From Nitrospirota bacterium (GTDB lineage: Bacteria > Nitrospirota > Nitrospiria > Nitrospirales > Nitrospiraceae), in the NCBI GenBank assembly GCA_963701855.1, contig CAVPBK010000009.1:128001-192000 (forward strand): a stretch of 64,000 nucleotides of DNA, read 5' to 3'. Below the pieces are notes generated by a model. That model did no database searches and was not told the origin of the DNA. It was given only the letters and a program-made list of their open reading frames with translations. Position numbers and translations under genes: made by a program. This document shows, piece by piece, positions 1 to 64,000 of the stretch (the stretch's first letter is position 1; the number at the start of each line of letters is the position of its first letter).

Positions 1-632
1 ACTTCGATTCCCGCTCCGTTGTTGCTTTCCAAGGCAGTCAATAGATTACTCAGGTCATCGAAAATGTTCGTGGTTCCCCCGGTGAACACCTGATCGCCCG
101 GGAGGACAATTTGCGTCGTTTGGCTTGGGCCGACTGCAATGGACTGGCTCTCGCTATTACCCTGATAAGAGACGGCGTCGCCGACGCCTAATACGAATGG
201 GGGCGCATCGGTCTTGGTTCCAGCAAACACCGGTTGTCCGCTGACTTCTGTATTGGCGAGTTGGATCAATTGCCGATGCAGTTGGCGAACTTCCTGAGCG
301 ATTGTAACCCGCCCCTGCGCCGACGTCGTATCGCTTCTCGCTTGCACCGCAAGCTCTCGAACACGACTGATCAGGTTTTGCGTTTGCCCCAAAGCCTGGT
401 CTGCCACCGCGACACGTGCGGTTCCAAACTGAATATTCCTGAGCCATTGGTCGTTGTCGGCAAGCGCGGACTTTTCAAGGATGGCCTGTCCAAAAATGGC
501 GGGGTCATCGGAAGGTTTGGCGATGCGTTGCTGAGTTGCGATCTGCTCTTGAGCAGTATCGATACGTTCCTTAATGCGCTGTAAGTTTCCCGCCGTCGAA
601 CCATAAAACTGTTGGTCTGAGATTCGCATCAT
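1..632 (-). CDS. flgL: Flagellar hook-associated protein 3 (5' part; continues beyond the window edge)
   Basis: Manual translation from 632: MMRISDQQFYGSTAGNLQRIKERIDTAQEQIATQQRIAKPSDDP, a flagellin-like N-terminus. Directly follows flgK. Missing from the ORF track because it has no stop in the window. Confidence 0.9.
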   Translation of the reverse strand, partial: MMRISDQQFYGSTAGNLQRIKERIDTAQEQIATQQRIAKPSDDPAIFGQAILEKSALADNDQWLRNIQFGTARVAVADQALGQTQNLISRVRELAVQARSDTTSAQGRVTIAQEVRQLHRQLIQLANTEVSGQPVFAGTKTDAPPFVLGVGDAVSYQGNSESQSIAVGPSQTTQIVLPGDQVFTGGTTNIFDDLSNLLTALESNNGAGIE

Positions 633-674
633 CCGGCTTCCTTTTCTCGTTACCCCCAGGTAGTGCGAACAGTC

Positions 675-2066
675 TTATCTCTTCATGGCTAGAATGTCTT
701 GAAATAACTGGTCTGCCGTGGTGATCATACGAGAAGCCGCTTCAAAGCTCCGTTGATATTGAAGGAGATTGGCAAGCTCTTCGTCCATCGATACACCGGA
801 GACGGACGCGCGTTGGGATGTCAATTGATCGTGGATAATCTGTTGCGCCTGGAGATTGCTTTGAACTCCTTGTACAGTTGAACCGAAACTCCCTGCGATC
901 GTACTGTAATAGTCTTGGTAGGTGACATTGCCGAGTGGGGCAAAGGCCGTGCTGCGGAGACCGGCCAAAGTCAAGGCATTCGCGTTATTGCCAGGAACTC
1001 CTACAGCAGTAGACGATGCCGCGATCTGGCGAACGTTGGTCAACGAGACGGCAATAGTACTGGCCTTCGTCCCAGTCGGCGCGAAGAAATCCAGGTCGGT
1101 GGAGCCATCTAGCCCGTAACCCAATCGATGTTGTTGATTAACCTGGGTAACAAGTTCTGCGGTCAACGTGTCTAGGGAGCTCCGCAATGAGGGGATAGTT
1201 TGATCGCGAACGTCAAGGAGCCCTTTGAGCTGCCCGCTTTGAATGACAGGCCCCAGGCTCGTCGTAGGCCCTGCTCCTGCGTCGTATCGCACATCGAGCA
1301 GTCCATTATTGCTGAGATCAGGGACTCCGACCAACTGGTAAGTCCTCTCCTTATCGACAAGGACCTGTCCACGTCCGGCAAACACGGTCACTTGGCCCGT
1401 GGCATCTTCGATCGATGAGATCTCGACCCGCTCAGCTAAGTCAGCGAGCGCGACTCCGCGTTCATCCCGCAAGTCATTGGCTTGCTGCCCGCTTGACTCA
1501 GCGCTGGCAATTTTTACATTCAACCCCGCAATCTGACTGGTCAAACGGTTCACATCCGTGATGGTCTGCCCAATTTGATGGTCGATGGACTGCTGCGCGT
1601 CGGTCAAGTCCGCAGCGGCCTGATTGAATTGGCCTGCGAGCGCCGTGGCTTTGGAGAGAAAAACTGTCCTGGCAGACAAGTCGTTCGGGTTGGTCGCCAC
1701 ATCCTGAAGCGCACCGAAAAACTCATTGAGTCCCGCCCCGATGCCGAGATTATTGGCATCCCCAAACAGCGGCTCCAGCCGAGCCAGGGCGTTGCTCGAG
1801 GCGGTAAACTCTCCTACCTGCGAGCCCGATGACACCAATTGAGCTTCGACAAATGAGTCGTATGACCGTTTAATACTCGTGGCCTGGACACCCATGCCAA
1901 TCTGGCCTGGAGTTCCATCCTGCGGCACGTTCTCGGACAAGGTGACCTGTTGTCGCGAATACCCAGGCGTATTGACATTCGCGATGTTATGTCCCGCGAC
2001 CGAGATGGCTTCCTGAGCGGTAAACAAAGCAGAGGTGCCAATGTTCGTCAGTCTGCTAATTCCCAT
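675..2066 (-). CDS. flgK: Flagellar hook-associated protein 1
   Basis: Motifs GHNIANVNTPGYSRQ, ANDLRDER and SGVSMDEELANLLQYQRSFEAASR. Start placed at the ATG at 2066 (MGISRL). Confidence 0.97.
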   Translation of the reverse strand: MGISRLTNIGTSALFTAQEAISVAGHNIANVNTPGYSRQQVTLSENVPQDGTPGQIGMGVQATSIKRSYDSFVEAQLVSSGSQVGEFTASSNALARLEPLFGDANNLGIGAGLNEFFGALQDVATNPNDLSARTVFLSKATALAGQFNQAAADLTDAQQSIDHQIGQTITDVNRLTSQIAGLNVKIASAESSGQQANDLRDERGVALADLAERVEISSIEDATGQVTVFAGRGQVLVDKERTYQLVGVPDLSNNGLLDVRYDAGAGPTTSLGPVIQSGQLKGLLDVRDQTIPSLRSSLDTLTAELVTQVNQQHRLGYGLDGSTDLDFFAPTGTKASTIAVSLTNVRQIAASSTAVGVPGNNANALTLAGLRSTAFAPLGNVTYQDYYSTIAGSFGSTVQGVQSNLQAQQIIHDQLTSQRASVSGVSMDEELANLLQYQRSFEAASRMITTADQLFQDILAMKR

Positions 2067-2074
2067 TTGCCGCG

Positions 2075-2584
2075 CTAGCCTTTCTGCCGAAACATCAGGG
2101 CATCGACGCCACATTCACGAGGCGCTCCGGATTCGGAATAGAGACCCAGCGGAGCTGTGGCCTGGCGCATGACGTTCAACCCTTTTCTGATGAATGCTTG
2201 TAGGCTGTTCAGGATGCCTGCATTGATCGATATCTCGTGACGAAGCGCACGAATCTTTTCGGCCATCCCCGCATATAACACTTCCAGCCTCTGGGCATCG
2301 GTCGATTCAAGCCGTTCGAGAATGACGCTCAGAGATATGGCTGATGGAGCGAGGTTCCAACGATCAGCCAACCGCACAACCCACGCTGTTCGTTCCGCTT
2401 CGAGCAGAAGAAGATCATCCAGCAGCCGGGCTCGCTGACGATTGACCTCAGCCATGTCGGTCAATGTCAATGCTCGAAGGGCTTGCCGCTCTCGCTGAAT
2501 ATTGTCCGCCAGCGCATCGCACTGGGCTTCTTCACGGCGTAGGATATGATCCAATTGCCGGAGGGCTATCACGAGGTCCTGCAT
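2075..2584 (-). CDS. flgN: Flagellar export chaperone FlgN
   Basis: 169-aa helical protein between flgM and flgK, with an FlgN-like N..N..ILN..Q pattern and a C-terminal YSESG. Confidence 0.8.
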   Translation of the reverse strand: MQDLVIALRQLDHILRREEAQCDALADNIQRERQALRALTLTDMAEVNRQRARLLDDLLLLEAERTAWVVRLADRWNLAPSAISLSVILERLESTDAQRLEVLYAGMAEKIRALRHEISINAGILNSLQAFIRKGLNVMRQATAPLGLYSESGAPRECGVDALMFRQKG

Positions 2585-2744
2585 AGTTTTCGGTATCCAT
2601 TAAGCGTGAAGCGTATCTCGTTATTCGCGCGAGACTCGCGAGGCTGGGTGAAGCCTGAAGACTGAAGTCTGAAGTGTTCGGATATCCGATCTCTGGCCTT
2701 CGGCCTGTACCCCTTCAACCTTCGAATTGCGCCTGCCAAACCTG

Positions 2745-3047
2745 TCAGAGAACCGCGTCGGTGAGCGTCTGACGAATGAGTGCGTCGGCAACCTGTTTCT
2801 CCGACACCGTATATGTGCCGGCATCTATCGATCGGCTAATTCGCTCGATCTGCGCTTCTCGTGCGGCATCTGGCTGATCGGCCAACGCCTTGATCCGCTG
2901 GATCTCCTTGGCCCGATCCGAGATCTGCACCCGATCCTGGCGTCCATCCTGCTGTGTATTCGGCTTCGCACTAACACCACCAGTTCCCTGGATACCGAGT
3001 AGGATTTTGGCAAGATAATCTGGCTTACCATGACCGGAAATCTGCAT
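2745..3047 (-). CDS. flgM: Anti-sigma28 factor FlgM
   Basis: Motifs DRVQISDRAKE and R.A.IERI..SIDAGTY.V....VADAL. Confidence 0.93.
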   Translation of the reverse strand: MQISGHGKPDYLAKILLGIQGTGGVSAKPNTQQDGRQDRVQISDRAKEIQRIKALADQPDAAREAQIERISRSIDAGTYTVSEKQVADALIRQTLTDAVL

Positions 3048-3074
3048 GACGATGGCTCCTCTCTGTTCCTTCTT

Positions 3075-3485
3075 TTACAAGTTTCCCCCGACACTCTCTT
3101 GCGCGGTGGGGTGATCCTTGTCGCCTATAGTATCGGCTATCGGTTCTGAAAACTTGAGGGGGGTGGCATTTTTTTCTGTATACTCCTGAATCATTCTTGC
3201 GAATCCAATCCCTCCCGCTTCGGACGCCAATCGGCCGATTTCCTGGTCATAAAAGGAGTAAAAATAGGCCCCCCCCTTGTTCTCCAGCGCTCCCTTGGGA
3301 ACAGTTGCTCTCATCTCTTTCAACAGGTTGGAGATAAAATAGGCTTCGAATTCATGGGCTGCGTCCTTGAGGTCGGCCACCTTCCCCTGCCGACCTCGGG
3401 CATAATCTTGAGGAACGTGCGACAAGCCAAGCTGTGATTCGGCTACATTACTGACCGCGCTGAGGCTCATAATATTCTGATACAC
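3075..3485 (-). CDS. flgJ: Rod-binding protein, short FlgJ without a muramidase domain
   Basis: Rod-binding motifs LKDAAHEFEAYFISNLLKEMRATVP and YDQEIG...GGIGFA. Follows flgI. Confidence 0.85.
   Translation of the reverse strand: MYQNIMSLSAVSNVAESQLGLSHVPQDYARGRQGKVADLKDAAHEFEAYFISNLLKEMRATVPKGALENKGGAYFYSFYDQEIGRLASEAGGIGFARMIQEYTEKNATPLKFSEPIADTIGDKDHPTAQESVGGNL
3130..3157 (-). promoter_or_regulatory. Sigma28 (FliA) promoter for flgMNKL, inside the 3' end of flgJ
   Basis: Minus strand reads TCAAG-N15-GCCGATAC, about 80 bp upstream of flgM. Confidence 0.8.
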
Positions 3486-3528
3486 GACATCTCCGTATTG
3501 TTATAATATATATTAATCATTATCTTAA

Positions 3529-4662
3529 CTAAATTACATCAAGATTTGCCTGAAGTGCTCCAGCTGCCCTGAGGGCTGATAGAATAGCGACCAAATCCCT
3601 GGGAGTTACCCCGACCGCATTCAATGCTCGTACAACCTCTCCAAGCGTGACCGTTTCATCCACGACTATCAGTCTGGACTCCTGCTCCTTCACTTCCGTC
3701 TGAACATCTTCGGTCACGGTCGTCTGTCCACCAGTGGACCCGATTATCGGAGCAGGCGGCTGCGACACATTGACCGTATTCTTCACCGAAATCGTAAGAT
3801 TGCCATGTGAAATGGCACAGGTCGAGATACGGACATGTTCTCCCAGAACCACGGTGCCGGTTCGTTCATTCACAACAACTTTCGCAGGCAGGTCGACATT
3901 GACGTCCAATCCTTCGATCGTGGCGATGTATTCCACGACTCGGCCACGAAATGTTTCCGGAACCGACGCCCGAACAAGTCCGGCATTCACCGCCGTTGCG
4001 CTCCCCTTCCCGAACACCCCGTCGATCGCTTCCGTCGTTCGAATCGCCGTCGTAAAGTCCGGTTGGCGCAGAAGCACCGAAACTGTTTCCCATGATTCGA
4101 TATCGATGCCTGCATCCTTTTCGATAATCGCACCACCAGGCACGATCCCGGCGGATTGATGGTTCTTGGTGATGGTGGATCCGCCTGCCCCACCCGTTCC
4201 ACCCAAGAATCCACCGATGGAAACCGCTCCTTGAGCTACGGCATATACTTGCTGGTTCGCCGCCTTCAGAGGGGTGAGCAACAAGGTGCCGCCTTGCAGG
4301 CTCTTCGCATTGGCCATGGAGGAGACCAGCACATCGACCGTCGCGCCTGGTTTAGCGAAGGGTGGCAATTTGGCCGTCACGATGACCGAGGCAATGTTGC
4401 GCGTCAGCAACTGGATCGGATTAATCACGAGATTGATGCCCATCTTATTTAACATCGACATCATGGCTTGGATCGTGAACTGCCCGCCGATGACCTGATC
4501 GCCGGTTCGATCTAAGCCGACGACGAGGCCATAGCCGATCAACTGGTTATCTCGAACCCCTTCGAATGATCCCACGTCTTTGATGCGAACCGCATTCGCC
4601 GGGATCGCCCAGAACAAAACTCCCAATACCAACAACCCGATGCTCATCCGTGCTCGTATCAT
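3529..4662 (-). CDS. flgI: Flagellar P-ring protein
   Basis: Signal peptide, then RIKD...GVRDNQLIGYGLVVGL, AKSLQGGTLLLTPL and KVVVNERTGTVV. Confidence 0.98.
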   Translation of the reverse strand: MIRARMSIGLLVLGVLFWAIPANAVRIKDVGSFEGVRDNQLIGYGLVVGLDRTGDQVIGGQFTIQAMMSMLNKMGINLVINPIQLLTRNIASVIVTAKLPPFAKPGATVDVLVSSMANAKSLQGGTLLLTPLKAANQQVYAVAQGAVSIGGFLGGTGGAGGSTITKNHQSAGIVPGGAIIEKDAGIDIESWETVSVLLRQPDFTTAIRTTEAIDGVFGKGSATAVNAGLVRASVPETFRGRVVEYIATIEGLDVNVDLPAKVVVNERTGTVVLGEHVRISTCAISHGNLTISVKNTVNVSQPPAPIIGSTGGQTTVTEDVQTEVKEQESRLIVVDETVTLGEVVRALNAVGVTPRDLVAILSALRAAGALQANLDVI

Positions 4663-4886
4663 GTCGTGTGTCTCACGTGGTTAATAATTAAGTCTGCTCG
4701 TCGACAAAAGAAGTGGGTGAACCAACCCTCGTCGTTAACAATACCTGGCGGCGTGGATATGGATACTGGCGTCTCTGTATACGGTTCAATGTCGGTACAA
4801 TTGTCAAAGTGCTGAGGGGAATATACTTCCGCACGACGTATGACTCCGTTCATCACCATCAACTCCAATGATCGCATCGTGGCCAT
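4659..4886 (-). CDS. Small hypothetical protein (75 aa) between flgH and flgI
   Basis: The ORF fills the flgH-flgI gap and its stop overlaps the flgI start (ATGA). No family recognised. Confidence 0.4.
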   Translation of the reverse strand: MATMRSLELMVMNGVIRRAEVYSPQHFDNCTDIEPYTETPVSISTPPGIVNDEGWFTHFFCRRADLIINHVRHTT

Positions 4887-4960
4887 GCGGTATCAGCAGT
4901 CCCAGCGGACGCCCTTAGGTCGTCTTATGGAATATTTCATAGGCCGTGCGTTCTTGACAA

Positions 4961-5674
4961 TCACCATGGGCTGACCCAATCAAGCACCCGAACGAGCCAT
5001 CCTGGGCGTTGGACATCGTCAAGAACTCCCAGCCCTGAATATACAATCTTCGCATCCGCGATGGCGGATGAGAGCACGGTATTCTTCGTATCGACATCCA
5101 CCCGCCGCACGATGCCTCCGATCGTCATCAATTGTTTCTCGCTATTCACCGTGACCTCCCGGCGTCCCTCGATCCGAAGATCGCCGTTGGGCAGAACTTC
5201 AGTGACGTTGACAGAAATGGTTCCCGTTAAAGTTCCTTCACGATTTGTGGCACCCTTCCCACCAAACTTGTTCGAGGCACTCGCATCGATGCCAAGTCCT
5301 CGCCTCGCTTCACCGCCAAGGCGAATACCGGGAATACCGATGTATCCAATAGCGCTGCCGGCTAGACTGTTGTTGATGGTGGAATCTCGCTCAGCAGAGG
5401 TGTCGGCGGATTTCGACCCCTTATGGCTTTCAACAATTTTGATCGTCAGAATATCGCCGACACGCATCGCCCGCAAATCTTCATAAAGGTAAGCGCGACC
5501 GTTCTCTTCCTGCCAGAGGGAGCCCAGCGTTTTCGGTGGCGGCAAGGAAGGGACCGTGAGCGTCGAGACGACTTTCGGCGACGATGACGCACAGCCATCG
5601 CTCAGAAGCGAGACCGTCAACATGGCCACCGCCATGGCTGTAGCGCGCAGGCTCCTACGACTAGAATTCAACAC
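4961..5674 (-). CDS. flgH: Flagellar L-ring lipoprotein
   Basis: Lipobox-like LSDGC, LYEDLRAMRVGDILTI, VLPNGDLRIEG and a terminal GWL.R.LD...PW. Start uncertain (GTG at 5674 overlaps the flgA end). Confidence 0.95.
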   Translation of the reverse strand: MLNSSRRSLRATAMAVAMLTVSLLSDGCASSSPKVVSTLTVPSLPPPKTLGSLWQEENGRAYLYEDLRAMRVGDILTIKIVESHKGSKSADTSAERDSTINNSLAGSAIGYIGIPGIRLGGEARRGLGIDASASNKFGGKGATNREGTLTGTISVNVTEVLPNGDLRIEGRREVTVNSEKQLMTIGGIVRRVDVDTKNTVLSSAIADAKIVYSGLGVLDDVQRPGWLVRVLDWVSPW

Positions 5675-6467
5675 GAACGGCTCCTGGTCCGACAATTTTT
5701 GCGCGCAGCTCTTTGCCTGAATCGACATTGGTCACCGTGGCAGTCTGTCCTATCTCCCCACTCGACTTGGCTAGGCCAACCACCTGAATCGAGAGCCCCC
5801 CGTGTCTCGCCTCGATGGACACGCGATCCCCCTTGCGTATGGCATAGGGCTTCTTCACCATCCCTAGACGAATCGGGTTATTGGTCTGCAATGGACGCGC
5901 AGCGCTCTTCCCAATCACATCCTTCACGTCAGTGATCAGTTGATGGTCCAAATCCGTAAGTTTAATGCGGTGAATTGCAACATCTTCTGCGTCAATCACG
6001 TTGTCGATTTGGATGACTCTGGTCGGGACAACGGCATCGATAAACGCCGACACATCGGCGATGGCGTCGATCGTCTGCCAGGACTTTCCGTTCAGGTTGA
6101 TCTGAACATGAAATGCCCGGCGGCCGAGCCCTTCTTCAACTCCGCTCGAGGAGACCTTCAGGCCGATGTCACTGGAAGGGGTCATAATCGGCTCAAGCGG
6201 ATCTACTATGACAGCATGAATGGCGCGAACCTTCCCCGCCATCTCTTGCTCAAGCACTCGCAGAATACTTCGTTGGATCTGATCTGGACGCAGCTGGTGC
6301 ATCGCTGGCCTGGATTCAATCCCCTTCAAGACTGAACGATGCGCAGGACCGTTTTCCCCTGCGGGCATTGCTTGGACCAGTTTGAGTGATGCCGCCTCTA
6401 CCATCAGCAGTCCAAAATATATCACAGCCACTAAGGCCGACTGCGTCAATGAACGAGGTACGATCAT
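5661..6467 (-). CDS. flgA: Flagellar P-ring formation chaperone
   Basis: C-terminal SAF-like motif IRKGDRVSIEA..GGLSI...GLAKSSGEIGQ...VTN.DSGK. Lies between flgG and flgH. Confidence 0.92.
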   Translation of the reverse strand: MIVPRSLTQSALVAVIYFGLLMVEAASLKLVQAMPAGENGPAHRSVLKGIESRPAMHQLRPDQIQRSILRVLEQEMAGKVRAIHAVIVDPLEPIMTPSSDIGLKVSSSGVEEGLGRRAFHVQINLNGKSWQTIDAIADVSAFIDAVVPTRVIQIDNVIDAEDVAIHRIKLTDLDHQLITDVKDVIGKSAARPLQTNNPIRLGMVKKPYAIRKGDRVSIEARHGGLSIQVVGLAKSSGEIGQTATVTNVDSGKELRAKIVGPGAVRVEF

Positions 6468-6493
6468 AGGAAAGACTCCTCTGTGCAACGCGC

Positions 6494-7285
6494 TTACCGT
6501 TTCAGATTATTGGCGATCGACATCATTTCATCCGAGGCTTGTATGGTCTTCGAGTTAATTTCATAGCTGCGTTGCGCAATGATCATGTTGACCATTTCCT
6601 CGGCCAGGTTCACGTTAGAACTTTCCAGGAACCCCTGTTGGATGGTTCCAAATCCCGTCGAGAATCCGCCGGTACCTTGGGTCGGAGGGCCGGAGGCAAA
6701 ACTGTCGAGAAATAGATTGCTTCCCATGGCCACAAGTCCGGACGGATTATCGAACCGGGTCAATTGGATCTGCCCCACTTGCGACGCTTGGGTGACGCCT
6801 GGGAGTAACACGGAAACGGTGCCATCTTGGGCGATGTCGAGCTTCAATGCCCCGGACGGGATCGTGATGACGGGATTGAGAGTATCGCCGTCTCCGGTCA
6901 CCAAATTCCCGATGTTGTCACGCTTGAAGGAGCCATTGCGGGTATACATGACTGTCCCGTCCGGCCGCGAGACCTGGAAAAACCCGGGGCCATCGATCGC
7001 CATGTCCAACTCGTTGTTCGTCTGCCGCATGTTTCCCTGCATCCATTCCTTGGCCACTGTCACGGGGCGAACTCCTGCACCGACCTGAATGCCGACTGGA
7101 AACACGCCGACGTTCGACGCACTGGTCCCCGGCATGCGTTGGATCTGATAAAGCAAATCGACGAACTCCGCGCGACTGCGCTTAAATGAATTCGTATTCA
7201 CGTTCGCCAGATTGTGGGCAATCGTGTCGACATTGATCTGTTGTGCGGTCATCCCGGTGGCCGCCGTCCACATTGCTCGAATCAT
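6494..7285 (-). CDS. flgG: Flagellar basal-body distal rod protein
   Basis: Motifs MIRAMWTAATGMTAQQ, NLANVNT..FKRSRAEF.DLLYQ and LESSNVNLAEEMVNMI.AQR.YE.NSK. Confidence 0.98.
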   Translation of the reverse strand: MIRAMWTAATGMTAQQINVDTIAHNLANVNTNSFKRSRAEFVDLLYQIQRMPGTSASNVGVFPVGIQVGAGVRPVTVAKEWMQGNMRQTNNELDMAIDGPGFFQVSRPDGTVMYTRNGSFKRDNIGNLVTGDGDTLNPVITIPSGALKLDIAQDGTVSVLLPGVTQASQVGQIQLTRFDNPSGLVAMGSNLFLDSFASGPPTQGTGGFSTGFGTIQQGFLESSNVNLAEEMVNMIIAQRSYEINSKTIQASDEMMSIANNLKR

Positions 7286-7318
7286 ACAAACCTCCCTGCT
7301 TGTCCCGCTTGTCGCGCC

Positions 7319-8089
7319 CTATAACACTCGACCAACATTTTGGATCGAGAGTTCTGCCATATGGTCCAATGTCTGAATCAGCTTTTGCGACGACTCATAA
7401 TTCCGCATTCCCTGAATCATTTTGACCATCTCACCGATTGAGTTCACATTCGATTCTTCGATATGCCCGCCCTGAACTTGCGAGTTCTTCGCCGGTCTGG
7501 CTGACTCCGATGCGAACAGTCCTTCGAAATGTTTCTGAGGCATGTGATCCACAGGAAAATCCATCACTTTGATCGTCGCGACCGGTCGCCCATCAACATC
7601 AATCGCCCCTTGCGTATTCACCTGGACAGTGCCAGGCGGGATCTTGATTTCTCCTTTTGTGCCCATCACCGGATAACCCAGATTCGTAACCAATCGGCGC
7701 TGAGAGTCCAACGAGAACATGCCGCTCCTGGTGTAGCGAATGCCTTGAGGAGTCTTGACCTCAAAAAATCCGCTTCCTTGGATCGCCGTATCGAGAGGAT
7801 TTCCTGTGATTCTGATCCGCCCGGCCTCAAAGATCGTGTGGACGGCATTAGGGGCCACAAACACTCGCTCAGCTGGGCCGGCAGGACTGACGCCAATCTG
7901 CTGACCGAAACCGACTGAATGCCCAAAGACCGGCATGGATGCCTGTACCTGCGCCATAACGGACGTAAACGACTGGCCGTCCTGTTTAAATCCAGCAGTA
8001 TTGATATTCGCCATATTATTGGCGAAGACCTGTATCTGACGCTCTTGCGCCAGCGCACCGGAAAGGATGGGATAGATGGCTCGATTCAT
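7319..8089 (-). CDS. flgF: Flagellar basal-body rod protein
   Basis: Motifs ANNMANINTAGFK, TGNPLD.AIQG.GFF and EESNVN.IGEMV.MI. Immediately upstream of flgG. Confidence 0.93.
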   Translation of the reverse strand: MNRAIYPILSGALAQERQIQVFANNMANINTAGFKQDGQSFTSVMAQVQASMPVFGHSVGFGQQIGVSPAGPAERVFVAPNAVHTIFEAGRIRITGNPLDTAIQGSGFFEVKTPQGIRYTRSGMFSLDSQRRLVTNLGYPVMGTKGEIKIPPGTVQVNTQGAIDVDGRPVATIKVMDFPVDHMPQKHFEGLFASESARPAKNSQVQGGHIEESNVNSIGEMVKMIQGMRNYESSQKLIQTLDHMAELSIQNVGRVL

Positions 8090-8116
8090 GTGTGCTCTTC
8101 CAAAATATGCCGCTGG

Positions 8117-8240
8117 CAGGATGCTGAAAAAGTCTGCCAGCAGCGTTCTCGCATCGTTCAGACCCTCAACGTACCCCAGAGGGTACGCCTCGGCCCTTCA
8201 CTTGCTGCGGCCTTGCTGGACAGGCTTTTTGAGCATCCTG
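8117..8240. repeat. ~124-bp miniature inverted-repeat element (CAGGATGCT.AAAAA...TTTTT.AGCATCCTG), copy 1
   Basis: Terminal inverted repeats. The interior matches the reverse complement of 30505-30627. A further end-like motif TTTTTCCGCAGTCTG lies at about 8303-8317. Confidence 0.85.
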
Positions 8241-8334
8241 AGTGGATGTTCTTCCTTTGTCCCAAACAAGCAGACCAGCGACGTTCTGCTGTATCGAGAT
8301 AGTTTTTCCGCAGTCTGTTCGACCACGTCACATC

Positions 8335-8349
8335 GCAACATGCATGCCA
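8335..8349 (-). promoter_or_regulatory. Sigma54 -24/-12 promoter upstream of the flgF operon
   Basis: Minus strand TGGCATGCATGTTGC (GG-N10-GC). Confidence 0.75.
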
Positions 8350-8616
8350 TTGGTCTGCGCGATGTAGTTCTGCACGTCGCGTACACGGCCAGCCACTCTG
8401 AACGTAGTAAATACAGTCTGATGGCACGGCCACATTTATTAAGGTCCGGAAGTCGTTAAGAAAAGAATGCGGAAGAAATAGGCAGGACTAGGAAAAGATT
8501 GCCGGAGCGGGAAGAATATTGTGGGTTGAAAGCGGCAAAAACGGTAATTCGAAGTTCGTGAAGCGTGAAACGCAAGAGCCGTGTATTGCTCCCTCGCTTC
8601 AAGCGCAACAGTTTAT

Positions 8617-9390
8617 TTATGCCGCTTGTTTGGATGCTGCGGGCATTGGTTCAGGAGTGCTTGAAGAGACTATGGGCGAAGTATATTGAACCGCCTGCCC
8701 CTCAGACTTCGCCTTTTTCACCGCCTGCATGGCCTGTTTAATCAACCTCTCATGGTCCTTAGCGTCCTGTGGATACAGCGCGACACCGATACGGCACATC
8801 TGGAACAGCTCATGTCCCTCCAAGGTGAGAGGAAGCCCCACTGTAGTCTGAAGTTTTTCCACAATGGTCGTGACCTCCTGATGGGATGTGAGATTGTCGA
8901 GAATCATCGCGAATTGATCCTGTGCCAGCCGTGCCACCGTTTCCGTGGAGTGCAAGACGCCCTTGACCCGAGCGGCTTGGACACGCACAAGGACGTTCCC
9001 ATTCGCTTGACCTTGACTCTCTGCCATCATCCGGAAGTGTTCTAACTCAACCACAAGCAGCGCGAGAGGTCGACCGGTTTTTGCGGCACGACAGACCGCT
9101 TGATCGAGCAATGTCCCGAACAAACGTCTGGTGGGCAAGCCCGTCACGTAATCATAGGTCGATGATAGTTCCGTGGGCTTCTCCGAAACTCTGGTTCGAT
9201 GGAATCGGTAGCTTGGATACTGGCCCTTCAACCACAGCCCTCCAAGGATGAGGAGACCGATCAGGCAGATCCCCATGATCACCGAGAGGGGAGAGATGGC
9301 GAAGGTAAATAATTGACTGGCCATCCAGCCATTCGGGAATCGACTGGCTGTGTCGCTATACGCGGACAGACGCATGATATTAAACGTCAC
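8617..9390 (-). CDS. Membrane-anchored degenerate GGDEF-domain protein
   Basis: N-terminal hydrophobic helix, then D.VTGLPTRR...ALLVVELEHF...ARLAQDQF...IGVALYPQD. The GGDEF motif is replaced by AQDQF. Confidence 0.85.
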   Translation of the reverse strand: MTFNIMRLSAYSDTASRFPNGWMASQLFTFAISPLSVIMGICLIGLLILGGLWLKGQYPSYRFHRTRVSEKPTELSSTYDYVTGLPTRRLFGTLLDQAVCRAAKTGRPLALLVVELEHFRMMAESQGQANGNVLVRVQAARVKGVLHSTETVARLAQDQFAMILDNLTSHQEVTTIVEKLQTTVGLPLTLEGHELFQMCRIGVALYPQDAKDHERLIKQAMQAVKKAKSEGQAVQYTSPIVSSSTPEPMPAASKQAA

Positions 9391-9430
9391 GTTTTCCAGC
9401 GCCCGATGAAGGGGAGATTAACCATAATGC

Positions 9431-9458
9431 GTTTCGGTTGATTTTTGAGCAGACTTGA
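9431..9458 (-). promoter_or_regulatory. Sigma28-like promoter for the degenerate GGDEF gene
   Basis: Minus strand TCAAG-N15-ACCGAAAC, the same geometry as the flgM promoter. Confidence 0.65.
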
Positions 9459-9733
9459 GAGGTGTTGGACGAACAGAAACCGGCATCAGTGGCATAGAAC
9501 GAACAATCGTCCCACTCCGCTCCTGCCGCAGCACGGGAAGGCCAGACCTGCATTGTTCATGAGTGTTTTGGCTGCAATAGGCGGTCCGCGGCGTGAAAAG
9601 TCGTCCGTCAGGGAGTGGAGCTGTTGGTTTCTAGTTTCATGTTGTGAGAAAAAACCCTCCAAAACTTTGAACACATTAAACTCGAAACACCTCGCGACGA
9701 ACTGCCATAAATAATACTGTGGGCTAATGCGGC

Positions 9734-10483
9734 TCACTGCAGCACTTCGAGCTTCCCTTTTAGGCAAAGGACCGCTTTAGTATGAATCTGACACACGCGA
9801 GACTCTGTAACTTTGAGAATTTTACCGATTTCCTTCATGGTCAACTCTTCGTAGTAATACAGTGTGAGCACGAGCCGTTCCTTCTCCGCCAATTGCTGAA
9901 TTGCATCTGCCACCCGCTCACGTTCCCGATCATCGAGGATGATCGCAAGGGGGTCGGGGCGTTGCCTGTCGGCAAGCATATCGAGAATTTTCGGTCCATC
10001 CGGTTCATGCAGATTGATGTCGTCCAAGCTGACCAGGACGGCTCCTCGTGATCGCACAATGAAATCATCCAATTCCTCTAGAGACAGCTTCATTTCTGCT
10101 GCGACTTCCTCATCTGCTGGAGGACGGCCGAGCCTGTTCAACAATTTGGTGTGCGTGCGCTGCAATAGTGAAACGCGCTCATGAACCGACCGAGGTATCC
10201 AATCCATCGAGCGAATTTCATCCAACATGGCGCCCCGAATGCGAAACTCCGCATAGGTTTTGAATTTCGCTTCCCGGCCGGGATCGTACTTATCCATCGC
10301 ATCCATCAAGCCAATGATGCCGACCGACATGAGATCGTCCGCATCCATATAGGCTGGGAGACGGTAGGCCAGACGATGGGCCATTGCCTTCACAATATGC
10401 GCAAACTCTTTGATGATCTGTTCGCGATGTGAGCCAGTTGCCGGAGATATCTGCAGGTTTTGTTGCGTCGCTAAGTTGTTCAT
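9734..10483 (-). CDS. fliA: RNA polymerase sigma factor FliA (sigma28)
   Basis: Motifs DDLMSVGIIGLMDA, FKTYAEFRIRGAMLDEIRSMDW and LYYYEELTMKEIG.ILKVTESRVCQIH. Confidence 0.98.
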   Translation of the reverse strand: MNNLATQQNLQISPATGSHREQIIKEFAHIVKAMAHRLAYRLPAYMDADDLMSVGIIGLMDAMDKYDPGREAKFKTYAEFRIRGAMLDEIRSMDWIPRSVHERVSLLQRTHTKLLNRLGRPPADEEVAAEMKLSLEELDDFIVRSRGAVLVSLDDINLHEPDGPKILDMLADRQRPDPLAIILDDRERERVADAIQQLAEKERLVLTLYYYEELTMKEIGKILKVTESRVCQIHTKAVLCLKGKLEVLQ

Positions 10484-10522
10484 AATCAGTGCGCCTCATA
10501 TCTCTGCATCAAATCGTGTCGC

Positions 10523-11383
10523 CTACGACATGGGGATCAATTGTTGCCACAGAAACTGCACTGTACTCTTCGGCAATTGAGGATCGGGCCACTCGGCGAT
10601 CTTTTTCGCCAACTGGACAAAGGCTCGGCTGGCTGGTGAACAGGGAAAGCGCTCCACCACTGCCTTCTGCTCGATAACGGCCATCGGCAGGTAATCGTCG
10701 AGGGGAATGAATCCCAGATACTCAAGGCTGATGTTCAGAAAACGCTCCGCGGCTACATCAAGCTTGCGGAATGTCTGAGTCGCTTCACGCTGACTTTTCA
10801 CCATGTTGACCAACACTTTGAATCGGCGTTCACGATGCTGCCGGCATAGCACCTTCATCAACGCATAGGCGTCGGTCAAGGAGGTCGGCTCCGGCGATAT
10901 AACAACGATGGTTTCCTGGGCTGCGGCGGCAAAATACGTGACATTGGGCGACACACCCGCTCCAGTGTCGATCAACAGCACCTCCACTGTGTCAGTCACC
11001 TGCTCTAATTCACTTTGAAGAATGAGTTGCTGCGAGTCGGTCAAGGAGGTGAGCTGCGGAAGCCCGGAGCCGGCTGGCAATACGTCGATTCCAGCCGGAC
11101 CTTGGATGATGATGTCGGACAAGCGATGCGATCCGGACAGCACATGCTCCAATGTATACCGAGGCACCAACCCCAAGAGCACATCGATATTGCCTAAGCC
11201 CAAGTCCGCATCCAGTACCAGCACTCGTTTTCCGGCTCGCGCCAACTCTACTGCAAGGTTGGCAACCACATTTGTTTTCCCCACCCCACCCTTACCGCTC
11301 GTCACGGTAATCACACGGGTGCAGAGGCTCCCTTGAGTTATTGTCGGCATCACTGCTTCTTGTTCATTCAACCTGTTCTTCAT
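10523..11383 (-). CDS. flhG: MinD-like flagellar number regulator FlhG/FleN
   Basis: Motifs TSGKGGVGKT, DADLGLGN, DTGAG and PEPTSLTDAYALMK. Lies between flhF and fliA. Confidence 0.96.
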   Translation of the reverse strand: MKNRLNEQEAVMPTITQGSLCTRVITVTSGKGGVGKTNVVANLAVELARAGKRVLVLDADLGLGNIDVLLGLVPRYTLEHVLSGSHRLSDIIIQGPAGIDVLPAGSGLPQLTSLTDSQQLILQSELEQVTDTVEVLLIDTGAGVSPNVTYFAAAAQETIVVISPEPTSLTDAYALMKVLCRQHRERRFKVLVNMVKSQREATQTFRKLDVAAERFLNISLEYLGFIPLDDYLPMAVIEQKAVVERFPCSPASRAFVQLAKKIAEWPDPQLPKSTVQFLWQQLIPMS

Positions 11384-12747
11384 GCGGAACCTCCCTGTTG
11401 CGCTTGTTGTGGCGTCGTTCCGCCCATGGATAAGACCGAGTCGCCGCCGATGATGGACGAGAGGCCTGATGGTATGAACCGGGCTGAGCCCCTGTCGAGT
11501 AACAGGTTTGCCAGCCGTGCCGAGTTCGCCGGCTCGAAATCTTCCGGTACCCTCGGGCCATTGCTCCAGTACGACAGAGGCAATGCCGTCTGGCGCACCA
11601 GTTCGAGGAGATTGCCGTATTCCTCGGTCTCGTCCAGCTTGGTAAAGAGCAGACGCGAAGGGGCACAGACTTCATAACGCGCCACGGTGCGCCTGAGATC
11701 CTGCATCCGTGTGGTGGCAGACAGGACCAGATGCGTCTCAATCGATCCATGCGAGTCTTTGAGGCCGGCAAGATTCATAAGCTGCGCCGTCTCATGGGGA
11801 CCGTACCCTGGCGTGTCGATCATGATCAGGCTTGCCTGGCGATGACGGCGGATGCCTTCGAGTACATCAGCCGTGGTCTGAGCCGTTTCGAGTGGAACTC
11901 CCAAAGCCTTTGCATACAGGCGAAGGTGCTCGACGGCAGCCATGCGGCAGGTATCGAGCGTGATCAGGACAATCGATCTGTTTTCTTGAAGTCGATAGTG
12001 GGCCGCGAGCTTGACGATTGCTGTCGTCTTCCCCGCCCCGCTCGGCCCGACAAACATGGCGACCTTGTAATCGTTCGCGGCATCCAACAAGGGTCCGCTG
12101 ACTCGGATCTGTTCCACGCAGAGAAGATGCAATGCATCCTGAATCTCGCTATCCGATTGGAGAGAACCCGGTGAAAGGCGGCGCCGAAGTACAAGACAAA
12201 GACCTTCAGCAGTCGAGGGTCGCAGCCCCTGCGCAACTAGAAGACGGCAGGCTCGCGCCAGTGGTGCGGGGAAGTTCGACCCTGCCATCTGCGATTCATC
12301 CGGCAACGAAGACGCGAGGAGCTGCTGCAGATCGAGAAGTTCGTTTTTGAGATGGCGAAAGCGCCACGGCGAAACTGATTGCGGCATTGACTTCACGGCC
12401 GGTGACGGAGCCCGAAGATTCTCTACCTCGAACTCCGATGCGCTATTGGCATGAAGCAATGCGCTCAATGTGTCTCGAAACGGAGGAGTGGGCTCTCGCT
12501 GACCCTCGACAGAAAGGGCGTCATCCTGCGTGGCCTGAGGAGTCGCCTGCTCAGCGGGCGCAGCATGGTCAGCGGTCGAATCGGTCGCAGCGGTTACCTC
12601 TAAGAGCGATCGCCCAAACAGCGAAAACGGCAAGCTCCCTCGCCGAACCCGCTTCGTTGAGAGAATGAGGGCGTCAGGTCCCAACTCTTCCTTGATGGCA
12701 CGGATGGCGTCATGCATGGTGTCGGCATGAAAAACTTTCATTTTCAT
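11380..12747 (-). CDS. flhF: SRP-family GTPase FlhF
   Basis: N-terminal A..AIKEELGPDALILS, plus GPSGAGKTT, DTPG and TKLDE motifs. Confidence 0.96.
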   Translation of the reverse strand: MKMKVFHADTMHDAIRAIKEELGPDALILSTKRVRRGSLPFSLFGRSLLEVTAATDSTADHAAPAEQATPQATQDDALSVEGQREPTPPFRDTLSALLHANSASEFEVENLRAPSPAVKSMPQSVSPWRFRHLKNELLDLQQLLASSLPDESQMAGSNFPAPLARACRLLVAQGLRPSTAEGLCLVLRRRLSPGSLQSDSEIQDALHLLCVEQIRVSGPLLDAANDYKVAMFVGPSGAGKTTAIVKLAAHYRLQENRSIVLITLDTCRMAAVEHLRLYAKALGVPLETAQTTADVLEGIRRHRQASLIMIDTPGYGPHETAQLMNLAGLKDSHGSIETHLVLSATTRMQDLRRTVARYEVCAPSRLLFTKLDETEEYGNLLELVRQTALPLSYWSNGPRVPEDFEPANSARLANLLLDRGSARFIPSGLSSIIGGDSVLSMGGTTPQQAQQGGSA

Positions 12748-12755
12748 AGATCACC

Positions 12756-14849
12756 TCAAGGTAGAAGACCTTCTCCATCCAGCCTAATGGTATCCAGCGA
12801 TTGGAGCCGGACCATCGAATCGAGTTCGTTGAATCCCACCACCGGCACGGCATGGAGTATCCGATCGGTCAATCGGCGGATATGGCGCCGGAGTGCCGGG
12901 GAACAGAGCAGCACCGGCTGATGGCCGCGCGCGGCGACACGTTCCACCGTCTGTTTCATCGTCGTCAACAATGTGTGGGAGAGACCGGGATCCAGATTCA
13001 GCATGCCCCCTTGCGGAACCGCAGCAGCCTGCTCGCTCAAGGACCGATCAAGCCGCGGATCGAGCGTGATTACAGGCAACGAGCCGTCCGGAGCTTGATA
13101 CTGCCGTATAATCGTCCGCCCCAACACCTGCCGTGCCAGTTCCGTGAGCAGCTCAGGATCTTTGGTAGTGCCCGCGTGGTCGGCCAGGGCTTCGATGATC
13201 GATCGAAGATCCCGGATCGGAATGCCTTCACGCAGCAAGTTGCCAAGGACACGAACGACCGTTCCAAGAGGCAGTAAGGTGGGAATCAGCTCTTCAACCA
13301 GTTTGGGATGGACTTTCGCCAACTCGTCGAGCAGCGATTGCACCTCCTGCCGGCCCAATAATTCATGCCCATGGCGTTTAATAATTTCAGATAAATGCGT
13401 AGCGATGGCCGAACTGGCATCTACGACAGTATAGCCGGCCAGTTGCGCTTGCTCGCGCGTGGCCTCCGTCACCCACAGCGCAGGCAACCCGAACGCCGGT
13501 TCCTTTGTGGCTACACCATGAATGATGCCCCGCTGGGCGGTTCCCGGATCGATGGCCAGCACGTGCGACGGCAACACGTCGGCCTTCGTCAACTCCACGC
13601 CTTTGAGCATGACGGCATACTCGTTGGGGCGTAGTTGGAGGTTGTCTCGAATATGAATGGGTGGCAGGAGAAACCCCATGGTATCCGCGAACTGTTTCCT
13701 AAGCCCCTTGATTCGGTCGAGTAACGCGGTTCCATGTTTGCCTTCCACTAACCCGATGAGTCCGTACCCTACCTGTACTTCCATCAAATCGAGCGGAGCC
13801 AGTTGTGGTGTAGTGCTTTCAACTTGTGGCGACGAGGAAACAGACGCCGGCTCGGTGGGTTTCTTCGCCTCCTGCGACAAACGGTAGGCAAACCAGGCCG
13901 CGCCAGCCCCCAACCCAAGAAACGCAAAATGGGGCAAGCCGGGGACAACGCCGAGTGCCAGCAAAATTCCAGCCGCTGTGCCGACGGCTTTGGGCGAGAA
14001 GAGCATCTGCCGTGTGATCTGAGATCCGAGATCGGCATCCGACGCAGCGCGAGTCACCACAATGCCAGCGGCCGTTGAGATAAACAACGCGGGAATCTGC
14101 GCGACCAGCCCTTCTCCGACCGTCAAGAGCGTATAGGTTTGCGCCGCCAATCCTGGGCTCATGCCCTGCTGTAAGATGCCGATCGTCAGTCCACCGATGA
14201 TGTTGACCAGGACAATGATGATCGCCGCCACGGCGTCTCCCCGAACAAACTTGCTGGCGCCGTCCATGGAACCGTAGAAATCGGCTTCTTCTGCGATTTC
14301 CCGCCGCCGCCGCCTTGCTTCCGTCTCGTTGATCAATCCGGCATTCAGATCGGCATCGATGCTCATCTGTTTGCCCGGCATCGCATCCAAGGTAAACCGC
14401 GCCGCCACTTCGGCGACTCGACCGGCGCCTTTGGTCACGACCACGAAGTTGATGACGACCAAGATTGAAAACACGACGAGACCGACCGTGTAGTTTCCAC
14501 CCACGACAAAGTTGCCGAATGCCCGAATCACCTCGCCCGCTGCGCCTGCGCCTTCATTGCCGTGCAGAAGAATCAGCCGTGTCGACGCAATGTTCAGAGA
14601 CAAGCGGAATAACGTCACGATCAGAAGAATAGAAGGAAAAGCCGAGAACTCGATCGGACGCCGGACTTGCAGCCCCACCAGTAAGATGATCACGGACAGT
14701 GTAATGTTGAAGGCAAGCAGGAGATCTAGGAAAAATCGGGGAAGCGGCAGGACCATCAGCATGATGACTCCCACCACGCCAAGCGATACGAGAATGTCCG
14801 GGTGTTTAATAAACGACGATGGGGACATTGTATTGGGTTCAGCCGCCAT
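12756..14849 (-). CDS. flhA: Flagellar export gate protein
   Basis: FHIPEP signature RVAEVAARFTLDAMPGKQMSIDADLNAG and FYGSMDGASKFVRGDA. Confidence 0.99.
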   Translation of the reverse strand: MAAEPNTMSPSSFIKHPDILVSLGVVGVIMLMVLPLPRFFLDLLLAFNITLSVIILLVGLQVRRPIEFSAFPSILLIVTLFRLSLNIASTRLILLHGNEGAGAAGEVIRAFGNFVVGGNYTVGLVVFSILVVINFVVVTKGAGRVAEVAARFTLDAMPGKQMSIDADLNAGLINETEARRRRREIAEEADFYGSMDGASKFVRGDAVAAIIIVLVNIIGGLTIGILQQGMSPGLAAQTYTLLTVGEGLVAQIPALFISTAAGIVVTRAASDADLGSQITRQMLFSPKAVGTAAGILLALGVVPGLPHFAFLGLGAGAAWFAYRLSQEAKKPTEPASVSSSPQVESTTPQLAPLDLMEVQVGYGLIGLVEGKHGTALLDRIKGLRKQFADTMGFLLPPIHIRDNLQLRPNEYAVMLKGVELTKADVLPSHVLAIDPGTAQRGIIHGVATKEPAFGLPALWVTEATREQAQLAGYTVVDASSAIATHLSEIIKRHGHELLGRQEVQSLLDELAKVHPKLVEELIPTLLPLGTVVRVLGNLLREGIPIRDLRSIIEALADHAGTTKDPELLTELARQVLGRTIIRQYQAPDGSLPVITLDPRLDRSLSEQAAAVPQGGMLNLDPGLSHTLLTTMKQTVERVAARGHQPVLLCSPALRRHIRRLTDRILHAVPVVGFNELDSMVRLQSLDTIRLDGEGLLP

Positions 14850-14863
14850 GATTTTCTTACCCC

Positions 14864-15952
14864 TTACCGGGCCACTCTTTCAGACGTGAGTCCTCGCGCA
14901 CGGAACACAAACGCAAGAATCTCCGCCACCGCACGGTAGAGATCGGCGGGGATTTCCTTTCCGATATCGACGAGTTTATAAAGTGTCCGAGCCACGAATT
15001 TGTTCTCGACGACGGCTACCCCGTGCTGCCTGGCCACTGCGCGAATCTGTTCTGCGATATGACCGGCGCCCTTCGCAACAACGATCGGAGCAGACATACG
15101 CGCCGTGTCATACTTGAGTGCGACGGCAAGGTGCGTCGGGTTCGTCACGACCACGTCCGCTTCCGGAACTGCCGCCATCATGCGTTTTCTCATCATGTCC
15201 CGCTGAACGCTTCGCACCCGGCTCTTGATCAACGGATCGCCTTCTGTGTCACGATGTTCTTCTCTTACCTCTTGAACGGTCATCCGCAAGGAACGCTCCC
15301 ACTCCCACCGTTGATAGAAAAAGTCTGCCACTGCCACCACGGAAATGGCCCCCGTGATCACGGCTGCGACTTTCAACGTCAGCCACCCCATGACCGTCAA
15401 GAGCCCCCATATGTCATAGTCCACCAACTCCGGAAGACGCGGAAGATCCTGCCAGAGTACAAAGGCGCCGACTCCGCCGATGATCGAAATTTTGAGCAAA
15501 GCTTTGATTAACTCCGAGACAGATCGGAGGCTCACGAGGCGGCCGAATCCCTTGATCGGATTCAACCGGCCGATGTCGAACGGGAGGGAGGACTTCCACA
15601 GCAACCCCGTCTGAGCGAGGGTGGCCGCGGCCCCAACGAGCGCCAACCCGCCAAGAAATGGCAGCATGAACACCAAGCTTGTGGAACTTACCTCAATCAG
15701 CAGAGAGTGAAGCTGGTCGATCGTCAAGCTGGCATGAACCACACGATCGAAGGATCTCGTGAGACCCAACCGGGTGGCATCGGTCAGCTGATGCATGCCC
15801 GGACCGGCAAATAGCGCCAACAACCCGATGCCGGCGAAGAGGAGGGCCGCGGTGGTCACATCTCGGCTCACCGCAATATTGCCATCCTTGCGGGCATCCG
15901 CTTTCCGTTTCTCTGTCGCCGGTTCAGTTTTGTTGTCGCGGTCTTCAGCCAT
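14864..15952 (-). CDS. flhB: Flagellar export switch protein
   Basis: Motifs KTEPATEKR and EGDP, with the NPTH autocleavage motif. Confidence 0.98.
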   Translation of the reverse strand: MAEDRDNKTEPATEKRKADARKDGNIAVSRDVTTAALLFAGIGLLALFAGPGMHQLTDATRLGLTRSFDRVVHASLTIDQLHSLLIEVSSTSLVFMLPFLGGLALVGAAATLAQTGLLWKSSLPFDIGRLNPIKGFGRLVSLRSVSELIKALLKISIIGGVGAFVLWQDLPRLPELVDYDIWGLLTVMGWLTLKVAAVITGAISVVAVADFFYQRWEWERSLRMTVQEVREEHRDTEGDPLIKSRVRSVQRDMMRKRMMAAVPEADVVVTNPTHLAVALKYDTARMSAPIVVAKGAGHIAEQIRAVARQHGVAVVENKFVARTLYKLVDIGKEIPADLYRAVAEILAFVFRARGLTSERVAR

Positions 15953-16733
15953 GTCCAAGCGCCCTTAAAAGCCTTTCGATCGTGTCGTGCAATCCCATAA
16001 ATTCCCGTTCAAGCAGCGAGACGGTGTAGGGCAACGCCAGACCTAAGACCAGCAGTCCACCCGCGATCGTTAGGGGAAAGCTCAATACAAAGACATTGAT
16101 CTGCGCAACGGCTCGTCCCAACATGGCCAGCAAGAGATTCATGAGGATCATGGCTACGAGTACCGGCGCTGCCAGCTGCAAGGCAACCAGAAACATATGT
16201 TGAGACAGCTGGAGCACTTCCTCACCGAGAGCGGGAGAGAGCCTGGCTCCAAATGGCGGGATGGTGTCATAACTCGACACGATGGCAGCCACAACGATCA
16301 TGTGCGCATTCAGCGAAAGAAAAACCAGGGAAGCGATGATTCGAAAATACTCGCTGATCAACGACGAATGTTGTGAGGTCATGGGATCCAACAGCTGCAC
16401 CGCACCGAACCCGATCTGCATTCCAAGCATATCGCCGGCCACTTCGAACGATGCAAACAGCAATCGGACAGCCAGCCCAATCACCAGGCCGATGAGCAGT
16501 TCACTCGCAAGCCCGGCAGTCATTTCGATCGTGTTCTGTGACAACGGCGGAAGCCGAATGAGCGGCGTGAGGGCGATTCCCAATATCACGACAAGCGCGA
16601 TTTTGATTTGAACCGGAACCGTCCGCCCTCCCAACATCGGAAATGCCGCAACGATGCCTCCGATACGGGACACCAAAACCAGAAACGACTGGAATTCCGG
16701 CAAGAGAAGATGAAGTGATGGCACCGTACTCAT
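15945..16733 (-). CDS. fliR: Flagellar export protein FliR
   Basis: Polytopic membrane protein with ELLIGLVIG, AG..LG.QIGFG and GRAVAQINVFVLSFP. Confidence 0.95.
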   Translation of the reverse strand: MSTVPSLHLLLPEFQSFLVLVSRIGGIVAAFPMLGGRTVPVQIKIALVVILGIALTPLIRLPPLSQNTIEMTAGLASELLIGLVIGLAVRLLFASFEVAGDMLGMQIGFGAVQLLDPMTSQHSSLISEYFRIIASLVFLSLNAHMIVVAAIVSSYDTIPPFGARLSPALGEEVLQLSQHMFLVALQLAAPVLVAMILMNLLLAMLGRAVAQINVFVLSFPLTIAGGLLVLGLALPYTVSLLEREFMGLHDTIERLLRALGHG

Positions 16734-16766
16734 AATTCTTTTGTGATTGAACGCATCAAGACCGAA

Positions 16767-17036
16767 TCACTGCGCATAGTTGGGAATATTCAAGAATAGC
16801 TGCGTCATAAATGACGTGAGCACGCCCAACATCCAGGGCAGAAACATAAGAATCACGGCGAATACGGCCACCACTTTCGGCACGAACGTCAGCGTCGCTT
16901 CGTTCAATTGCGTCATGGCCTGCAGCACACTGACAGCAAGCCCCACGACTAGGGCAAGTCCCAGGATTGGCGCAGACACAATCAGCGTGGTTTCAATGGC
17001 CTGACGTCCAATCTCTGTAACCATCTCAGGTGTCAT
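16767..17036 (-). CDS. fliQ: Flagellar export protein FliQ
   Basis: Motif GL.VSVLQA.TQLNEATLTFVPK. Confidence 0.97.
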   Translation of the reverse strand: MTPEMVTEIGRQAIETTLIVSAPILGLALVVGLAVSVLQAMTQLNEATLTFVPKVVAVFAVILMFLPWMLGVLTSFMTQLFLNIPNYAQ

Positions 17037-17058
17037 ACATACCTCCACCCATCACTGT

Positions 17059-17862
17059 TCATTGAAAGCTTTTCACCAGCGACCCAACGACTAAATTCCA
17101 CCCATCGGCCAGCACAAAGAGAATGAGTTTGAATGGGAGCGAAATCATGGCTGGGGGCAAGAGCATCATCCCCATGGACATCAACACGCTGGCCACCACC
17201 ATGTCGACTATCAGAAACGGAATATAGATGAGAAACCCGATCTGAAACGCGACTCGCAATTCGCTCAAGATATAGGCGGGAATCACCACATGAATAGGAA
17301 CCTGATCGACCGTTTCTGGTTTAGGCCGCTTGCTCAGATCAATAAAAAGTTCGAGATCTTTGTCGCGTACCTGTTTCAACATAAATGCGCGAATCGGCTG
17401 AATACCCTTTCTCCAGGCTTCCTCGTGAGAGATCTGTTCCGCAAGCAGTGGCTGGAGGGCTTGGCTATAGACGGCCTCCCCTACTGGAGCCATCACAAAG
17501 ACCGTAATGAACAAGGCCAGGCTGATGATAACCTGATTGGGTGGCACCGACTGTGTCCCTAATGCCTGGCGGAGAAATGAGAGGACGATCACAACCCTCG
17601 TGAAGGACGTGACCATAATGAAAAATGCCGGCGCCAGGGAGAGGACCGTCAACAGGGCAAGAATTTGGAGAACGACGGCGGTCTGCTTGGGGCCCGTCTG
17701 GCCGAGGTCAATCGTGACAGAAGGATTGGCCCCGCCGATGGCATCCTGGGCCATTCCAAAAAACAAGCAGACCAAGGTGATCAGTAGGAGATGTCCGCGG
17801 TAGCCTTGTGACTGTCGCGCGGAAGACGCCGTCAGTGGGCATCCGCAGGCGTTAGCTGGCAT
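17059..17862 (-). CDS. fliP: Flagellar export protein FliP
   Basis: Motifs TSFTR..IVLSFLRQALGTQ.VPPNQ and MMLLPP.MISLPFKLILFVLADGW. Confidence 0.97.
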   Translation of the reverse strand: MPANACGCPLTASSARQSQGYRGHLLLITLVCLFFGMAQDAIGGANPSVTIDLGQTGPKQTAVVLQILALLTVLSLAPAFFIMVTSFTRVVIVLSFLRQALGTQSVPPNQVIISLALFITVFVMAPVGEAVYSQALQPLLAEQISHEEAWRKGIQPIRAFMLKQVRDKDLELFIDLSKRPKPETVDQVPIHVVIPAYILSELRVAFQIGFLIYIPFLIVDMVVASVLMSMGMMLLPPAMISLPFKLILFVLADGWNLVVGSLVKSFQ

Positions 17863-18250
17863 GGCCACCTCCAGTCTCTGCCATCCCGTCGCGCGCTGGA
17901 GCCTGAGGGTCAATGCGAGCTGACGGCCTGCCGGGCACGACCGACCGACAGGATGTCGCTGCGGACAGAAACTGCTGGACTCGTTCACGATCCGTGATGT
18001 GGGCGAGAGCCACCAGGTCCGTCGGCGTCATACCGACGATGAGGAACTCCCCTGCGACAGATACCAACGAAATGCTCTTGCGTGGTCCGATGTACCCGCT
18101 GCCGAGCACCTGGACAATCTGCGCAGACACAGGCACGCAAAATCGAGTGCCGGCAAATCGACGAATCAACATGACGAGCCCGCCGATGAGCGCGAGCACG
18201 AGGGCTAGAGCTGACGCCATTCGTATGAAACTGTCCCAAAAGTCGATCAC
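17852..18250 (-). CDS. fliO: Flagellar biosynthesis protein FliO
   Basis: N-terminal transmembrane helix, then IGPRKSISLVSVAGEFLIVGMT. Lies between fliN and fliP. Confidence 0.9.
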   Translation of the reverse strand: MIDFWDSFIRMASALALVLALIGGLVMLIRRFAGTRFCVPVSAQIVQVLGSGYIGPRKSISLVSVAGEFLIVGMTPTDLVALAHITDRERVQQFLSAATSCRSVVPGRPSARIDPQAPARDGMAETGGGHAS

Positions 18251-18267
18251 GTTGTCTCCGATCCTTC

Positions 18268-18352
18268 GTTTTGTTTATTTGGTTTGTCTCGTTTGTTTGG
18301 TTGAATCAGACCAATCAGATAGACAAAACAAACCAGAGCAACCAGACAGACC
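18268..18352. repeat. Degenerate 9-bp-period inverted array (AACCAGACA/AACCAGATA family)
   Basis: TTTGGTTTG-type units on the left face CCAGACAGA-type units on the right. Related arrays lie at about 24069-24128, 24911-24985 and 40070-40141. Confidence 0.7.
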
Positions 18353-18353
18353 C

Positions 18354-18728
18354 TTATGCGAGTTGCTGTACGCGTTCGGCCGCACTGATCACGTCGGTGA
18401 GGCGGATGCCGAATTTCTCATTCACCACGACGACTTCGCCCCGTGCCACCAGTTTATTGTTGACCAGTACTTCCATCGGTTCTCCCGCGAGCTTTTCAAG
18501 CTCGATTACCGATCCTTGCCCAAGCTGCAATAATTCTCTAATCACCATTTTTGCCGACCCGACCTGCACGGTCACCTGCATCGGAATGTCGAGGATAAAG
18601 TCTATATTCTTGGGCGCAGCGGCCACGGCTCCTCCGTCAAGCGATGGAAATGAGGCCGGAGCCACTGGAACAGAGGGCGCAGAGGTGGATGTCTTCGCTC
18701 CTGAATTTGCTACTTCATTGTCGGCCAT
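18354..18728 (-). CDS. fliN: Flagellar motor switch protein FliN
   Basis: Motifs IDFILDIPMQVTVQVG, LLQLGQGSVIELEKLAGEP and GEVVVVNEKFGIR. Confidence 0.98.
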   Translation of the reverse strand: MADNEVANSGAKTSTSAPSVPVAPASFPSLDGGAVAAAPKNIDFILDIPMQVTVQVGSAKMVIRELLQLGQGSVIELEKLAGEPMEVLVNNKLVARGEVVVVNEKFGIRLTDVISAAERVQQLA

Positions 18729-18757
18729 GGACTATTCTCCTCAGACATGTGCGTTGC

Positions 18758-19732
18758 TCACGCGATCACTTTTTCAATTCGACAAGCCTGGTTTCCCTTC
18801 GAGATGCCAGGGCTCCCTTGAAACTTCAAGTATCCTTCAATGAAACAATCGAGCGGATCACCAGGCCGTTGGTCTAACAGGATGAGATCTCCCGGAACGA
18901 AGTCCAACACGTCTCGCACCTTGACCGAGGCCGTTCCAAGTCGAATCGTCACAGCAAGCGGACACTCTTGTAATTTTTCATGAAACCTTGTTGCCCAACT
19001 TCCATCTTGCTCGACTTGATCCGAGACAATGCCCGAATAGAGTTTCTCCTTAATTGGCTCGAGCATCGAATAGGGATACACAAGAAAGAAGTCGCTGGTG
19101 GTCTCTCCAAATTGAACTTGGAGGGTAGTCACAAAGACGATTTCTGATGCGGTGACTACCATGGCAAACTGAGGATTGACTTCTGAACGGACCAGTACTG
19201 TTTTGACAGTGAGTGCGGCGCGCCAAGCTTTCTCCATCTCCTCAAACGCCACCTGCACGAGCTTCTTGATGATCCGTAGCTGAATCGGCGTGAAATCGCG
19301 GCCTTCTGGCTTGACATGTGTTTGCGCCTTCCCTCCGTAGAAATAGTCCACAATCAGGTAGACCAGAAACGCATTGACGACAAACAGACCATTCCCCCGC
19401 AGCGGGTCCATGCGAAACACGTTCAGCGAGGAGGGAATCGGAACGGTTTTCATGAACGCGCCGAACTTCATGATTTGCGTCCCGATAATATTAAACTCCA
19501 CCTTCGTATTCAGCAGCGCACTCCAGGACAAAGACAGGTGCCGTGTAAATCGGTCGGTAATCAGCTCGAGCGTCGGCATGCGCCCGCGAACAATACGTTC
19601 CTGATTGAAGAGGTCGTACTGCTTGACCCCGCCGGCTGCTTGCCCCTCTTCCTCTGCTTTGGTCTCTACCTCCCCGGAGACAACCCCTTTCAACAACGCA
19701 TCGATTTCGTCTTGTGAGAGTATTTTTTCCAT
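18758..19732 (-). CDS. fliM: Flagellar motor switch protein FliM
   Basis: N-terminal CheY-binding peptide MEKILSQDEIDALL, plus EGRDFT and a SpoA-like C-terminus. Confidence 0.97.
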   Translation of the reverse strand: MEKILSQDEIDALLKGVVSGEVETKAEEEGQAAGGVKQYDLFNQERIVRGRMPTLELITDRFTRHLSLSWSALLNTKVEFNIIGTQIMKFGAFMKTVPIPSSLNVFRMDPLRGNGLFVVNAFLVYLIVDYFYGGKAQTHVKPEGRDFTPIQLRIIKKLVQVAFEEMEKAWRAALTVKTVLVRSEVNPQFAMVVTASEIVFVTTLQVQFGETTSDFFLVYPYSMLEPIKEKLYSGIVSDQVEQDGSWATRFHEKLQECPLAVTIRLGTASVKVRDVLDFVPGDLILLDQRPGDPLDCFIEGYLKFQGSPGISKGNQACRIEKVIA

Positions 19733-19751
19733 CGTAATAAGCTGGTTCTGT

Positions 19752-20297
19752 TTATTGCACGACGAAGTCCGTGAAGTAGGCTGCGCGCACGCCAGGCTTG
19801 GGAAGAAGACTGTTAACTCGTTGGGTAATCTCATCGCGCAGCTGAAATTTACCCTGAGGAGTTCGGATCGATGCCGCATCCTTACTGGTCAGCAGCACAA
19901 GTATCGTGTCGCGCAACTGCGGGATGCGGCTGGTGAGTTCGGCCGAGGTATCCTGACTCTCGAGTTCCAATTTCACCGTCAGTTTCAGATAGCGCACCTC
20001 CGGCGTATCCGCTAAGTTGACAATGAAGGGGTCAACGTCGTAGATCGCGCCAGGAGCATTGGCTTTCGGAGCGTCATGTTTCGTTTCTACCTCCACATGC
20101 CCTGCCGCCTTCGCGGTCGTCGCCTCTACTTTCTGCTCGTCTCCCCCATGCCCTCCAGCCATAAACTTAAAGAGCGCGAACGCCCCTCCAAGGCCAAGCA
20201 CGAGTGTCCCCGCGACAATGATGATGACCATTTTCAGTGGAATCCCCGCCGCAACTGGCGCCGGTGCCGGCGGGGGCGTGCTTTCTGTCTCTGCCAT
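19752..20297 (-). CDS. fliL: Flagellar basal body-associated protein FliL
   Basis: Single transmembrane helix, then PFIVNLAD...RYLK, P.LRD.I..LL and YFTDFVVQ. Confidence 0.96.
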   Translation of the reverse strand: MAETESTPPPAPAPVAAGIPLKMVIIIVAGTLVLGLGGAFALFKFMAGGHGGDEQKVEATTAKAAGHVEVETKHDAPKANAPGAIYDVDPFIVNLADTPEVRYLKLTVKLELESQDTSAELTSRIPQLRDTILVLLTSKDAASIRTPQGKFQLRDEITQRVNSLLPKPGVRAAYFTDFVVQ

Positions 20298-20313
20298 ATA
20301 CACCTCCTAATAA

Positions 20314-20377
20314 CAGGATGCTAAAAAAGTCCGCCCGCTTTGTTCCCACATCGCTGACGGCCTTTTTGAGCATCCTG
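20314..20377. repeat. Internally deleted copy (64 bp) of the CAGGATGCT inverted-repeat element
   Basis: CAGGATGCTAAAAAAGT...CTTTTTGAGCATCCTG, immediately upstream of the fliL ribosome-binding site. Confidence 0.8.
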
Positions 20378-20483
20378 CAGGCTCATCGGTAATCATCACG
20401 CATGTGTCATTTGCCAAACTCCATCAGGACGAACATGGTTTTCCACAACCTGCTTCTTGAACGATGGGAACGAATAGGAGTTT

Positions 20484-20499
20484 TGCAATGGCTATGCCA
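20484..20499 (-). promoter_or_regulatory. Sigma54 promoter for the fliL-fliA operon
   Basis: Minus strand TGGCATAGCCATTGCA (GG-N10-GC). Confidence 0.8.
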
Positions 20500-20613
20500 T
20501 CGGCAAATAAGTTCACGTGAACGCCGCATCATTCACAACAGTGCAATTGGCGTGTGAATACGATGGGCTGTGGCAGGAGAAACGATGCGGGCCACTGCCA
20601 GACGTTTGACGAT

Positions 20614-20627
20614 GTCAACAAAATGAC
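20614..20627. promoter_or_regulatory. Putative enhancer box for a sigma54 activator (GTCA-N6-TGAC)
   Basis: GTCAACAAAATGAC, about 115 bp upstream of the sigma54 site. The same palindrome occurs at 37069 and 38816. Confidence 0.55.
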
Positions 20628-20681
20628 GCCTGCTGGAGTCTGTGATCGAATGGACTGCTGTGTGGAAGAAGAAAGGAATCG

Positions 20682-20716
20682 AAGATCGGAGCGCCGTCAA
20701 ACGGCGCTCCGATCTT
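20682..20716 (-). terminator. Intrinsic terminator-like hairpin after flgE
   Basis: Perfect 16-bp stem AAGATCGGAGCGCCGT/ACGGCGCTCCGATCTT with a 3-nt loop, followed by a pyrimidine tract on the minus strand. Confidence 0.8.
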
Positions 20717-20730
20717 TCCAGAAAGAAAAT

Positions 20731-21957
20731 CTAGCGTTTGAGATTCACCAGAACCTGCAACATCTCATCACTCGTGGTAATCGCCTTTGAGTTGGCTTCA
20801 AACGCCCGCTGCGTGACAATCATATCGACGAATTCTTTGCCGAGATCTACGTTGGACTGTTCAACGGACCCGGCAACGAGACGACCCAGTCCATTATTCG
20901 TCGGCGTCCCTGCCAGTGGTGCGCCGGACTCTGTCGATTCGGCGAATGTATTATCGCCGGAATGGATTAGTCCGTTCGGATTGGTAAATCTGTCCAACAC
21001 GATCTGGGCCAGCACTCTGGTCTGACCATTGGAAAATTGCGCCACGACTTGACCCTGCGGATCGACCGACAAACTCTGAAACGACCCGGCGCTGAAGCCA
21101 TCTTGCGTTTGGTTCGTCAGATTCGACGCGGCACCATATTGCGTCATGGCTGAGAAATCCATCGCGACACTCTGTGGCGTGGCTGCCCCGCCGGTGATGG
21201 GTAATGAAAACGTTTGCGCGCCACCTGCTGTCAACACGCCGTTCGTATTGAAAGTCAAGTCGGTTTGTGCGGTGGCAGCGCCACCATCAACTTGAGAATA
21301 GAGGTTCCATGTATTAGCGGTTGCGGTTTGCACAAAGTACATCCGAAGCTGATGTTGCGCTCCAAGCGAGTCGTAAGTGGTCATACCGGTCGAAAAGTTA
21401 TAGGTGGTGGCATCTGTCACGTCAAACGCGACTGCCGGAGGCGTGGTGGCAGAATTGAGATTGGCTTGTACGTTTGCCTTACTGGTTGCCTGCGGGGCTA
21501 CTGTCGTGGTGGCCAGGGTGACGTTCCCGACCGCCCCTGTGATAACCCCGGTCGCCGACGCTTGATACCCCTGTAAGAGTCGCCCACTCGGGTCCACAAC
21601 CTCTCCGAGATTGTTCACTCGAAATTCTCCCGCACGGGAATAGAACTGCGCGCCTGCATTATCCCGCAACTGGAAAAATCCGTTTCCGTCGATGGCCAAA
21701 TCTAAGGTATTGCCCGTATTGGAGAGAGAACCCTGGGAAAAATTCGTCTGCACGTCGTTCAGAAAAACACCCAATCCAACCTGCTCACCGCCCGCCCCTG
21801 CGGCCAACGAGGCCGAAACCAGATCGGCAAATTCGGCGCGGCTCGACTTGTATCCCACCGTCCCAACGTTGGCTATATTGTTTCCAATGACGGACAACGC
21901 GTTGCCATAGGTATTTAGTCCGCTCACAGCTGTAAACATCGTGGTCAAAATTCCCAT
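20731..21957 (-). CDS. flgE: Flagellar hook protein
   Basis: Motifs VIGNNIANVGTVGYKSSR.EF.D, YDSLG..H and EQSNVDL.KEFVDMIVTQR.FEANSK. Confidence 0.97.
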   Translation of the reverse strand: MGILTTMFTAVSGLNTYGNALSVIGNNIANVGTVGYKSSRAEFADLVSASLAAGAGGEQVGLGVFLNDVQTNFSQGSLSNTGNTLDLAIDGNGFFQLRDNAGAQFYSRAGEFRVNNLGEVVDPSGRLLQGYQASATGVITGAVGNVTLATTTVAPQATSKANVQANLNSATTPPAVAFDVTDATTYNFSTGMTTYDSLGAQHQLRMYFVQTATANTWNLYSQVDGGAATAQTDLTFNTNGVLTAGGAQTFSLPITGGAATPQSVAMDFSAMTQYGAASNLTNQTQDGFSAGSFQSLSVDPQGQVVAQFSNGQTRVLAQIVLDRFTNPNGLIHSGDNTFAESTESGAPLAGTPTNNGLGRLVAGSVEQSNVDLGKEFVDMIVTQRAFEANSKAITTSDEMLQVLVNLKR

Positions 21958-22039
21958 GTCGAGTCTCCTTTGTTCATTACGAATTAATCTTCGTGTCCTT
22001 GCGAATCATGATCTTCATACTCGCTCAACCTGAATGCCG

Positions 22040-22321
22040 CTAGGCCTGAGTCTGGCTTTGTTGGGCCGGTTGAATCGCTGCTGCTTGCTGTAGCGCCACG
22101 CTTTGTTTCATTAAGTCCACAAGCTCGGTCATTTGATTCAACTGACTGAACTGCGCCGTCTGCGCAATGAAATCCTGATTGTCCATAGGCTTGAGTGGGT
22201 CTTGATTCTGAAGCTGTGTGACAAGGAGCTTCAAAAAATCATCTTGGCCGAGTGCTGTCGGATCCTTTGAGGGTGAAACGGGCGTTGCCGTGGAGTTCGT
22301 GAGGGCCGCGATGTCGATCAT
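22040..22321 (-). CDS. flgD: Hook capping protein FlgD, N-terminal domain only (93 aa)
   Basis: Motif [38 protein letters not shown]. Confidence 0.93.
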
Positions 22322-22367
22322 GACTTTGTCCTTTCTTTAAAAGAGATATCTGCGAATGTGTTTATGA

Positions 22368-23858
22368 CTATGCAAACAGGCTCAATGCACCTAGGGGCCG
22401 AAGATTGTGCCGTTCTCGATCTTGAGATTTTTGGTTGCGGCCGTCTGGCGCCGGCTGCTGCTCCGACTCTCCATTATTCCGTCGCGATTGACGATCCGGC
22501 AACGCCTCTTGTTGGCCTCGCTGATCGATGTGTACCTGAAACTGACCCAGTTCCAGTCCAGACTTGGCCAGACTTTGCTGAAGTTGATCCTGTCGCGTGA
22601 ACAGGAGTGCGCCGAGATCGTTTCGATCGGTGGTGAACTGCGTATGCACCATCTGGTCTGTCATGGAGATCCGCACGCTGAGCGGACCTGAGTCATGAGA
22701 TGGCAACTCCACATGAACGGTCTGAACTTTTCCAGGCGCCGACATCATGGTCGCCGAATGATCCTCACCGAGAAAAGTCTGTGTCATCTTGAGACGATCT
22801 GCCGCCGGCGTCACAACGGACGAACCCTCTCCCTGAGGCGGTGACTGTGACTGCAACGCCGACGTGAATTGGCCGTTAAAGAGCTGAGACTGATTTCCTC
22901 GCGTCCCCGATTCAGGCGCTCTACTTTCTTCGGAACGAAAGAAGGTTTCGCCTCCTGCTCCATGCGCATCAGTCCCGAATGGGTTTCGTTTCCCTCCCTC
23001 TCCAATCACAGAGGCCGATAGCGATTGACCCGGCAACGTGGCTGCGTAAGTCCCCTGCTCTTGGACCATCGCCAATGGCTGCATTCCTGGCAATGGCCGC
23101 TCAGGAGATTGAGTCACTACATTCACAGATGCGGCAGTAAATATTCTCGTCGCACCCTGGTCCTCTATAACAGGAGAGGACCCTTGTTCGGCAATCAGAG
23201 AGTCCTGCGGCGTCTTGGTGGGAAGAGTCGAGTTGGCGGACAGTTGTTCGAGGGGAACAGAAGGAAGAACGACTGGAGCGGTACGACTCTTTAGAATAGG
23301 TGATCCGTCCGTGGCTCGTGGAACCTCTTGTCTCGCAGGTGTTTCGCCAGAATGATCAAGATCAAGGGCCGGCGGAGGCAGGGAATCAGTGGAAGAGTCT
23401 GCGGTTTTTGGTAAATCGCCCGGCACAGCTTCCGTTCGTATCGTGAGATCCCCAGGAACCGTACCCACGCTCTGGCTCTGCGGGAGAAGAGGAATCGATT
23501 CGGTGCTCTGTACGCGAAGCTCCGTGACGCCCTCTAAAGACACGGCCTGGTCGGACACTGGACCAAGCGTCACAGGATGATCCTGCACAGGAGATAACGA
23601 CACCACCACAATACCGCTCAACACCGCTTCCGTAGCATGGTCGTTGGCTTCCGGCAACGAGGCTGATTCTATTGAATCGTCGGCATTGGAAACTGCGAGA
23701 TGCTGCTCGTCAGATAGACTCTGTACCACGTTCTTAAAAAGGTCAGAAAAGGTTCCAGTCTCAGAAGATTTCCGAAACTGATCTTTCTCACTCAACAGGC
23801 TCGAACTCGTTGGAGCAGCAGAACAGTCTGTCTGGGAAATAAGAAATCCAATATCCAT
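22368..23858 (-). CDS. fliK: Flagellar hook-length control protein
   Basis: Low-complexity Pro/Ser/Thr-rich N-terminus and a C-terminal L.PHDSG.L.VRI...F...L..L.Q.L...GL domain. Upstream of flgD. Confidence 0.85.
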   Translation of the reverse strand: MDIGFLISQTDCSAAPTSSSLLSEKDQFRKSSETGTFSDLFKNVVQSLSDEQHLAVSNADDSIESASLPEANDHATEAVLSGIVVVSLSPVQDHPVTLGPVSDQAVSLEGVTELRVQSTESIPLLPQSQSVGTVPGDLTIRTEAVPGDLPKTADSSTDSLPPPALDLDHSGETPARQEVPRATDGSPILKSRTAPVVLPSVPLEQLSANSTLPTKTPQDSLIAEQGSSPVIEDQGATRIFTAASVNVVTQSPERPLPGMQPLAMVQEQGTYAATLPGQSLSASVIGEGGKRNPFGTDAHGAGGETFFRSEESRAPESGTRGNQSQLFNGQFTSALQSQSPPQGEGSSVVTPAADRLKMTQTFLGEDHSATMMSAPGKVQTVHVELPSHDSGPLSVRISMTDQMVHTQFTTDRNDLGALLFTRQDQLQQSLAKSGLELGQFQVHIDQRGQQEALPDRQSRRNNGESEQQPAPDGRNQKSQDRERHNLRPLGALSLFA

Positions 23859-23917
23859 AGTGCCGATCGACCCCTTCGGCCTGTGCAAGGAAAATCTGAA
23901 CACTGGATCTGAGCATC

Positions 23918-23933
23918 TTCAAGCTCTATGCCA
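23918..23933 (-). promoter_or_regulatory. Sigma54-like promoter (variant -12) upstream of fliK
   Basis: Minus strand TGGCATAGAGCTTGAA (GG-N10-GA). Confidence 0.5.
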
Positions 23934-24206
23934 TGTCAAATATCATGAGATATGTCATTCGGCGTGGAGTTGGCACAGGGACCGAGATCTAACGGAAGGA
24001 AACTAGGAAGAAGATGCAGGGTGCCCAGGCAAAATTTTCCATGTCGACGGAAAGAAGCTGGCAGCAAGATCTGGCTGGTTCATCTGGTTGCTCTAAATCA
24101 ACCAAACACATAAGACAAATCGAACAAGGGTCTTCTTATGCTGGCAGACTATATCCAGCATTCTGGCAGGAACTTGTCCGACATGACCTTGCCACAGTAG
24201 CAGAGG

Positions 24207-24980
24207 TCAATGTCGAGCAGGCTCCTGAGGAGCTGTAACAAATTCTTCAGTCAATTTCGCTGCACGATCGGCTTTCACCTGTGCCAGAATAGCCCCTGCC
24301 GATTTACTCTTAAGGAGGCGAAGAATTTCCAGCGCTTTCCGATCTGTCATTCGCTCGATTCGCGCAGCAGCCTCCTCTGCAGGCATACTTTCATACATCT
24401 TTACCAGCTGCCCCAACTGCAGCGTGCGTTTGTCAGCCGCTTGTTTGCCGCGTGAAGCTTGTGCACCCCCGACAGCTTTTTCCTGTTCGAGGCGACGCTT
24501 TTCTATCGCTTCGATTTTGCTCAATATCTGCTCAACTTCAGCTTTTAGAATCGCTACCTGCCCCTCTGCCGCCCGAACCGCTTTCTCTCGATGCTCCAAA
24601 TCCTGCTTCCGCTGCTGAAACAAGGCAACTATTTCCTCCGGCACAGTGAGCGCTGGTCCTTGGAGTGGTTCTGCTATCGGCGCGGGTAATTCGCCTCCTG
24701 ATTCCTTGATCTGATCAGCCGATACCGACACCGGCGAAACATCTTCGGCGTGAGCCGAAACAGGCATTCCCATCGAAAACCGCTGCGGCTCCAGACCCTG
24801 CCCCGCCGAAACCTGGACGAGTTGAATCATCGTCCAGATCAACGCGCTCATGACACAAACTCTGGCACCGGCTGCCCACAACCGGCCGCTCCACGCAGGG
24901 CGCTCAAACCGGTTTGTTTTGTATATCTGGTTTGTCTGGTTCATGTGGTTGATCTGGTTTCTCCGGTCGGTCTGGTTCAA
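24207..24980 (-). CDS. MotE/FlbB-like flagellar protein (coiled coil plus MgtE-N-like domain); start uncertain
   Basis: Motif LVKMYESMPAEEAAARIERM....A.EIL..LK.K.AGAILA. Usual position after fliJ. Confidence 0.8.
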   Translation of the reverse strand: MNQTDRRNQINHMNQTNQIYKTNRFERPAWSGRLWAAGARVCVMSALIWTMIQLVQVSAGQGLEPQRFSMGMPVSAHAEDVSPVSVSADQIKESGGELPAPIAEPLQGPALTVPEEIVALFQQRKQDLEHREKAVRAAEGQVAILKAEVEQILSKIEAIEKRRLEQEKAVGGAQASRGKQAADKRTLQLGQLVKMYESMPAEEAAARIERMTDRKALEILRLLKSKSAGAILAQVKADRAAKLTEEFVTAPQEPARH

Positions 24981-25016
24981 TCAAGCAAAATAACGATTTT
25001 CCTGGCGCGTATGTAA

Positions 25017-25439
25017 TCAGAGCACAGTCGTGCGACGTGCCGCCTCATCCATTTCCAGTTGATCGATTCTGTGTTGTACAAGATGCTGTTGCAGCCGCAT
25101 GCGTTCAGCCAGACGATCGAGTGTGCGGCGATCTTGCATGGCTTCGCGTAATTCATCCTGTTTTTGACTCCATGTCCTATTAAGTCTCACCTCCTCCTGG
25201 CGAGCTTGCGCCAATAAGGATGTCCCGGCCTGAAAGCGGGACTGCCACACCAGAAATTCATCCAGCGCCAGTTCTCCGCCGGCCTTGAGCAGGTATGCAT
25301 CTGTCGTAAGCCTCATATGCTCATCAAGCAGACGCGATCGCGTTTCTGCATCCTGAAGCTCCTGACGCAGTTGGAAAAGATCCATCCGCGCGACCTCTTC
25401 CACCTGGGCCCGATAGCGTCTCAACACATCGAGTTTCAT
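25017..25439 (-). CDS. fliJ: Flagellar export chaperone FliJ
   Basis: 140-aa coiled coil directly after fliI, with MKLD.LRRYR...EE and DQLEMDE.A. Confidence 0.85.
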   Translation of the reverse strand: MKLDVLRRYRAQVEEVARMDLFQLRQELQDAETRSRLLDEHMRLTTDAYLLKAGGELALDEFLVWQSRFQAGTSLLAQARQEEVRLNRTWSQKQDELREAMQDRRTLDRLAERMRLQQHLVQHRIDQLEMDEAARRTTVL

Positions 25440-26743
25440 GCTGTCGCCTTCACCAGGGTGAGTAATTCTTGGATCGAGGCGCCAATCGAGACGGATTGCT
25501 CGATATCCTGTCGAAGAAAGGCATTCATGCTATCTTGAGCCGCCACGGCTTTGTCGAGATCGCGATTGGTGCCCGCCTTATACGCGCCAAGCAGGATGAG
25601 ATCCTCAGATTGCTGATACCGTGCCTGAAGCTCGATCATGGACCGGACTGCCGCATAGTGATCACGCCCCACGATGTCTTTCATCACCCGGCTGGTACTA
25701 TTTAAGAGGTCAATCGCCGGAAAATGGTTGCGCGCGGCCAACTGCCTCGAGAGCACAATGTGGCCGTCTAGAATCGACCGGACCGTTTCTGCGATGGGGT
25801 CGGAGAGTTCATCACTCTCCATGAGAACCGTATAGAGCCCAGTGATAGCGCCGGAACCGGGACCGGTCCCGACTCGTTCCAGAAGCTTGGGCAACATCGT
25901 AAAGACGGAAGGGGTATATCCCTTTGTAGTCGGCGGTTCCCCGATGGCGAGTCCGACTTCTCGTTGACTATGGGCCAGGCGGGTGAGTGAATCCATCATC
26001 AGGAGAACCTGCCTGCCACAGTCGCGGAAATACTCTGCAATCGTCGTCGCAATCAACGCGCCTCGTAATCGCACTAACGGTGGCTGGTCCGATGTCGCCA
26101 CGATTACCACCGAGCGGTTGAGCGCTTCAGGAGTCAAATCGCGCTCCAGAAATTCATTGACTTCTCGTCCACGCTCGCCAATGAGGGCGATGACATTCAC
26201 GTCGGCCTTCGTGTAGCGGCTGATCATCCCGAGCAACACACTTTTCCCGACACCGGAACTGGCAAAGATGCCTACCTTCTGACCACGGCCACACGTGAGG
26301 CAGGCGTTGATCGCTCGGATCCCCAGATCAAGCGGTTCTACGATACGCGTTCTCTTCAGGGGATTGATCGGCGCAGCATGCAAGGGATATCGGTCTTCGG
26401 TCTCGAGGGGACCGCGCCCATCTAACGGCTCGCCAAGCCCGTTTAGCACCCGTCCTAGCAGCTGTTGGCCGACCGGAACCGAAGCACAGTGGCCTTTCAA
26501 GAGCAGCCGGCTGTCAGGGCCGATCCCGCGCATCTCACCGAGCGGCATCAGCAACACACGATCGCCGCGAAACCCCACCACCTCGGCCGGCACCGTTCCC
26601 TCTCCATCCTCGCGCGTGACATCGCACAGCTCCCCGACCGATGTCATGGGACCATAGCCTTCAATCACAATCCCAACGGCCTGCGCCACACGGCCCGAGA
26701 CCGCAAGAGGGTCTGCCTGTTCAATAAGGTCGACGAGATTCAC
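25436..26743 (-). CDS. fliI: Flagellar export ATPase
   Basis: Motifs ASSGVGKS, IGERGREV, DSLTR, GEPP..KGY.PSVF and RSILDGHIVLSR. Start placed at the GTG at 26743. Confidence 0.98.
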   Translation of the reverse strand: MNLVDLIEQADPLAVSGRVAQAVGIVIEGYGPMTSVGELCDVTREDGEGTVPAEVVGFRGDRVLLMPLGEMRGIGPDSRLLLKGHCASVPVGQQLLGRVLNGLGEPLDGRGPLETEDRYPLHAAPINPLKRTRIVEPLDLGIRAINACLTCGRGQKVGIFASSGVGKSVLLGMISRYTKADVNVIALIGERGREVNEFLERDLTPEALNRSVVIVATSDQPPLVRLRGALIATTIAEYFRDCGRQVLLMMDSLTRLAHSQREVGLAIGEPPTTKGYTPSVFTMLPKLLERVGTGPGSGAITGLYTVLMESDELSDPIAETVRSILDGHIVLSRQLAARNHFPAIDLLNSTSRVMKDIVGRDHYAAVRSMIELQARYQQSEDLILLGAYKAGTNRDLDKAVAAQDSMNAFLRQDIEQSVSIGASIQELLTLVKATA

Positions 26744-27779
26744 GGCGGCCTCGTTTCTGTAAAGTCTCTCCAAGTCGCAGCAACTGCTGGTCCAGTGAGG
26801 CATCAACCAGTCGATTCGTTGATTGCACGACACAGCTTCCGCGCGAGAGAGACGAATCGCCTTCGATATGCATTGTAAAAGCCGGTGGCCGATCGCGGCA
26901 CAACTCTACACGAGCCGCCTCCAGGACGGGGGCGTCGGACGGATGCGTTCGCACAGTGACGATACCCGCCTCGCGAACCGTCGCTAAGGCCGACTTCAGC
27001 AATGCAGTCACGGCATCCTGTCGTTCGATAATTGTATCGCGCAGAATGCGCGTCGCCAGGCTGAAGGCCAGCGCCGTCACGTCATCTTCGACGGTCTGAT
27101 GCAGCGATGCCCGTGTGTCATCAAGGCGACGAACTGCGTCGGCCAAGAGCATCTGCTCCTGTTGTCTGGTAGCCACGACTCGCGCGTCTGCTCGTCGTTC
27201 ACCCTCTGCAATACCTTGATCGTAGTCCGAAAGACCCTGGTCGCCGACAAATCGATCGCCGGTGCCGAAATCCGTCAACGCTAAACTGCGGCAGCGAATG
27301 CCTGAGGCACGAATCACCGCCTGCTTAAGAACTGTATTCTCTGAGCGCAGGTGATACAGGTCGAGGAGGCGATTCACGGTCAGCTGCAGTGCCTCGGTTT
27401 CGAATGGCTTCATCAGAAACTCCGCCGCTCCTGCCTTCATCGCCTGAACCGCGAGATCCACGGTGCCATATCCGGTCATTACCAGCCCCATCAGGCGGTG
27501 ATCAAGCTCACAGGCCTGCTGGAGCAGCGCGATACCGTCTTGGTCCGGCAATTTGACGTCGGTGATCAGAAGCGAGACGGGAGACTCTTTTAATGCCGCA
27601 TAGGCTTCCCGTGCGGACCCAACCGCGCGCACACGATGCCCTGCCTGTTGCAGCAGCTTCATTAAGAGTTCTCGAATCGCCTCCTCATCGTCGACGACTA
27701 AGATTGAACTATTTCGTCGCCCGTTTGAGCTGAGGGATGGCTGGGTGAGTATCGACTGACCGTTCGCAGCCCGTTCCAT
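26721..27779 (-). CDS. fliH: FliH with an N-terminal response-regulator receiver domain
   Basis: N-terminal half has ILVVDDE, LITD, MTGYG and KPF (complete receiver). C-terminal half has QGIAEG, VRTHPSD and D.SL.RG.C.VQS....VDAS...QL (FliH). Lies between fliG and fliI. Confidence 0.88.
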   Translation of the reverse strand: MERAANGQSILTQPSLSSNGRRNSSILVVDDEEAIRELLMKLLQQAGHRVRAVGSAREAYAALKESPVSLLITDVKLPDQDGIALLQQACELDHRLMGLVMTGYGTVDLAVQAMKAGAAEFLMKPFETEALQLTVNRLLDLYHLRSENTVLKQAVIRASGIRCRSLALTDFGTGDRFVGDQGLSDYDQGIAEGERRADARVVATRQQEQMLLADAVRRLDDTRASLHQTVEDDVTALAFSLATRILRDTIIERQDAVTALLKSALATVREAGIVTVRTHPSDAPVLEAARVELCRDRPPAFTMHIEGDSSLSRGSCVVQSTNRLVDASLDQQLLRLGETLQKRGRRESRRPY

Positions 27780-28778
27780 TTACAACATCGCCTCCTCTCC
27801 ACCAGCGCCGGCGATGACAATGCGCCCTTCCTCTTCAAGTTTCCGGCAAACTTTGAGTATATTCTGCTGCGCCTTCTCAACATCCGACACCTTCATCGGT
27901 CCCCTTGCCTCCATGTCGTCTTTCAGCATCTCCGACGCCCGGCTCGACATGTTTTTCAGAAACTTCTCCTTGGTTTCCGGACTCGCTCCACGCAACGCCA
28001 CAGGAAGATCCTCTTTACTGACCTCTTTCAGCAACTCTTGCATGCCACGGTCATCGAGCTTAATCAGATCGTCGAAGACGAACATCAACTCTCGGATCGT
28101 ATCGGCCAATTGCGGATTGCGTTCGGCGATTTTCGACATGATGCCCCCCTCCGTGGCTTTGTCGAGGGTCGTAAGAATATCGGCGATCGATTCAGCACCT
28201 CCGACACTTGTCGCACGAGTGCCGGCACTCGCGATGAGTGAACTCTGCAACGCGTCGCTGAGTTCCTCGAGCACGCTCGGCTGCAAGGTCTCCATTGTGG
28301 CAAGGCGCAAGGCCACATCCACGCGGAGGGCTTCGGGCAAGTCGACCATGACGACGCCGGCCTGATCCGGATCCATATGCGCAAGGATCACGGAGATTGT
28401 CTGGGGATGCTCAGTTTTGATCATCTGTGAAACGGTTTTTGCATCGACCCATTTCATCGCATCGAGCCCCGGATACACCTTGCTGGTCATGGACTCAAGC
28501 ATACGATTTGCTTTTTCAGGGCCAAGTGCCTTGGACAGAATGGTTTTAATGTAGTCACTTCCATGAAACGTCACGTCACCACTTGCACTTGCCTTCTCAA
28601 ATTCATCGATAACGATCGATTCCTCTTCCCTGGTGATATTCGCCGTCGTATTCATAAACGCACCCAATCGACGAATCTCCTTAGGATCAAGGTTCTTCAT
28701 CACCGACGCAGCGGCGTCCTCCCCGATCGCTTTCAGGAGAATGGCTGCCTTTTGCTCGCCGCTGAGTTGCGTGGCCAT
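27780..28778 (-). CDS. fliG: Flagellar motor switch protein FliG
   Basis: Motifs G.QKAAILL, EHPQTI..ILAH, MFVFDD, NMS.RA and DVEKAQQ.I. Confidence 0.98.
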   Translation of the reverse strand: MATQLSGEQKAAILLKAIGEDAAASVMKNLDPKEIRRLGAFMNTTANITREEESIVIDEFEKASASGDVTFHGSDYIKTILSKALGPEKANRMLESMTSKVYPGLDAMKWVDAKTVSQMIKTEHPQTISVILAHMDPDQAGVVMVDLPEALRVDVALRLATMETLQPSVLEELSDALQSSLIASAGTRATSVGGAESIADILTTLDKATEGGIMSKIAERNPQLADTIRELMFVFDDLIKLDDRGMQELLKEVSKEDLPVALRGASPETKEKFLKNMSSRASEMLKDDMEARGPMKVSDVEKAQQNILKVCRKLEEEGRIVIAGAGGEEAML

Positions 28779-28794
28779 CGCTACATGTGCCTCA

Positions 28795-30351
28795 CTAGCT
28801 GGTCTTCAACCATTGCTTGACGACCAGCGCCGTGTTATCAGGATTGCCTCGAGCCATGTCGACGATCTGTGAGCGGGGCTTTCCCGTCAAGGATGCTTCG
28901 ACCTGGCTGACCGAAGCGGGAAGCGGCGGCGTAGAGCCTTCAGCCGATGACCCAGCCGTCCCCAGCATTGCCATCAAGGGACGCACCACCATGAAGAGGA
29001 TCAGGAGAAAGAGGCCTCCTCCAACCCCGTATCGAATGTAGGGGGTGAAGGAACTGGCCGTCTCTGCCGCAGCCTCAACACCTTGCCCAGAAGGCTCTTC
29101 CGTTGCAATGTCGAATTGTACGTTGGTGACCTGTACTTGATCCTGCCGCTCTGCCGAATAACCCATGGCTTTTTTGACGATCTCTTCGATGCGCTTCATG
29201 TCTTCTTCCGGTCGCGCCGTATACTTCTTCGCCGTATCGCTTGCGGCCTTCCCTGCTTCGGACGGCGCAGCCGTTTCGTAGATGCCGTCCACCAGCACCG
29301 CTACGGAAAGTTGCTTGATGCTTCCGCTGGACTCCACGACTCGGGAAACCGTCCGGCTGATTTCGTAATTCACGGTTTCGTTCTTCGTCTGATTGTTGTT
29401 CGAACTCGTTTGAACCGGCTCCTGGCCTGCCCCCTCCGGGAGATTCGATTGGACGCCAGGTACGCCACCAGATGATACACCGTTGACCCCATTGGCCTTT
29501 TCCTGGCCGCGCTGTTCACTCCGAACGACTTGACTGTTCGGATCGTACCGCTCTTCCGTTGTTTCCACTTTGCGGAAGTCGAGAATGCTGGATACCCGCA
29601 CCACGGCTTTATTTGCTCCGACGATTCGTTCCAACATTGTTTGAATGCGCGTCTCGATATCCTTTTCAACCGTCCGCTGGTATTCCAGCTGCGACCCGGT
29701 GAGCCCCGTGGCGTCGTCGCCCCCAGCTGCCGATGAAAGGAGCCGTCCATGCCCATCCACCACGGTGACATCTTTGACTTGCAGGCCCTCGACGCTGCTC
29801 GATACGAGGTGAACGATCCCATTCACTTGTGTCTTGGCAAGCGCTTGTCCATTCCGCAATGACAGGACGACCGAGGCTCGCGCCCTATTCTCATCGTTGG
29901 AAAACAATCGCCGTTCCGGTGTGGCGAGATGGACGCGGGCTCGCTCTATCTCCGGCATTTGCGCAATGGTCCGTGCCAGCTCTCCTTGTAACGCACGACG
30001 ATAATTGAGTTTTTGGACAAAATCGGACATGCCGATCGATGATCGATCGAAAATTTCAAAACCTACTCCGCCCCCATGAGGAAGCCCCTGGGTGGCCAAC
30101 TGCAATCGCATCTCATGGACTTGGGCACTGGGAACAAGAATGGTGTTGCCGCCGCCGGTCGTCTCATACGGCACTTTCGTCTCTTTCAGTTTATCCACAA
30201 TCCCTGCCGCATCCTCCGGATTGAGATTTGTGAACAGGACCTGCATATCGGGTTGTTGCGTCCACAGGGCGATAGCGATGAGACCAGCAATAGAGCCTGC
30301 AAGCGCAACCAGAACGATCATGCGTTGATTGATGGAAAACTTAGACAGCAT
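28795..30351 (-). CDS. fliF: Flagellar MS-ring protein
   Basis: Two transmembrane helices, with GFEIFD, NY.RALQGELARTI, ARVHL and NYEIS. Confidence 0.98.
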   Translation of the reverse strand: MLSKFSINQRMIVLVALAGSIAGLIAIALWTQQPDMQVLFTNLNPEDAAGIVDKLKETKVPYETTGGGNTILVPSAQVHEMRLQLATQGLPHGGGVGFEIFDRSSIGMSDFVQKLNYRRALQGELARTIAQMPEIERARVHLATPERRLFSNDENRARASVVLSLRNGQALAKTQVNGIVHLVSSSVEGLQVKDVTVVDGHGRLLSSAAGGDDATGLTGSQLEYQRTVEKDIETRIQTMLERIVGANKAVVRVSSILDFRKVETTEERYDPNSQVVRSEQRGQEKANGVNGVSSGGVPGVQSNLPEGAGQEPVQTSSNNNQTKNETVNYEISRTVSRVVESSGSIKQLSVAVLVDGIYETAAPSEAGKAASDTAKKYTARPEEDMKRIEEIVKKAMGYSAERQDQVQVTNVQFDIATEEPSGQGVEAAAETASSFTPYIRYGVGGGLFLLILFMVVRPLMAMLGTAGSSAEGSTPPLPASVSQVEASLTGKPRSQIVDMARGNPDNTALVVKQWLKTS

Positions 30352-30504
30352 GGGTGATCTTGCTCCTAGCTAACCGACATGGACTTGTCCCGGTATTTCA
30401 TGCTGCAAAATTCTTGTCTCTAGATTCACGTTTTTACTTCTTCGCTTTAAATTGCTGAAACTCCAAGGTTGAAGCTGAAGCACGAACCAGTAACTCCACT
30501 CCCG

Positions 30505-30627
30505 CAGGATGCTCAAAAAGACCGTCCAGCACGACCGAAGCGAGTGAAGGTCCGAGGCGTACCCTTGTGGTACGTTGAGAGTCTGAACGATGCGAGAACG
30601 CCGCTGGCGTGATTTTTCAGCATCCTG
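30505..30627. repeat. ~123-bp CAGGATGCT inverted-repeat element, copy 2 (opposite orientation to 8117-8240)
   Basis: CAGGATGCTCAAAAAG...GATTTTTCAGCATCCTG, abutting the fliE stop codon. Confidence 0.85.
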
Positions 30628-30933
30628 CTAAATCTGCATCCGCTGAATTTCTTCATAGGCAGACACCAGTTTGTTCCTGATTTGCATCATCAGCTGGAAG
30701 GACACATCGGCTTCCTGTAAGGCCACCATCGTCTGATGGATATTCTGTGTCTGGCCTGTCATCAGCGCCTCGGTCGCCTGGCTCGCTTCCAGCTGGATGT
30801 CGTTGGCTTTTCCGATCGCTTGTTGCAGCGAATTCATAAATCCGCTCGATGCAACGCTCCCGGCCCCATGAGAAGCGGCGGCATTCTCCACCAGAGACAC
30901 TGTTGGCATGGTGATCGCTCTGATCTGATCCAC
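30628..30933 (-). CDS. fliE: Flagellar hook-basal body protein FliE
   Basis: Motif IHQTMVALQEADVSFQLMMQIRNKLVSAYEEIQRMQI. Confidence 0.97.
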   Translation of the reverse strand: MDQIRAITMPTVSLVENAAASHGAGSVASSGFMNSLQQAIGKANDIQLEASQATEALMTGQTQNIHQTMVALQEADVSFQLMMQIRNKLVSAYEEIQRMQI

Positions 30934-30935
30934 GA

Positions 30936-31385
30936 CTACCTCCCGATCTCCAGCGCCTTATTCCACATGGCGCGGGTTGCGTTAATCGCTTGCACGTTGG
31001 CTTCGTAAGAGCGGGACGCCCCGATCATATTCACCATTTCTTCCATGACGTTGATGTTCGGCATCTTGACGAATCCTTTTTTGTCGGCGTCCGGATGACG
31101 CGGATCGTAGACTACCTGCCCGGGCCTTCTATCTTCCTGCACGCGCAACACCTTGACGCCATCGAGCGCGTGAGCCCCTGGCCCCGTCGACACCTGACGA
31201 AACGTCCGTTGAAATGGGCTGGCGACCGGCGTGGATTGAAACACCACGTCCCGGCGCTTGTACGGACCGCCACCGGGCGTATGCGTGGACTGTGCATTCG
31301 CCAGATTGCTGGAAATCACATTGAGCCGTTGACGTTGCGCATCAAGCGCAGTCACAGACACTGCCATGCTGTCGGTCATGTCCAT
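30936..31385 (-). CDS. flgC: Basal-body rod protein FlgC
   Basis: Motifs AQRQRLNVISSNLANA.ST, YDP.HPDAD..G.V.MPN and ASRSYEAN. Confidence 0.98.
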   Translation of the reverse strand: MDMTDSMAVSVTALDAQRQRLNVISSNLANAQSTHTPGGGPYKRRDVVFQSTPVASPFQRTFRQVSTGPGAHALDGVKVLRVQEDRRPGQVVYDPRHPDADKKGFVKMPNINVMEEMVNMIGASRSYEANVQAINATRAMWNKALEIGR

Positions 31386-31481
31386 AAAAGCCTCCTTGAA
31401 AGAAGGTTGATGTTAAGGCCACGGTTACGATAAAGACGAGAACGGCTCTCGCTCAGCCTCGACTTAGCCTGAGCCTGGTTG

Positions 31482-31889
31482 TTATCGCGCATCGCGAATT
31501 GCGCCCATCAGCTGCCGAAATCGGATCGCCATAATCGACGCAGCACTGTTGTACTGCATGGCGTTATCCGACATTTTTGCCATCTCCAGCTCGATATTGA
31601 CCGAGTTGGCATCTAAGGGTATATCCCCTGCAGGCACGGGACCGAGCGTTCCCATCACCCTCTGAAACGAGTTTCCGCGTGGACCGATGTGCTGCCCCTG
31701 AGTCACCGCAAGGGTGACAAGACCTCTCCCTCGATGTGCCGCCTGCAAAGAATCTTGAAAACTCAGATCGACGGCTCGATAGCCTGGCGTTTCTTCGTTC
31801 GCGATGTTCGAAGCAATCACCCGCTGTCTGGCTTGTCGCATATCCAGCGTGCGATGGAGTAAATGCATGGTGCGATCAAATATCGTCAT
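31482..31889 (-). CDS. flgB: Basal-body rod protein FlgB
   Basis: Motifs RQ.VIASNIAN.ETPGYRA.D and D.NSV.IE.EM. Confidence 0.97.
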   Translation of the reverse strand: MTIFDRTMHLLHRTLDMRQARQRVIASNIANEETPGYRAVDLSFQDSLQAAHRGRGLVTLAVTQGQHIGPRGNSFQRVMGTLGPVPAGDIPLDANSVNIELEMAKMSDNAMQYNSAASIMAIRFRQLMGAIRDAR

Positions 31890-31926
31890 GAGGCTCCTCC
31901 TATGGTTTCTCGCCCGTCAATACCAG

Positions 31927-31942
31927 TGCAATCGTAATGCCA
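31927..31942 (-). promoter_or_regulatory. Sigma54 promoter for the flgB operon
   Basis: Minus strand TGGCATTACGATTGCA (GG-N10-GC), about 40 bp before flgB. Confidence 0.85.
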
Positions 31943-32063
31943 TTGCCGGCATGCACAGAGCGGTGGTCTCGAGAAAGCCCGCCGAAGTCCTTGTGCGACT
32001 CACATCTGCCGATCGGAAAAATGTGCCGGCTGTTTTTTACCCACGCTATAATGGATGGCCGGA

Positions 32064-33470
32064 TTACGCCGAGTCCTGACAGCTTGTCCCTCGATATTCT
32101 CGAAGCTTGTTCCTCAAGGTCCGAATGCTGATTCCAAGTTCTTTCGCCGCATGGGTGCGATTCTCCCTCACGCGTGTGAGGGTTTGAAAAATCAGTTCCC
32201 GCTCCATTTCCCACAGAGAGCCGTTTCCTGAAGGCTGGGGCACGGATGGAACTGGCGCAGGAGACACCGGTTGTCCGCCGGACTCCATCAACAAGTGGCC
32301 GGGAAGAATTGCCTCGTTTCCAGCTAAAAGCACAGCGCGTTCCATGACATTTTCTAATTCACGCACATTCCCTTTCCATCGTCTGTCCTGGAGCATCTCA
32401 TAGGCCTCCACCGACACCGCCGGAAGCGGAAAGCTATTGCGCGCCGCGGAGACCGCCACAAAATGTCTCGCGAGCAACGGAATGTCAGCGGGCCGATCCC
32501 GCAATGGAGGGACTGTGATGGGGAACACATTCAATCGGTAATACAAGTCTTCCCGAAACCGTCCCTGCTCCACTTCGTGATAGAGCGATCGGTTTGTTGT
32601 CGCAATGACTCGAATATTCACGGATACGGGCTCCCGGCCTCCGACTCGATCCACTTCCCGCTCCTGAATTACACGGAGCAACTTGGCCTGCAGACCCATG
32701 TTCATTTCACTGATTTCATCCAGCAGCAAGGTGCCGGTATGCGCCATCTCAAACTTGCCGATTTTCTTCATGATGGCTCCGGTAAATGCTCCGCGCTCAT
32801 GACCAAACAGTTCGCTCTCCAGGAGTCCATCCGGTAATGCCGCGCAATTGACGGCGACAAATGGGCGATGCGCACGAGGGCTTCTGTTATGGATAAAGCG
32901 GGCCAGCAATTCTTTCCCTGTGCCGCTTTCTCCATTAATAAGGATAGTTGCTTGGCTTGCGGCGACCCCCTCCACGGTACTGAGCAAACGGGCCATGCCC
33001 GGGTCTTGTGTCAGGATTGACCGCTGGTCGATCGGCGCAGGCGATGTCGCTGAGGCATCAGTCCCCCGCGCTTTCAGATTAGCGATCACTCGCTCGAATA
33101 AATCGGTTGAGAACGGTTTGAGAATGTAATCGCTCGCCCCGTACTTCATTGCCTCCACGGCGGTCTCCACCGTCCCGTAGGCGGTCATCAGGACCATCAA
33201 CGTGTGTGGTGAGCGATGCTTGATCTCTTTGATCAGGTCGAGGCCACCAAGACGCGGCATCTTCAGATCGGTCACCACCAACCAGGGTTTATAACGACTG
33301 ACCCGTTCGACGGCATCGGCGCCATCGATCGCCCCCTGCACGTCATACCCCAGACGACGAACTGACTCCATTAAGGCGGTCCGCATGGATGGATCGTCAT
33401 CGACGATCAAAATTCGCGCGGCCTGCGCGGAAATATCCGTCGCAGGGCCTGCTGTATCGTGTTCACTCAT
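32064..33470 (-). CDS. Sigma54-dependent response regulator (FlrC/FleR-like)
   Basis: Receiver domain, AAA+ domain (GESGTGKE, GAFTGA, FREDLYYRLNV) and Fis-type HTH (LGISIRTLRNKL). Coupled to the upstream kinase. Confidence 0.93.
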   Translation of the reverse strand: MSEHDTAGPATDISAQAARILIVDDDPSMRTALMESVRRLGYDVQGAIDGADAVERVSRYKPWLVVTDLKMPRLGGLDLIKEIKHRSPHTLMVLMTAYGTVETAVEAMKYGASDYILKPFSTDLFERVIANLKARGTDASATSPAPIDQRSILTQDPGMARLLSTVEGVAASQATILINGESGTGKELLARFIHNRSPRAHRPFVAVNCAALPDGLLESELFGHERGAFTGAIMKKIGKFEMAHTGTLLLDEISEMNMGLQAKLLRVIQEREVDRVGGREPVSVNIRVIATTNRSLYHEVEQGRFREDLYYRLNVFPITVPPLRDRPADIPLLARHFVAVSAARNSFPLPAVSVEAYEMLQDRRWKGNVRELENVMERAVLLAGNEAILPGHLLMESGGQPVSPAPVPSVPQPSGNGSLWEMERELIFQTLTRVRENRTHAAKELGISIRTLRNKLREYRGTSCQDSA

Positions 33471-34771
33471 GCGGAGGTCTCCTCTTCAATGCAGTGCCGC
33501 TCGCCGAGCATGACAGCGACACCAGACCCGTCTCCGCGATCAGGATCAGACGACTGTGGCGGCTCGACACGGTCCGCCTCGCGACGATGTGGAAGCACGA
33601 TCCTAAATGTCGTCCCGCGCCCCTCAACACTCTCCACGTCGATCCGGCCCCGATGCGCTTCGACAATCGCATGGACGATGGCCAACCCTAACCCGGTACC
33701 CTCGTCCCTCGTGGTAAAAAATGGATCAAAAATCCTCGGCTGCTCAGCCGCGGGAATGCCCACGCCGGTATCTGAGACCGAGAGACACAGCGCCGGCCCG
33801 CTGGAAGTCTGTGTCGTTGTTATGGTCGCCGACAGTGACAGCGTTCCACTCTCGGGCATGGCATGGATGCTGTTCAGAACCATGTTCAGAAGTACTTGCT
33901 TCATTTGCCCCGCATCGCACCAGATGTGAGATGCCAGAGGATCAACGTTCAGACGAATGTCGATTCTGGTATTTGCCACGGCATGGGCGGCGAGCGTCAA
34001 CGCATCAAGCATGAGAGCTTCCGTCTCATGCCACTCCCCATGGGAACAATCTGGCTTGGTATAGAGCAGCAGATTGGTCAGAAGACGATTCATCATGTGA
34101 ACAGACGACGAAATATGCTCGGCGTATTTTCGTAATGCCGGGGCGCCACTCAGATCACGGTGCAGCATCGACGCAAACAGCTCAATGCTGCCGAGTGGAT
34201 TCCGAATTTCGTGGGCAATCCGCCCGATCATTTCACCCATGGCTACAAGCCGATTGCGGCGCTGCAGCCGATCCTCCAATTCTCGTACCGCCGTGACATC
34301 TTGAATCAATAGCACACTCCCGGCATGACACCCCTCGCTGGTCTGCAAGGCACGTTGGGAGAGCGCGACGGCTGCACCCTGTTGCGTCGTCAAGGGATAA
34401 ACGTCGTCATCCAGCTGCGCGTCCTTCAGACAAGCGGCTAACGAACGACCGACAATCTGTTCGCGCGACAGTCCAAGAAGTTGCTCGCCGGCCTGATTAC
34501 AACGTGTGATCGTCCCGTCTGCATCCATCACGAGTAAGCCCGTCGAAAGGGACTCCACAATCGCCGTCAGGTGCTCCCGCAACTCTTCATTGGCGCGCAG
34601 ATTCCGGCCGAGCGCCTCGTTACGGTCGGCCAGTTCGACATCAAGCTGCTCCAGCCTGGACGTCAACGTCTGATAGGACTGTTGCAACGTCGCCGCCGCT
34701 TCGTCGAAACTGCGAAACGCATCGTGCAATAAATCGCTTTCCGTGGTCGCCGAGGCAGGATGTACGTTCAT
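33467..34771 (-). CDS. PAS-domain cytoplasmic histidine kinase (FlrB/FleS-like)
   Basis: N-terminal F..F..A...LQ.SY..L coiled coil, PAS domain, IAHEIRNPL, DTGVGI, FDPFFTT and GTGLGL. Confidence 0.93.
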   Translation of the reverse strand: MNVHPASATTESDLLHDAFRSFDEAAATLQQSYQTLTSRLEQLDVELADRNEALGRNLRANEELREHLTAIVESLSTGLLVMDADGTITRCNQAGEQLLGLSREQIVGRSLAACLKDAQLDDDVYPLTTQQGAAVALSQRALQTSEGCHAGSVLLIQDVTAVRELEDRLQRRNRLVAMGEMIGRIAHEIRNPLGSIELFASMLHRDLSGAPALRKYAEHISSSVHMMNRLLTNLLLYTKPDCSHGEWHETEALMLDALTLAAHAVANTRIDIRLNVDPLASHIWCDAGQMKQVLLNMVLNSIHAMPESGTLSLSATITTTQTSSGPALCLSVSDTGVGIPAAEQPRIFDPFFTTRDEGTGLGLAIVHAIVEAHRGRIDVESVEGRGTTFRIVLPHRREADRVEPPQSSDPDRGDGSGVAVMLGERHCIEEETSA

Positions 34772-34775
34772 TACA

Positions 34776-36932
34776 TCATTCTCCTTCCTTCGCCATGGCC
34801 GCTTGGAGGCCTATCTGCATCGCTTCCGCTGCACGATGGAGCAGTGGATCGTCGAACTCTGCGTCCGGCCCCACGATTCCAGGCCGGCTTCCTTGATAGT
34901 TCGTGGCCTCAGGATTCAGTATGATCTGCACCCGGGCCCATTCGGCCTCTACAGGATTAGCTCCGGCCTTCAGCGCCTGCCGGTAGAGATCCATGGCACG
35001 TTCGGGTTTATTCAGTTGCAAGAGCAGATCGGCATACAACAGAAAATCCTGCGGCGCCCGGAGCGCGTTGTTTCGCAATGCATCCTCGAATGCTGCGGCG
35101 GCTTCCACTTGCTTCTGGTCTTCTGCAAGCGTCCGCGCCAGCGTCGCGTAGATCCAACCTCGCGCCGCATCACGCGGTTGAGACCGCGTCCAGTGCCGCA
35201 TGAGCCGGATGGCGCTCTGGCGATCCCCTTGCTCCAGCATGGCCGTCGTCAATTGGCGTGAGACCAGCATAGACCGCTCGCTCCTCGGATGCTGAAGGCG
35301 AAAACTTTCGAATACGCTCCGAGCTGCCGCAGGATCGAGCTGGTCCAGATAACTTTCGCCAAGACCAAGAAGCGCCTCTTCGTGAAGTGTCGCCGCCTTC
35401 CGATTCTTTACCAACATTTGATACAGGTGTACCGCTTCGGTAGAGAAGCCCAGCCGACGATGCGTATCGGCCACCTCCAATAATGTCCGCGTCCCTATGT
35501 AGTGCTGCTCTGGAGCTTGCCCGTGACTGTGAAATAATGTGAGCGCTTGGACGTCCTGCTTGCTCTTGAGTGCCGCTTCCAACTGGGGTTTCAAGAGAGA
35601 GGTTAGATGGAGACCGGCAGTCTGGGGCCACGGATCCTGTGGAGCCACACCGTTCCGCCGAGTGACAGCTTGATAGACCTCGATGGCACGCGACATATCA
35701 CCGCGCAATTCGTAGGACTCCGCCAAATGAAAGAGTGCCTCGCTACCGACCATATCGTTCGGGTGTTCGAGGGCGATGGCCTTATGGAGCGCCTCGCCTT
35801 CTGATACATCCAGGTAGGAACTATCGCTCCCTCGAATCATGCCTTCCACTTTTCTCCGCAAGAAATCCTCTCCTGCCGAAGCCGCAATTTCCTGTTCCCT
35901 CCGTGACAGTCGCATGCGAGCAACAACCGCTGCCGCCGTATCTGCATACTGCGTCTGGGCGGTAGTGTAAAAATTCTCTGCCTGAGTGCGTAGACCGAGC
36001 CTGCTGTGACTGTCTCCAAGGCGGACAAGAGCGGTACTCGCGTGCCGGTGCGAAGGAAAGAGGTTGTACAGGAGCAAATCGATCTCGCACGCTCTTTTCA
36101 GCTCCTGAACTTCAAAGAGGGCATCGCCATATTGCTGCAACCCATCAGCATTTTTCTTCAGGAGATTCGGCCAGCGCCGATACAGAATATCGTACAGTAG
36201 CACTGCATCCCGCTTGCGCCCCTGGATGTAGAGCGCGTTGGCCTGATCAAATGTCGCCCTCACGACAAGACGCTCCTCCGTCGAACGATGTCTCACTGCT
36301 TCAAAGGCCCGTTCCGCTTCTGTCCATCGCCCCAACTCCCCAAGTGTGGTCCCCAACGCGAGCATGGATCGGTCCGCATCGAAACGAGGCAGCTCGCGGG
36401 ATAGAGCATATTCATAGGCGACAAAGGCTTCCTGGAACCATCCCATTTCGGCATACAGGTCACCCACCCGCCAGAATGCACGGAACGCATTGGCATTCTT
36501 CGGATACGCCCCGATAATGCTGCGATATTGCGCAATCGCCTCTCTCCGGCCATGGTCGGTCGGGTTCTCGAGCAGGGTGAGTTCGGCCAAGAAGGCCTTC
36601 AACGGCGGGATCAACCCACGCGCGGAGTCGAGTCTGGCGAGCGCGTCAAAGCCCGCGCGGGCGACGTTATACTGCTTGCGGGCAAGCGCCTCAACCGCCT
36701 CTAGAAATTGTGCGGACTCCGGCCCCTCCACCGTTCGCGCATAGCGGGGACCGTCATCGGGCAGCGCAATTCGTGACGAAGGAGTCGCCACTCCCCCTTG
36801 AGGAGACGTCGCGTGGGTGGGTAATGGAGTGACCGGCGACTCTCGCGGCTCCGTTGCAGCTGCATCTTGAAGTGCAAGACACTGCGCAAGCACACACACG
36901 ATCAACCAATTGCAAGATGTACTCATACTCAT
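34776..36932 (-). CDS. Exported tetratricopeptide-repeat protein
   Basis: Signal-peptide-like N-terminus (WLIVCVLAQCLALQDAAA) and many TPR-like helical pairs. Start placed downstream of the sigma54 site. Confidence 0.82.
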   Translation of the reverse strand: MSMSTSCNWLIVCVLAQCLALQDAAATEPRESPVTPLPTHATSPQGGVATPSSRIALPDDGPRYARTVEGPESAQFLEAVEALARKQYNVARAGFDALARLDSARGLIPPLKAFLAELTLLENPTDHGRREAIAQYRSIIGAYPKNANAFRAFWRVGDLYAEMGWFQEAFVAYEYALSRELPRFDADRSMLALGTTLGELGRWTEAERAFEAVRHRSTEERLVVRATFDQANALYIQGRKRDAVLLYDILYRRWPNLLKKNADGLQQYGDALFEVQELKRACEIDLLLYNLFPSHRHASTALVRLGDSHSRLGLRTQAENFYTTAQTQYADTAAAVVARMRLSRREQEIAASAGEDFLRRKVEGMIRGSDSSYLDVSEGEALHKAIALEHPNDMVGSEALFHLAESYELRGDMSRAIEVYQAVTRRNGVAPQDPWPQTAGLHLTSLLKPQLEAALKSKQDVQALTLFHSHGQAPEQHYIGTRTLLEVADTHRRLGFSTEAVHLYQMLVKNRKAATLHEEALLGLGESYLDQLDPAAARSVFESFRLQHPRSERSMLVSRQLTTAMLEQGDRQSAIRLMRHWTRSQPRDAARGWIYATLARTLAEDQKQVEAAAAFEDALRNNALRAPQDFLLYADLLLQLNKPERAMDLYRQALKAGANPVEAEWARVQIILNPEATNYQGSRPGIVGPDAEFDDPLLHRAAEAMQIGLQAAMAKEGE

Positions 36933-36948
36933 AGACACGTCGAAGTTC

Positions 36949-36964
36949 AGCAATTTCTGTGCCC
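36949..36964 (-). promoter_or_regulatory. Sigma54 promoter for the TPR-kinase-regulator operon
   Basis: Minus strand GGGCACAGAAATTGCT (GG-N10-GC). Confidence 0.65.
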
Positions 36965-37068
36965 TTGTCGTTTCGCAACTAAATACCTGCTCTGCGAGCA
37001 AACTTGCCGTCATTCGAGTGATGATTCGACGAAACATGTCAAGCGTCCGTCGCCTCGCTCATGCGTTC

Positions 37069-37082
37069 GTCAATCAATTGAC
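37069..37082. promoter_or_regulatory. FleQ-box-like palindrome GTCAATCAATTGAC
   Basis: GTCA-N6-TGAC about 105 bp upstream of the sigma54 site. Resembles the Pseudomonas FleQ box GTCAATAAATTGAC. Confidence 0.6.
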
Positions 37083-37298
37083 AGAGTGCGCGTCAGGAAG
37101 ACTCCAGATTTTGATGTGAGCAGTTCACGGCACTATTGGGAGAGATTCACTGAAGCAGTATATCGATCTGGCGAGAGTCACATGAGCAGGCGGTAGAAAA
37201 TCTCGAAGAACTAACCGTATCGGGTTTCGGATAAAGAGCACTCGGCAGTCTTTCGTTTCACGTTTCACAACTCCTAGAGCGACTTTTTCTGCAGCCTA

Positions 37299-38717
37299 TT
37301 AGAAAGCGGGACAACCCTGAGCCTTCGAAGCAAAGCCTTTCCGCTTCATCTTCTCAACGAGCGTGGTACGGTTGACATGGAGTAGCTGAGCCGCCTTGCT
37401 CGTAATTCCGTTGGCCTGTCGAAGCGCGCCAACGATGAGACGGTTCTCGAACTGCTCAAGCTCTCGTGACAGGTTGACCCCCTGATCGCTGAAGCCGATG
37501 AAGTGCGACGCAGTCTGTTCCGCGGTTACCGAAGAGCATAGGAGACGCTCCGGAAGATCAGCGACTTCGATAATCCCTGATCGACTCAACACCGCAAGGC
37601 GCTCGATCATGTTCTCCAACTCCCGAATATTCCCAGGCCAGTGATGTTCCATTAAACGGGCCATGGCATCAGGGGAACAGACTGCCATCGCAGTCTGTTT
37701 GCCGCAGTTCAATCTCTCCAAGAAATGATTCACCAATAATGGGATATCGCTTCGCCGTTCTCTCAGCGGTGGAATTGTGACAGGGATGACATTCAGGCGA
37801 TAATACAGATCTTCCCGAAAACGCTTCTGCTGCACGGCCACTTCCAGATCCTGATTGGTAGCCGCAACAACGCGAACATCCACGTCGATCGTTTTCGTGC
37901 CTCCCACACGCTCGAACGACCGTTCTTGCAGAACCCGAAGCAGCTTCACTTGTAACCCGAGGCTCAACTCACCGATTTCGTCGAGAAATATTGTCCCGCC
38001 ATGCGCCGACTCGAAGCGGCCTATTCGTGTATGCGCTGCGCCGGTAAACGCTCCCTTCTCATGTCCAAACAACTCAGATTCGAGCAGATTCTCGGGAATA
38101 GCGCCGCAATTGACCGGGATGAGCGGGCGATCTTTGCGCACACTGTTAAAGTGCAGCATCCTCGCGATCAGTTCCTTGCCGGTTCCACTCTCTCCTTGAA
38201 TTAAAACGGTGCTATTGCAGTCCGCAACCTTCTCGACAAACTCAAGTACGCGCCGAATCGGTTCACTCGTACCGACAAACTGCTCTAACCGATATTGCTC
38301 ACGGACGGCTCTCCGCGAAAACTGCATGTTCCTGCGTCGGTCACATGCTTCCAATGCCTTCTTAATTGAGTCAACGACGGACTCGTTGTCAAATGGTTTT
38401 GTCAGGAATTCAAATGCTCCAGCCTTCATGGCCTTCACGGCACAGTCAATTGAGCCGTAACCGGTCATCACAATCCCGATCACCTTGGGATCAATCTGGA
38501 GGATGCGCTCCAAGACGACCAGGCCATCCATATCAGGCAGCTTCAAGTCCGTCATCAACACATGAACAGGGATCTCCCGGGCCACACGAATAGCCTCCTG
38601 TCCGCTTCCAACAAGCGTCACTTGACGCCCTTCCTGCGACAACAGTCTTCGAAGCAGTCTCTGCAGGCCGTCATCGTCCTCGACCACAAGAATAGACAAC
38701 ACACTCATGCTGTGCAC
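37299..38717 (-). CDS. Sigma54 activator, probable flagellar master regulator (FlrA/FleQ-like) with an intact receiver
   Basis: Receiver (VVEDD, MTD, KPF), AAA+ (GESGTGKE, NCGAIP..LLESELFGHEKGAFTGA) and HTH NRTTLVEKMKR as in FleQ/FlrA. Heads the cluster. Confidence 0.88.
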   Translation of the reverse strand: MHSMSVLSILVVEDDDGLQRLLRRLLSQEGRQVTLVGSGQEAIRVAREIPVHVLMTDLKLPDMDGLVVLERILQIDPKVIGIVMTGYGSIDCAVKAMKAGAFEFLTKPFDNESVVDSIKKALEACDRRRNMQFSRRAVREQYRLEQFVGTSEPIRRVLEFVEKVADCNSTVLIQGESGTGKELIARMLHFNSVRKDRPLIPVNCGAIPENLLESELFGHEKGAFTGAAHTRIGRFESAHGGTIFLDEIGELSLGLQVKLLRVLQERSFERVGGTKTIDVDVRVVAATNQDLEVAVQQKRFREDLYYRLNVIPVTIPPLRERRSDIPLLVNHFLERLNCGKQTAMAVCSPDAMARLMEHHWPGNIRELENMIERLAVLSRSGIIEVADLPERLLCSSVTAEQTASHFIGFSDQGVNLSRELEQFENRLIVGALRQANGITSKAAQLLHVNRTTLVEKMKRKGFASKAQGCPAF

Positions 38718-38815
38718 CTCATATAACGTGATAGCACATGAATAAGAAATACGACGAACACATTAAATCAGCCTGTTTGATGGATCGGCATGAGCAGGCC
38801 CTATCACATTTCTCT

Positions 38816-38829
38816 GTCATGAAAATGAC
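38816..38829. promoter_or_regulatory. GTCA-N6-TGAC box upstream of the master regulator (possible autoregulation)
   Basis: GTCATGAAAATGAC in an AT-rich intergenic region. Confidence 0.45.
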
Positions 38830-39096
38830 GCATCGCATCGCTACTAAGCGTATAAGAGATCTTCATATCGGAAAGTGCCTAATAGCTCTTACGGATACAG
38901 AATTTCAGACATATTCATGCTGGGCAGTATAGCTCTATATGGTCTGATCAAATTTCTCTATCAGCTCTATTATGAAGAACTACGTATTATTCATGAATCT
39001 GAATTGACTGTTATGTGCAGTGTGAGGACACGCTTCGAGTGAATGCCGATGGAGTGAGGGATATGAGCAGACCGATCAGGGCAGGTTATCGAGCTT

Positions 39097-39774
39097 TCAC
39101 TGACCCGTAGAATTGTCGGCTAAACGTTTCTTTGAGGAAGAATCGCGGATGAAATAGGCCGCAGCTTGCGCTCTCCGGGTCACGTTCAGCTTCTGAAAAA
39201 TGAACCGGATATAGTTTTTTACAGTCTTATCACTCAACTCGAGCGATATGCCGATCTCCTTGTTTGTTTTCCCCTCGGCCACGAGCGCAAGCACACGCTG
39301 TTGCTGGGAGGAGAGGGCCGTCCGCTGGGACTCAGATGCCTCCCCTTGCTTCAACCGCATGCGAACCAAGAGCGGCTTCGTAATGGCGGGGTCGAGGACC
39401 GACTGTCCCTGGGCCACGGCATGAATAGCTCGCAGCAAGCCCTCAGCATTCACTTCTTTCAATAGATAGCCGGCCGCCCCTTCATAAATCGCGGCGAACA
39501 CCGCCTCATCGTCTTGATAGGAGGAAAGAAAGAGCACACGCGTGTCGGGACAAGAATCCCTGATGGCACGGCAAGCGTCCGCTCCGCTCCCGTCGGGGAA
39601 ACGGACGTCCATCAAGACGACATCCGGTTGAAGGCGGCAGGTTTCAGTGATGGCATCCTTGACATTGGCCGCTTCGCCGACCACGCTGATATTATCCTGT
39701 CGACTCAGCACCGCCCGTAATCCCACGCGAACGAATTCGTGATCGTCCACGATCAACACGCTGATTGGTCTCAT
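39097..39774 (-). CDS. Orphan NarL/FixJ-family (DevR-like) response regulator
   Basis: Receiver (VDDHEFVR.GL, VLMD) and LuxR HTH (EGKTNKEIG..L.LSDKTVKNY). Confidence 0.93.
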   Translation of the reverse strand: MRPISVLIVDDHEFVRVGLRAVLSRQDNISVVGEAANVKDAITETCRLQPDVVLMDVRFPDGSGADACRAIRDSCPDTRVLFLSSYQDDEAVFAAIYEGAAGYLLKEVNAEGLLRAIHAVAQGQSVLDPAITKPLLVRMRLKQGEASESQRTALSSQQQRVLALVAEGKTNKEIGISLELSDKTVKNYIRFIFQKLNVTRRAQAAAYFIRDSSSKKRLADNSTGQ

Positions 39775-40237
39775 GCTAGGCTTACCCAAATGCTTCTTCT
39801 TTAGTAGAGCTTACAGCGCACGGAGCACACCACTGGCCGCGCATATCTCTAATCAGAAAATTCAAATCATCTGCCATGTCATTGCTTAGGAAACTTAATC
39901 CTGTTTGCCACCTATGACAATACGTCTATTCGGCTCTACATTATGCAAACATGATCGCATTGATAGAATTTATATCTTCCATAAATGCTGACAGCGTATA
40001 TCCTACGTATATTCACCCTCTGTTGCACTCGCGCAGAAACGACAGAGCATCCCACAGCCTGTATTGATCATTTAATTCATTGGGTCTGTCTGGTTTTGGT
40101 TGAACGAAACTCATCAGATAGACCAGACGAACCAGACAGACGATTCCAGCGCGAGTTAAGGTTCCGAGACATTCTACCGACAAGGGCTTGTACTGACTTA
40201 TGGTGAACACTAATCAGCATTGAGGACCGCCAGAAGC

Positions 40238-41107
40238 ATGGACGCAGCAATAGGCGAATCTCGCAACGTGGGAATGCCGGAGCAAGTCGAGCAGGCCTTA
40301 ATCGAACGGATCGACAAGGATCGGATCGACCTCCCCGTGCTGCCACAAGTTGCTGGCCGGGTCATGGCTCTGGCGGGTGATCCATCGGCAGATGCGGCGC
40401 GTCTGTCCGCCCTCATTCACCAGGACCAGGCATTGGCAGCACATGTTCTGAGAGTAGCTAACTCGCCCGCCTATATGCCTCGGACTCCGATTGCCTCGCT
40501 CCAACATGCCGTCGCCATGCTTGGTGTGAATCAGCTGTCTGAAATCGCTGTCACAATTTCTCTGAAGAGTGGGGCCGTCAAGATTCCAGGACATGAAGCG
40601 GACATACGGCAGCTCTGGAGGCACGCGCTCGCCAGCGGGGCCTACGCAAAAGAGATCGCGCGCATGCGCCGGTTCAATGTGGAAAACGCTTACCTGTGCG
40701 GGCTTCTGCATGCGGTTGGGAAACCGGTCGTGCTTAAGGCCGTCATGACCATTGCCGCAGACATGCATATCTCCCTCGATCCCGGCGCCATAACCTCCTT
40801 CCTCGACAGCTATCATGCCCGCGTGGGCATCCAGATCGCCAGTGAATGGACCTTGCCCTCACAGGTGGCTGAGGTCATCGCCTATTACTGGGTCTACGAG
40901 CAAGCGCCCTCGCATAAACAGGAGGCGATGATGACCTGCCTGGCAGACCGGTTGGCGACCCATCTACTCGTTGCCGATTCCTTCGATGACAATACGCTTC
41001 GCGACCATAGTGTCTTTGCCGATCTCAATCTCTACCCCAACGATATTGATGCATTGCTCGGTCTCAAAGAGAAAATACTCAATCTCGTGGATACGATGGC
41101 ACAATGA
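40238..41107 (+). CDS. HDOD domain protein
   Basis: Motifs LPVLPQVA.RV, DQALAA.VLRVANSPAY, AV.MLG, WRHA and AYLCGLLH.VG. Confidence 0.93.
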   Translation: MDAAIGESRNVGMPEQVEQALIERIDKDRIDLPVLPQVAGRVMALAGDPSADAARLSALIHQDQALAAHVLRVANSPAYMPRTPIASLQHAVAMLGVNQLSEIAVTISLKSGAVKIPGHEADIRQLWRHALASGAYAKEIARMRRFNVENAYLCGLLHAVGKPVVLKAVMTIAADMHISLDPGAITSFLDSYHARVGIQIASEWTLPSQVAEVIAYYWVYEQAPSHKQEAMMTCLADRLATHLLVADSFDDNTLRDHSVFADLNLYPNDIDALLGLKEKILNLVDTMAQ

Positions 41108-42519
41108 ATACAGTACTTCACTATGACATTGTGGTAATCGGGAGCGGTCCAGCCGGCCAAAAGGCTGCCATCCAAGGCGCCAAAGCAGGTAAACACGTGG
41201 CAATGATCGAACGCGAGCCGGGCGTCGGCGGTGGTTGCGTGTACCGTGGAACGATTCCAAGTAAAACGCTTCGCGAGAGTGCGCTGCAGGCGGATCGAAT
41301 GAAACGGTCTGCAACGATGCTGGACATGCCACTCTCATCGAACATCATGGTCTCCACGCTAATGCGCCGCTTGGACAAAGTCGTCACGTCGCATGGCGAA
41401 TATATGATGAACCAGCTGACGCGCAATGGAGTCACATTGTTCCACGGCCGAGCCAAATTTCTCTCCGACAGCCTGATTGAAATGTTGACGGTAGACGGAA
41501 TAAAACAAACGCTCACCGCCGATACGATCGTCATCGCGACAGGATCCCGGCCTCGTGCGCCGGCCGAAATACCAATCGACCATGAACACATTCTCGACAG
41601 TGATTCGATTCTCTCGATGATCTACTTACCACGCTCTCTTACCGTGCTGGGTGGCGGTATCATTGCATTGGAATATGCGTCAATCTTTTCCGCGCTTGGC
41701 GCACAAGTCACCATCATCGATCGGGCTGATCGTCCCCTTCAGTTTTTTGATGCGGAACTCGTTCGCACGTTTGTGCAAAGCTTTGAGCAAGAAGGCGGTC
41801 GCTATTGGGGAGGGCAGACGATCAGCGACGTCCGGTGGGATGGGATCTCTCAGGTGGTGACGACGCTCCAGGACGGGCAGGTGTTCACGAGCGATAAAAT
41901 GCTCGTGGCTATAGGACGACAAGCAAATATCGAGGAACTCAATCTCAGCGCCACCGGCTTGACCGTCACAGGAAAGGGAACGCTGGCCGTCAACGAACAT
42001 TGCCAGACGGCTATTCCCCACATTTATGGCGTCGGCGATCTCATCGGCCCCCCTGGGCTGGCCTCTGCTGCCATGGAACAAGGCCGGCGTGCCGTGTGCC
42101 ATGCCCTGGGTCTCCCGGAGGGACATTCAGCCACTATGATTCCGGTCGGGATATACACAATCCCCGAGATGGCCAGTATCGGAATTGACGAAGCGGCGGC
42201 TCGTAAACGCTATCGAGGAGTCATAGTCGGCCGAGCACGATTTAACGAAATCGCCCGGGGCCAGATCTCAGACATTCACAACGGCTTGCTGAAGATGGTG
42301 GCTGATCCAACAGGCGAATACCTCCTTGGCGTCCAGATTGTCGGAGAAGGCGCGACGGAACTAATTCATCTCGGTCAAATGGCACTACAGCATGCGGCCA
42401 CGGTCGACTCATTTGTTGAGAATATCTTCAACTTCCCTACCCTGGCTGAATCCTATCGCGTCGCAGCGCTCGACATCGTGGGGCAACGTCAAAAACGCCT
42501 GGCCTCGGAAGCCGCCTGA
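41104..42519 (+). CDS. sthA: Soluble pyridine nucleotide transhydrogenase
   Basis: Motifs IGSGPAGQKAAI, GGGCV..GTIPSKTLRE, GIYTIPE and FNFPTLAESYRVAA. Confidence 0.93.
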   Translation: MNTVLHYDIVVIGSGPAGQKAAIQGAKAGKHVAMIEREPGVGGGCVYRGTIPSKTLRESALQADRMKRSATMLDMPLSSNIMVSTLMRRLDKVVTSHGEYMMNQLTRNGVTLFHGRAKFLSDSLIEMLTVDGIKQTLTADTIVIATGSRPRAPAEIPIDHEHILDSDSILSMIYLPRSLTVLGGGIIALEYASIFSALGAQVTIIDRADRPLQFFDAELVRTFVQSFEQEGGRYWGGQTISDVRWDGISQVVTTLQDGQVFTSDKMLVAIGRQANIEELNLSATGLTVTGKGTLAVNEHCQTAIPHIYGVGDLIGPPGLASAAMEQGRRAVCHALGLPEGHSATMIPVGIYTIPEMASIGIDEAAARKRYRGVIVGRARFNEIARGQISDIHNGLLKMVADPTGEYLLGVQIVGEGATELIHLGQMALQHAATVDSFVENIFNFPTLAESYRVAALDIVGQRQKRLASEAA

Positions 42520-42578
42520 AACACGCGAAACAGCGGGAGATCGGAAGGCTGAAGTGTTCGGACTTCAAGCCCAGACCT

Positions 42579-43160
42579 TCAACCTTCGTGCCCTGCCAAC
42601 AATCCAACGGCAAAAAAGCGCGCGTCGATCACCTTGAGAATACGTTGCCGCAGTTCATCCCGAAAAGGCGCGAGACTCTCATCATGAAGATAGCGATCGA
42701 CCGTTCGAGGCAGCCGCCGTCTCCAAGCCTGGGCAGCCTGTCGCGCACCATGAGCGACAGGCCCTCCTTGAGCGAGGATGGCAAAGACTTCATGCTCAAA
42801 AAAACCCACATGCACTTCTTCATCTTCCAAAATCGAGATCAAATCTGGCCGCAAGAAGACCAACAGCCTCGCGAACTCTAACCCCAACGCTTCATACCCA
42901 TAGAGATGCACCACGAGAATCCTCCATTGACTAGGCATACGAGGAAGCGCCGTCTTGCCGTACGAACTTACTCCTAACAGCAGCTCAAACTGCTTGAGAT
43001 GCTGCGCCTCTTCTTCCTCATGGCGGCGCAAGAACAGCAAGACAGCGGGCGGAACGTCCTGCACTTGCGCAGAGCGTACCGCCCACAAGGCCATAGCCTC
43101 TGCCTTGAGGAATTGTTCCAGGATCGCCCGTTCACAGGAAGAAGGAAGCGGATGAGTCAT
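42579..43160 (-). CDS. Ferritin-like di-iron carboxylate protein
   Basis: Ligand pattern E...EEAQH...YE...DEEVH. Confidence 0.75.
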   Translation of the reverse strand: MTHPLPSSCERAILEQFLKAEAMALWAVRSAQVQDVPPAVLLFLRRHEEEEAQHLKQFELLLGVSSYGKTALPRMPSQWRILVVHLYGYEALGLEFARLLVFLRPDLISILEDEEVHVGFFEHEVFAILAQGGPVAHGARQAAQAWRRRLPRTVDRYLHDESLAPFRDELRQRILKVIDARFFAVGLLAGHEG

Positions 43161-43209
43161 GCGCCGAGTCTACCGGAACGATGGAACAGAGCCAACATGT
43201 AACTAGCAG

Positions 43210-44423
43210 TGACCGGCCCCCCTTAACCGGATCCGGCCCGTATGTTAGGGTCGGGCCGAAAGGAGGACCGTATGCCCCACAACCGTCACACCGTCGAGCA
43301 GATCATTACCAAGCTGCGTGAAGCCGAAGTGGCCCTAAGCAAAGGGCAGCCCTCGCACAGGCCTGCCGCACCCTGGGAATGACAGAACAGACCTACTATC
43401 GCTGGCGGAATGCCTACGGCGGACTCAAGATCGATCAAGCCAAGCGATTCAAAGAGCTGGAACGTGAGAACACGCGACTGAAACGCGCGGTCGCCGACCT
43501 CACCCTGGATAAGTTGATCTTGAAGGAAGCTGCCGAGGGAAACTTCTAAGCCCAGCGCGCCGCCGACAGACTGTGACGCACTGCTGCGACACGCTGGGCA
43601 TCCCGGAACGCCGGGCCTGTCGGGTGCTGGGATAACCGCGCTCGACGCAACGGTATCAGCCCGATCCTCCGGACGATGAGGTCTCGCTGACGACGGCGAT
43701 CATCCAGCTGGCGAGCCAATATGGGCGCTATGGGTATCGGCGGATCACCGCCTTGCTGCACCACGACGGTTGGCGCGTGAATCATAAACGCGTGGAGCGG
43801 ATCTGGCGACGGGAAGGACTCAAAGCGTCGCAGCGCCAACCGCCACGTCGGCGTCTCTGGTTGACCGATGGGTCCTGTATCCGGCTCCGCCTACAGCAGC
43901 CCAATCATGTCTGGGCCTACGACTTCGTGGCGCTACGGACGGAGGACGGCCGTCCGGTCACGCTGCTCACGATTGTGGATGAATACACGCGCAAGTGTCT
44001 GGCCATTGAGGTGGCCCGATGGCTACGCTCGGATGATGTCCTCTTCTGCTTGGCGGAGTTGTTTGTGCATCGCGGGGTGCCCACACATATTCGCAGCGAC
44101 AATGGCCCCGAAGTCGCAGCGAACGCCGTGCGACAGTGGCTCCAGCGCGTGGGGGTCCAACCGTTGTTCATTGAGCCCGGCAGCCCGTGGGAGAATGGCT
44201 ACGTCGAGAGTTTTAATGGAAAGCTACGCGATGACCTGTTGAATCGGGAACTGTTTGCTACACTATGGGAGGTGCAAGTGCTCGTGGAACGTTGGCGACG
44301 ACACTACAACCAGATTCGTCCCCATCGGGCCCTGGGGTTGCGGCCACCCGCTCCTGAAACGATTGCGCCCCAGCACTGTGCGTAAGTGCTATTCGACCTG
44401 GTACAACCACGGGGGGCCGGTCA
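43210..44423 (+). mobile_element. IS3-family element (IS407-like), inactivated
   Basis: Inverted repeats TGACCGGCCCCCC / GGGGGGCCGGTCA. orfA from 43272 is frameshifted near 43350. A G-GGA-AAC shift motif lies near 43537. orfB (W.YDF, DNG.E, NG..ESFNG) has an in-frame TAA near 43633. Confidence 0.93.
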
Positions 44424-44625
44424 CCGCTCCAAGGCGGTCAGTCCATTGTGTGCGTGCGCGAATCCCGCGAGTGTTTGGCAGGCGCAAGTGAAGTTATGGA
44501 CTTCATCTCGTATGGGGGCTGGTTCCATGGGTGCATGCTCTCACACGCTCGATGCGCGCGGGACTAGGAAAGTCCCCAGCTAAAGGCGTGGCTCTATGGA
44601 ATTTCGCTGGGAGCGGGTCAATCAA

Positions 44626-44835
44626 TCAGATGGGGCTGGAGAGGGCTGCGGCCTTATAGGTTCGAACAATTGCCTTCCCACATTCGCGGCAGCGATACGT
44701 GCTCGTCACATAACCATCCTTGCTGAGTACTACAAGGGATGCGACTTGGCTGAGGTGTTCACAGTGTAGGGACGAATCGCCTCGCCGTTCCCACCTCGCT
44801 TGTAAGGCCGTAGCGTAAACCAGTAGCTTGATCAT
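44626..44835 (-). CDS. Small hypothetical protein with possible Zn-ribbon (CxH...CxxC)
   Basis: 69-aa ORF containing HCEH and YRCRECG. Confidence 0.45.
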   Translation of the reverse strand: MIKLLVYATALQARWERRGDSSLHCEHLSQVASLVVLSKDGYVTSTYRCRECGKAIVRTYKAAALSSPI

Positions 44836-45252
44836 AGGACTCAGAATTCAATAATTATGTATACCTTATCATTATGAAGCACGCTGGGGAACTGGCGAGA
44901 TAGCCAGCTCGGAAATACGTAAGATTTGTGAGGGTCAGACCGACAAAAGGCCAAGTCCGAGCGTAGGGTAGAAAGGATGAGCGATGACGATAGCCATGAA
45001 AGATGTGACAACCGTCTTATTCGCCTTGCACCTGGAGTACGCGCAAGGCATAACGCTCGATCTTGACGGGACTTGCAGCCATGCGCTCGGGGACGCCGTC
45101 CTACCGCTCTCACTACCAGAGCCCGACGATCCCCCACTCACGGTGAACTGGCAGGCGCTCGTGAAGATGAATGAGGCCTTAGCATAATTGGCCAATCAGA
45201 CGTCAGGCCCTCGACCGACCCCAGATGATGCCCCAAGTGTGTTGATGTGGCA

Positions 45253-45303
45253 CTAGGCAGAGATGGGAAGCAGGCACAGCGCGAGCAGGATGAGGAGTGT
45301 CAT
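45253..45303 (-). CDS. 16-aa hydrophobic peptide MTLLILLALCLLPISA (or a truncated signal peptide)
   Basis: Strong RBS AAGGAGGT 5 nt before the ATG, and an extended -10 TGCTATACT about 35 bp upstream. Confidence 0.4.
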   Translation of the reverse strand: MTLLILLALCLLPISA

Positions 45304-45488
45304 GACACACCTCCTTGGTGGGCGGAACTGCCGAGGCAGTATAGCAGAGGAGAAAAATGGAAGCGACGTATGCGGTGTAGCACAGAGTGATGTGACTACA
45401 AAGTTGCCGATCCCTCTGCAACAAACAAAGTCGTATGCCCAAGGAATTCACCATTTGCATAGATGCGGCACTCAATCTCAGACAGGTC

Positions 45489-45842
45489 TCACTTTGGAGA
45501 ATCGATGCGCAGGCCTCCTGGAGTCGGCGGTGGCGGAGGAGATCCGACTGGTCTGAAAACCACGACGCCGCTCGGGGTCGACTCACGATTAGCCGAATCA
45601 TAGGCGGTCACGAAGTAGTACTGGATCTCTGCCGGAGTGCCGATATCCATACTCGTCTCGTTTTTTCCCACTGTAGCGAGAAGAGCCGCCCCAGCTTTTG
45701 GCGTGCAGGGTAGCCCACTGCAGTGATAGACGCGATATCCCGCCAGATCCGGTTCACTGTTGGCCTGCCACGTCAACGTGGCGCCCCACGCAGTATTCGA
45801 CCACAATATAAGAACTCCCGTGATGGCTCTTACCCAGTTCAT
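45489..45842 (-). CDS. Secreted single fibronectin type III domain protein
   Basis: Signal peptide, then TLTWQAN.EPDLAGYRVY and YYFVTAYD...ES.PS. Confidence 0.85.
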   Translation of the reverse strand: MNWVRAITGVLILWSNTAWGATLTWQANSEPDLAGYRVYHCSGLPCTPKAGAALLATVGKNETSMDIGTPAEIQYYFVTAYDSANRESTPSGVVVFRPVGSPPPPPTPGGLRIDSPK

Positions 45843-45873
45843 ACGGATACTTCTATATATCTCCCAGCCCTCA

Positions 45874-46065
45874 TTACTTTCCCTTCGGCAGGAGGCCCTT
45901 CTTTTCGAGTTCTACGAGGTAGCTTCGTGACAGGTCGATGAGCAACTGCTTGACCGGCTTATGCTCCACTGCTGCCGCGATTTTCATTTTGTGCATCAAG
46001 TCGCACGGGATGTCGCAGAAGACCCATGAACCCGCCTTCTCCTCCTGAGGTTTACTCTTTGACAT
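45874..46065 (-). CDS. Small ribbon-helix-helix-like DNA-binding protein (63 aa)
   Basis: WVFCDIPCDLMHKMKIAAAVEHKPVKQLLIDL fits a strand-helix-helix pattern. Confidence 0.6.
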   Translation of the reverse strand: MSKSKPQEEKAGSWVFCDIPCDLMHKMKIAAAVEHKPVKQLLIDLSRSYLVELEKKGLLPKGK

Positions 46066-46134
46066 GGGCGGACCGTAGCATGAACCGTTAACACAGGTAA
46101 ATGAAGGTTTACATGCTATGCGTCTATTACTAGC

Positions 46135-46299
46135 ATGCAGTTGTCGAAAGGAAGCCCCGTGCAGATGGTGAGAATAATGATCCAGGTACCCGTGACAGTG
46201 AAGTACAAGCTCGACGCCGAACGCAAGCGCGGCACGAGCGCAGCGGGGTTGATTCGGCATTTGCTGGAGCAGCATTCCAAGGCTAAGCGAGCGGCCTAA
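46135..46299 (+). CDS. Small ribbon-helix-helix (CopG-like) protein (54 aa), absent from the ORF track
   Basis: MQLSKGSPVQMVRIMIQVPVTVKYKLDAERKRGTSAAGLIRHLLEQHSKAKRAA: an alternating beta strand, a helix, then G-x-S...LIR. Confidence 0.65.
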   Translation: MQLSKGSPVQMVRIMIQVPVTVKYKLDAERKRGTSAAGLIRHLLEQHSKAKRAA

Positions 46300-46814
46300 C
46301 CTCGCCGTCGAAAGAAGGTCCATGCCCCTGAACCTCCCCTGCTGGCCAGTCGGTTCAGCAGGCGGTGACGCAGAACCCGTAGCTCGTGGCGTAGAGGAAA
46401 GGGGAAGGAGATTAGGGGATTTACAGGTGGCATCTGTGTAGGGGGGGCGATAGGATGAAGATGGCGCACAAGACAACCCGATGGAACCACGGCCTACGCC
46501 ACGTTGGCCACCTGGGACATGCTTCGCCTGGGAACTATTGCGGGTTGTCGCAAAGGCCCGATGCTCAACTGCACCGAGCCTTTGTTGTGTCTGGAACGCA
46601 GAACCCAGCGAATGCATGATTATCCGGCGTGAATGGACGAGCAGGGGACCACAAGCAAAACGCAATCTGATCGGCTATGCAGTCTAGTGCAGGAACCAGT
46701 CGTGCGGCCGGCGCTGACACAAGAACTTCAACTCACCGCGATAGGAGGAAAAAGACCATGGGAATGATCGACACACGGGAGGGCAATCATTGCGCACCGA
46801 CCGGCTGGTTAGGT

Positions 46815-47117
46815 CTAGGGGCGGAACAACACGAGAAAATTTTCCAATTCCGAGTGGGACGACGGGCCGTTCTGGAACCACAGGAGCCCGATAAACGCCA
46901 GGATGATTGGCACCAGTAAGATGAACGAGTCTCGCTTCGCGGGGGAGCGGGTGGATTTTTTCCGTGTTCCCATCAAGCGTTTCCAAGGCAACGGGGGCAG
47001 GGTTCCCTTTTCTAGGGCTTTCTTAACCGACGCAGCTTGGCGTGGCTCAGCGGCTTCTTTGAGAATGTCCGCAACGATCTGTGCGTCATCTGAGTGCTTG
47101 CGTGGGTGTCTAGGCAT
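46815..47117 (-). CDS. Hypothetical protein with a C-terminal transmembrane helix
   Basis: 100-aa ORF with a basic N-terminus and FILLVPIILAFIGLLWF. Confidence 0.5.
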   Translation of the reverse strand: MPRHPRKHSDDAQIVADILKEAAEPRQAASVKKALEKGTLPPLPWKRLMGTRKKSTRSPAKRDSFILLVPIILAFIGLLWFQNGPSSHSELENFLVLFRP

Positions 47118-47205
47118 GTCTTCCCAACTACTCTAGCGAGAAGGCTGGCAACGGTCTGGTCAGAATTGCTCAGATGGCTGGAATTGATTATGCAGAAGTT
47201 GCGGA

Positions 47206-47322
47206 TTAGCCGAAGAACCACAGAAGAATCATGGCACACGTCGCGGCGATCGGCGCCACTAAGGCGAGCGCGTCTCGTTTTAATGTATCGCTGTATTCTT
47301 GACGACGTTGCCAGGGTTTCAT
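47206..47322 (-). CDS. 38-aa membrane peptide, absent from the ORF track
   Basis: MKPWQRRQEYSDTLKRDALALVAPIAATCAMILLWFFG, preceded by a GAGGTG RBS. Confidence 0.55.
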   Translation of the reverse strand: MKPWQRRQEYSDTLKRDALALVAPIAATCAMILLWFFG

Positions 47323-47544
47323 GATGGGCACCTCGATTAGAGGTAAATCAACTCATGAGTCCGACACCAGGGCCACGGTTGGTCACGGTCCTGGTGTCGG
47401 GCGCGGATGGAGAGTCCGCGCAGAGGAAGACTCTCAGAGGATGCGCCAGCCCAGCCCTCTCGCGCTGTTCTCTTTTATACACTTCCCAAACTGTTCCCGG
47501 CGCTGACGCAGGAGCTCACCGCCATCCAATAGAGGAGGAGTGAA

Positions 47545-48000
47545 ATGACTATTCGCGTTTTTAACGAAGGATGGCGACATCAGTATGAACGCATGAAACG
47601 CTCTCGCGATCGGTTTAACGCTCCACATCAGATCGCCGATGAGTATGACGACGACTTCTATCATGCGATTCAAGACACCTGGCATCTCAAAGACTGGATC
47701 GCTAATGATGCCGCCCTCGGTCTGCTTGGTCCCAGGATTGTTCAAGAGGCGGCGACAATCCCATTGCTTGATATTATTGCCGATCTCGCGAACTGCACGA
47801 AGCACCTCGTGCTCACAAAGACGATTCGCACAGGTGCAGAGCTGAAGAGCATGAGTTCGATGGTCAGCTTGCATGATGGGGCCATGGACAGAACAATCAC
47901 GATAGGCCTGGAGGATGGGTCCGAATATATTGGTGTGGTGCTGCTCGACGATGCCCACGATGCCTGGGAGAACCTATTAACCGGGCACGGCCTGCTATGA
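47545..48000 (+). CDS. Hypothetical protein (WHLKDW ... ANxxKH motifs)
   Basis: 151-aa ORF with a strong RBS GAGGAGG. No certain family assignment. Confidence 0.75.
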   Translation: MTIRVFNEGWRHQYERMKRSRDRFNAPHQIADEYDDDFYHAIQDTWHLKDWIANDAALGLLGPRIVQEAATIPLLDIIADLANCTKHLVLTKTIRTGAELKSMSSMVSLHDGAMDRTITIGLEDGSEYIGVVLLDDAHDAWENLLTGHGLL

Positions 48001-48195
48001 ACTCTACGGCGAGCGGTGTTCACGATGAAAGGGAGGGCTGACCGATGGGTATGATCTACAGGCGAGGCGAGGTGTTTTGGATCAAATACTATAGTGGCGG
48101 GCGGCCGATTCGGGAAAGTGCCAGGACAACTATTCAGGATGCGGCCCGCAAGATGGCTGACGGGCACATTTCCTGGCACAGTCCCCACTCCCCGC

Positions 48196-48224
48196 TTGAC
48201 TCTGCCGTCGTAAGTCGTTAATTT
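48196..48224 (+). promoter_or_regulatory. Sigma70 promoter of the tRNA
   Basis: TTGACT-N17-TAATTT followed by a GC-rich discriminator, just before the tRNA. Confidence 0.65.
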
Positions 48225-48233
48225 TGCGGCCCT

Positions 48234-48309
48234 GGCGGTGTAGCTCAGTTGGTAGAGCAGCGGACTCATAAGCCGCGGGTCCCCCGTTCAATCCGGGGCA
48301 CCGCCACCA
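48234..48309 (+). tRNA. tRNA with CAT anticodon, probably elongator tRNA-Met (Ile2 not excluded)
   Basis: GGCGGTG/CACCGCC acceptor stem, TAGCTCAGTTGGTAGAGC D-arm, CTCATAA loop, GTTCAATC T-loop and an encoded CCA. Length 76 nt. Confidence 0.95.
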
Positions 48310-48405
48310 ATAATTCCCGTAGCTTATCACTCGGCTGCTCATCACTGATTTCCGCCGGTCACGGTTCCGGTCACGGTTGGAACTGAAATGAGACTTGATT
48401 GACCC

Positions 48406-48995
48406 TTAACGGGTTCCTCCTCCCCTACTGGCTCTCCTGGCTCTGAGTACTCTGCTATGGGTTCTTTTCTCCCAGACTGCTGCTCTACCACCTTCCCGAA
48501 CGCTGCCACCATACATATCAACCTCATTCTGTAAATACGAGGGGTTCAGGTGAGCGTATCGCCTCACAAGGATCGTCCCGCTATGGCGCAAGAGCGTGGC
48601 AATTGTCCCTTCGGTCGATCCTGACATGGCTAACCGACTCGCGAAGGTATGCCGCAAGCTGTGCCAGGATACGCCCTCTAGCCCAATGGCCTTCACCGTG
48701 GGGAGATACACGCGCCGGTAGAAGTTGCGCGGGTCTGCATGGATACCAGGGTTTTCGCTTGGAAACACCTAAACCGACTTGTTACCAGGGATAAAGCCCT
48801 GGATGAGTTTCTTTGCTTCTTCATTCAACCGGACATACTGCACGCCTCCCGCCTTCGTGTTTGGAAGGGTCAAGACGCCGCGCTCCAGGTCCACGTGTTC
48901 CCATCGCAAGCTGAACCGCTCCATCTGCCGCATACCGGTAAGGATCGCCAACCGAACCCAGCCCGCATTGCGCTCCTCCTGGCATTCCTTCTACC
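48406..48995 (-). pseudogene. Tyrosine recombinase/integrase, N-terminally truncated with an internal stop
   Basis: Motifs TGMR..E..LRW..VDL, TKAG, HSLRHTFASRL, LL.H and RYAHL. In-frame TAG at 48769-48771. Points toward the tRNA 3' end. Confidence 0.88.
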
Positions 48996-49251
48996 GTCGC
49001 CCTGATCAAATAGATCTCGCCTTCAACAGGCCATCAGTGGAGATAGGGATAGAGTGAGATGGAGTACGACGATGAACGGAGTTCGAATTGCAACTATGTC
49101 GAAACCGCAGACTCTCTTAGGAAGGACGAGACGGTTTCTCGTGTCGTGCGGAGGTCGTCAGCAATATGCCGATAGGAAGTCTCAACGCATCGTCATTCCA
49201 CTCACACAGACCTTCTACTCCCAGTTGCTCTGCTTGTTTTGGAGTAGGATT

Positions 49252-51051
49252 TCAAGTGCTCTTGCGGTGAGAAGCTGGCCCTAAGTCAACGGAAAGGTTG
49301 TGCGCGGTATTAATCAAGGAGACGTGTGAAAACGCTTGCGGAAAATTTCCGAGCAGACGTTTTGTGTGCGGATCATACTCCTCGGACAACAACCCCACGT
49401 CATTACAGAGGGCCAGGAGACGTTCGAATAATTGCCGCGCTTCCTGACGACGGCCGAGGAGCCAATAATTATCTGCCAGCCAGAAGGTGCAGGCTAGAAA
49501 GGCGCCCTCTCCCTCAGGAAGACCATCCACAGCACGTGCGGTGTCTGTCTGATACCGACGGACAAATCCGCCATCACACAGCTCGCGTTCGATTGCCTCC
49601 ACGGTCCTCCGAACGCGTCCGTCTTCGGGTGGGAGGAAACCCACGAGCGGAATCATGAGAAGACTCGCGTCGAGGTCCTTTGAACCATAGTACTGAGTGA
49701 AGGTTCGACGATCGGGATCGTATCCCTTTTCGCAAACTTCCCCATGAATCTCGATTCGCAGTCGCTTCCAACGATCCACGTCTCCTGACAGGCCGAAGCT
49801 CTCCATGCCTTTGACCGCACGGTCCGCTGCCACCCACGCCATCACTTTGGAATGAGTAAAATGCTGTCGGGAGCCCCGCACTTCCCAGATACCTTCGTCC
49901 GGCTGCTTCCATCCAGTTTCGAGAAATTCGAGGAGGTGTTGTTGCAGGGCCCAGGACGATTCATTCTCATCAATACCAGCGCGGCGGGCCTGGTGCAGCG
50001 TGTCCATCACCTCCCCGTATACGTCCAGCTGAAATTGGCGCACAGCGGCATTGCCGATCCGAACCGGCGAGGATGCTTCATAGCCGGGAAGCCATGGAAG
50101 CTGAATTTCTGTCAGGCGCCGCTCGCCTCCTGGCCCATACATGGTCTGAAGCTTTGCCGGGTCACCTGCTACCGCTCGAAGCAGCCAATCTCGCCAGCTG
50201 CACGCCTCTTCCTCGTACCCTGCGGCCATGAGCGAATAGAGGGTGAAGGTAGCATCACGGAGCCAGCACAAGCGATAGTCCCAGTTACGCACCCCGCCAA
50301 TCGCTTCAGGGAGCGAGGTGGTCGGCGCTGCCACAATCCCGCCAGTCGGCGCGTAGGTCAGTGCCTTCAGCGTGATGAGCGAGCGCAGCACCTGTTCACG
50401 CCACTCGCCCTCATAGGTGCAATGGCTTGCCCAATCCAGCCACCACGCCTCAGTCTCTTTCAGCACTCCCTCTGGGTCAAGGGAGTCAGGTGCCGGCTCA
50501 TGCGAAGGATGCCAGATCAGCACAAAGGGAATGCGTTGTCCTTTCGAGACGTGAAAGTCAGCCACAGTGGACAACTGCTCGCCCCGTGTGACGACTGGGG
50601 TATGGAGATAGAGCGCATCAGGACCGCCGACCGCAGAGAGAACGCCTTCGCGAGTGCGGACCCACGGAATCACGGACCCATAGTCTAAACGGATCACGAG
50701 CTCCATCCGCATCCGCACCTGGCCGGAAAGCCCCTCAACAATCCGTACCACGACAGGGTGCCCTTTGCGGATCGGCATAAAATCCACGAGCCGCACCACA
50801 CCGTCATCGGTCTCAAATTCCGTCTCTAAGATTAACGTGGACTGTCGATAGTGCTGCCGCGTATGTCGCACCTCCGCGTCTGGACTCACCTGCCAACAGC
50901 CATGCTGCCGATCGCCAAGAAGCGAGGCAAAACACGCGCCAGAGTCGAAACGCGGCAGGCAAAGCCAGTCAATCGAGCCGTTCCGCCCAACTAGGGCAGC
51001 CGTCTGGGTATCGCCAATGAGGGCATAGTCTTCAATCCGCATGTCGACCAC
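49252..51051 (-). CDS. Glycoside hydrolase family 15 (glucoamylase/trehalase-like)
   Basis: Motifs IEDYALIGD, AAPTTSLPE..GGVRNWDYR.CWLRD, GIWEVRG and GLLSEE...GNFPQAFSH. Confidence 0.96.
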   Translation of the reverse strand: MVDMRIEDYALIGDTQTAALVGRNGSIDWLCLPRFDSGACFASLLGDRQHGCWQVSPDAEVRHTRQHYRQSTLILETEFETDDGVVRLVDFMPIRKGHPVVVRIVEGLSGQVRMRMELVIRLDYGSVIPWVRTREGVLSAVGGPDALYLHTPVVTRGEQLSTVADFHVSKGQRIPFVLIWHPSHEPAPDSLDPEGVLKETEAWWLDWASHCTYEGEWREQVLRSLITLKALTYAPTGGIVAAPTTSLPEAIGGVRNWDYRLCWLRDATFTLYSLMAAGYEEEACSWRDWLLRAVAGDPAKLQTMYGPGGERRLTEIQLPWLPGYEASSPVRIGNAAVRQFQLDVYGEVMDTLHQARRAGIDENESSWALQQHLLEFLETGWKQPDEGIWEVRGSRQHFTHSKVMAWVAADRAVKGMESFGLSGDVDRWKRLRIEIHGEVCEKGYDPDRRTFTQYYGSKDLDASLLMIPLVGFLPPEDGRVRRTVEAIERELCDGGFVRRYQTDTARAVDGLPEGEGAFLACTFWLADNYWLLGRRQEARQLFERLLALCNDVGLLSEEYDPHTKRLLGNFPQAFSHVSLINTAHNLSVDLGPASHRKST

Positions 51052-51948
51052 ATAGGAAGGGCATGGTTGTAGATTGGCACATGCGCCACATCAAGTTCTA
51101 CGTGTGAACGATTTTTAGGAGTTTCCACATCGCCTCTTCGACCGGGGCAATGTCCACTATGAGGGGGAGTGTTCTTTAAGCCGAAGGTTAAAAGACGGGC
51201 GGTGGCTGTTCGTGCAATAGCACACGACAGCACAGCGCCCTGGGTAGCCGATTACATCTCCAAGAAGAGTCACAGGGTTGGGCAGCGACCCGCGGAGGAA
51301 CAACCTGATTGTGATGTTTTCACATCGGTCGCTTCGCAGTAACCAGCCGAACTAGACCATTGAAATTGAACGGCTCCCGCTCCAGCCCGCTGATACGCCA
51401 TCACCACGCCGAGGAACTGGCCAGTGGGTGATGCACATTCGGATTGAACCAGCGACCCTCGCTTAAAAAAACCACCTAAAGAAAGTGTGATGGAGAGAGC
51501 TCTCCCTCTGTCGATCCAGCGTTTTCTGATCCCAACACTGCGATGGAGTGAGATAGCATTCGACCTGGAGTAGGGGGTAAAACCAGGAGCGAACCGGGAG
51601 TGAAACCGGGAGTAGAAAAACTCAAAGCCTTGGGTCACACGGAATAAGATTCATCACCGACTCCCCTCCCATCATCGCGTCCAGAACGTCTATATAAGAC
51701 CTGAGGGGGTTTTATGGACAGGGGATGGCAGCAATGGTCACTCTCACCATCCCGCACACGTCTGAGCGCCTTGACACCTCCCCTCGGACGGCCTAGCCTT
51801 TCAAGTTTGTTGCCTCGTCAGGTGATGGAGGATGGCGGGAGGTGGTATACAGATCTTCGCGGGCACATCGCTGGGCACAGTATTCTAACGTGGCGCGCAT
51901 GCCATCGCCCGCTGATGCACGCGAACCAATCGACGAGAGGAAGCTGGG

Positions 51949-52953
51949 ATGCAAGCTATATGTGCAAAAACTCTGATGGCGGTCACGCTGGTGTGTGCCC
52001 TGGCGCTTATAACACCTGTTGCTCAGGCTACCGACGCACTCCCGTCATGGAAAGACGGAGCTGCCAAGAAGTCCATTATTGAATTCGTCGAGAAGGTGAC
52101 CAAGCAAGACTCCCCCGAGTTTGTGCCGATCACCGAACGCGTTGCCGTGTTCGATAACGATGGGACACTCTGGGCTGAGCAGCCGATCCCTTTCCAGTTG
52201 GCCTTCGCGCTTGACCGCGTGAAGGCGCTCGCGCCGAAGCATCCCGAATGGAAGACCGAAGAGCCATACGCCTCACTACTCAGGGGTGACGTGAAAGGCG
52301 CGCTTGCCGCCGGAGAACCGGCTATTTTCAAAATCATCGTCGCGACGCACAAGGGCATGACCACCGAAGAGTTCCATAAGATTGTCACTGAGTGGATTGC
52401 AACCGCGAAGCATCCGAAGACCAAGCGTCTCTATACCGAGATGGCCTATCAGCCGATGCTCGAATTGCTCGCCTACCTGCGCACGAATGGCTTCAAATCG
52501 TTCATTGTTTCCGGTGGCGGTGTCGAATTCATGCGCACCTTTGCGGAGAAGACGTATGGCATCCCACCCGAACAGATCGTCGGCAGCTCCGGCAAACTGA
52601 AATTCGTGCTGCGCGATGGAACGCCCACGCTGATGAAGCTGCCGGAACTTAATTTCCTTAACGACAAGGGTGAGAAACCCATCATTATCCAAACACTCAT
52701 CGGCCGCCGCCCCATCGCCGCGTTCGGGAACTCCGACGGTGACTTGCAGATGCTCCAGTGGACGACCGCCGGGAGTGGCCCGCGCTTCGCCCTCATTGTC
52801 CATCATACCGACGCCGCGCGTGAGTGGGCGTACGACCGCAAGGCCGGGCTCGGTCGTCTCGATAAGGCGCTTGATGAAGCCCAGGCCAAGGGTTGGACGG
52901 TCATCAGCATGAAGGATGATTGGAACAGCATCTTTCCATTTGAAAACGAGTGA
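51949..52953 (+). CDS. Exported HAD-superfamily hydrolase/phosphatase
   Basis: Signal peptide, AVFDNDGTLWAEQP (motif I), IVSGGG and AFGNSDGD. Confidence 0.92.
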   Translation: MQAICAKTLMAVTLVCALALITPVAQATDALPSWKDGAAKKSIIEFVEKVTKQDSPEFVPITERVAVFDNDGTLWAEQPIPFQLAFALDRVKALAPKHPEWKTEEPYASLLRGDVKGALAAGEPAIFKIIVATHKGMTTEEFHKIVTEWIATAKHPKTKRLYTEMAYQPMLELLAYLRTNGFKSFIVSGGGVEFMRTFAEKTYGIPPEQIVGSSGKLKFVLRDGTPTLMKLPELNFLNDKGEKPIIIQTLIGRRPIAAFGNSDGDLQMLQWTTAGSGPRFALIVHHTDAAREWAYDRKAGLGRLDKALDEAQAKGWTVISMKDDWNSIFPFENE

Positions 52954-53147
52954 GCCACGATGTCGATCGCAACGGGTTGGAAGCTGCTTACGCGCTGATC
53001 CTGCAACCATTCAAGAAACCGCATGTCCTCTACGGTCACTACTCCAGCCGCAGCGGACAACCAATGGAGCACAGAGCTGCTTGGCGCGGGCCGATCTCCC
53101 CATCATCGGGGTCGGGAACCGGTAGACACACATCGCCGTAAGAGCGG

Positions 53148-53315
53148 CTAGCTGGCCAGGTACTGGTCTTCCTGGGGCATCTGTCCCACCAGCGCAAGAG
53201 CACGCTGAATGGCTCTGTCCAAATCTCCCGGCGATGTAAGTGTCTTTTGAAGACAAACCTGTGCGCCGGATTGCTTGGCTAATGCATACACTCTTGGATC
53301 TTCTATCAGAGTCAA
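53148..53315 (-). pseudogene. C-terminal fragment of a response-regulator receiver protein
   Basis: LT.IEDPRVYALAKQSGAQVCLQKTLTSPGDLDRAIQRAL resembles receiver beta4-alpha5. No start found. Confidence 0.45.
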
Positions 53316-54123
53316 ATACTCTCAGCGGCGTTCGGCCTGAGAGTGGTTGGAACTAAGCCTAGTAGTAGCTTGCGGCTCGATCTATCGAGTAATCTCGGGA
53401 CATCATGGTGCACGTGCGGGGCACCAATGGGGAGCTGACGGTCTGGTGGCCTGTCAAAGACCAACCTGTTGCGACACTCAGAGCCTCTTGGCGCGGCCCG
53501 ATCCCGCCATCAACTATACCGGGAAGCCGGTCATACCTGAAAGACTAGATGGGCCAGCACCGATCTTTTTCCCGTTTTTAATCAGGTTTCATAATCCATT
53601 ACCGCTTCGCGCAGTAGCACACGAGAGCACAGTACCCGGTGCGGTCGATTACATTTCCGAGAAAAATCACCGGTTGCGCATCGATCCTCGGAAGGACAAC
53701 CTGATTGCGATCTTTTCAGAATAGAGATTTTCTCCGTTTCGCCAAGGGGCATCTCCCTTACGCTACCCAATCCATCCAACTGGTGACTTTGGTCGCTTTC
53801 CAGTAGCCGACCTGGCTAGGCCATTGACATTGAGCGGCGACCAATCATTTGTGCACCAGGGCCGTTACCGTTCTGCACCATGTTGCCAAGCTCACGCCTA
53901 GCGTGGTGGCGGTACCTGTTACTCAGGCATCAGCGTGATGACCCAGATGGAGGACCCACTTGCTTGAGAAGGCGCAATGCGGAGCGGCTCCAGGATTGCT
54001 CGGAAGTCGCAGCGCCATACAAGCAGTATCCGCTTCTCATCGCCAGTCCGCGCAGCTCATCTCATGGTGGTGGTAGACACTCTCGGATTGATCCAATACA
54101 ACGGCGATCCTGCAACACACAAC

Positions 54124-54155
54124 AAAGGCTCGACCCCTTTCGAAGTCGAGCCTTT
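54124..54155. terminator. Bidirectional terminator-like hairpin
   Basis: AAAGGCTCGAC-N10-GTCGAGCCTTT, a perfect 11-bp stem. Confidence 0.65.
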
Positions 54156-54549
54156 CACTTTTGATTCCGACAGGTCCCACCATTCGCACACACGGCAGCA
54201 TATGCGTTCACAGTGTTCCCGCGCGGTTTCGAAAGCACTGTCACTCTACTAGATCCCTGGAATAGAACCTCCTGGGAAAAAACCTAGTGGAGGAGGCCAT
54301 GGCTGTGGGCTGACGAACACATGACCCGGCTGGTCCGGCAATCCATCGTGAGTTGCGACCTAGGGTACATCGAGAAACATACAAGGCAAGTTACCAGTCC
54401 TGTATTTGAGTGCCTCAAGATATATGGAAGGTACGTCGACTGTTGTTTCACCTACGGCGTCATCTCCTCATACAGCAGGAGAGGACATCGATGCAAAAGG
54501 CGAAATGAGTCGTGAATTTATTGACCACGCGTACAGAAAGAGGTGTGTC

Positions 54550-54813
54550 ATGCTTAGCATGAATGGGATTATCGTCTGTGAACTTATTCTCGGTGCGGTA
54601 TTGATGAGTCTGATATTCACGTCGCTTGCGAATACGGACCTCATTGCTGATTCTTCGTCGAAGTCGAAACCTGAGCCACAGTCCGATGCCGTCAGGACCG
54701 CGACGAAGCCGGGCCAGGCGCGAACCGATCTCTCGCCACATGTACATGAGCGTTTTAGCGGTAGGCTCTTGGGCGAAAGCGACGGAGGCGGCTCCGATCC
54801 TTCTGGCAAGTAA
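54550..54813 (+). CDS. Hypothetical protein with an N-terminal hydrophobic segment
   Basis: RBS GAGGTG before the ATG at 54550. 87 aa. Confidence 0.5.
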   Translation: MLSMNGIIVCELILGAVLMSLIFTSLANTDLIADSSSKSKPEPQSDAVRTATKPGQARTDLSPHVHERFSGRLLGESDGGGSDPSGK

Positions 54814-54869
54814 CACTCGCCGCGAACCATTGAAGCGCTGGGAGAGCAGCTTCGAGCCTCGCGTAGCCG

Positions 54870-55105
54870 TGTTGTGCTGATTTAAACTGTGGACCGATGG
54901 CGTAGTCAGCTGGAGCTAGGAAACCCACTGAAATTATTCATAACCTAACGTAACAGACGACATCCGAGAGTCTCTCACCAGAACCATGAACGAGTGAGTC
55001 TGGACGTCTCTTAAGAACTGGAGACACAGAGCGGCCTGAATTCTTCGCAGAAATGCTGGCTTAAGATATTCAATCATATGTCCAGAAATTAAGTGGAGCA
55101 GTACA
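54870..55105 (+). mobile_element. 236-bp non-coding MITE with IS-type ends and a GCCG target-site duplication
   Basis: Ends TGTTGTGCTGATTTAAACTGTGGAC / GTCCAGAAATTAAGTGGAGCAGTACA, with GCCG on both sides. Full-length homolog at 61707-63189. Confidence 0.85.
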
Positions 55106-55286
55106 GCCGTGCTTGCGCCTTTGGCTTGGATGCCTCCTGCCGCATGATCGGCCCGCGCACAGTCCAGCGAGCGGAGATCTTCATGTCTTCTCCATGCGTT
55201 CGGTTGAATCTAAGCATATGGCCTGCGGAGTTTTTTTAGAGCTAGCAGATTCCCTAGCATTGGAGTAACTGTGGATAAGAGAGGTC

Positions 55287-55410
55287 AGGCGGTGCAGTTG
55301 CTACGGCAGGCAGTCGGTGTAGGTGGGCGAGCTATGTGCTCGTCAACAACCAGGCTGACGGGAATGCGTCGCTGACCGTTCAGGGGCTTGTGGGGATACT
55401 AGGCAGCTAA
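55287..55410 (+). pseudogene. 3'-end remnant of a DUF72-like gene
   Basis: AVQLLRQAVGVGGR/YVLVNNQADGNASLTVQGL with a frameshift. Homologous to 59590-59709 on the minus strand. Confidence 0.6.
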
Positions 55411-55602
55411 GTACCATTGTGCCACAGATTTGCCGCACAAAATGCAGACATAGTTTCCCCTCGAATGGCCGAGGTCGTCCCATTCCAGCTCCAGATTGAG
55501 ATGCTCGAATTGTGAGCGGTCCAACCGTTGTTCCCATTTAACTCATAACGCAGCCGCTTGATTCATCGTCACGGGTTGGTCCTCCATGGTGACTCGCTTC
55601 GC

Positions 55603-56010
55603 TCAAGACGCGAGGGTCTCAATCACTACAGAGCCGCCCATCGCCAGGATGGAAGGCTTGAAAAGGCACTTGAGTGTGTCCACCAGGAATTTCATCGAGG
55701 AGCCCTTTACAATGAACTCGCTTACCCCGAGCGCACGGACTTGCCGCTCCGTTTCAGGAGTAGTGTCTCCCGTCAAAATGATCACCGGCTGTTTGGGATC
55801 AACACGGCGTATCTCTTTCAACACCGCGACCCCGTCAAGCTCCGGCATTCTCAGATCAAGCACAATGGCGTCAGGGTGTTCTTGGCGATACAGCTGTAAG
55901 CCCCTCACACCGCTGTCAGCAAAGAGCACATCATATCCCTGGTGACGGAGTCTCATATCGAGGAGAGCTCGAACGTGCGGCTCATCATCAATCACCAAAA
56001 TCTTAGGCAC
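55603..56010 (-). CDS. Single-domain response regulator
   Basis: Motifs ILVIDDE, IVLDLRMPELDG, ILTG and FIVK. Confidence 0.9.
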   Translation of the reverse strand: MPKILVIDDEPHVRALLDMRLRHQGYDVLFADSGVRGLQLYRQEHPDAIVLDLRMPELDGVAVLKEIRRVDPKQPVIILTGDTTPETERQVRALGVSEFIVKGSSMKFLVDTLKCLFKPSILAMGGSVVIETLAS

Positions 56011-56382
56011 GACACTCCCTTCTGGCCAGATTACTGTTCACGAAAGTATACACAGGAATGCATCGGACCGGACCTCGGGACTGCCCTAGCAACGCCAGCG
56101 CTGTTGAAGATGTCCTGTAACCTGGGGGTGAGAAGATCGCGTCCAACCCGTCACCCACGTCATAAGTTCAATGCCTTAGGAATACAAGATACGCAGAGTG
56201 TATCCTCTCAACCGACTATGCGCACTACCAGCACATTTGGCATTTGACCACTGATATCCATACTCTCATCGCACGATTCAATGCGTTGCGGACAAACATA
56301 TCTCTTGAGAAGATTCCTCGGACTTCAGGTACAACAACGGCTCGATTTCTTTCGGAGCCGAGCCTTCGCCGATCTATGTATT

Positions 56383-56585
56383 TGTTGTGCCCCACTTAAT
56401 ATTTGGACAGGTCTCATAAGGCAGGCGGGCTAACTGGACACCAGGATGAACCCTGTCCAGAATGGGCGTGGACAAAGGCGTCAGTGGAGCCGTGAGCAGA
56501 ACCTGACGGTGTTGCAAGAGTGGCCGACTGGGGTGCCGTGGGAAGAGATCTGCCGGAAGTATGCGGTGAACGCGGCGCAGATGTG
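56383..56585 (+). mobile_element. Left end and orfA fragment of an IS3-family element related to the MITE
   Basis: End TGTTGTGCCCCACTTAATATTTGGACAG, followed by RRQWSREQ.L.VLQEW..GVP.EEICRKYAVNAAQM (transposase HTH), then truncated. Confidence 0.75.
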
Positions 56586-56856
56586 CTCAAAGAATCGGAC
56601 AAGTTGGTGCCGAAGAGTCTGGTGCTTTCATTGATAGACAAAGGCCTACGAAACCGCGAGAGGTCCAGTAGCCTGGGAATATCACTTGGACTGATGCGCG
56701 TATCGACGAAATTACTCTCATGAGGGGTCATGAGTTATGGGGAACCTAGGGTTCAACCGAGTGGCAAGAGAGCAATTAGTGTCGCAACATCAGTCTAGGA
56801 TATGGAAACCACCTGGAAACCAGTGTGTCAGCAAACCATACGTGCGCGGCTCGATC

Positions 56857-57021
56857 ATGCGTCAGGATGCTCACACACGACAAGCGCAAGCACTGCGAAT
56901 TTGTGAGATCCCCTGGTATCAACGATTAGGGGTCATGCTGGTCGCCGCGGTGGGCATTGGAGGGCAGATTCTGGTGTTATGGATTGTAGGACAGATCCTG
57001 TTGCTCTTGTTGGGGGCCTAA
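56857..57021 (+). CDS. Small membrane protein (54 aa)
   Basis: PWYQRLGVMLVAAVGIGGQILVLWIVGQILLLLLGA forms a hydrophobic C-terminus. Confidence 0.45.
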   Translation: MRQDAHTRQAQALRICEIPWYQRLGVMLVAAVGIGGQILVLWIVGQILLLLLGA

Positions 57022-57094
57022 CCTCAGCGACCCCGACACTGCCCTCCTGGTGACAATCCTATTAGCCCGTCTTCGTCACGGGATGCACTGAGTT

Positions 57095-57457
57095 TCATTG
57101 TTCGAGGTGGCGAATCGACAGCACGTGTTTCTGATCGTTCAATTTCGCTTCAATACGATCTCCTCGACCAATGATCTCGGTCATCTCTGTGGTTGCGTTG
57201 AGGTGCAACCGGACTTCCTTACCATTGAATCGCTGGACGAAAAAGTCATTACCGTCAATGCGCAACACTTCGCCGGTGACGGTGTCGATGCTCTGCCGTG
57301 TTTCGTCATCGCACTTCACGAGATTCGATAACCCGCCTTTCCTATCAGCACAGGGGTCAGGCTTCATTTTCTCTGTTGCCTGCGTGGCATTGGATAGACC
57401 CAGGCACAGCACGAAACTACACGACATGACACCAATGATTTTGGGAATAGCTGCCAT
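57095..57457 (-). CDS. Exported hypothetical protein (beta-rich)
   Basis: RBS GAGGAGG, signal peptide IPKIIGVMSCSFVLCLGLSNATQA, and TVTGEVLRIDG...GKEVRLH...GDRIEA. A sigma54-like CGGTTCATTGATTGCA lies at 57513-57528. Confidence 0.75.
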   Translation of the reverse strand: MAAIPKIIGVMSCSFVLCLGLSNATQATEKMKPDPCADRKGGLSNLVKCDDETRQSIDTVTGEVLRIDGNDFFVQRFNGKEVRLHLNATTEMTEIIGRGDRIEAKLNDQKHVLSIRHLEQ

Positions 57458-57654
57458 GGGCACCTCCTCGATTTGGTCTAAAACACGCATGCATGGAACT
57501 CTATGTTCACTCTGCAATCAATGAACCGAGTGAGACGAATAGAAAAACAATGTATTTATAAGCAGATAGCTGGCTAAGCGGAAGGTGCCGATGCGCTATA
57601 CACGGACAACTTGTCTGCAATGGCGCAACTTGTTCACTTGAGAGGAGGTATGAG

Positions 57655-58530
57655 ATGCCGGCAACCTATTTCATGCGATTCTTTGATCGGATGTTCGAAT
57701 GGGCCATCACTTCGGGCGTACGCATACTGCTAATTACAACGGCCATGCTCGTCATGCTCGCTCTCCTGAAGCGAGGTGTGGCGAAACTCAGCAGTCTGTA
57801 TGAGGGCACATTTCCCGGTCGTGCCCAAATCAAGAGAGCCTACACCTTGACACACATCGTCAGGGATGTTGCGCGAATTGTGATCCTTTTCGTCTGCATG
57901 ACGATGATCCTTTCCGAGGGGGGCGTGGACTTGAAGCCCCTGTTGGCGGCAGCAGGTCTTGGTGGATTGGCTATTGGGTTCGGGGCCCAAAGTCTTGTGA
58001 AGGATTTGATTTCTGGTTTTTTTATCCTCTGGGAAAACTCTGTCCGGATAGGGGATGTGGTTGAGGTCGCGGGGGTGACCGGACTTGTCGAAGAAGTGGA
58101 ACTGCGAACCATTAAGCTCCGTGATGTGTCCGGCAATCTCCACGTGGTCCCCAATGGGGTGATCGATAAGGTGAAGAACTTGACGAAAGATTATTCCTAC
58201 TCTGTGTTTGATATCGGAGTCGCGTACCGAGAGAACGTCGATGAGGTGATGGGGGATCTGCAGGCGATTGCCGAGGAGTTGCGTCGAGACTCTGGGTTTT
58301 CGAATGATATTCTTGAGCCGTTAGAGATGTTGGGCGTGGACCATTTTAGGGACTCTGCCGTGATGATCAAGTGTCGCATCAAGACCGAGCCCCACAAACA
58401 ATGGCGGGTGGGTCGGGAGATGCATCGCCGGATCAGGAATACGTTCAACGCCAAAGGAATCGAAATCCCGTTCCCGTACCAGCCAAGCTATTGGGGCGAG
58501 CCCAAGAAGGGAGCGCCGCAACCTACATAG
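57655..58530 (+). CDS. Small-conductance mechanosensitive channel (MscS family)
   Basis: Motifs GLAIGFGAQSLVKDLISGFFIL.E..VRIGDVV, G.VEE..LRT..LRD..G.LH.VPNG and GIEIPFP. Confidence 0.95.
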   Translation: MPATYFMRFFDRMFEWAITSGVRILLITTAMLVMLALLKRGVAKLSSLYEGTFPGRAQIKRAYTLTHIVRDVARIVILFVCMTMILSEGGVDLKPLLAAAGLGGLAIGFGAQSLVKDLISGFFILWENSVRIGDVVEVAGVTGLVEEVELRTIKLRDVSGNLHVVPNGVIDKVKNLTKDYSYSVFDIGVAYRENVDEVMGDLQAIAEELRRDSGFSNDILEPLEMLGVDHFRDSAVMIKCRIKTEPHKQWRVGREMHRRIRNTFNAKGIEIPFPYQPSYWGEPKKGAPQPT

Positions 58531-58747
58531 GTTGCTAAATCGTGGGCATGTCTTGACACCTGGCCATAGACGGCCTCGCTTGCGGCGCAGCGTCTAATGC
58601 ATGAGTGCCCCTAGCGATCTGATGGATGCGCGTATGACGTTTGGATAACCATACCCGTAACATATTACTGCAACTGTCTTGCTCGGACGGGCCGCAACTG
58701 ACTTCATAGTTAGGTTAGGCGAGGCAAGCTTCCAAAGGAGCCGATAC

Positions 58748-59140
58748 ATGATCACAAAGAAAAGGGTGTTCATCAGTTACGACCTAGATCATGACGAAGA
58801 CAAGAAGACCTTGCTCGCCGAACAAGCAAAACTGCCTGACAGTCCGTTCGAAGTTACCCATACTTCGGTGAGAGAGCATCTTATCGATGACTGGGAGGCG
58901 AAGGTCAGGCACCGAATCGACAATACCGACGTGGTAGTCGTCCTATGTGGCGAACACGCATTTCTAGCAAAAAGCATGGCTGAGGAATTGACGATTGCGC
59001 AGGAGAAAAACACGCCTTACTTCCTTTTGACAGCCTATGCAGATAGGACTTGCACTAAGCCAACATCAGCAATGTCATCAGACAAGGTCTATGAGTGGAC
59101 CTGGGACAATCTCAAGACACTGATCGCCGGGTGGAGATAA
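58748..59140 (+). CDS. TIR-like domain protein (MTH538/DUF1863, Thoeris ThsB-like)
   Basis: Motifs KRVFISYD.DHD, SV.E....DW..KVR.RI...DVVVVLCGEH, EL.IAQE...PYFLL and Y.WTWDNLK.LI. Confidence 0.85.
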   Translation: MITKKRVFISYDLDHDEDKKTLLAEQAKLPDSPFEVTHTSVREHLIDDWEAKVRHRIDNTDVVVVLCGEHAFLAKSMAEELTIAQEKNTPYFLLTAYADRTCTKPTSAMSSDKVYEWTWDNLKTLIAGWR

Positions 59141-59213
59141 GGAGCCAGTTCAGTCTGAATCAATCGACCGGTTCCAGGCGGAAACACATCGGTAGAGGGA
59201 TCTCGGAGAAAGA

Positions 59214-59370
59214 TGACCTTCCCCCAATTCCGTGGACACCTGGTTAAGCAACTGCTGTTCTCGCTTCGAACTCGGCCGGGGAGTCATAGCCGAGGGTCGA
59301 GTGACGGCGTCTCCGGTTATAGAACACCTCAATGTACGCGAAGATCTCCTGTCTCGCGGCTTCACGAGTT
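59214..59370 (-). mobile_element. 3'-end fragment of an IS3-family element, same family as 61773-63015
   Basis: Right end TGACCTTCCCCCAATTCCGTGGACACC. Encodes [34 protein letters not shown]. Confidence 0.85.
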
Positions 59371-59589
59371 TCAATAATGCGTCATTTTGGAATGCAGGCC
59401 TATTTAATGGCGGGAAGAATGTTTCTCGCCTTTCTCCCCGCACAATCCGCTGCGTCTCGTGATGAGGTCAAGCCAAAGAAGACTCCACCATAATTCGAGG
59501 TATTTCTTTCTTTCAGAAACTCTCCTTTGTAAAATCACGGGAACACAAAGCACATGAAATTGGCAGAACGAGGGACAAAGGTGCTGAGC

Positions 59590-59790
59590 CCCACAACATC
59601 TCCACAAGTCTCTCCACGGTCAACTGCGCGTTTCCCTCGCACCGGTTATTGACCACTAGATACGCGCGACGGCCTGCGCCGACAGCCTGCCGTACCAACT
59701 GCACCGCCTACCTTCGCATCTGCGGTAACTCCTCCACGATCTTGGTATACGACTCCGCTCGCTCCTTCGCGGTCTGATACACATCTTCAA
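59590..59790 (-). pseudogene. Second DUF72-like 3'-end remnant
   Basis: YQTAKERAESYTKIVEELPQMRR*/AVQLVRQAVGAGRRAYLVVNNRCEGNAQLTVERL. Confidence 0.6.
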
Positions 59791-60100
59791 CGGCACTAGC
59801 CTTGCTGGAGCGTTTCCTCAGTCCTATGCGCTGGTCTCCATCGGCTCCTGCAATGAGACGGCGCCCTGCTTCTCTCAATGACTCCCAGGCGGTCGTCGAA
59901 CGATAGGCCGCCATGCGCTCGTCAAAATGTGCGACGCAATCGGAGCAGTAACCGTGACTGAATACGAACCTATGACTGCGCGGCAACTGTCGGCTTATGG
60001 CATAGGTGTTCAGATCGACCCATGGACCTTTGCCGGCTTCCGTGTTCCTATCGTCTCGAATCTTGGAGCAGAAACAGCAGATCGGAACAAAATCATCCAC
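59708..60100 (-). CDS. Protein with a stand-alone Cys4 domain (PICxxCxKIRD...FSHGxCxxC) fused to DUF72-derived sequence
   Basis: RBS GAGGAGG before the GTG at 60100. Sequence VPICCFCSKIRDD...WVDL..Y...FSHGYCSDC. Confidence 0.65.
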   Translation of the reverse strand: MDDFVPICCFCSKIRDDRNTEAGKGPWVDLNTYAISRQLPRSHRFVFSHGYCSDCVAHFDERMAAYRSTTAWESLREAGRRLIAGADGDQRIGLRKRSSKASAVEDVYQTAKERAESYTKIVEELPQMRR

Positions 60101-60645
60101 GGCAGCCTCCTCAGTTAGGTGTAAAATGCATGCACCTAGCCATACGCTCTTCGGAGAGTTTTCAGACCTGGGAACTCTCCTAGTATTTCTCGTGAAGTAC
60201 TCTTCTGCAGGAGCCACCTTTATCCTCTGTTGAGTACAGTGAACATTCTACAACGAGGCGCACCAGCGGTGATTGGAACCGCCTTCGGGCTTTGCGTATG
60301 TACCGGCGGGAGTATCGCAGCTGAACCTTGCTAGTGGCGCTTGCTCCGTCGTTCGCAGCACACATTCTTGGTACACCGCATTGCTGTCGCTGGGACAGCT
60401 CCGGCCCGTCTCTTCACGGCCCTATAAAAATCATCGTGAACAAGACTAGGCTGTTCCACGGTACGCCCTGTGCTACGGATCCAGTAGATGTTAGTGAAAG
60501 CGCAAATGGAAGCATGGAGAGAGGGGGGTGGATCATTATTGGTCTCAGCCTGAACCCATAAAACAAAAGACGCACTGAGGAGAAATACGCCAACAGCGAG
60601 CGATAGATCATCAAGTCATTTCACATTTTGGTTAGGAGGGAGATC

Positions 60646-60981
60646 ATGAAGACATACTATGTCCTAACACTCTGCATGACTCTGGTGATCGGCGAAGTAT
60701 TCATGACCGGATCGCCGGACGCTCGTGAAACGGCGGACGAGAAGATGTCGAACCATGCCCGAGGAGGCGAGATCTTCGGACAACAGGGGCGCGCACCCGA
60801 AATGCACCAACATGACCAAGGGTCGTTGAACAATCACTCACACAATGGGAAAGTTCCTGTATCTGTTCCAGATCCTTCGACGTTGCTGCTGCTGGGTTCG
60901 AGCTTCGTGGGTTTAGTCGTGTGGTATTTTCGGAAACGAGAAAACAGGTATGGCATAACTTGTCTCAGCCGGAAGCCTTGA
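60646..60981 (+). CDS. Small PEP-CTERM-type surface protein
   Basis: RBS AGGAGG, an N-terminal hydrophobic segment, and the sorting signal VPDPSTLLLLGSSFVGLVVWYFRKR. Confidence 0.75.
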   Translation: MKTYYVLTLCMTLVIGEVFMTGSPDARETADEKMSNHARGGEIFGQQGRAPEMHQHDQGSLNNHSHNGKVPVSVPDPSTLLLLGSSFVGLVVWYFRKRENRYGITCLSRKP

Positions 60982-61041
60982 AGGGAAAGATGTATTGATT
61001 GACGAGAAGTAAAGAAGAGATTGCTGGGAATTGAAGCAGAC

Positions 61042-61073
61042 GGCTCGGCTCCAATATGGGCCGGGCCTTTATT
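61042..61073 (+). terminator. Possible intrinsic terminator after the PEP-CTERM gene
   Basis: GGCTCGGCTC...GGGCCGGGCC stem with G-U pairs, followed by TTTATT. Confidence 0.45.
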
Positions 61074-61342
61074 CCGATAACGCCTCCGAAATCCCCTGCA
61101 CGGTCAACAATGCATTTCCCTCAGCTCGATTGCTGCTCGGAACATAGGCGCAATGGCGGTTTCCGCCGCTGTCGCTGAGTGATGTTCGGACCAAATCTTG
61201 GACACCTCCAACCGCTTCCTGGCGGGATTCGCAGGACATCTCTTACGCCAATACTAGGGAGCTTCCTAGGTCTCATACCCCGCGATCCTGGCAGCATACA
61301 GGCCAACCCCCCGCACCTCACTTCACCCGGAGGTTTCACACC

Positions 61343-61621
61343 ATGCTACCCCTCGAAGCGGCTATTGTTGAAAAGCTGCAGAACGATGGTCCGTGCTGCC
61401 TAGACGATGTCGTCACTCACCTTTCCAGTTTCAGTTGGGGGGAAATATTCATGGCCGTTGATCGGATGTCGAGAGACGGACGATTGTTGCTTCACCAACG
61501 CAGGTACTCCACCTATCAGATTGCACTTGTTTTGCCCAATTCGCTTCAGCACAAGTCAGAAGGCAATACAATCAAGTCTGACGAGGTATACAGCAATGCG
61601 CGGCCACGAAGGGGAATGTGA
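61343..61621 (+). CDS. Hypothetical protein, possible winged helix
   Basis: RBS GGAGG. Sequence AIVEKLQ..GPCCLDDV...L..FSWGEIF.AVDRMSRDGRLLL. Confidence 0.6.
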   Translation: MLPLEAAIVEKLQNDGPCCLDDVVTHLSSFSWGEIFMAVDRMSRDGRLLLHQRRYSTYQIALVLPNSLQHKSEGNTIKSDEVYSNARPRRGM

Positions 61622-61706
61622 GGACGAAGGCTGAAGTGGAAGCTTTACGGATGAAGTGGAAACTGCAATATACTCTACCGGTTAAGTGCTCATGGTGAAC
61701 TCGCAG

Positions 61707-63189
61707 TGTGCGGCCACACTTAATTTGTAGACAGTTTCTTGATCATTGTAAGCCATCCTTTCTGCATAGAATTGACCCTCCCCTGATTTCATAGACACCT
61801 CCATAAGTGGGAGAATCATGAAATTGGAGGTCAGCATGGCAACAACAACGCGACGTCACTTTACCAACGCGTTCAAGTTCGAGGCCGTCCGGCTCACACG
61901 GGAATCGAGTCGGCCGGTGGCCCAGGTGGCGCGGGAGCTCGGGATTTCTGACAATGTGCTGTATCGGTGGAGGAGCGAGCAGCAGCAGGTCGAATCCCAG
62001 GGCCGCACGCGCCAGGCGGTGCGGGCCGAGCAGGACGAGCTGACACGGCTCAGACGAGAAAACGAGACGCTGCGGAAGGAGCGGGATTTTTTACAACGTG
62101 CGGCGGCGTTCTTCGCGAAGGAGTCCCAATGAGATACCGCGCGATCCAGGAGCATGACCGTCGCTATCCGATCCGGATGATGTGCCGCGCCCTCGCGGTC
62201 TCGGCTGCGGGCTATTACGCGTGGCGGTCACGGCCTGAGAGTCCCCGGTCCGTGAGCGCTCGTGCCCTGCTCTCGGCTATTCGAGTGATCCTATCAAGAG
62301 TCCCGCGAGACCTATGGCAGTCCCAGCATCTGGGATGCCCTGCTCAAACAGGGACACCGCATCGGCGAGCATCGCGTCGCGCGGCTGATGCGCCAGGACG
62401 GCATCCGAGCCAAGACGGTGAAGAAGTGGCGTGCCACCACCCAGTCCCAGCATCGGTTCCCCGTGGCGGCGAACACCCTCAATCGCCAGTTCACGGTCGA
62501 GGCTCCAAATCGGGTCTGGGCCGGGGACCTCACCTACGTGTGGACTACCGAGGGCTGGCTCTACCTCGCCGTCATCCTCGATCTCTACTCACGTCGCGTG
62601 ATCGGCTGGGCGATGGGCCACCGTCTGACCGTGGATCTGGCCGAGCATGCCCTCACCATGGCGCTAGCGAACCGGACACCCATGGCAGGGCTCCTGCACC
62701 ACTCGGATCGCGGCAGTCAGTATGCCGCCACGAGCTACCAGCAATTACTCGCTGCCCACGGCGTCACGGTAAGCATGAGCCGCAAAGGTAATTGTTGGGA
62801 CAACGCCTGCATCGAAAGCTTCTTCGGGACACTCAAGCGCGAGCTCGTGTACCATCGGCACTATGCAACCCGTGACGACGCGACACGGGATATCTTTGAG
62901 TACATTGAGGTGTTCTATAATCGGCAGCGCCGTCACTCGACCCTCGGCTATAACTTCCCGGCTGAGTACGAAGCGAGGACGGCAGTGGCTTAACCCGGTG
63001 TCCACGGAATTGGGAAATTCAGTCCACTTCGATTCTCCGCTTCCTAAGGGACATCCCGGCACACTTGCGCACGACTCTGGTGAGAGGCCCTCGGATGTCT
63101 TCTGTGGCGCTGGGTTCTGAATAAATTCAGCGGGTTTCCTGCATCCAGCTGACCACGCTGTCTGTCCACAGTTTAAATGGGGCACAACA
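61707..63189 (-). mobile_element. Second MITE copy, split by an IS3 insertion
   Basis: 61707-61772 plus 63019-63189 reassemble to about 237 bp, colinear with the reverse complement of 54870-55105. AAT is duplicated at the IS junctions. Confidence 0.82.
61773..63015 (+). mobile_element. IS3-family element with a frameshifted orfB and a shortened right end
   Basis: Left end TGACCCTCCCCTGATTTCATAGACACC. orfA spans 61836-62132. orfB spans 62129-62993 (W.GD.TY, HSDRGSQY, GNCWDNA..ESFF) with a +1 shift near 62292. Confidence 0.93.
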
Positions 63190-63586
63190 TTACTCTACGG
63201 ATCAAGAACCTTTAGGGCCCTTGCTGTGCACGAGGCTGATGCAGTGATCACGCGACGGAGAGCGGAGATCATAAGGCGTGTCACCATAACGATTGAGTAC
63301 ACGTGGGAGACCAGGCACACCGGGGAGCCGCTCGAGCATATACCCAGACATCACCAGCATACTACGAGGGATAGGGATAGAATGTCCCTCGTCGGACAAG
63401 ATGTTTCGCCTGGTGGGTAAGTCCGTAGTCTGCTCCGCTTCTGAAAATCACTCTAACATCTTGACAGTTTTGCAAATATCCTTGAGTGCGCCTCCAGCCT
63501 AAATCGGTGGCAGGAAATTTGCGGGTGATCTCATTCCAAGATTGCACGATATGTTTTTAGCATCTGGAAGAAAGGAGAATCGCCGC

Positions 63587-64000
63587 ATGCCTACTATGCG
63601 ATACATTCTGGTAAGTGCAATCGGCATATACGCGATAGGCGTGGCGGTGCTGCTGGGGCACGGGTATCTTGCCCAGTCATTTCCGATTCTCCTGAAGACT
63701 CATGACGAGGCAGTGCAGGACGGAGCGAAGGTGACGGTGCAGTTTCAAATCACGCCGCGGGATAATCCCACCACGACCTACAGCGATACCGAGCAGTTTA
63801 TCCAAGGCCAGCATATTATCCCGCCAGGCCTTGAGCAGCGGATGGCAGGCATGCACCCAGGAGAGAGCAAGACGTTTCCTCTCTCGGCGGAAGAAGGTTT
63901 TGGCCCCTATGATGACACAAAAACTCAAATTATCCCGGCAGCCGATCTGCCGCTCAAAGCCCGGGAAGGCGACACGGTAACTGATGATGCAGGCAGGCGT
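63587..64000 (+). CDS. FKBP-type peptidyl-prolyl isomerase (SlyD/FkpB-like) with an N-terminal membrane/signal segment; partial
   Basis: Manual translation: VQDGAKVTVQF...FIQGQH.IPPGLEQ.M.GM.PGE.KTF.LSAEEGFGPYD. RBS AAGGAG. Runs off the window. Confidence 0.85.
   Translation, partial: MPTMRYILVSAIGIYAIGVAVLLGHGYLAQSFPILLKTHDEAVQDGAKVTVQFQITPRDNPTTTYSDTEQFIQGQHIIPPGLEQRMAGMHPGESKTFPLSAEEGFGPYDDTKTQIIPAADLPLKAREGDTVTDDAGRR

Follow-up and report, generated by a model that had tools for sequence, protein, structure and literature searches.

The fliH gene in the flagellar cluster of this Nitrospirota genome encodes a receiver domain (REC) joined in frame to the N-terminal side of FliH and, judged from the sequences compared, REC-fliH is a real and selected gene fusion. 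The trees and the likeness of the linkers support a copy of the receiver, together with the helix that follows it, from the cluster's own sigma-54 activator. The best explanation is such a copied REC–linker fusion with phospho-control of the docking of the FliH2–FliI complex; we give this reading about an even chance, and its mechanism is the part that we infer. A full-text literature search (with most subscription journals outside its coverage) found no paper on a receiver–FliH fusion. New here are the origin of the FliH REC, its gain and loss, and its non-fixation in Nitrospiraceae.

The gene lies in the window (the whole stretch of 64,000 nucleotides that was analysed), where its parts and its immediate neighbours are as follows:

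26721..27779, minus strand: REC-fliH fusion gene, 352 amino acids (ORF and Pfam)
27708..27779, minus strand: N-terminal tail, residues 1–24 (poorly conserved, predicted disordered)
27375..27707, minus strand: receiver (REC), residues 25–135 (Pfam, AF2 model, Foldseek, conserved active site)
27558..27560, minus strand: codon of the predicted phospho-acceptor Asp74 of LITD (conserved in the fusions)
27306..27374, minus strand: helix continuing α5, residues 136–158, including LRSENTVLKQAVIR (AF2, likeness to the activator, tblastn)
27228..27305, minus strand: flexible segment, residues 159–184, with RSLALTDF at 165–172 (AF2, alignment)
26721..27227, minus strand: FliH proper, residues 185–352 (Pfam, AF2, profile match to 5b0o)
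28795-30351: fliF (Pfam)
27780..28778, minus strand: fliG (Pfam FliG_N/M/C)
25436..26743, minus strand: fliI, the export ATPase (Pfam ATP-synt_ab and T3SS_ATPase_C)
25017-25439: fliJ (Pfam)

The minus strand of 26721–27779 is a single ORF of 352 amino acids; a plus-strand reading of the same interval was ruled out, with stops all through its translation. The first-pass annotation had put the gene at 26721..27779, in the fliH slot between fliG and fliI, and the ORF and the Pfam matches of the neighbours confirm both (the gene order here is fliG-fliH-fliI-fliJ). REC-fliH is the sole PF02108 match in the genome (4.30 Mb, 97% complete). At the junction, the ATG of fliH comes immediately after the fliG stop, with a GGAGG about 11 nt upstream. 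At the other end, the fliI ORF is open up to 26833 (25436–26833), but its orthologues align only from ORF residues 25–41 on, and the start-codon scan makes the GTG at 26743, with GAGG upstream, the probable start; fliI would then overlap the 3′ end of fliH by 23 nt. In metatranscriptomes, three runs (from two studies) hold short contigs, 90–99% identical, over parts of fliI, fliH, and fliG; these come from relatives and may include DNA, so that they cannot show a single transcript, and the uncovered bins are uninformative.

The receiver of the fusion has the full active-site set (D30, D31, D74, T102, and K124), held in the motifs VVDDEE at 28, LITD (with D74), VMTGYG (with T102), and LMKPF (with K124). 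Pfam Response_reg matches residues 26–135 at E 6.5e-25 (87.9 bits, with a cut-off of 30.2), and every motif quoted earlier for a complete receiver (an acidic DDE, the Asp of LITD, a switch Thr, and KPF) is present. In the AF2 model of the fusion (mean pLDDT 80.2), the REC adopts a (βα)5 fold with strands and helices over residues 25–127 and pLDDT about 81–93. The best Foldseek matches are the RECs of sigma-54 activators, namely NtrC1 (1zy2 and 1ny5), FleR (7w9h), and DctD (1l5y), with the NtrX receiver also among them, and the target-normalised TM-scores against solved receivers are 0.87–0.95. The tail in front of the receiver has pLDDT 35–37 over residues 1–21 and no motif common across genera. 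A Pfam search with the fusion protein gave neither Sigma54_activat nor HTH_8; with NtrC-family sigma-54 activators it shares the REC and the linker alone.

Following the receiver, α5 runs on in the model as a helix over residues 128–158. The stretch LRSENTVLKQAV, at about residues 144–155, resembles the linker between REC and AAA+ in the activator (RLKQENHLLRKAV), and the linker of the activator orthologues, RLKQENHLLRKAVR, is similar as well. Residues L144, E147, L151, and K152 of this helix are nearly invariant among 42 fusions. The NtrC-type linker that had been read after the receiver is indeed there: with the activators of unfused genomes, tblastn aligns to fusion residues 17/23–155. The model then loses confidence (pLDDT under 50 over 161–181). 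Within this flexible segment, RSLALTDF aligns with a +SYxLxxV motif near the N-terminus of unfused FliH, which makes residues 159–184 a candidate remnant of the ancestral N-terminal docking peptide. Unfused Nitrospirota FliH carry the N-terminal motif [W/F]-S-K-I-I-K, of which the aromatic anchor position is Glu in the fusions, and the ENTVLK stretch is closer to the activator linker (ENxLLR) than to the FliH peptide. The fusions may therefore have lost a portion of that ancestral peptide, and they may dock in another way than the one proposed below.

The C-terminal half belongs to FliH. Pfam FliH (PF02108) matches at 207–334 (E 7.1e-16, 58.7 bits with a cut-off of 24.1), and a profile built from the C-terminal part and its relatives matches Salmonella FliH (5b0o) at E 2.7e-12; the same 169 C-terminal amino acids, as a single sequence in phmmer, gave no match among PDB sequences at E up to 1. 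AF2 predicts a long helix (185–267) and then a globular C-terminal domain (273–348). A single GxxxG remains (G189 and G193, both invariant or nearly so in 42 fusions), for which the earlier word “vestigial” is fair. The NCBIfam equivalog cut-offs for FliH are missed (51.9 bits against 180 for NF004270 and 49.7 against 148.9 for TIGR03825), which is probably why NCBI names the fusion a “response regulator”.

The putative donor is found farther along the cluster:

37299..38717, minus strand, with its REC at 38364-38693: sigma-54 activator (REC, AAA+, HTH), inferred donor of REC and linker (Pfam, blastp, trees)

Over 106 aa, the FliH REC is 50.9% identical to the REC of this activator, the best value in the genome; the next-best RECs reach 39–40%, and the FlrC-like activator REC only 33.7% over 104 aa. 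The comparison took 95 of the genome's 106 REC matches, the 11 omitted being partial or below cut-off. In a tree of 44 RECs, the FliH REC is sister to that of the activator (support 99/96). In a tree of 61 rows, a single clade (96/79) unites the FliH RECs with the activator RECs, and 33 other RECs fall outside it; the activators of sister families are basal (100/100), and the FliH RECs are nested among Nitrospiraceae activators (97/86). Each of the 10 genomes searched, whether fused or unfused, has an orthologue of the activator some 10 kb upstream of its fliH. The first-pass annotation, which had placed the receiver nearer to this activator than to the FlrC-like one, had also proposed its duplication from a “master regulator”: the trees and the linker bear out the duplication, but the label says more than the data do. 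What the sequence shows is an NtrC-family protein of generic type whose REC is intact; for its rank in the flagellar cascade, the indications are the position of the gene and the FleQ and FleSR homologues named in Nitrospira (PMC5767232, in excerpts). The fusion, both activators, and the cluster kinase all fall short of every NCBIfam equivalog cut-off.

The receiver appears to be held by selection. Among 141 distinct full-length uninterrupted fusion sequences, many of them on long or complete contigs, D74 is kept in 140, T102 in 139, K124 in 140, and D31 in 135, with position 30 being D in 132 and E in 8; most of these sequences are close relatives, which weakens the counts. In the 42-row alignment of fusions, identity to the query goes down to 29%. 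For six pairs with unsaturated dS in both domains (the pair with a degenerate REC excluded), dN/dS is 0.07–0.20 for the REC vs. 0.10–0.25 for the FliH part. The sole fusion without D74 is that of relative G136, in which a degenerate REC that also lacks T102 and K124 precedes an intact FliH part; REC dN/dS is 0.41 in its pair.

The REC was present in 16 of the 20 Nitrospiraceae FliH ORFs fetched and in none of the 20 from sister families, other orders of the class, and other classes. On a FliI tree (41 rows), this pattern amounts to two changes, a gain at a clade of 18 rows (SH-aLRT 81) and a loss nested at 98. The loss is seen in relative G092, nested among fused relatives, where the REC is deleted in frame, fliG abuts, and the REC-less FliH starts just before the ILK motif; at least one lineage can thus do without the REC. 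In a search of 1.84 billion proteins, 12 of the best 150 matches are a single stretch spanning REC and FliH; nine of these were looked up, and the four with source-named members are all from Nitrospira, Nitrospiraceae, or Nitrospirota. Nine short two-stretch matches that were checked are double-REC proteins. The nearest ESM Atlas clusters with both domains are all from Nitrospirota. Independent and divergent REC–FliH fusions may exist outside Nitrospiraceae. A search of genome contigs with a REC-derived pattern says little about the range of the fusion: 5 of the 80 listed loci covered most or all of the query (one of them, L118, ending at residue 301 with its contig), and the other 75 are REC-only matches, mostly to other response regulators.

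From these observations, we propose the following course of events. In an ancestor within Nitrospiraceae, about 155 codons from the 5′ part of the activator gene, coding for REC and helical linker, would have been duplicated in front of fliH. The cell would still use the product as its FliH, the dimeric stalk by which FliI is bound and anchored to the C-ring and the export gate. The protein would now begin with a phosphorylatable receiver, whose α5 helix would lead straight into the region that holds the docking peptide in unfused FliH. NtrC1 and DctD are kept inactive by a REC–linker dimer. As in activators of the NtrC1/DctD type, REC and linker would take up one dimer arrangement when unphosphorylated and another with Asp74 phosphorylated, and by this switch the docking segments of the FliH dimer would be uncovered, masked, or moved. 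A kinase signal would in this way govern, at the protein level, how FliH2–FliI is recruited to FliM, FliN, and FlhA, and hence the export of flagellar proteins, in addition to transcriptional control. The window also encodes the two C-ring proteins on which the N-terminal region of FliH would be expected to dock:

18758-19879, minus strand: fliM (Pfam FliM/FliMN_C)
18354-18728, minus strand: fliN (Pfam FliM/FliMN_C)

According to excerpts of two papers, the FliH N-terminal peptide docks on FliM–FliN and FlhA (PMC4443714, PMC9114704), and a FliM–FliN–FliH peptide complex has been solved (PMC4443714). Complex prediction with residues 140–190 of the fusion, FliM 290–373, and FliN 35–124 gave 0.58 vs. 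0.01 for the best of three controls, with runs agreeing in at least 84% of contacts and partner pLDDT of at least 62. As for calibration, 116 of 157 solved complexes passed the mark, as did 2 of 215 mismatched pairs; with scores of 0.60 or below, only 18 of the 157 passed, along with both of these mismatches. The verdict on the predicted complex was weak support, and the pass may reflect likeness to the solved peptide complex (PMC4443714). A stricter form of the proposal, in which the REC–linker replaced the first docking anchor, docking of the ATPase complex on the C-ring or export gate became phosphorylation-dependent, and one kinase, given the origin of the REC from the flagellar activator, serves both transcription and the licence to export, is possible but doubtful. 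If docking did depend on phosphorylation in this way, a type III secretion ATPase would be under a feed-forward checkpoint of a hitherto undescribed kind.

Two further genes bear on the source of such a signal:

33467-34771, minus strand: PAS histidine kinase (Pfam), the only kinase in the cluster
32064-33470, minus strand: second sigma-54 activator (Pfam), overlapping the kinase gene to form a FleS/FleR-like pair

Fused and unfused genomes have this pair alike, with its order unchanged. Since the cluster kinase is thus in place in unfused genomes too, no kinase gained together with the fusion was found in the 19-kb regions compared between fused and unfused clusters. Kinase specificity usually resides in the α1 helix of the receiver. 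Within each genome, the FliH REC has another α1 helix than the activator REC, so that a shared kinase is not indicated, although the alignment is ambiguous on specificity.

The absence of a dedicated kinase in those regions also fits two readings in which phosphorylation would have no output on FliH itself. The FliH REC might compete for the phosphodonor of the activator, with an output on transcription instead of on FliH; the amount of FliH, or its location at the basal body, would then tune activator phosphorylation and couple assembly of the export apparatus to sigma-54 transcription. The descent of the REC from that of the activator, the constant proximity of the activator orthologue, and the conserved active-site residues agree with such a sink, and the FlgSR system of Campylobacter senses assembly of the export apparatus. 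But a sink needs neither covalent joining to FliH nor a linker helix, and yet the linker is conserved; with the differing α1 helices of the two RECs also against it, we consider it quite unlikely. Alternatively, REC and linker could be an extra dimerisation or docking module devoid of signalling, partly replacing the lost N-terminal peptide. The pseudo-receiver of G136 beside an intact FliH part, the deletion in the G092 lineage, and the missing aromatic anchor would all suit that structural role. A purely structural role, however, would not hold the phosphorylation residues so tightly as the 139–140 of 141 fusions and the low REC dN/dS indicate (the many close relatives weakening the former), and this reading, too, is unlikely.

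The natural start of the REC-less FliH of G092 just before the ILK motif recalls another arrangement, in which an internal start would give an ordinary REC-less FliH for export and the full-length form would be a minor regulator; the related SpaO family offers a precedent for internal translation starts (PMC4443714, in excerpts). Across 13 fused genes scanned, however, no start with a Shine–Dalgarno-like motif is conserved between KPF and the FliH domain, the best candidate position having such a motif in only three, so that two products are very improbable. That an assembly or annotation artefact joined two genes is refuted and keeps next to no probability: besides the 141 uninterrupted sequences, no stop or frameshift separates the domains in relatives, all 16 fused loci being open-framed and several lying on complete chromosomes, and a 750-base DNA contig in a public run, possibly from the source sample, shows no difference over the fliG stop, the REC, and the linker. 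Copying of the REC–linker with phospho-control of docking stays the preferred reading.

Compared with canonical FliH/SctL (Salmonella FliH2–FliI complex 5b0o; PF02108), the fusion has in common the C-terminal domain, the long helix before it, one GxxxG, the fliG-fliH-fliI-fliJ order, and a single copy in the genome, but it carries about 160 extra N-terminal residues (REC and linker). The docking peptide of canonical FliH is at the extreme N-terminus, with an aromatic clamp formed in Salmonella by W7/W10 (available portion of PMC4443714), whereas in the fusion the region is internal and the aromatic position is Glu. With activators of the NtrC1/DctD/FleR type, the fusion shares a REC and an ENxxL[KR] linker homologous to those of the cluster's activator; it lacks the AAA+ and HTH domains, and its output would be a type III secretion stalk instead of a transcription ATPase. 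CheY-P, which binds FliM/FliN, is a phosphorylated receiver acting at the C-ring. In the trees, however, the FliH REC is not close to the CheY-like single-domain receivers of the genome; it is covalently attached to FliH, and it would affect assembly or export where CheY-P affects rotation. The binding of c-di-GMP to FliI is likewise a case in which a signal has been proposed to bypass transcription and to reach the flagellar export ATPase complex directly (PMC4591828). There, the input is a second messenger bound by FliI itself; in the fusion, the input would be phosphorylation of a domain joined to FliH.

This analysis defines domain boundaries, a predicted phospho-site, and a probable donor gene, and natural controls exist in basal Nitrospiraceae without the REC, one REC-deleted relative, and one relative with a pseudo-receiver. 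In all flagellar and injectisome type III secretion systems, a conserved stalk, FliH/SctL, recruits the ATPase and keeps it in check, and control of flagellar assembly has mostly been described for transcription and secreted checkpoints. The fusion suggests that a kinase signal may act directly on the machine that builds the flagellum; a receiver wired to FliH, if true, would be a direct two-component input to the export machine and a new output type for response regulators. Nitrospira are the main nitrite oxidisers, and include complete ammonia oxidisers, in soils and water treatment, and the timing with which they build flagella bears on dispersal versus aggregation.

The first-pass annotation had placed a fusion of a two-component receiver domain (REC) with FliH at 26721–27779, and these coordinates indeed hold one open reading frame of 352 amino acids on the minus strand (in the plus-strand reading, stops interrupt the frame throughout). 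Pfam finds REC at residues 26–135 (E 6.5e-25) and the FliH domain at residues 207–334 (E 7.1e-16), both well over the curated cut-offs. It is the only FliH match in the genome (97% complete; 4.30 Mb in 15 contigs), which the source names of close homologues assign to Nitrospira. The gene belongs to a complete flagellar cluster within the window, with every gene on the minus strand. The cluster and the features noted in and beside it are:

Minus strand: flgK, flgN, flgM, flgI, flgH, flgA, flgG, flgF
Minus strand: fliA, flhG, flhF, flhA, flhB, fliR, fliP, fliO, fliN, fliM, fliL
Minus strand: flgE, flgD, fliK, fliJ, fliI, REC-fliH, fliG, fliF, fliE, flgC, flgB
Minus strand, regulators: a sigma-54 activator (32064–33470, FlrC-like) and the PAS histidine kinase overlapping it, then a TPR protein of 753 aa, another sigma-54 activator (37299–38717, with REC, AAA+ and HTH) and a response regulator of the LuxR type
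8617–9390, minus strand: GGDEF diguanylate cyclase gene inside the cluster, flanked by the rod genes on one side and fliA/flhG/flhF on the other
24207–24980, minus strand: ORF between fliJ and fliK, weakly similar to MgtE_N and also matching, weakly and below threshold, FlbB, the flagellar collar protein of spirochaetes (NF047368; E 4.7e-6, 26.5 bits, cut-off 110)
34776–37037, minus strand: the TPR protein, between activator and kinase, a position common to fused, unfused and sister-family genomes (23–35% identity)
40220–41107, plus strand: HDOD protein, just past the cluster
43753–44385: integrase-core (rve) ORF
48406–48768: phage-integrase fragment; with six ORFs without Pfam match between the two, 43753–48768 may be a mobile-element remnant beside the cluster
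58679–59140, plus strand: small ORF whose weak TIR/ThsB-like match (E 1.3e-5) hints at a defence gene

The stop of fliG directly abuts the fliH ATG, and fliI probably starts at a GTG inside the end of fliH (23-nt overlap). A profile of the C-terminal part with 22 relatives matches Salmonella FliH in the FliH2–FliI structure 5b0o (E 2.7e-12) and, faintly, ATP-synthase b and delta subunits, a likeness expected for FliH; as a single sequence, the C-terminal part has no match among solved structures. The protein falls short of the NCBIfam FliH equivalog cut-offs, and this probably accounts for the NCBI label "response regulator" on proteins of this kind. In the AlphaFold2 model (42-sequence alignment, mean pLDDT 80.2, pTM 0.41), a (beta-alpha)5 receiver (residues 25–127) is followed by an alpha5 running on as a single helix up to residue 158, a low-confidence stretch (161–181), an 80-residue helix (185–267) and a globular domain (273–348). 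The top Foldseek matches to the model are receivers of sigma-54 activators: NtrC1 1zy2 (36% identity), FleR 7w9h (44%), NtrX and DctD.

Both Pfam domains occur in all 120 best matches of a 5.8-billion-protein search (68–93% identity), and an exhaustive search of 1.84 billion yields 12 clusters at 50% identity that span REC and FliH in one stretch (33–66% identity). Nine of the 12 were looked up; four have source-named members, and every such name is Nitrospira, Nitrospiraceae or Nitrospirota. Among ESM Atlas clusters, the nearest ones holding both domains are likewise Nitrospirota. Nine short two-stretch matches that were checked are double-receiver proteins. A FliH match is present in 200 of 401 scanned genomes of the phylum. 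Among 40 fetched FliH loci, REC lies within the FliH frame in 16 of the 20 from Nitrospiraceae (picked to span genera and odd ORF lengths, hence not a random sample). It is absent from that frame in all 11 loci of the order's two sister families, in all 7 of the class's other orders and in both loci taken from outside the class. FliM matches (E 1e-40 or better) occur in 16 of 41 Nitrospiraceae genomes sampled evenly across genera, and in 14 of the 29 among them with completeness of 90% or more and contamination of 5% or less; many of the family's genera seem to lack flagella. One sampled genome, G405, flagged as unpublished, was left out of all later comparisons.

The four Nitrospiraceae loci without REC are of two sorts. 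Three genera (G065, G285 and G307) have a short, ordinary FliH. In the relative G092 (locus L042, contig C3), the entire receiver is deleted in frame: its 215-aa FliH (ORF 3956–4603, minus strand, fliG abutting) starts just ahead of the ILK motif and retains EPAILKHAAV with what follows it. In a FliI tree of these loci (41 in all; quick search, SH-aLRT only), the three genera group at the family's base (99), and G092 lies deep among fused relatives (98). The pattern thus requires two events, a gain and a subsequent loss, and the fusion is not fixed in the family.

The probable donor is in the same cluster. Ninety-five of the 106 receiver matches in the genome were compared with the FliH REC, leaving out 11 partial or sub-cut-off ones. 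As had been proposed from the sequence, the closest is that of the activator at 37299–38717 (50.9% over 106 aa) rather than the FlrC-like one (33.7%); the next-best receivers reach 39–40%. The two are sisters (99/96) in a careful tree of 44 receivers with blastp E <1e-9. The activator has an orthologue in 10 of 10 genomes (five fused, five unfused), about 10 kb upstream of fliH. In a 61-row tree, a single clade (96/79) unites 17 FliH receivers with 11 of activators and leaves out 33 others, including the next-best paralogues; sister-family activators are basal (100/100), and the FliH receivers are nested within the Nitrospiraceae activators (97/86). There they join the activators from three of the genera (97/98), not falling outside all fused-lineage activators, which conflicts with the FliI tree; gene conversion, transfer and an artefact of the short alignment (110 columns) are candidate explanations. 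The likeness extends beyond alpha5 (linker RLKQENHLLRKAVRDQY in activator orthologues, HLRSENTVLKQAVIRAS in the fusion), and in tblastn from unfused genomes the activator aligns to fusion residues 17/23–155. The copied piece is therefore REC plus linker, as the first-pass annotation suggested. Gene order from activator to fliI does not differ between a fused genome, a family member lacking the fusion and a genome of a sister family, and comparison of their 19-kb regions shows no new kinase gained with the fusion.

In Salmonella, FliH residues 1–18 dock FliM–FliN via W7, W10 and L15, and the same region touches FlhA (PMC4443714, PMC9114704). Unfused FliH of the phylum starts with a [W/F]-S-K-I-I-K-like motif, followed about 10 residues later by +-S-Y-x-L-x-x-V. 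In alignments of these short motifs, MAFFT sets VLK of the fusion against the first motif. The aromatic position, however, is Glu in fusions, and ENTVLK is a closer fit to the activator linker, ENxLLR, so the first docking anchor has probably been replaced. The second motif aligns at similar spacing with RSLALTDF (165–172), as which it may be retained. A predicted complex of residues 140–190 with FliM 290–373 and FliN 35–124 scores 0.58 (0.01 for the best of three controls), which the prediction tool rates as weak support, and the pass possibly reflects mere likeness to a similar solved complex. In calibration, 116 of 157 solved complexes reach the mark, as do 2 of 215 mismatches; only 18 of the 157, but both passing mismatches, do so at no more than 0.60. 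Contacts agree between runs to at least 84%, and partner pLDDT is at least 62.

In NtrC1 and DctD, the REC–linker dimer changes upon phosphorylation. By analogy, REC-FliH could be a phospho-switch of this kind, a reading to which we give an even chance. Phosphorylation would change the REC–linker dimer, and this would alter the availability or geometry of the docking region in the FliH dimer; FliH2–FliI recruitment and export would then follow the kinase signal. The receiver might instead act as a phosphate sink or feed back onto the activator, which we consider improbable; the alpha1 residues give no sign that the two receivers share a kinase. A dual product through an internal start is very doubtful, as no such start is conserved among 13 genes. 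RNA-library contigs of relatives (three runs, two studies) cover parts of fliI, fliH and fliG, from which single-unit transcription of this gene is not inferable.

That REC is a purely structural module is a similarly improbable account. The active-site set is present (D30, D31, D74, T102, K124), and among 141 distinct full-length fusions (identity to the query down to 29%, mostly close relatives, which weakens the counts) D74 and K124 are each kept in 140, T102 in 139 and D31 in 135, with position 30 Asp in 132 and Glu in 8. Over six pairs with dS unsaturated in both domains, dN/dS is 0.07–0.20 for REC and 0.10–0.25 for the FliH part. Set apart from these is the pair G083/G136, with nearly identical FliI proteins and a dN/dS of 0.41 for REC versus 0.24 for the FliH part; G136 (L036, C1, ORF 3311–4417, plus strand, protein P0150) has a pseudo-receiver, with D74, T102 and K124 all replaced and the FliH part and adjoining FliI conserved. 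An artefactual fusion is scarcely credible: the analysis shows it to be real, ancient and selected, with a REC that keeps all residues needed for phosphorylation and the stalk of the flagellar export ATPase as its output.

Full-text literature searches, which cover few subscription journals, returned no paper on a receiver–FliH fusion; automatic annotations of the fusion proteins already show both domains. FleQ and FleSR homologues and flagellar genes have been noted in Nitrospira in a paper that leaves FliH unmentioned (PMC5767232). The analysis defines the donor gene, the point of origin inside Nitrospiraceae and the natural variants with no REC or with a pseudo-receiver, the FliH of G092 providing a natural REC-less control. 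The fusion can be described as a response regulator that has acquired a new output or, equally, as a FliH with a regulatory head.
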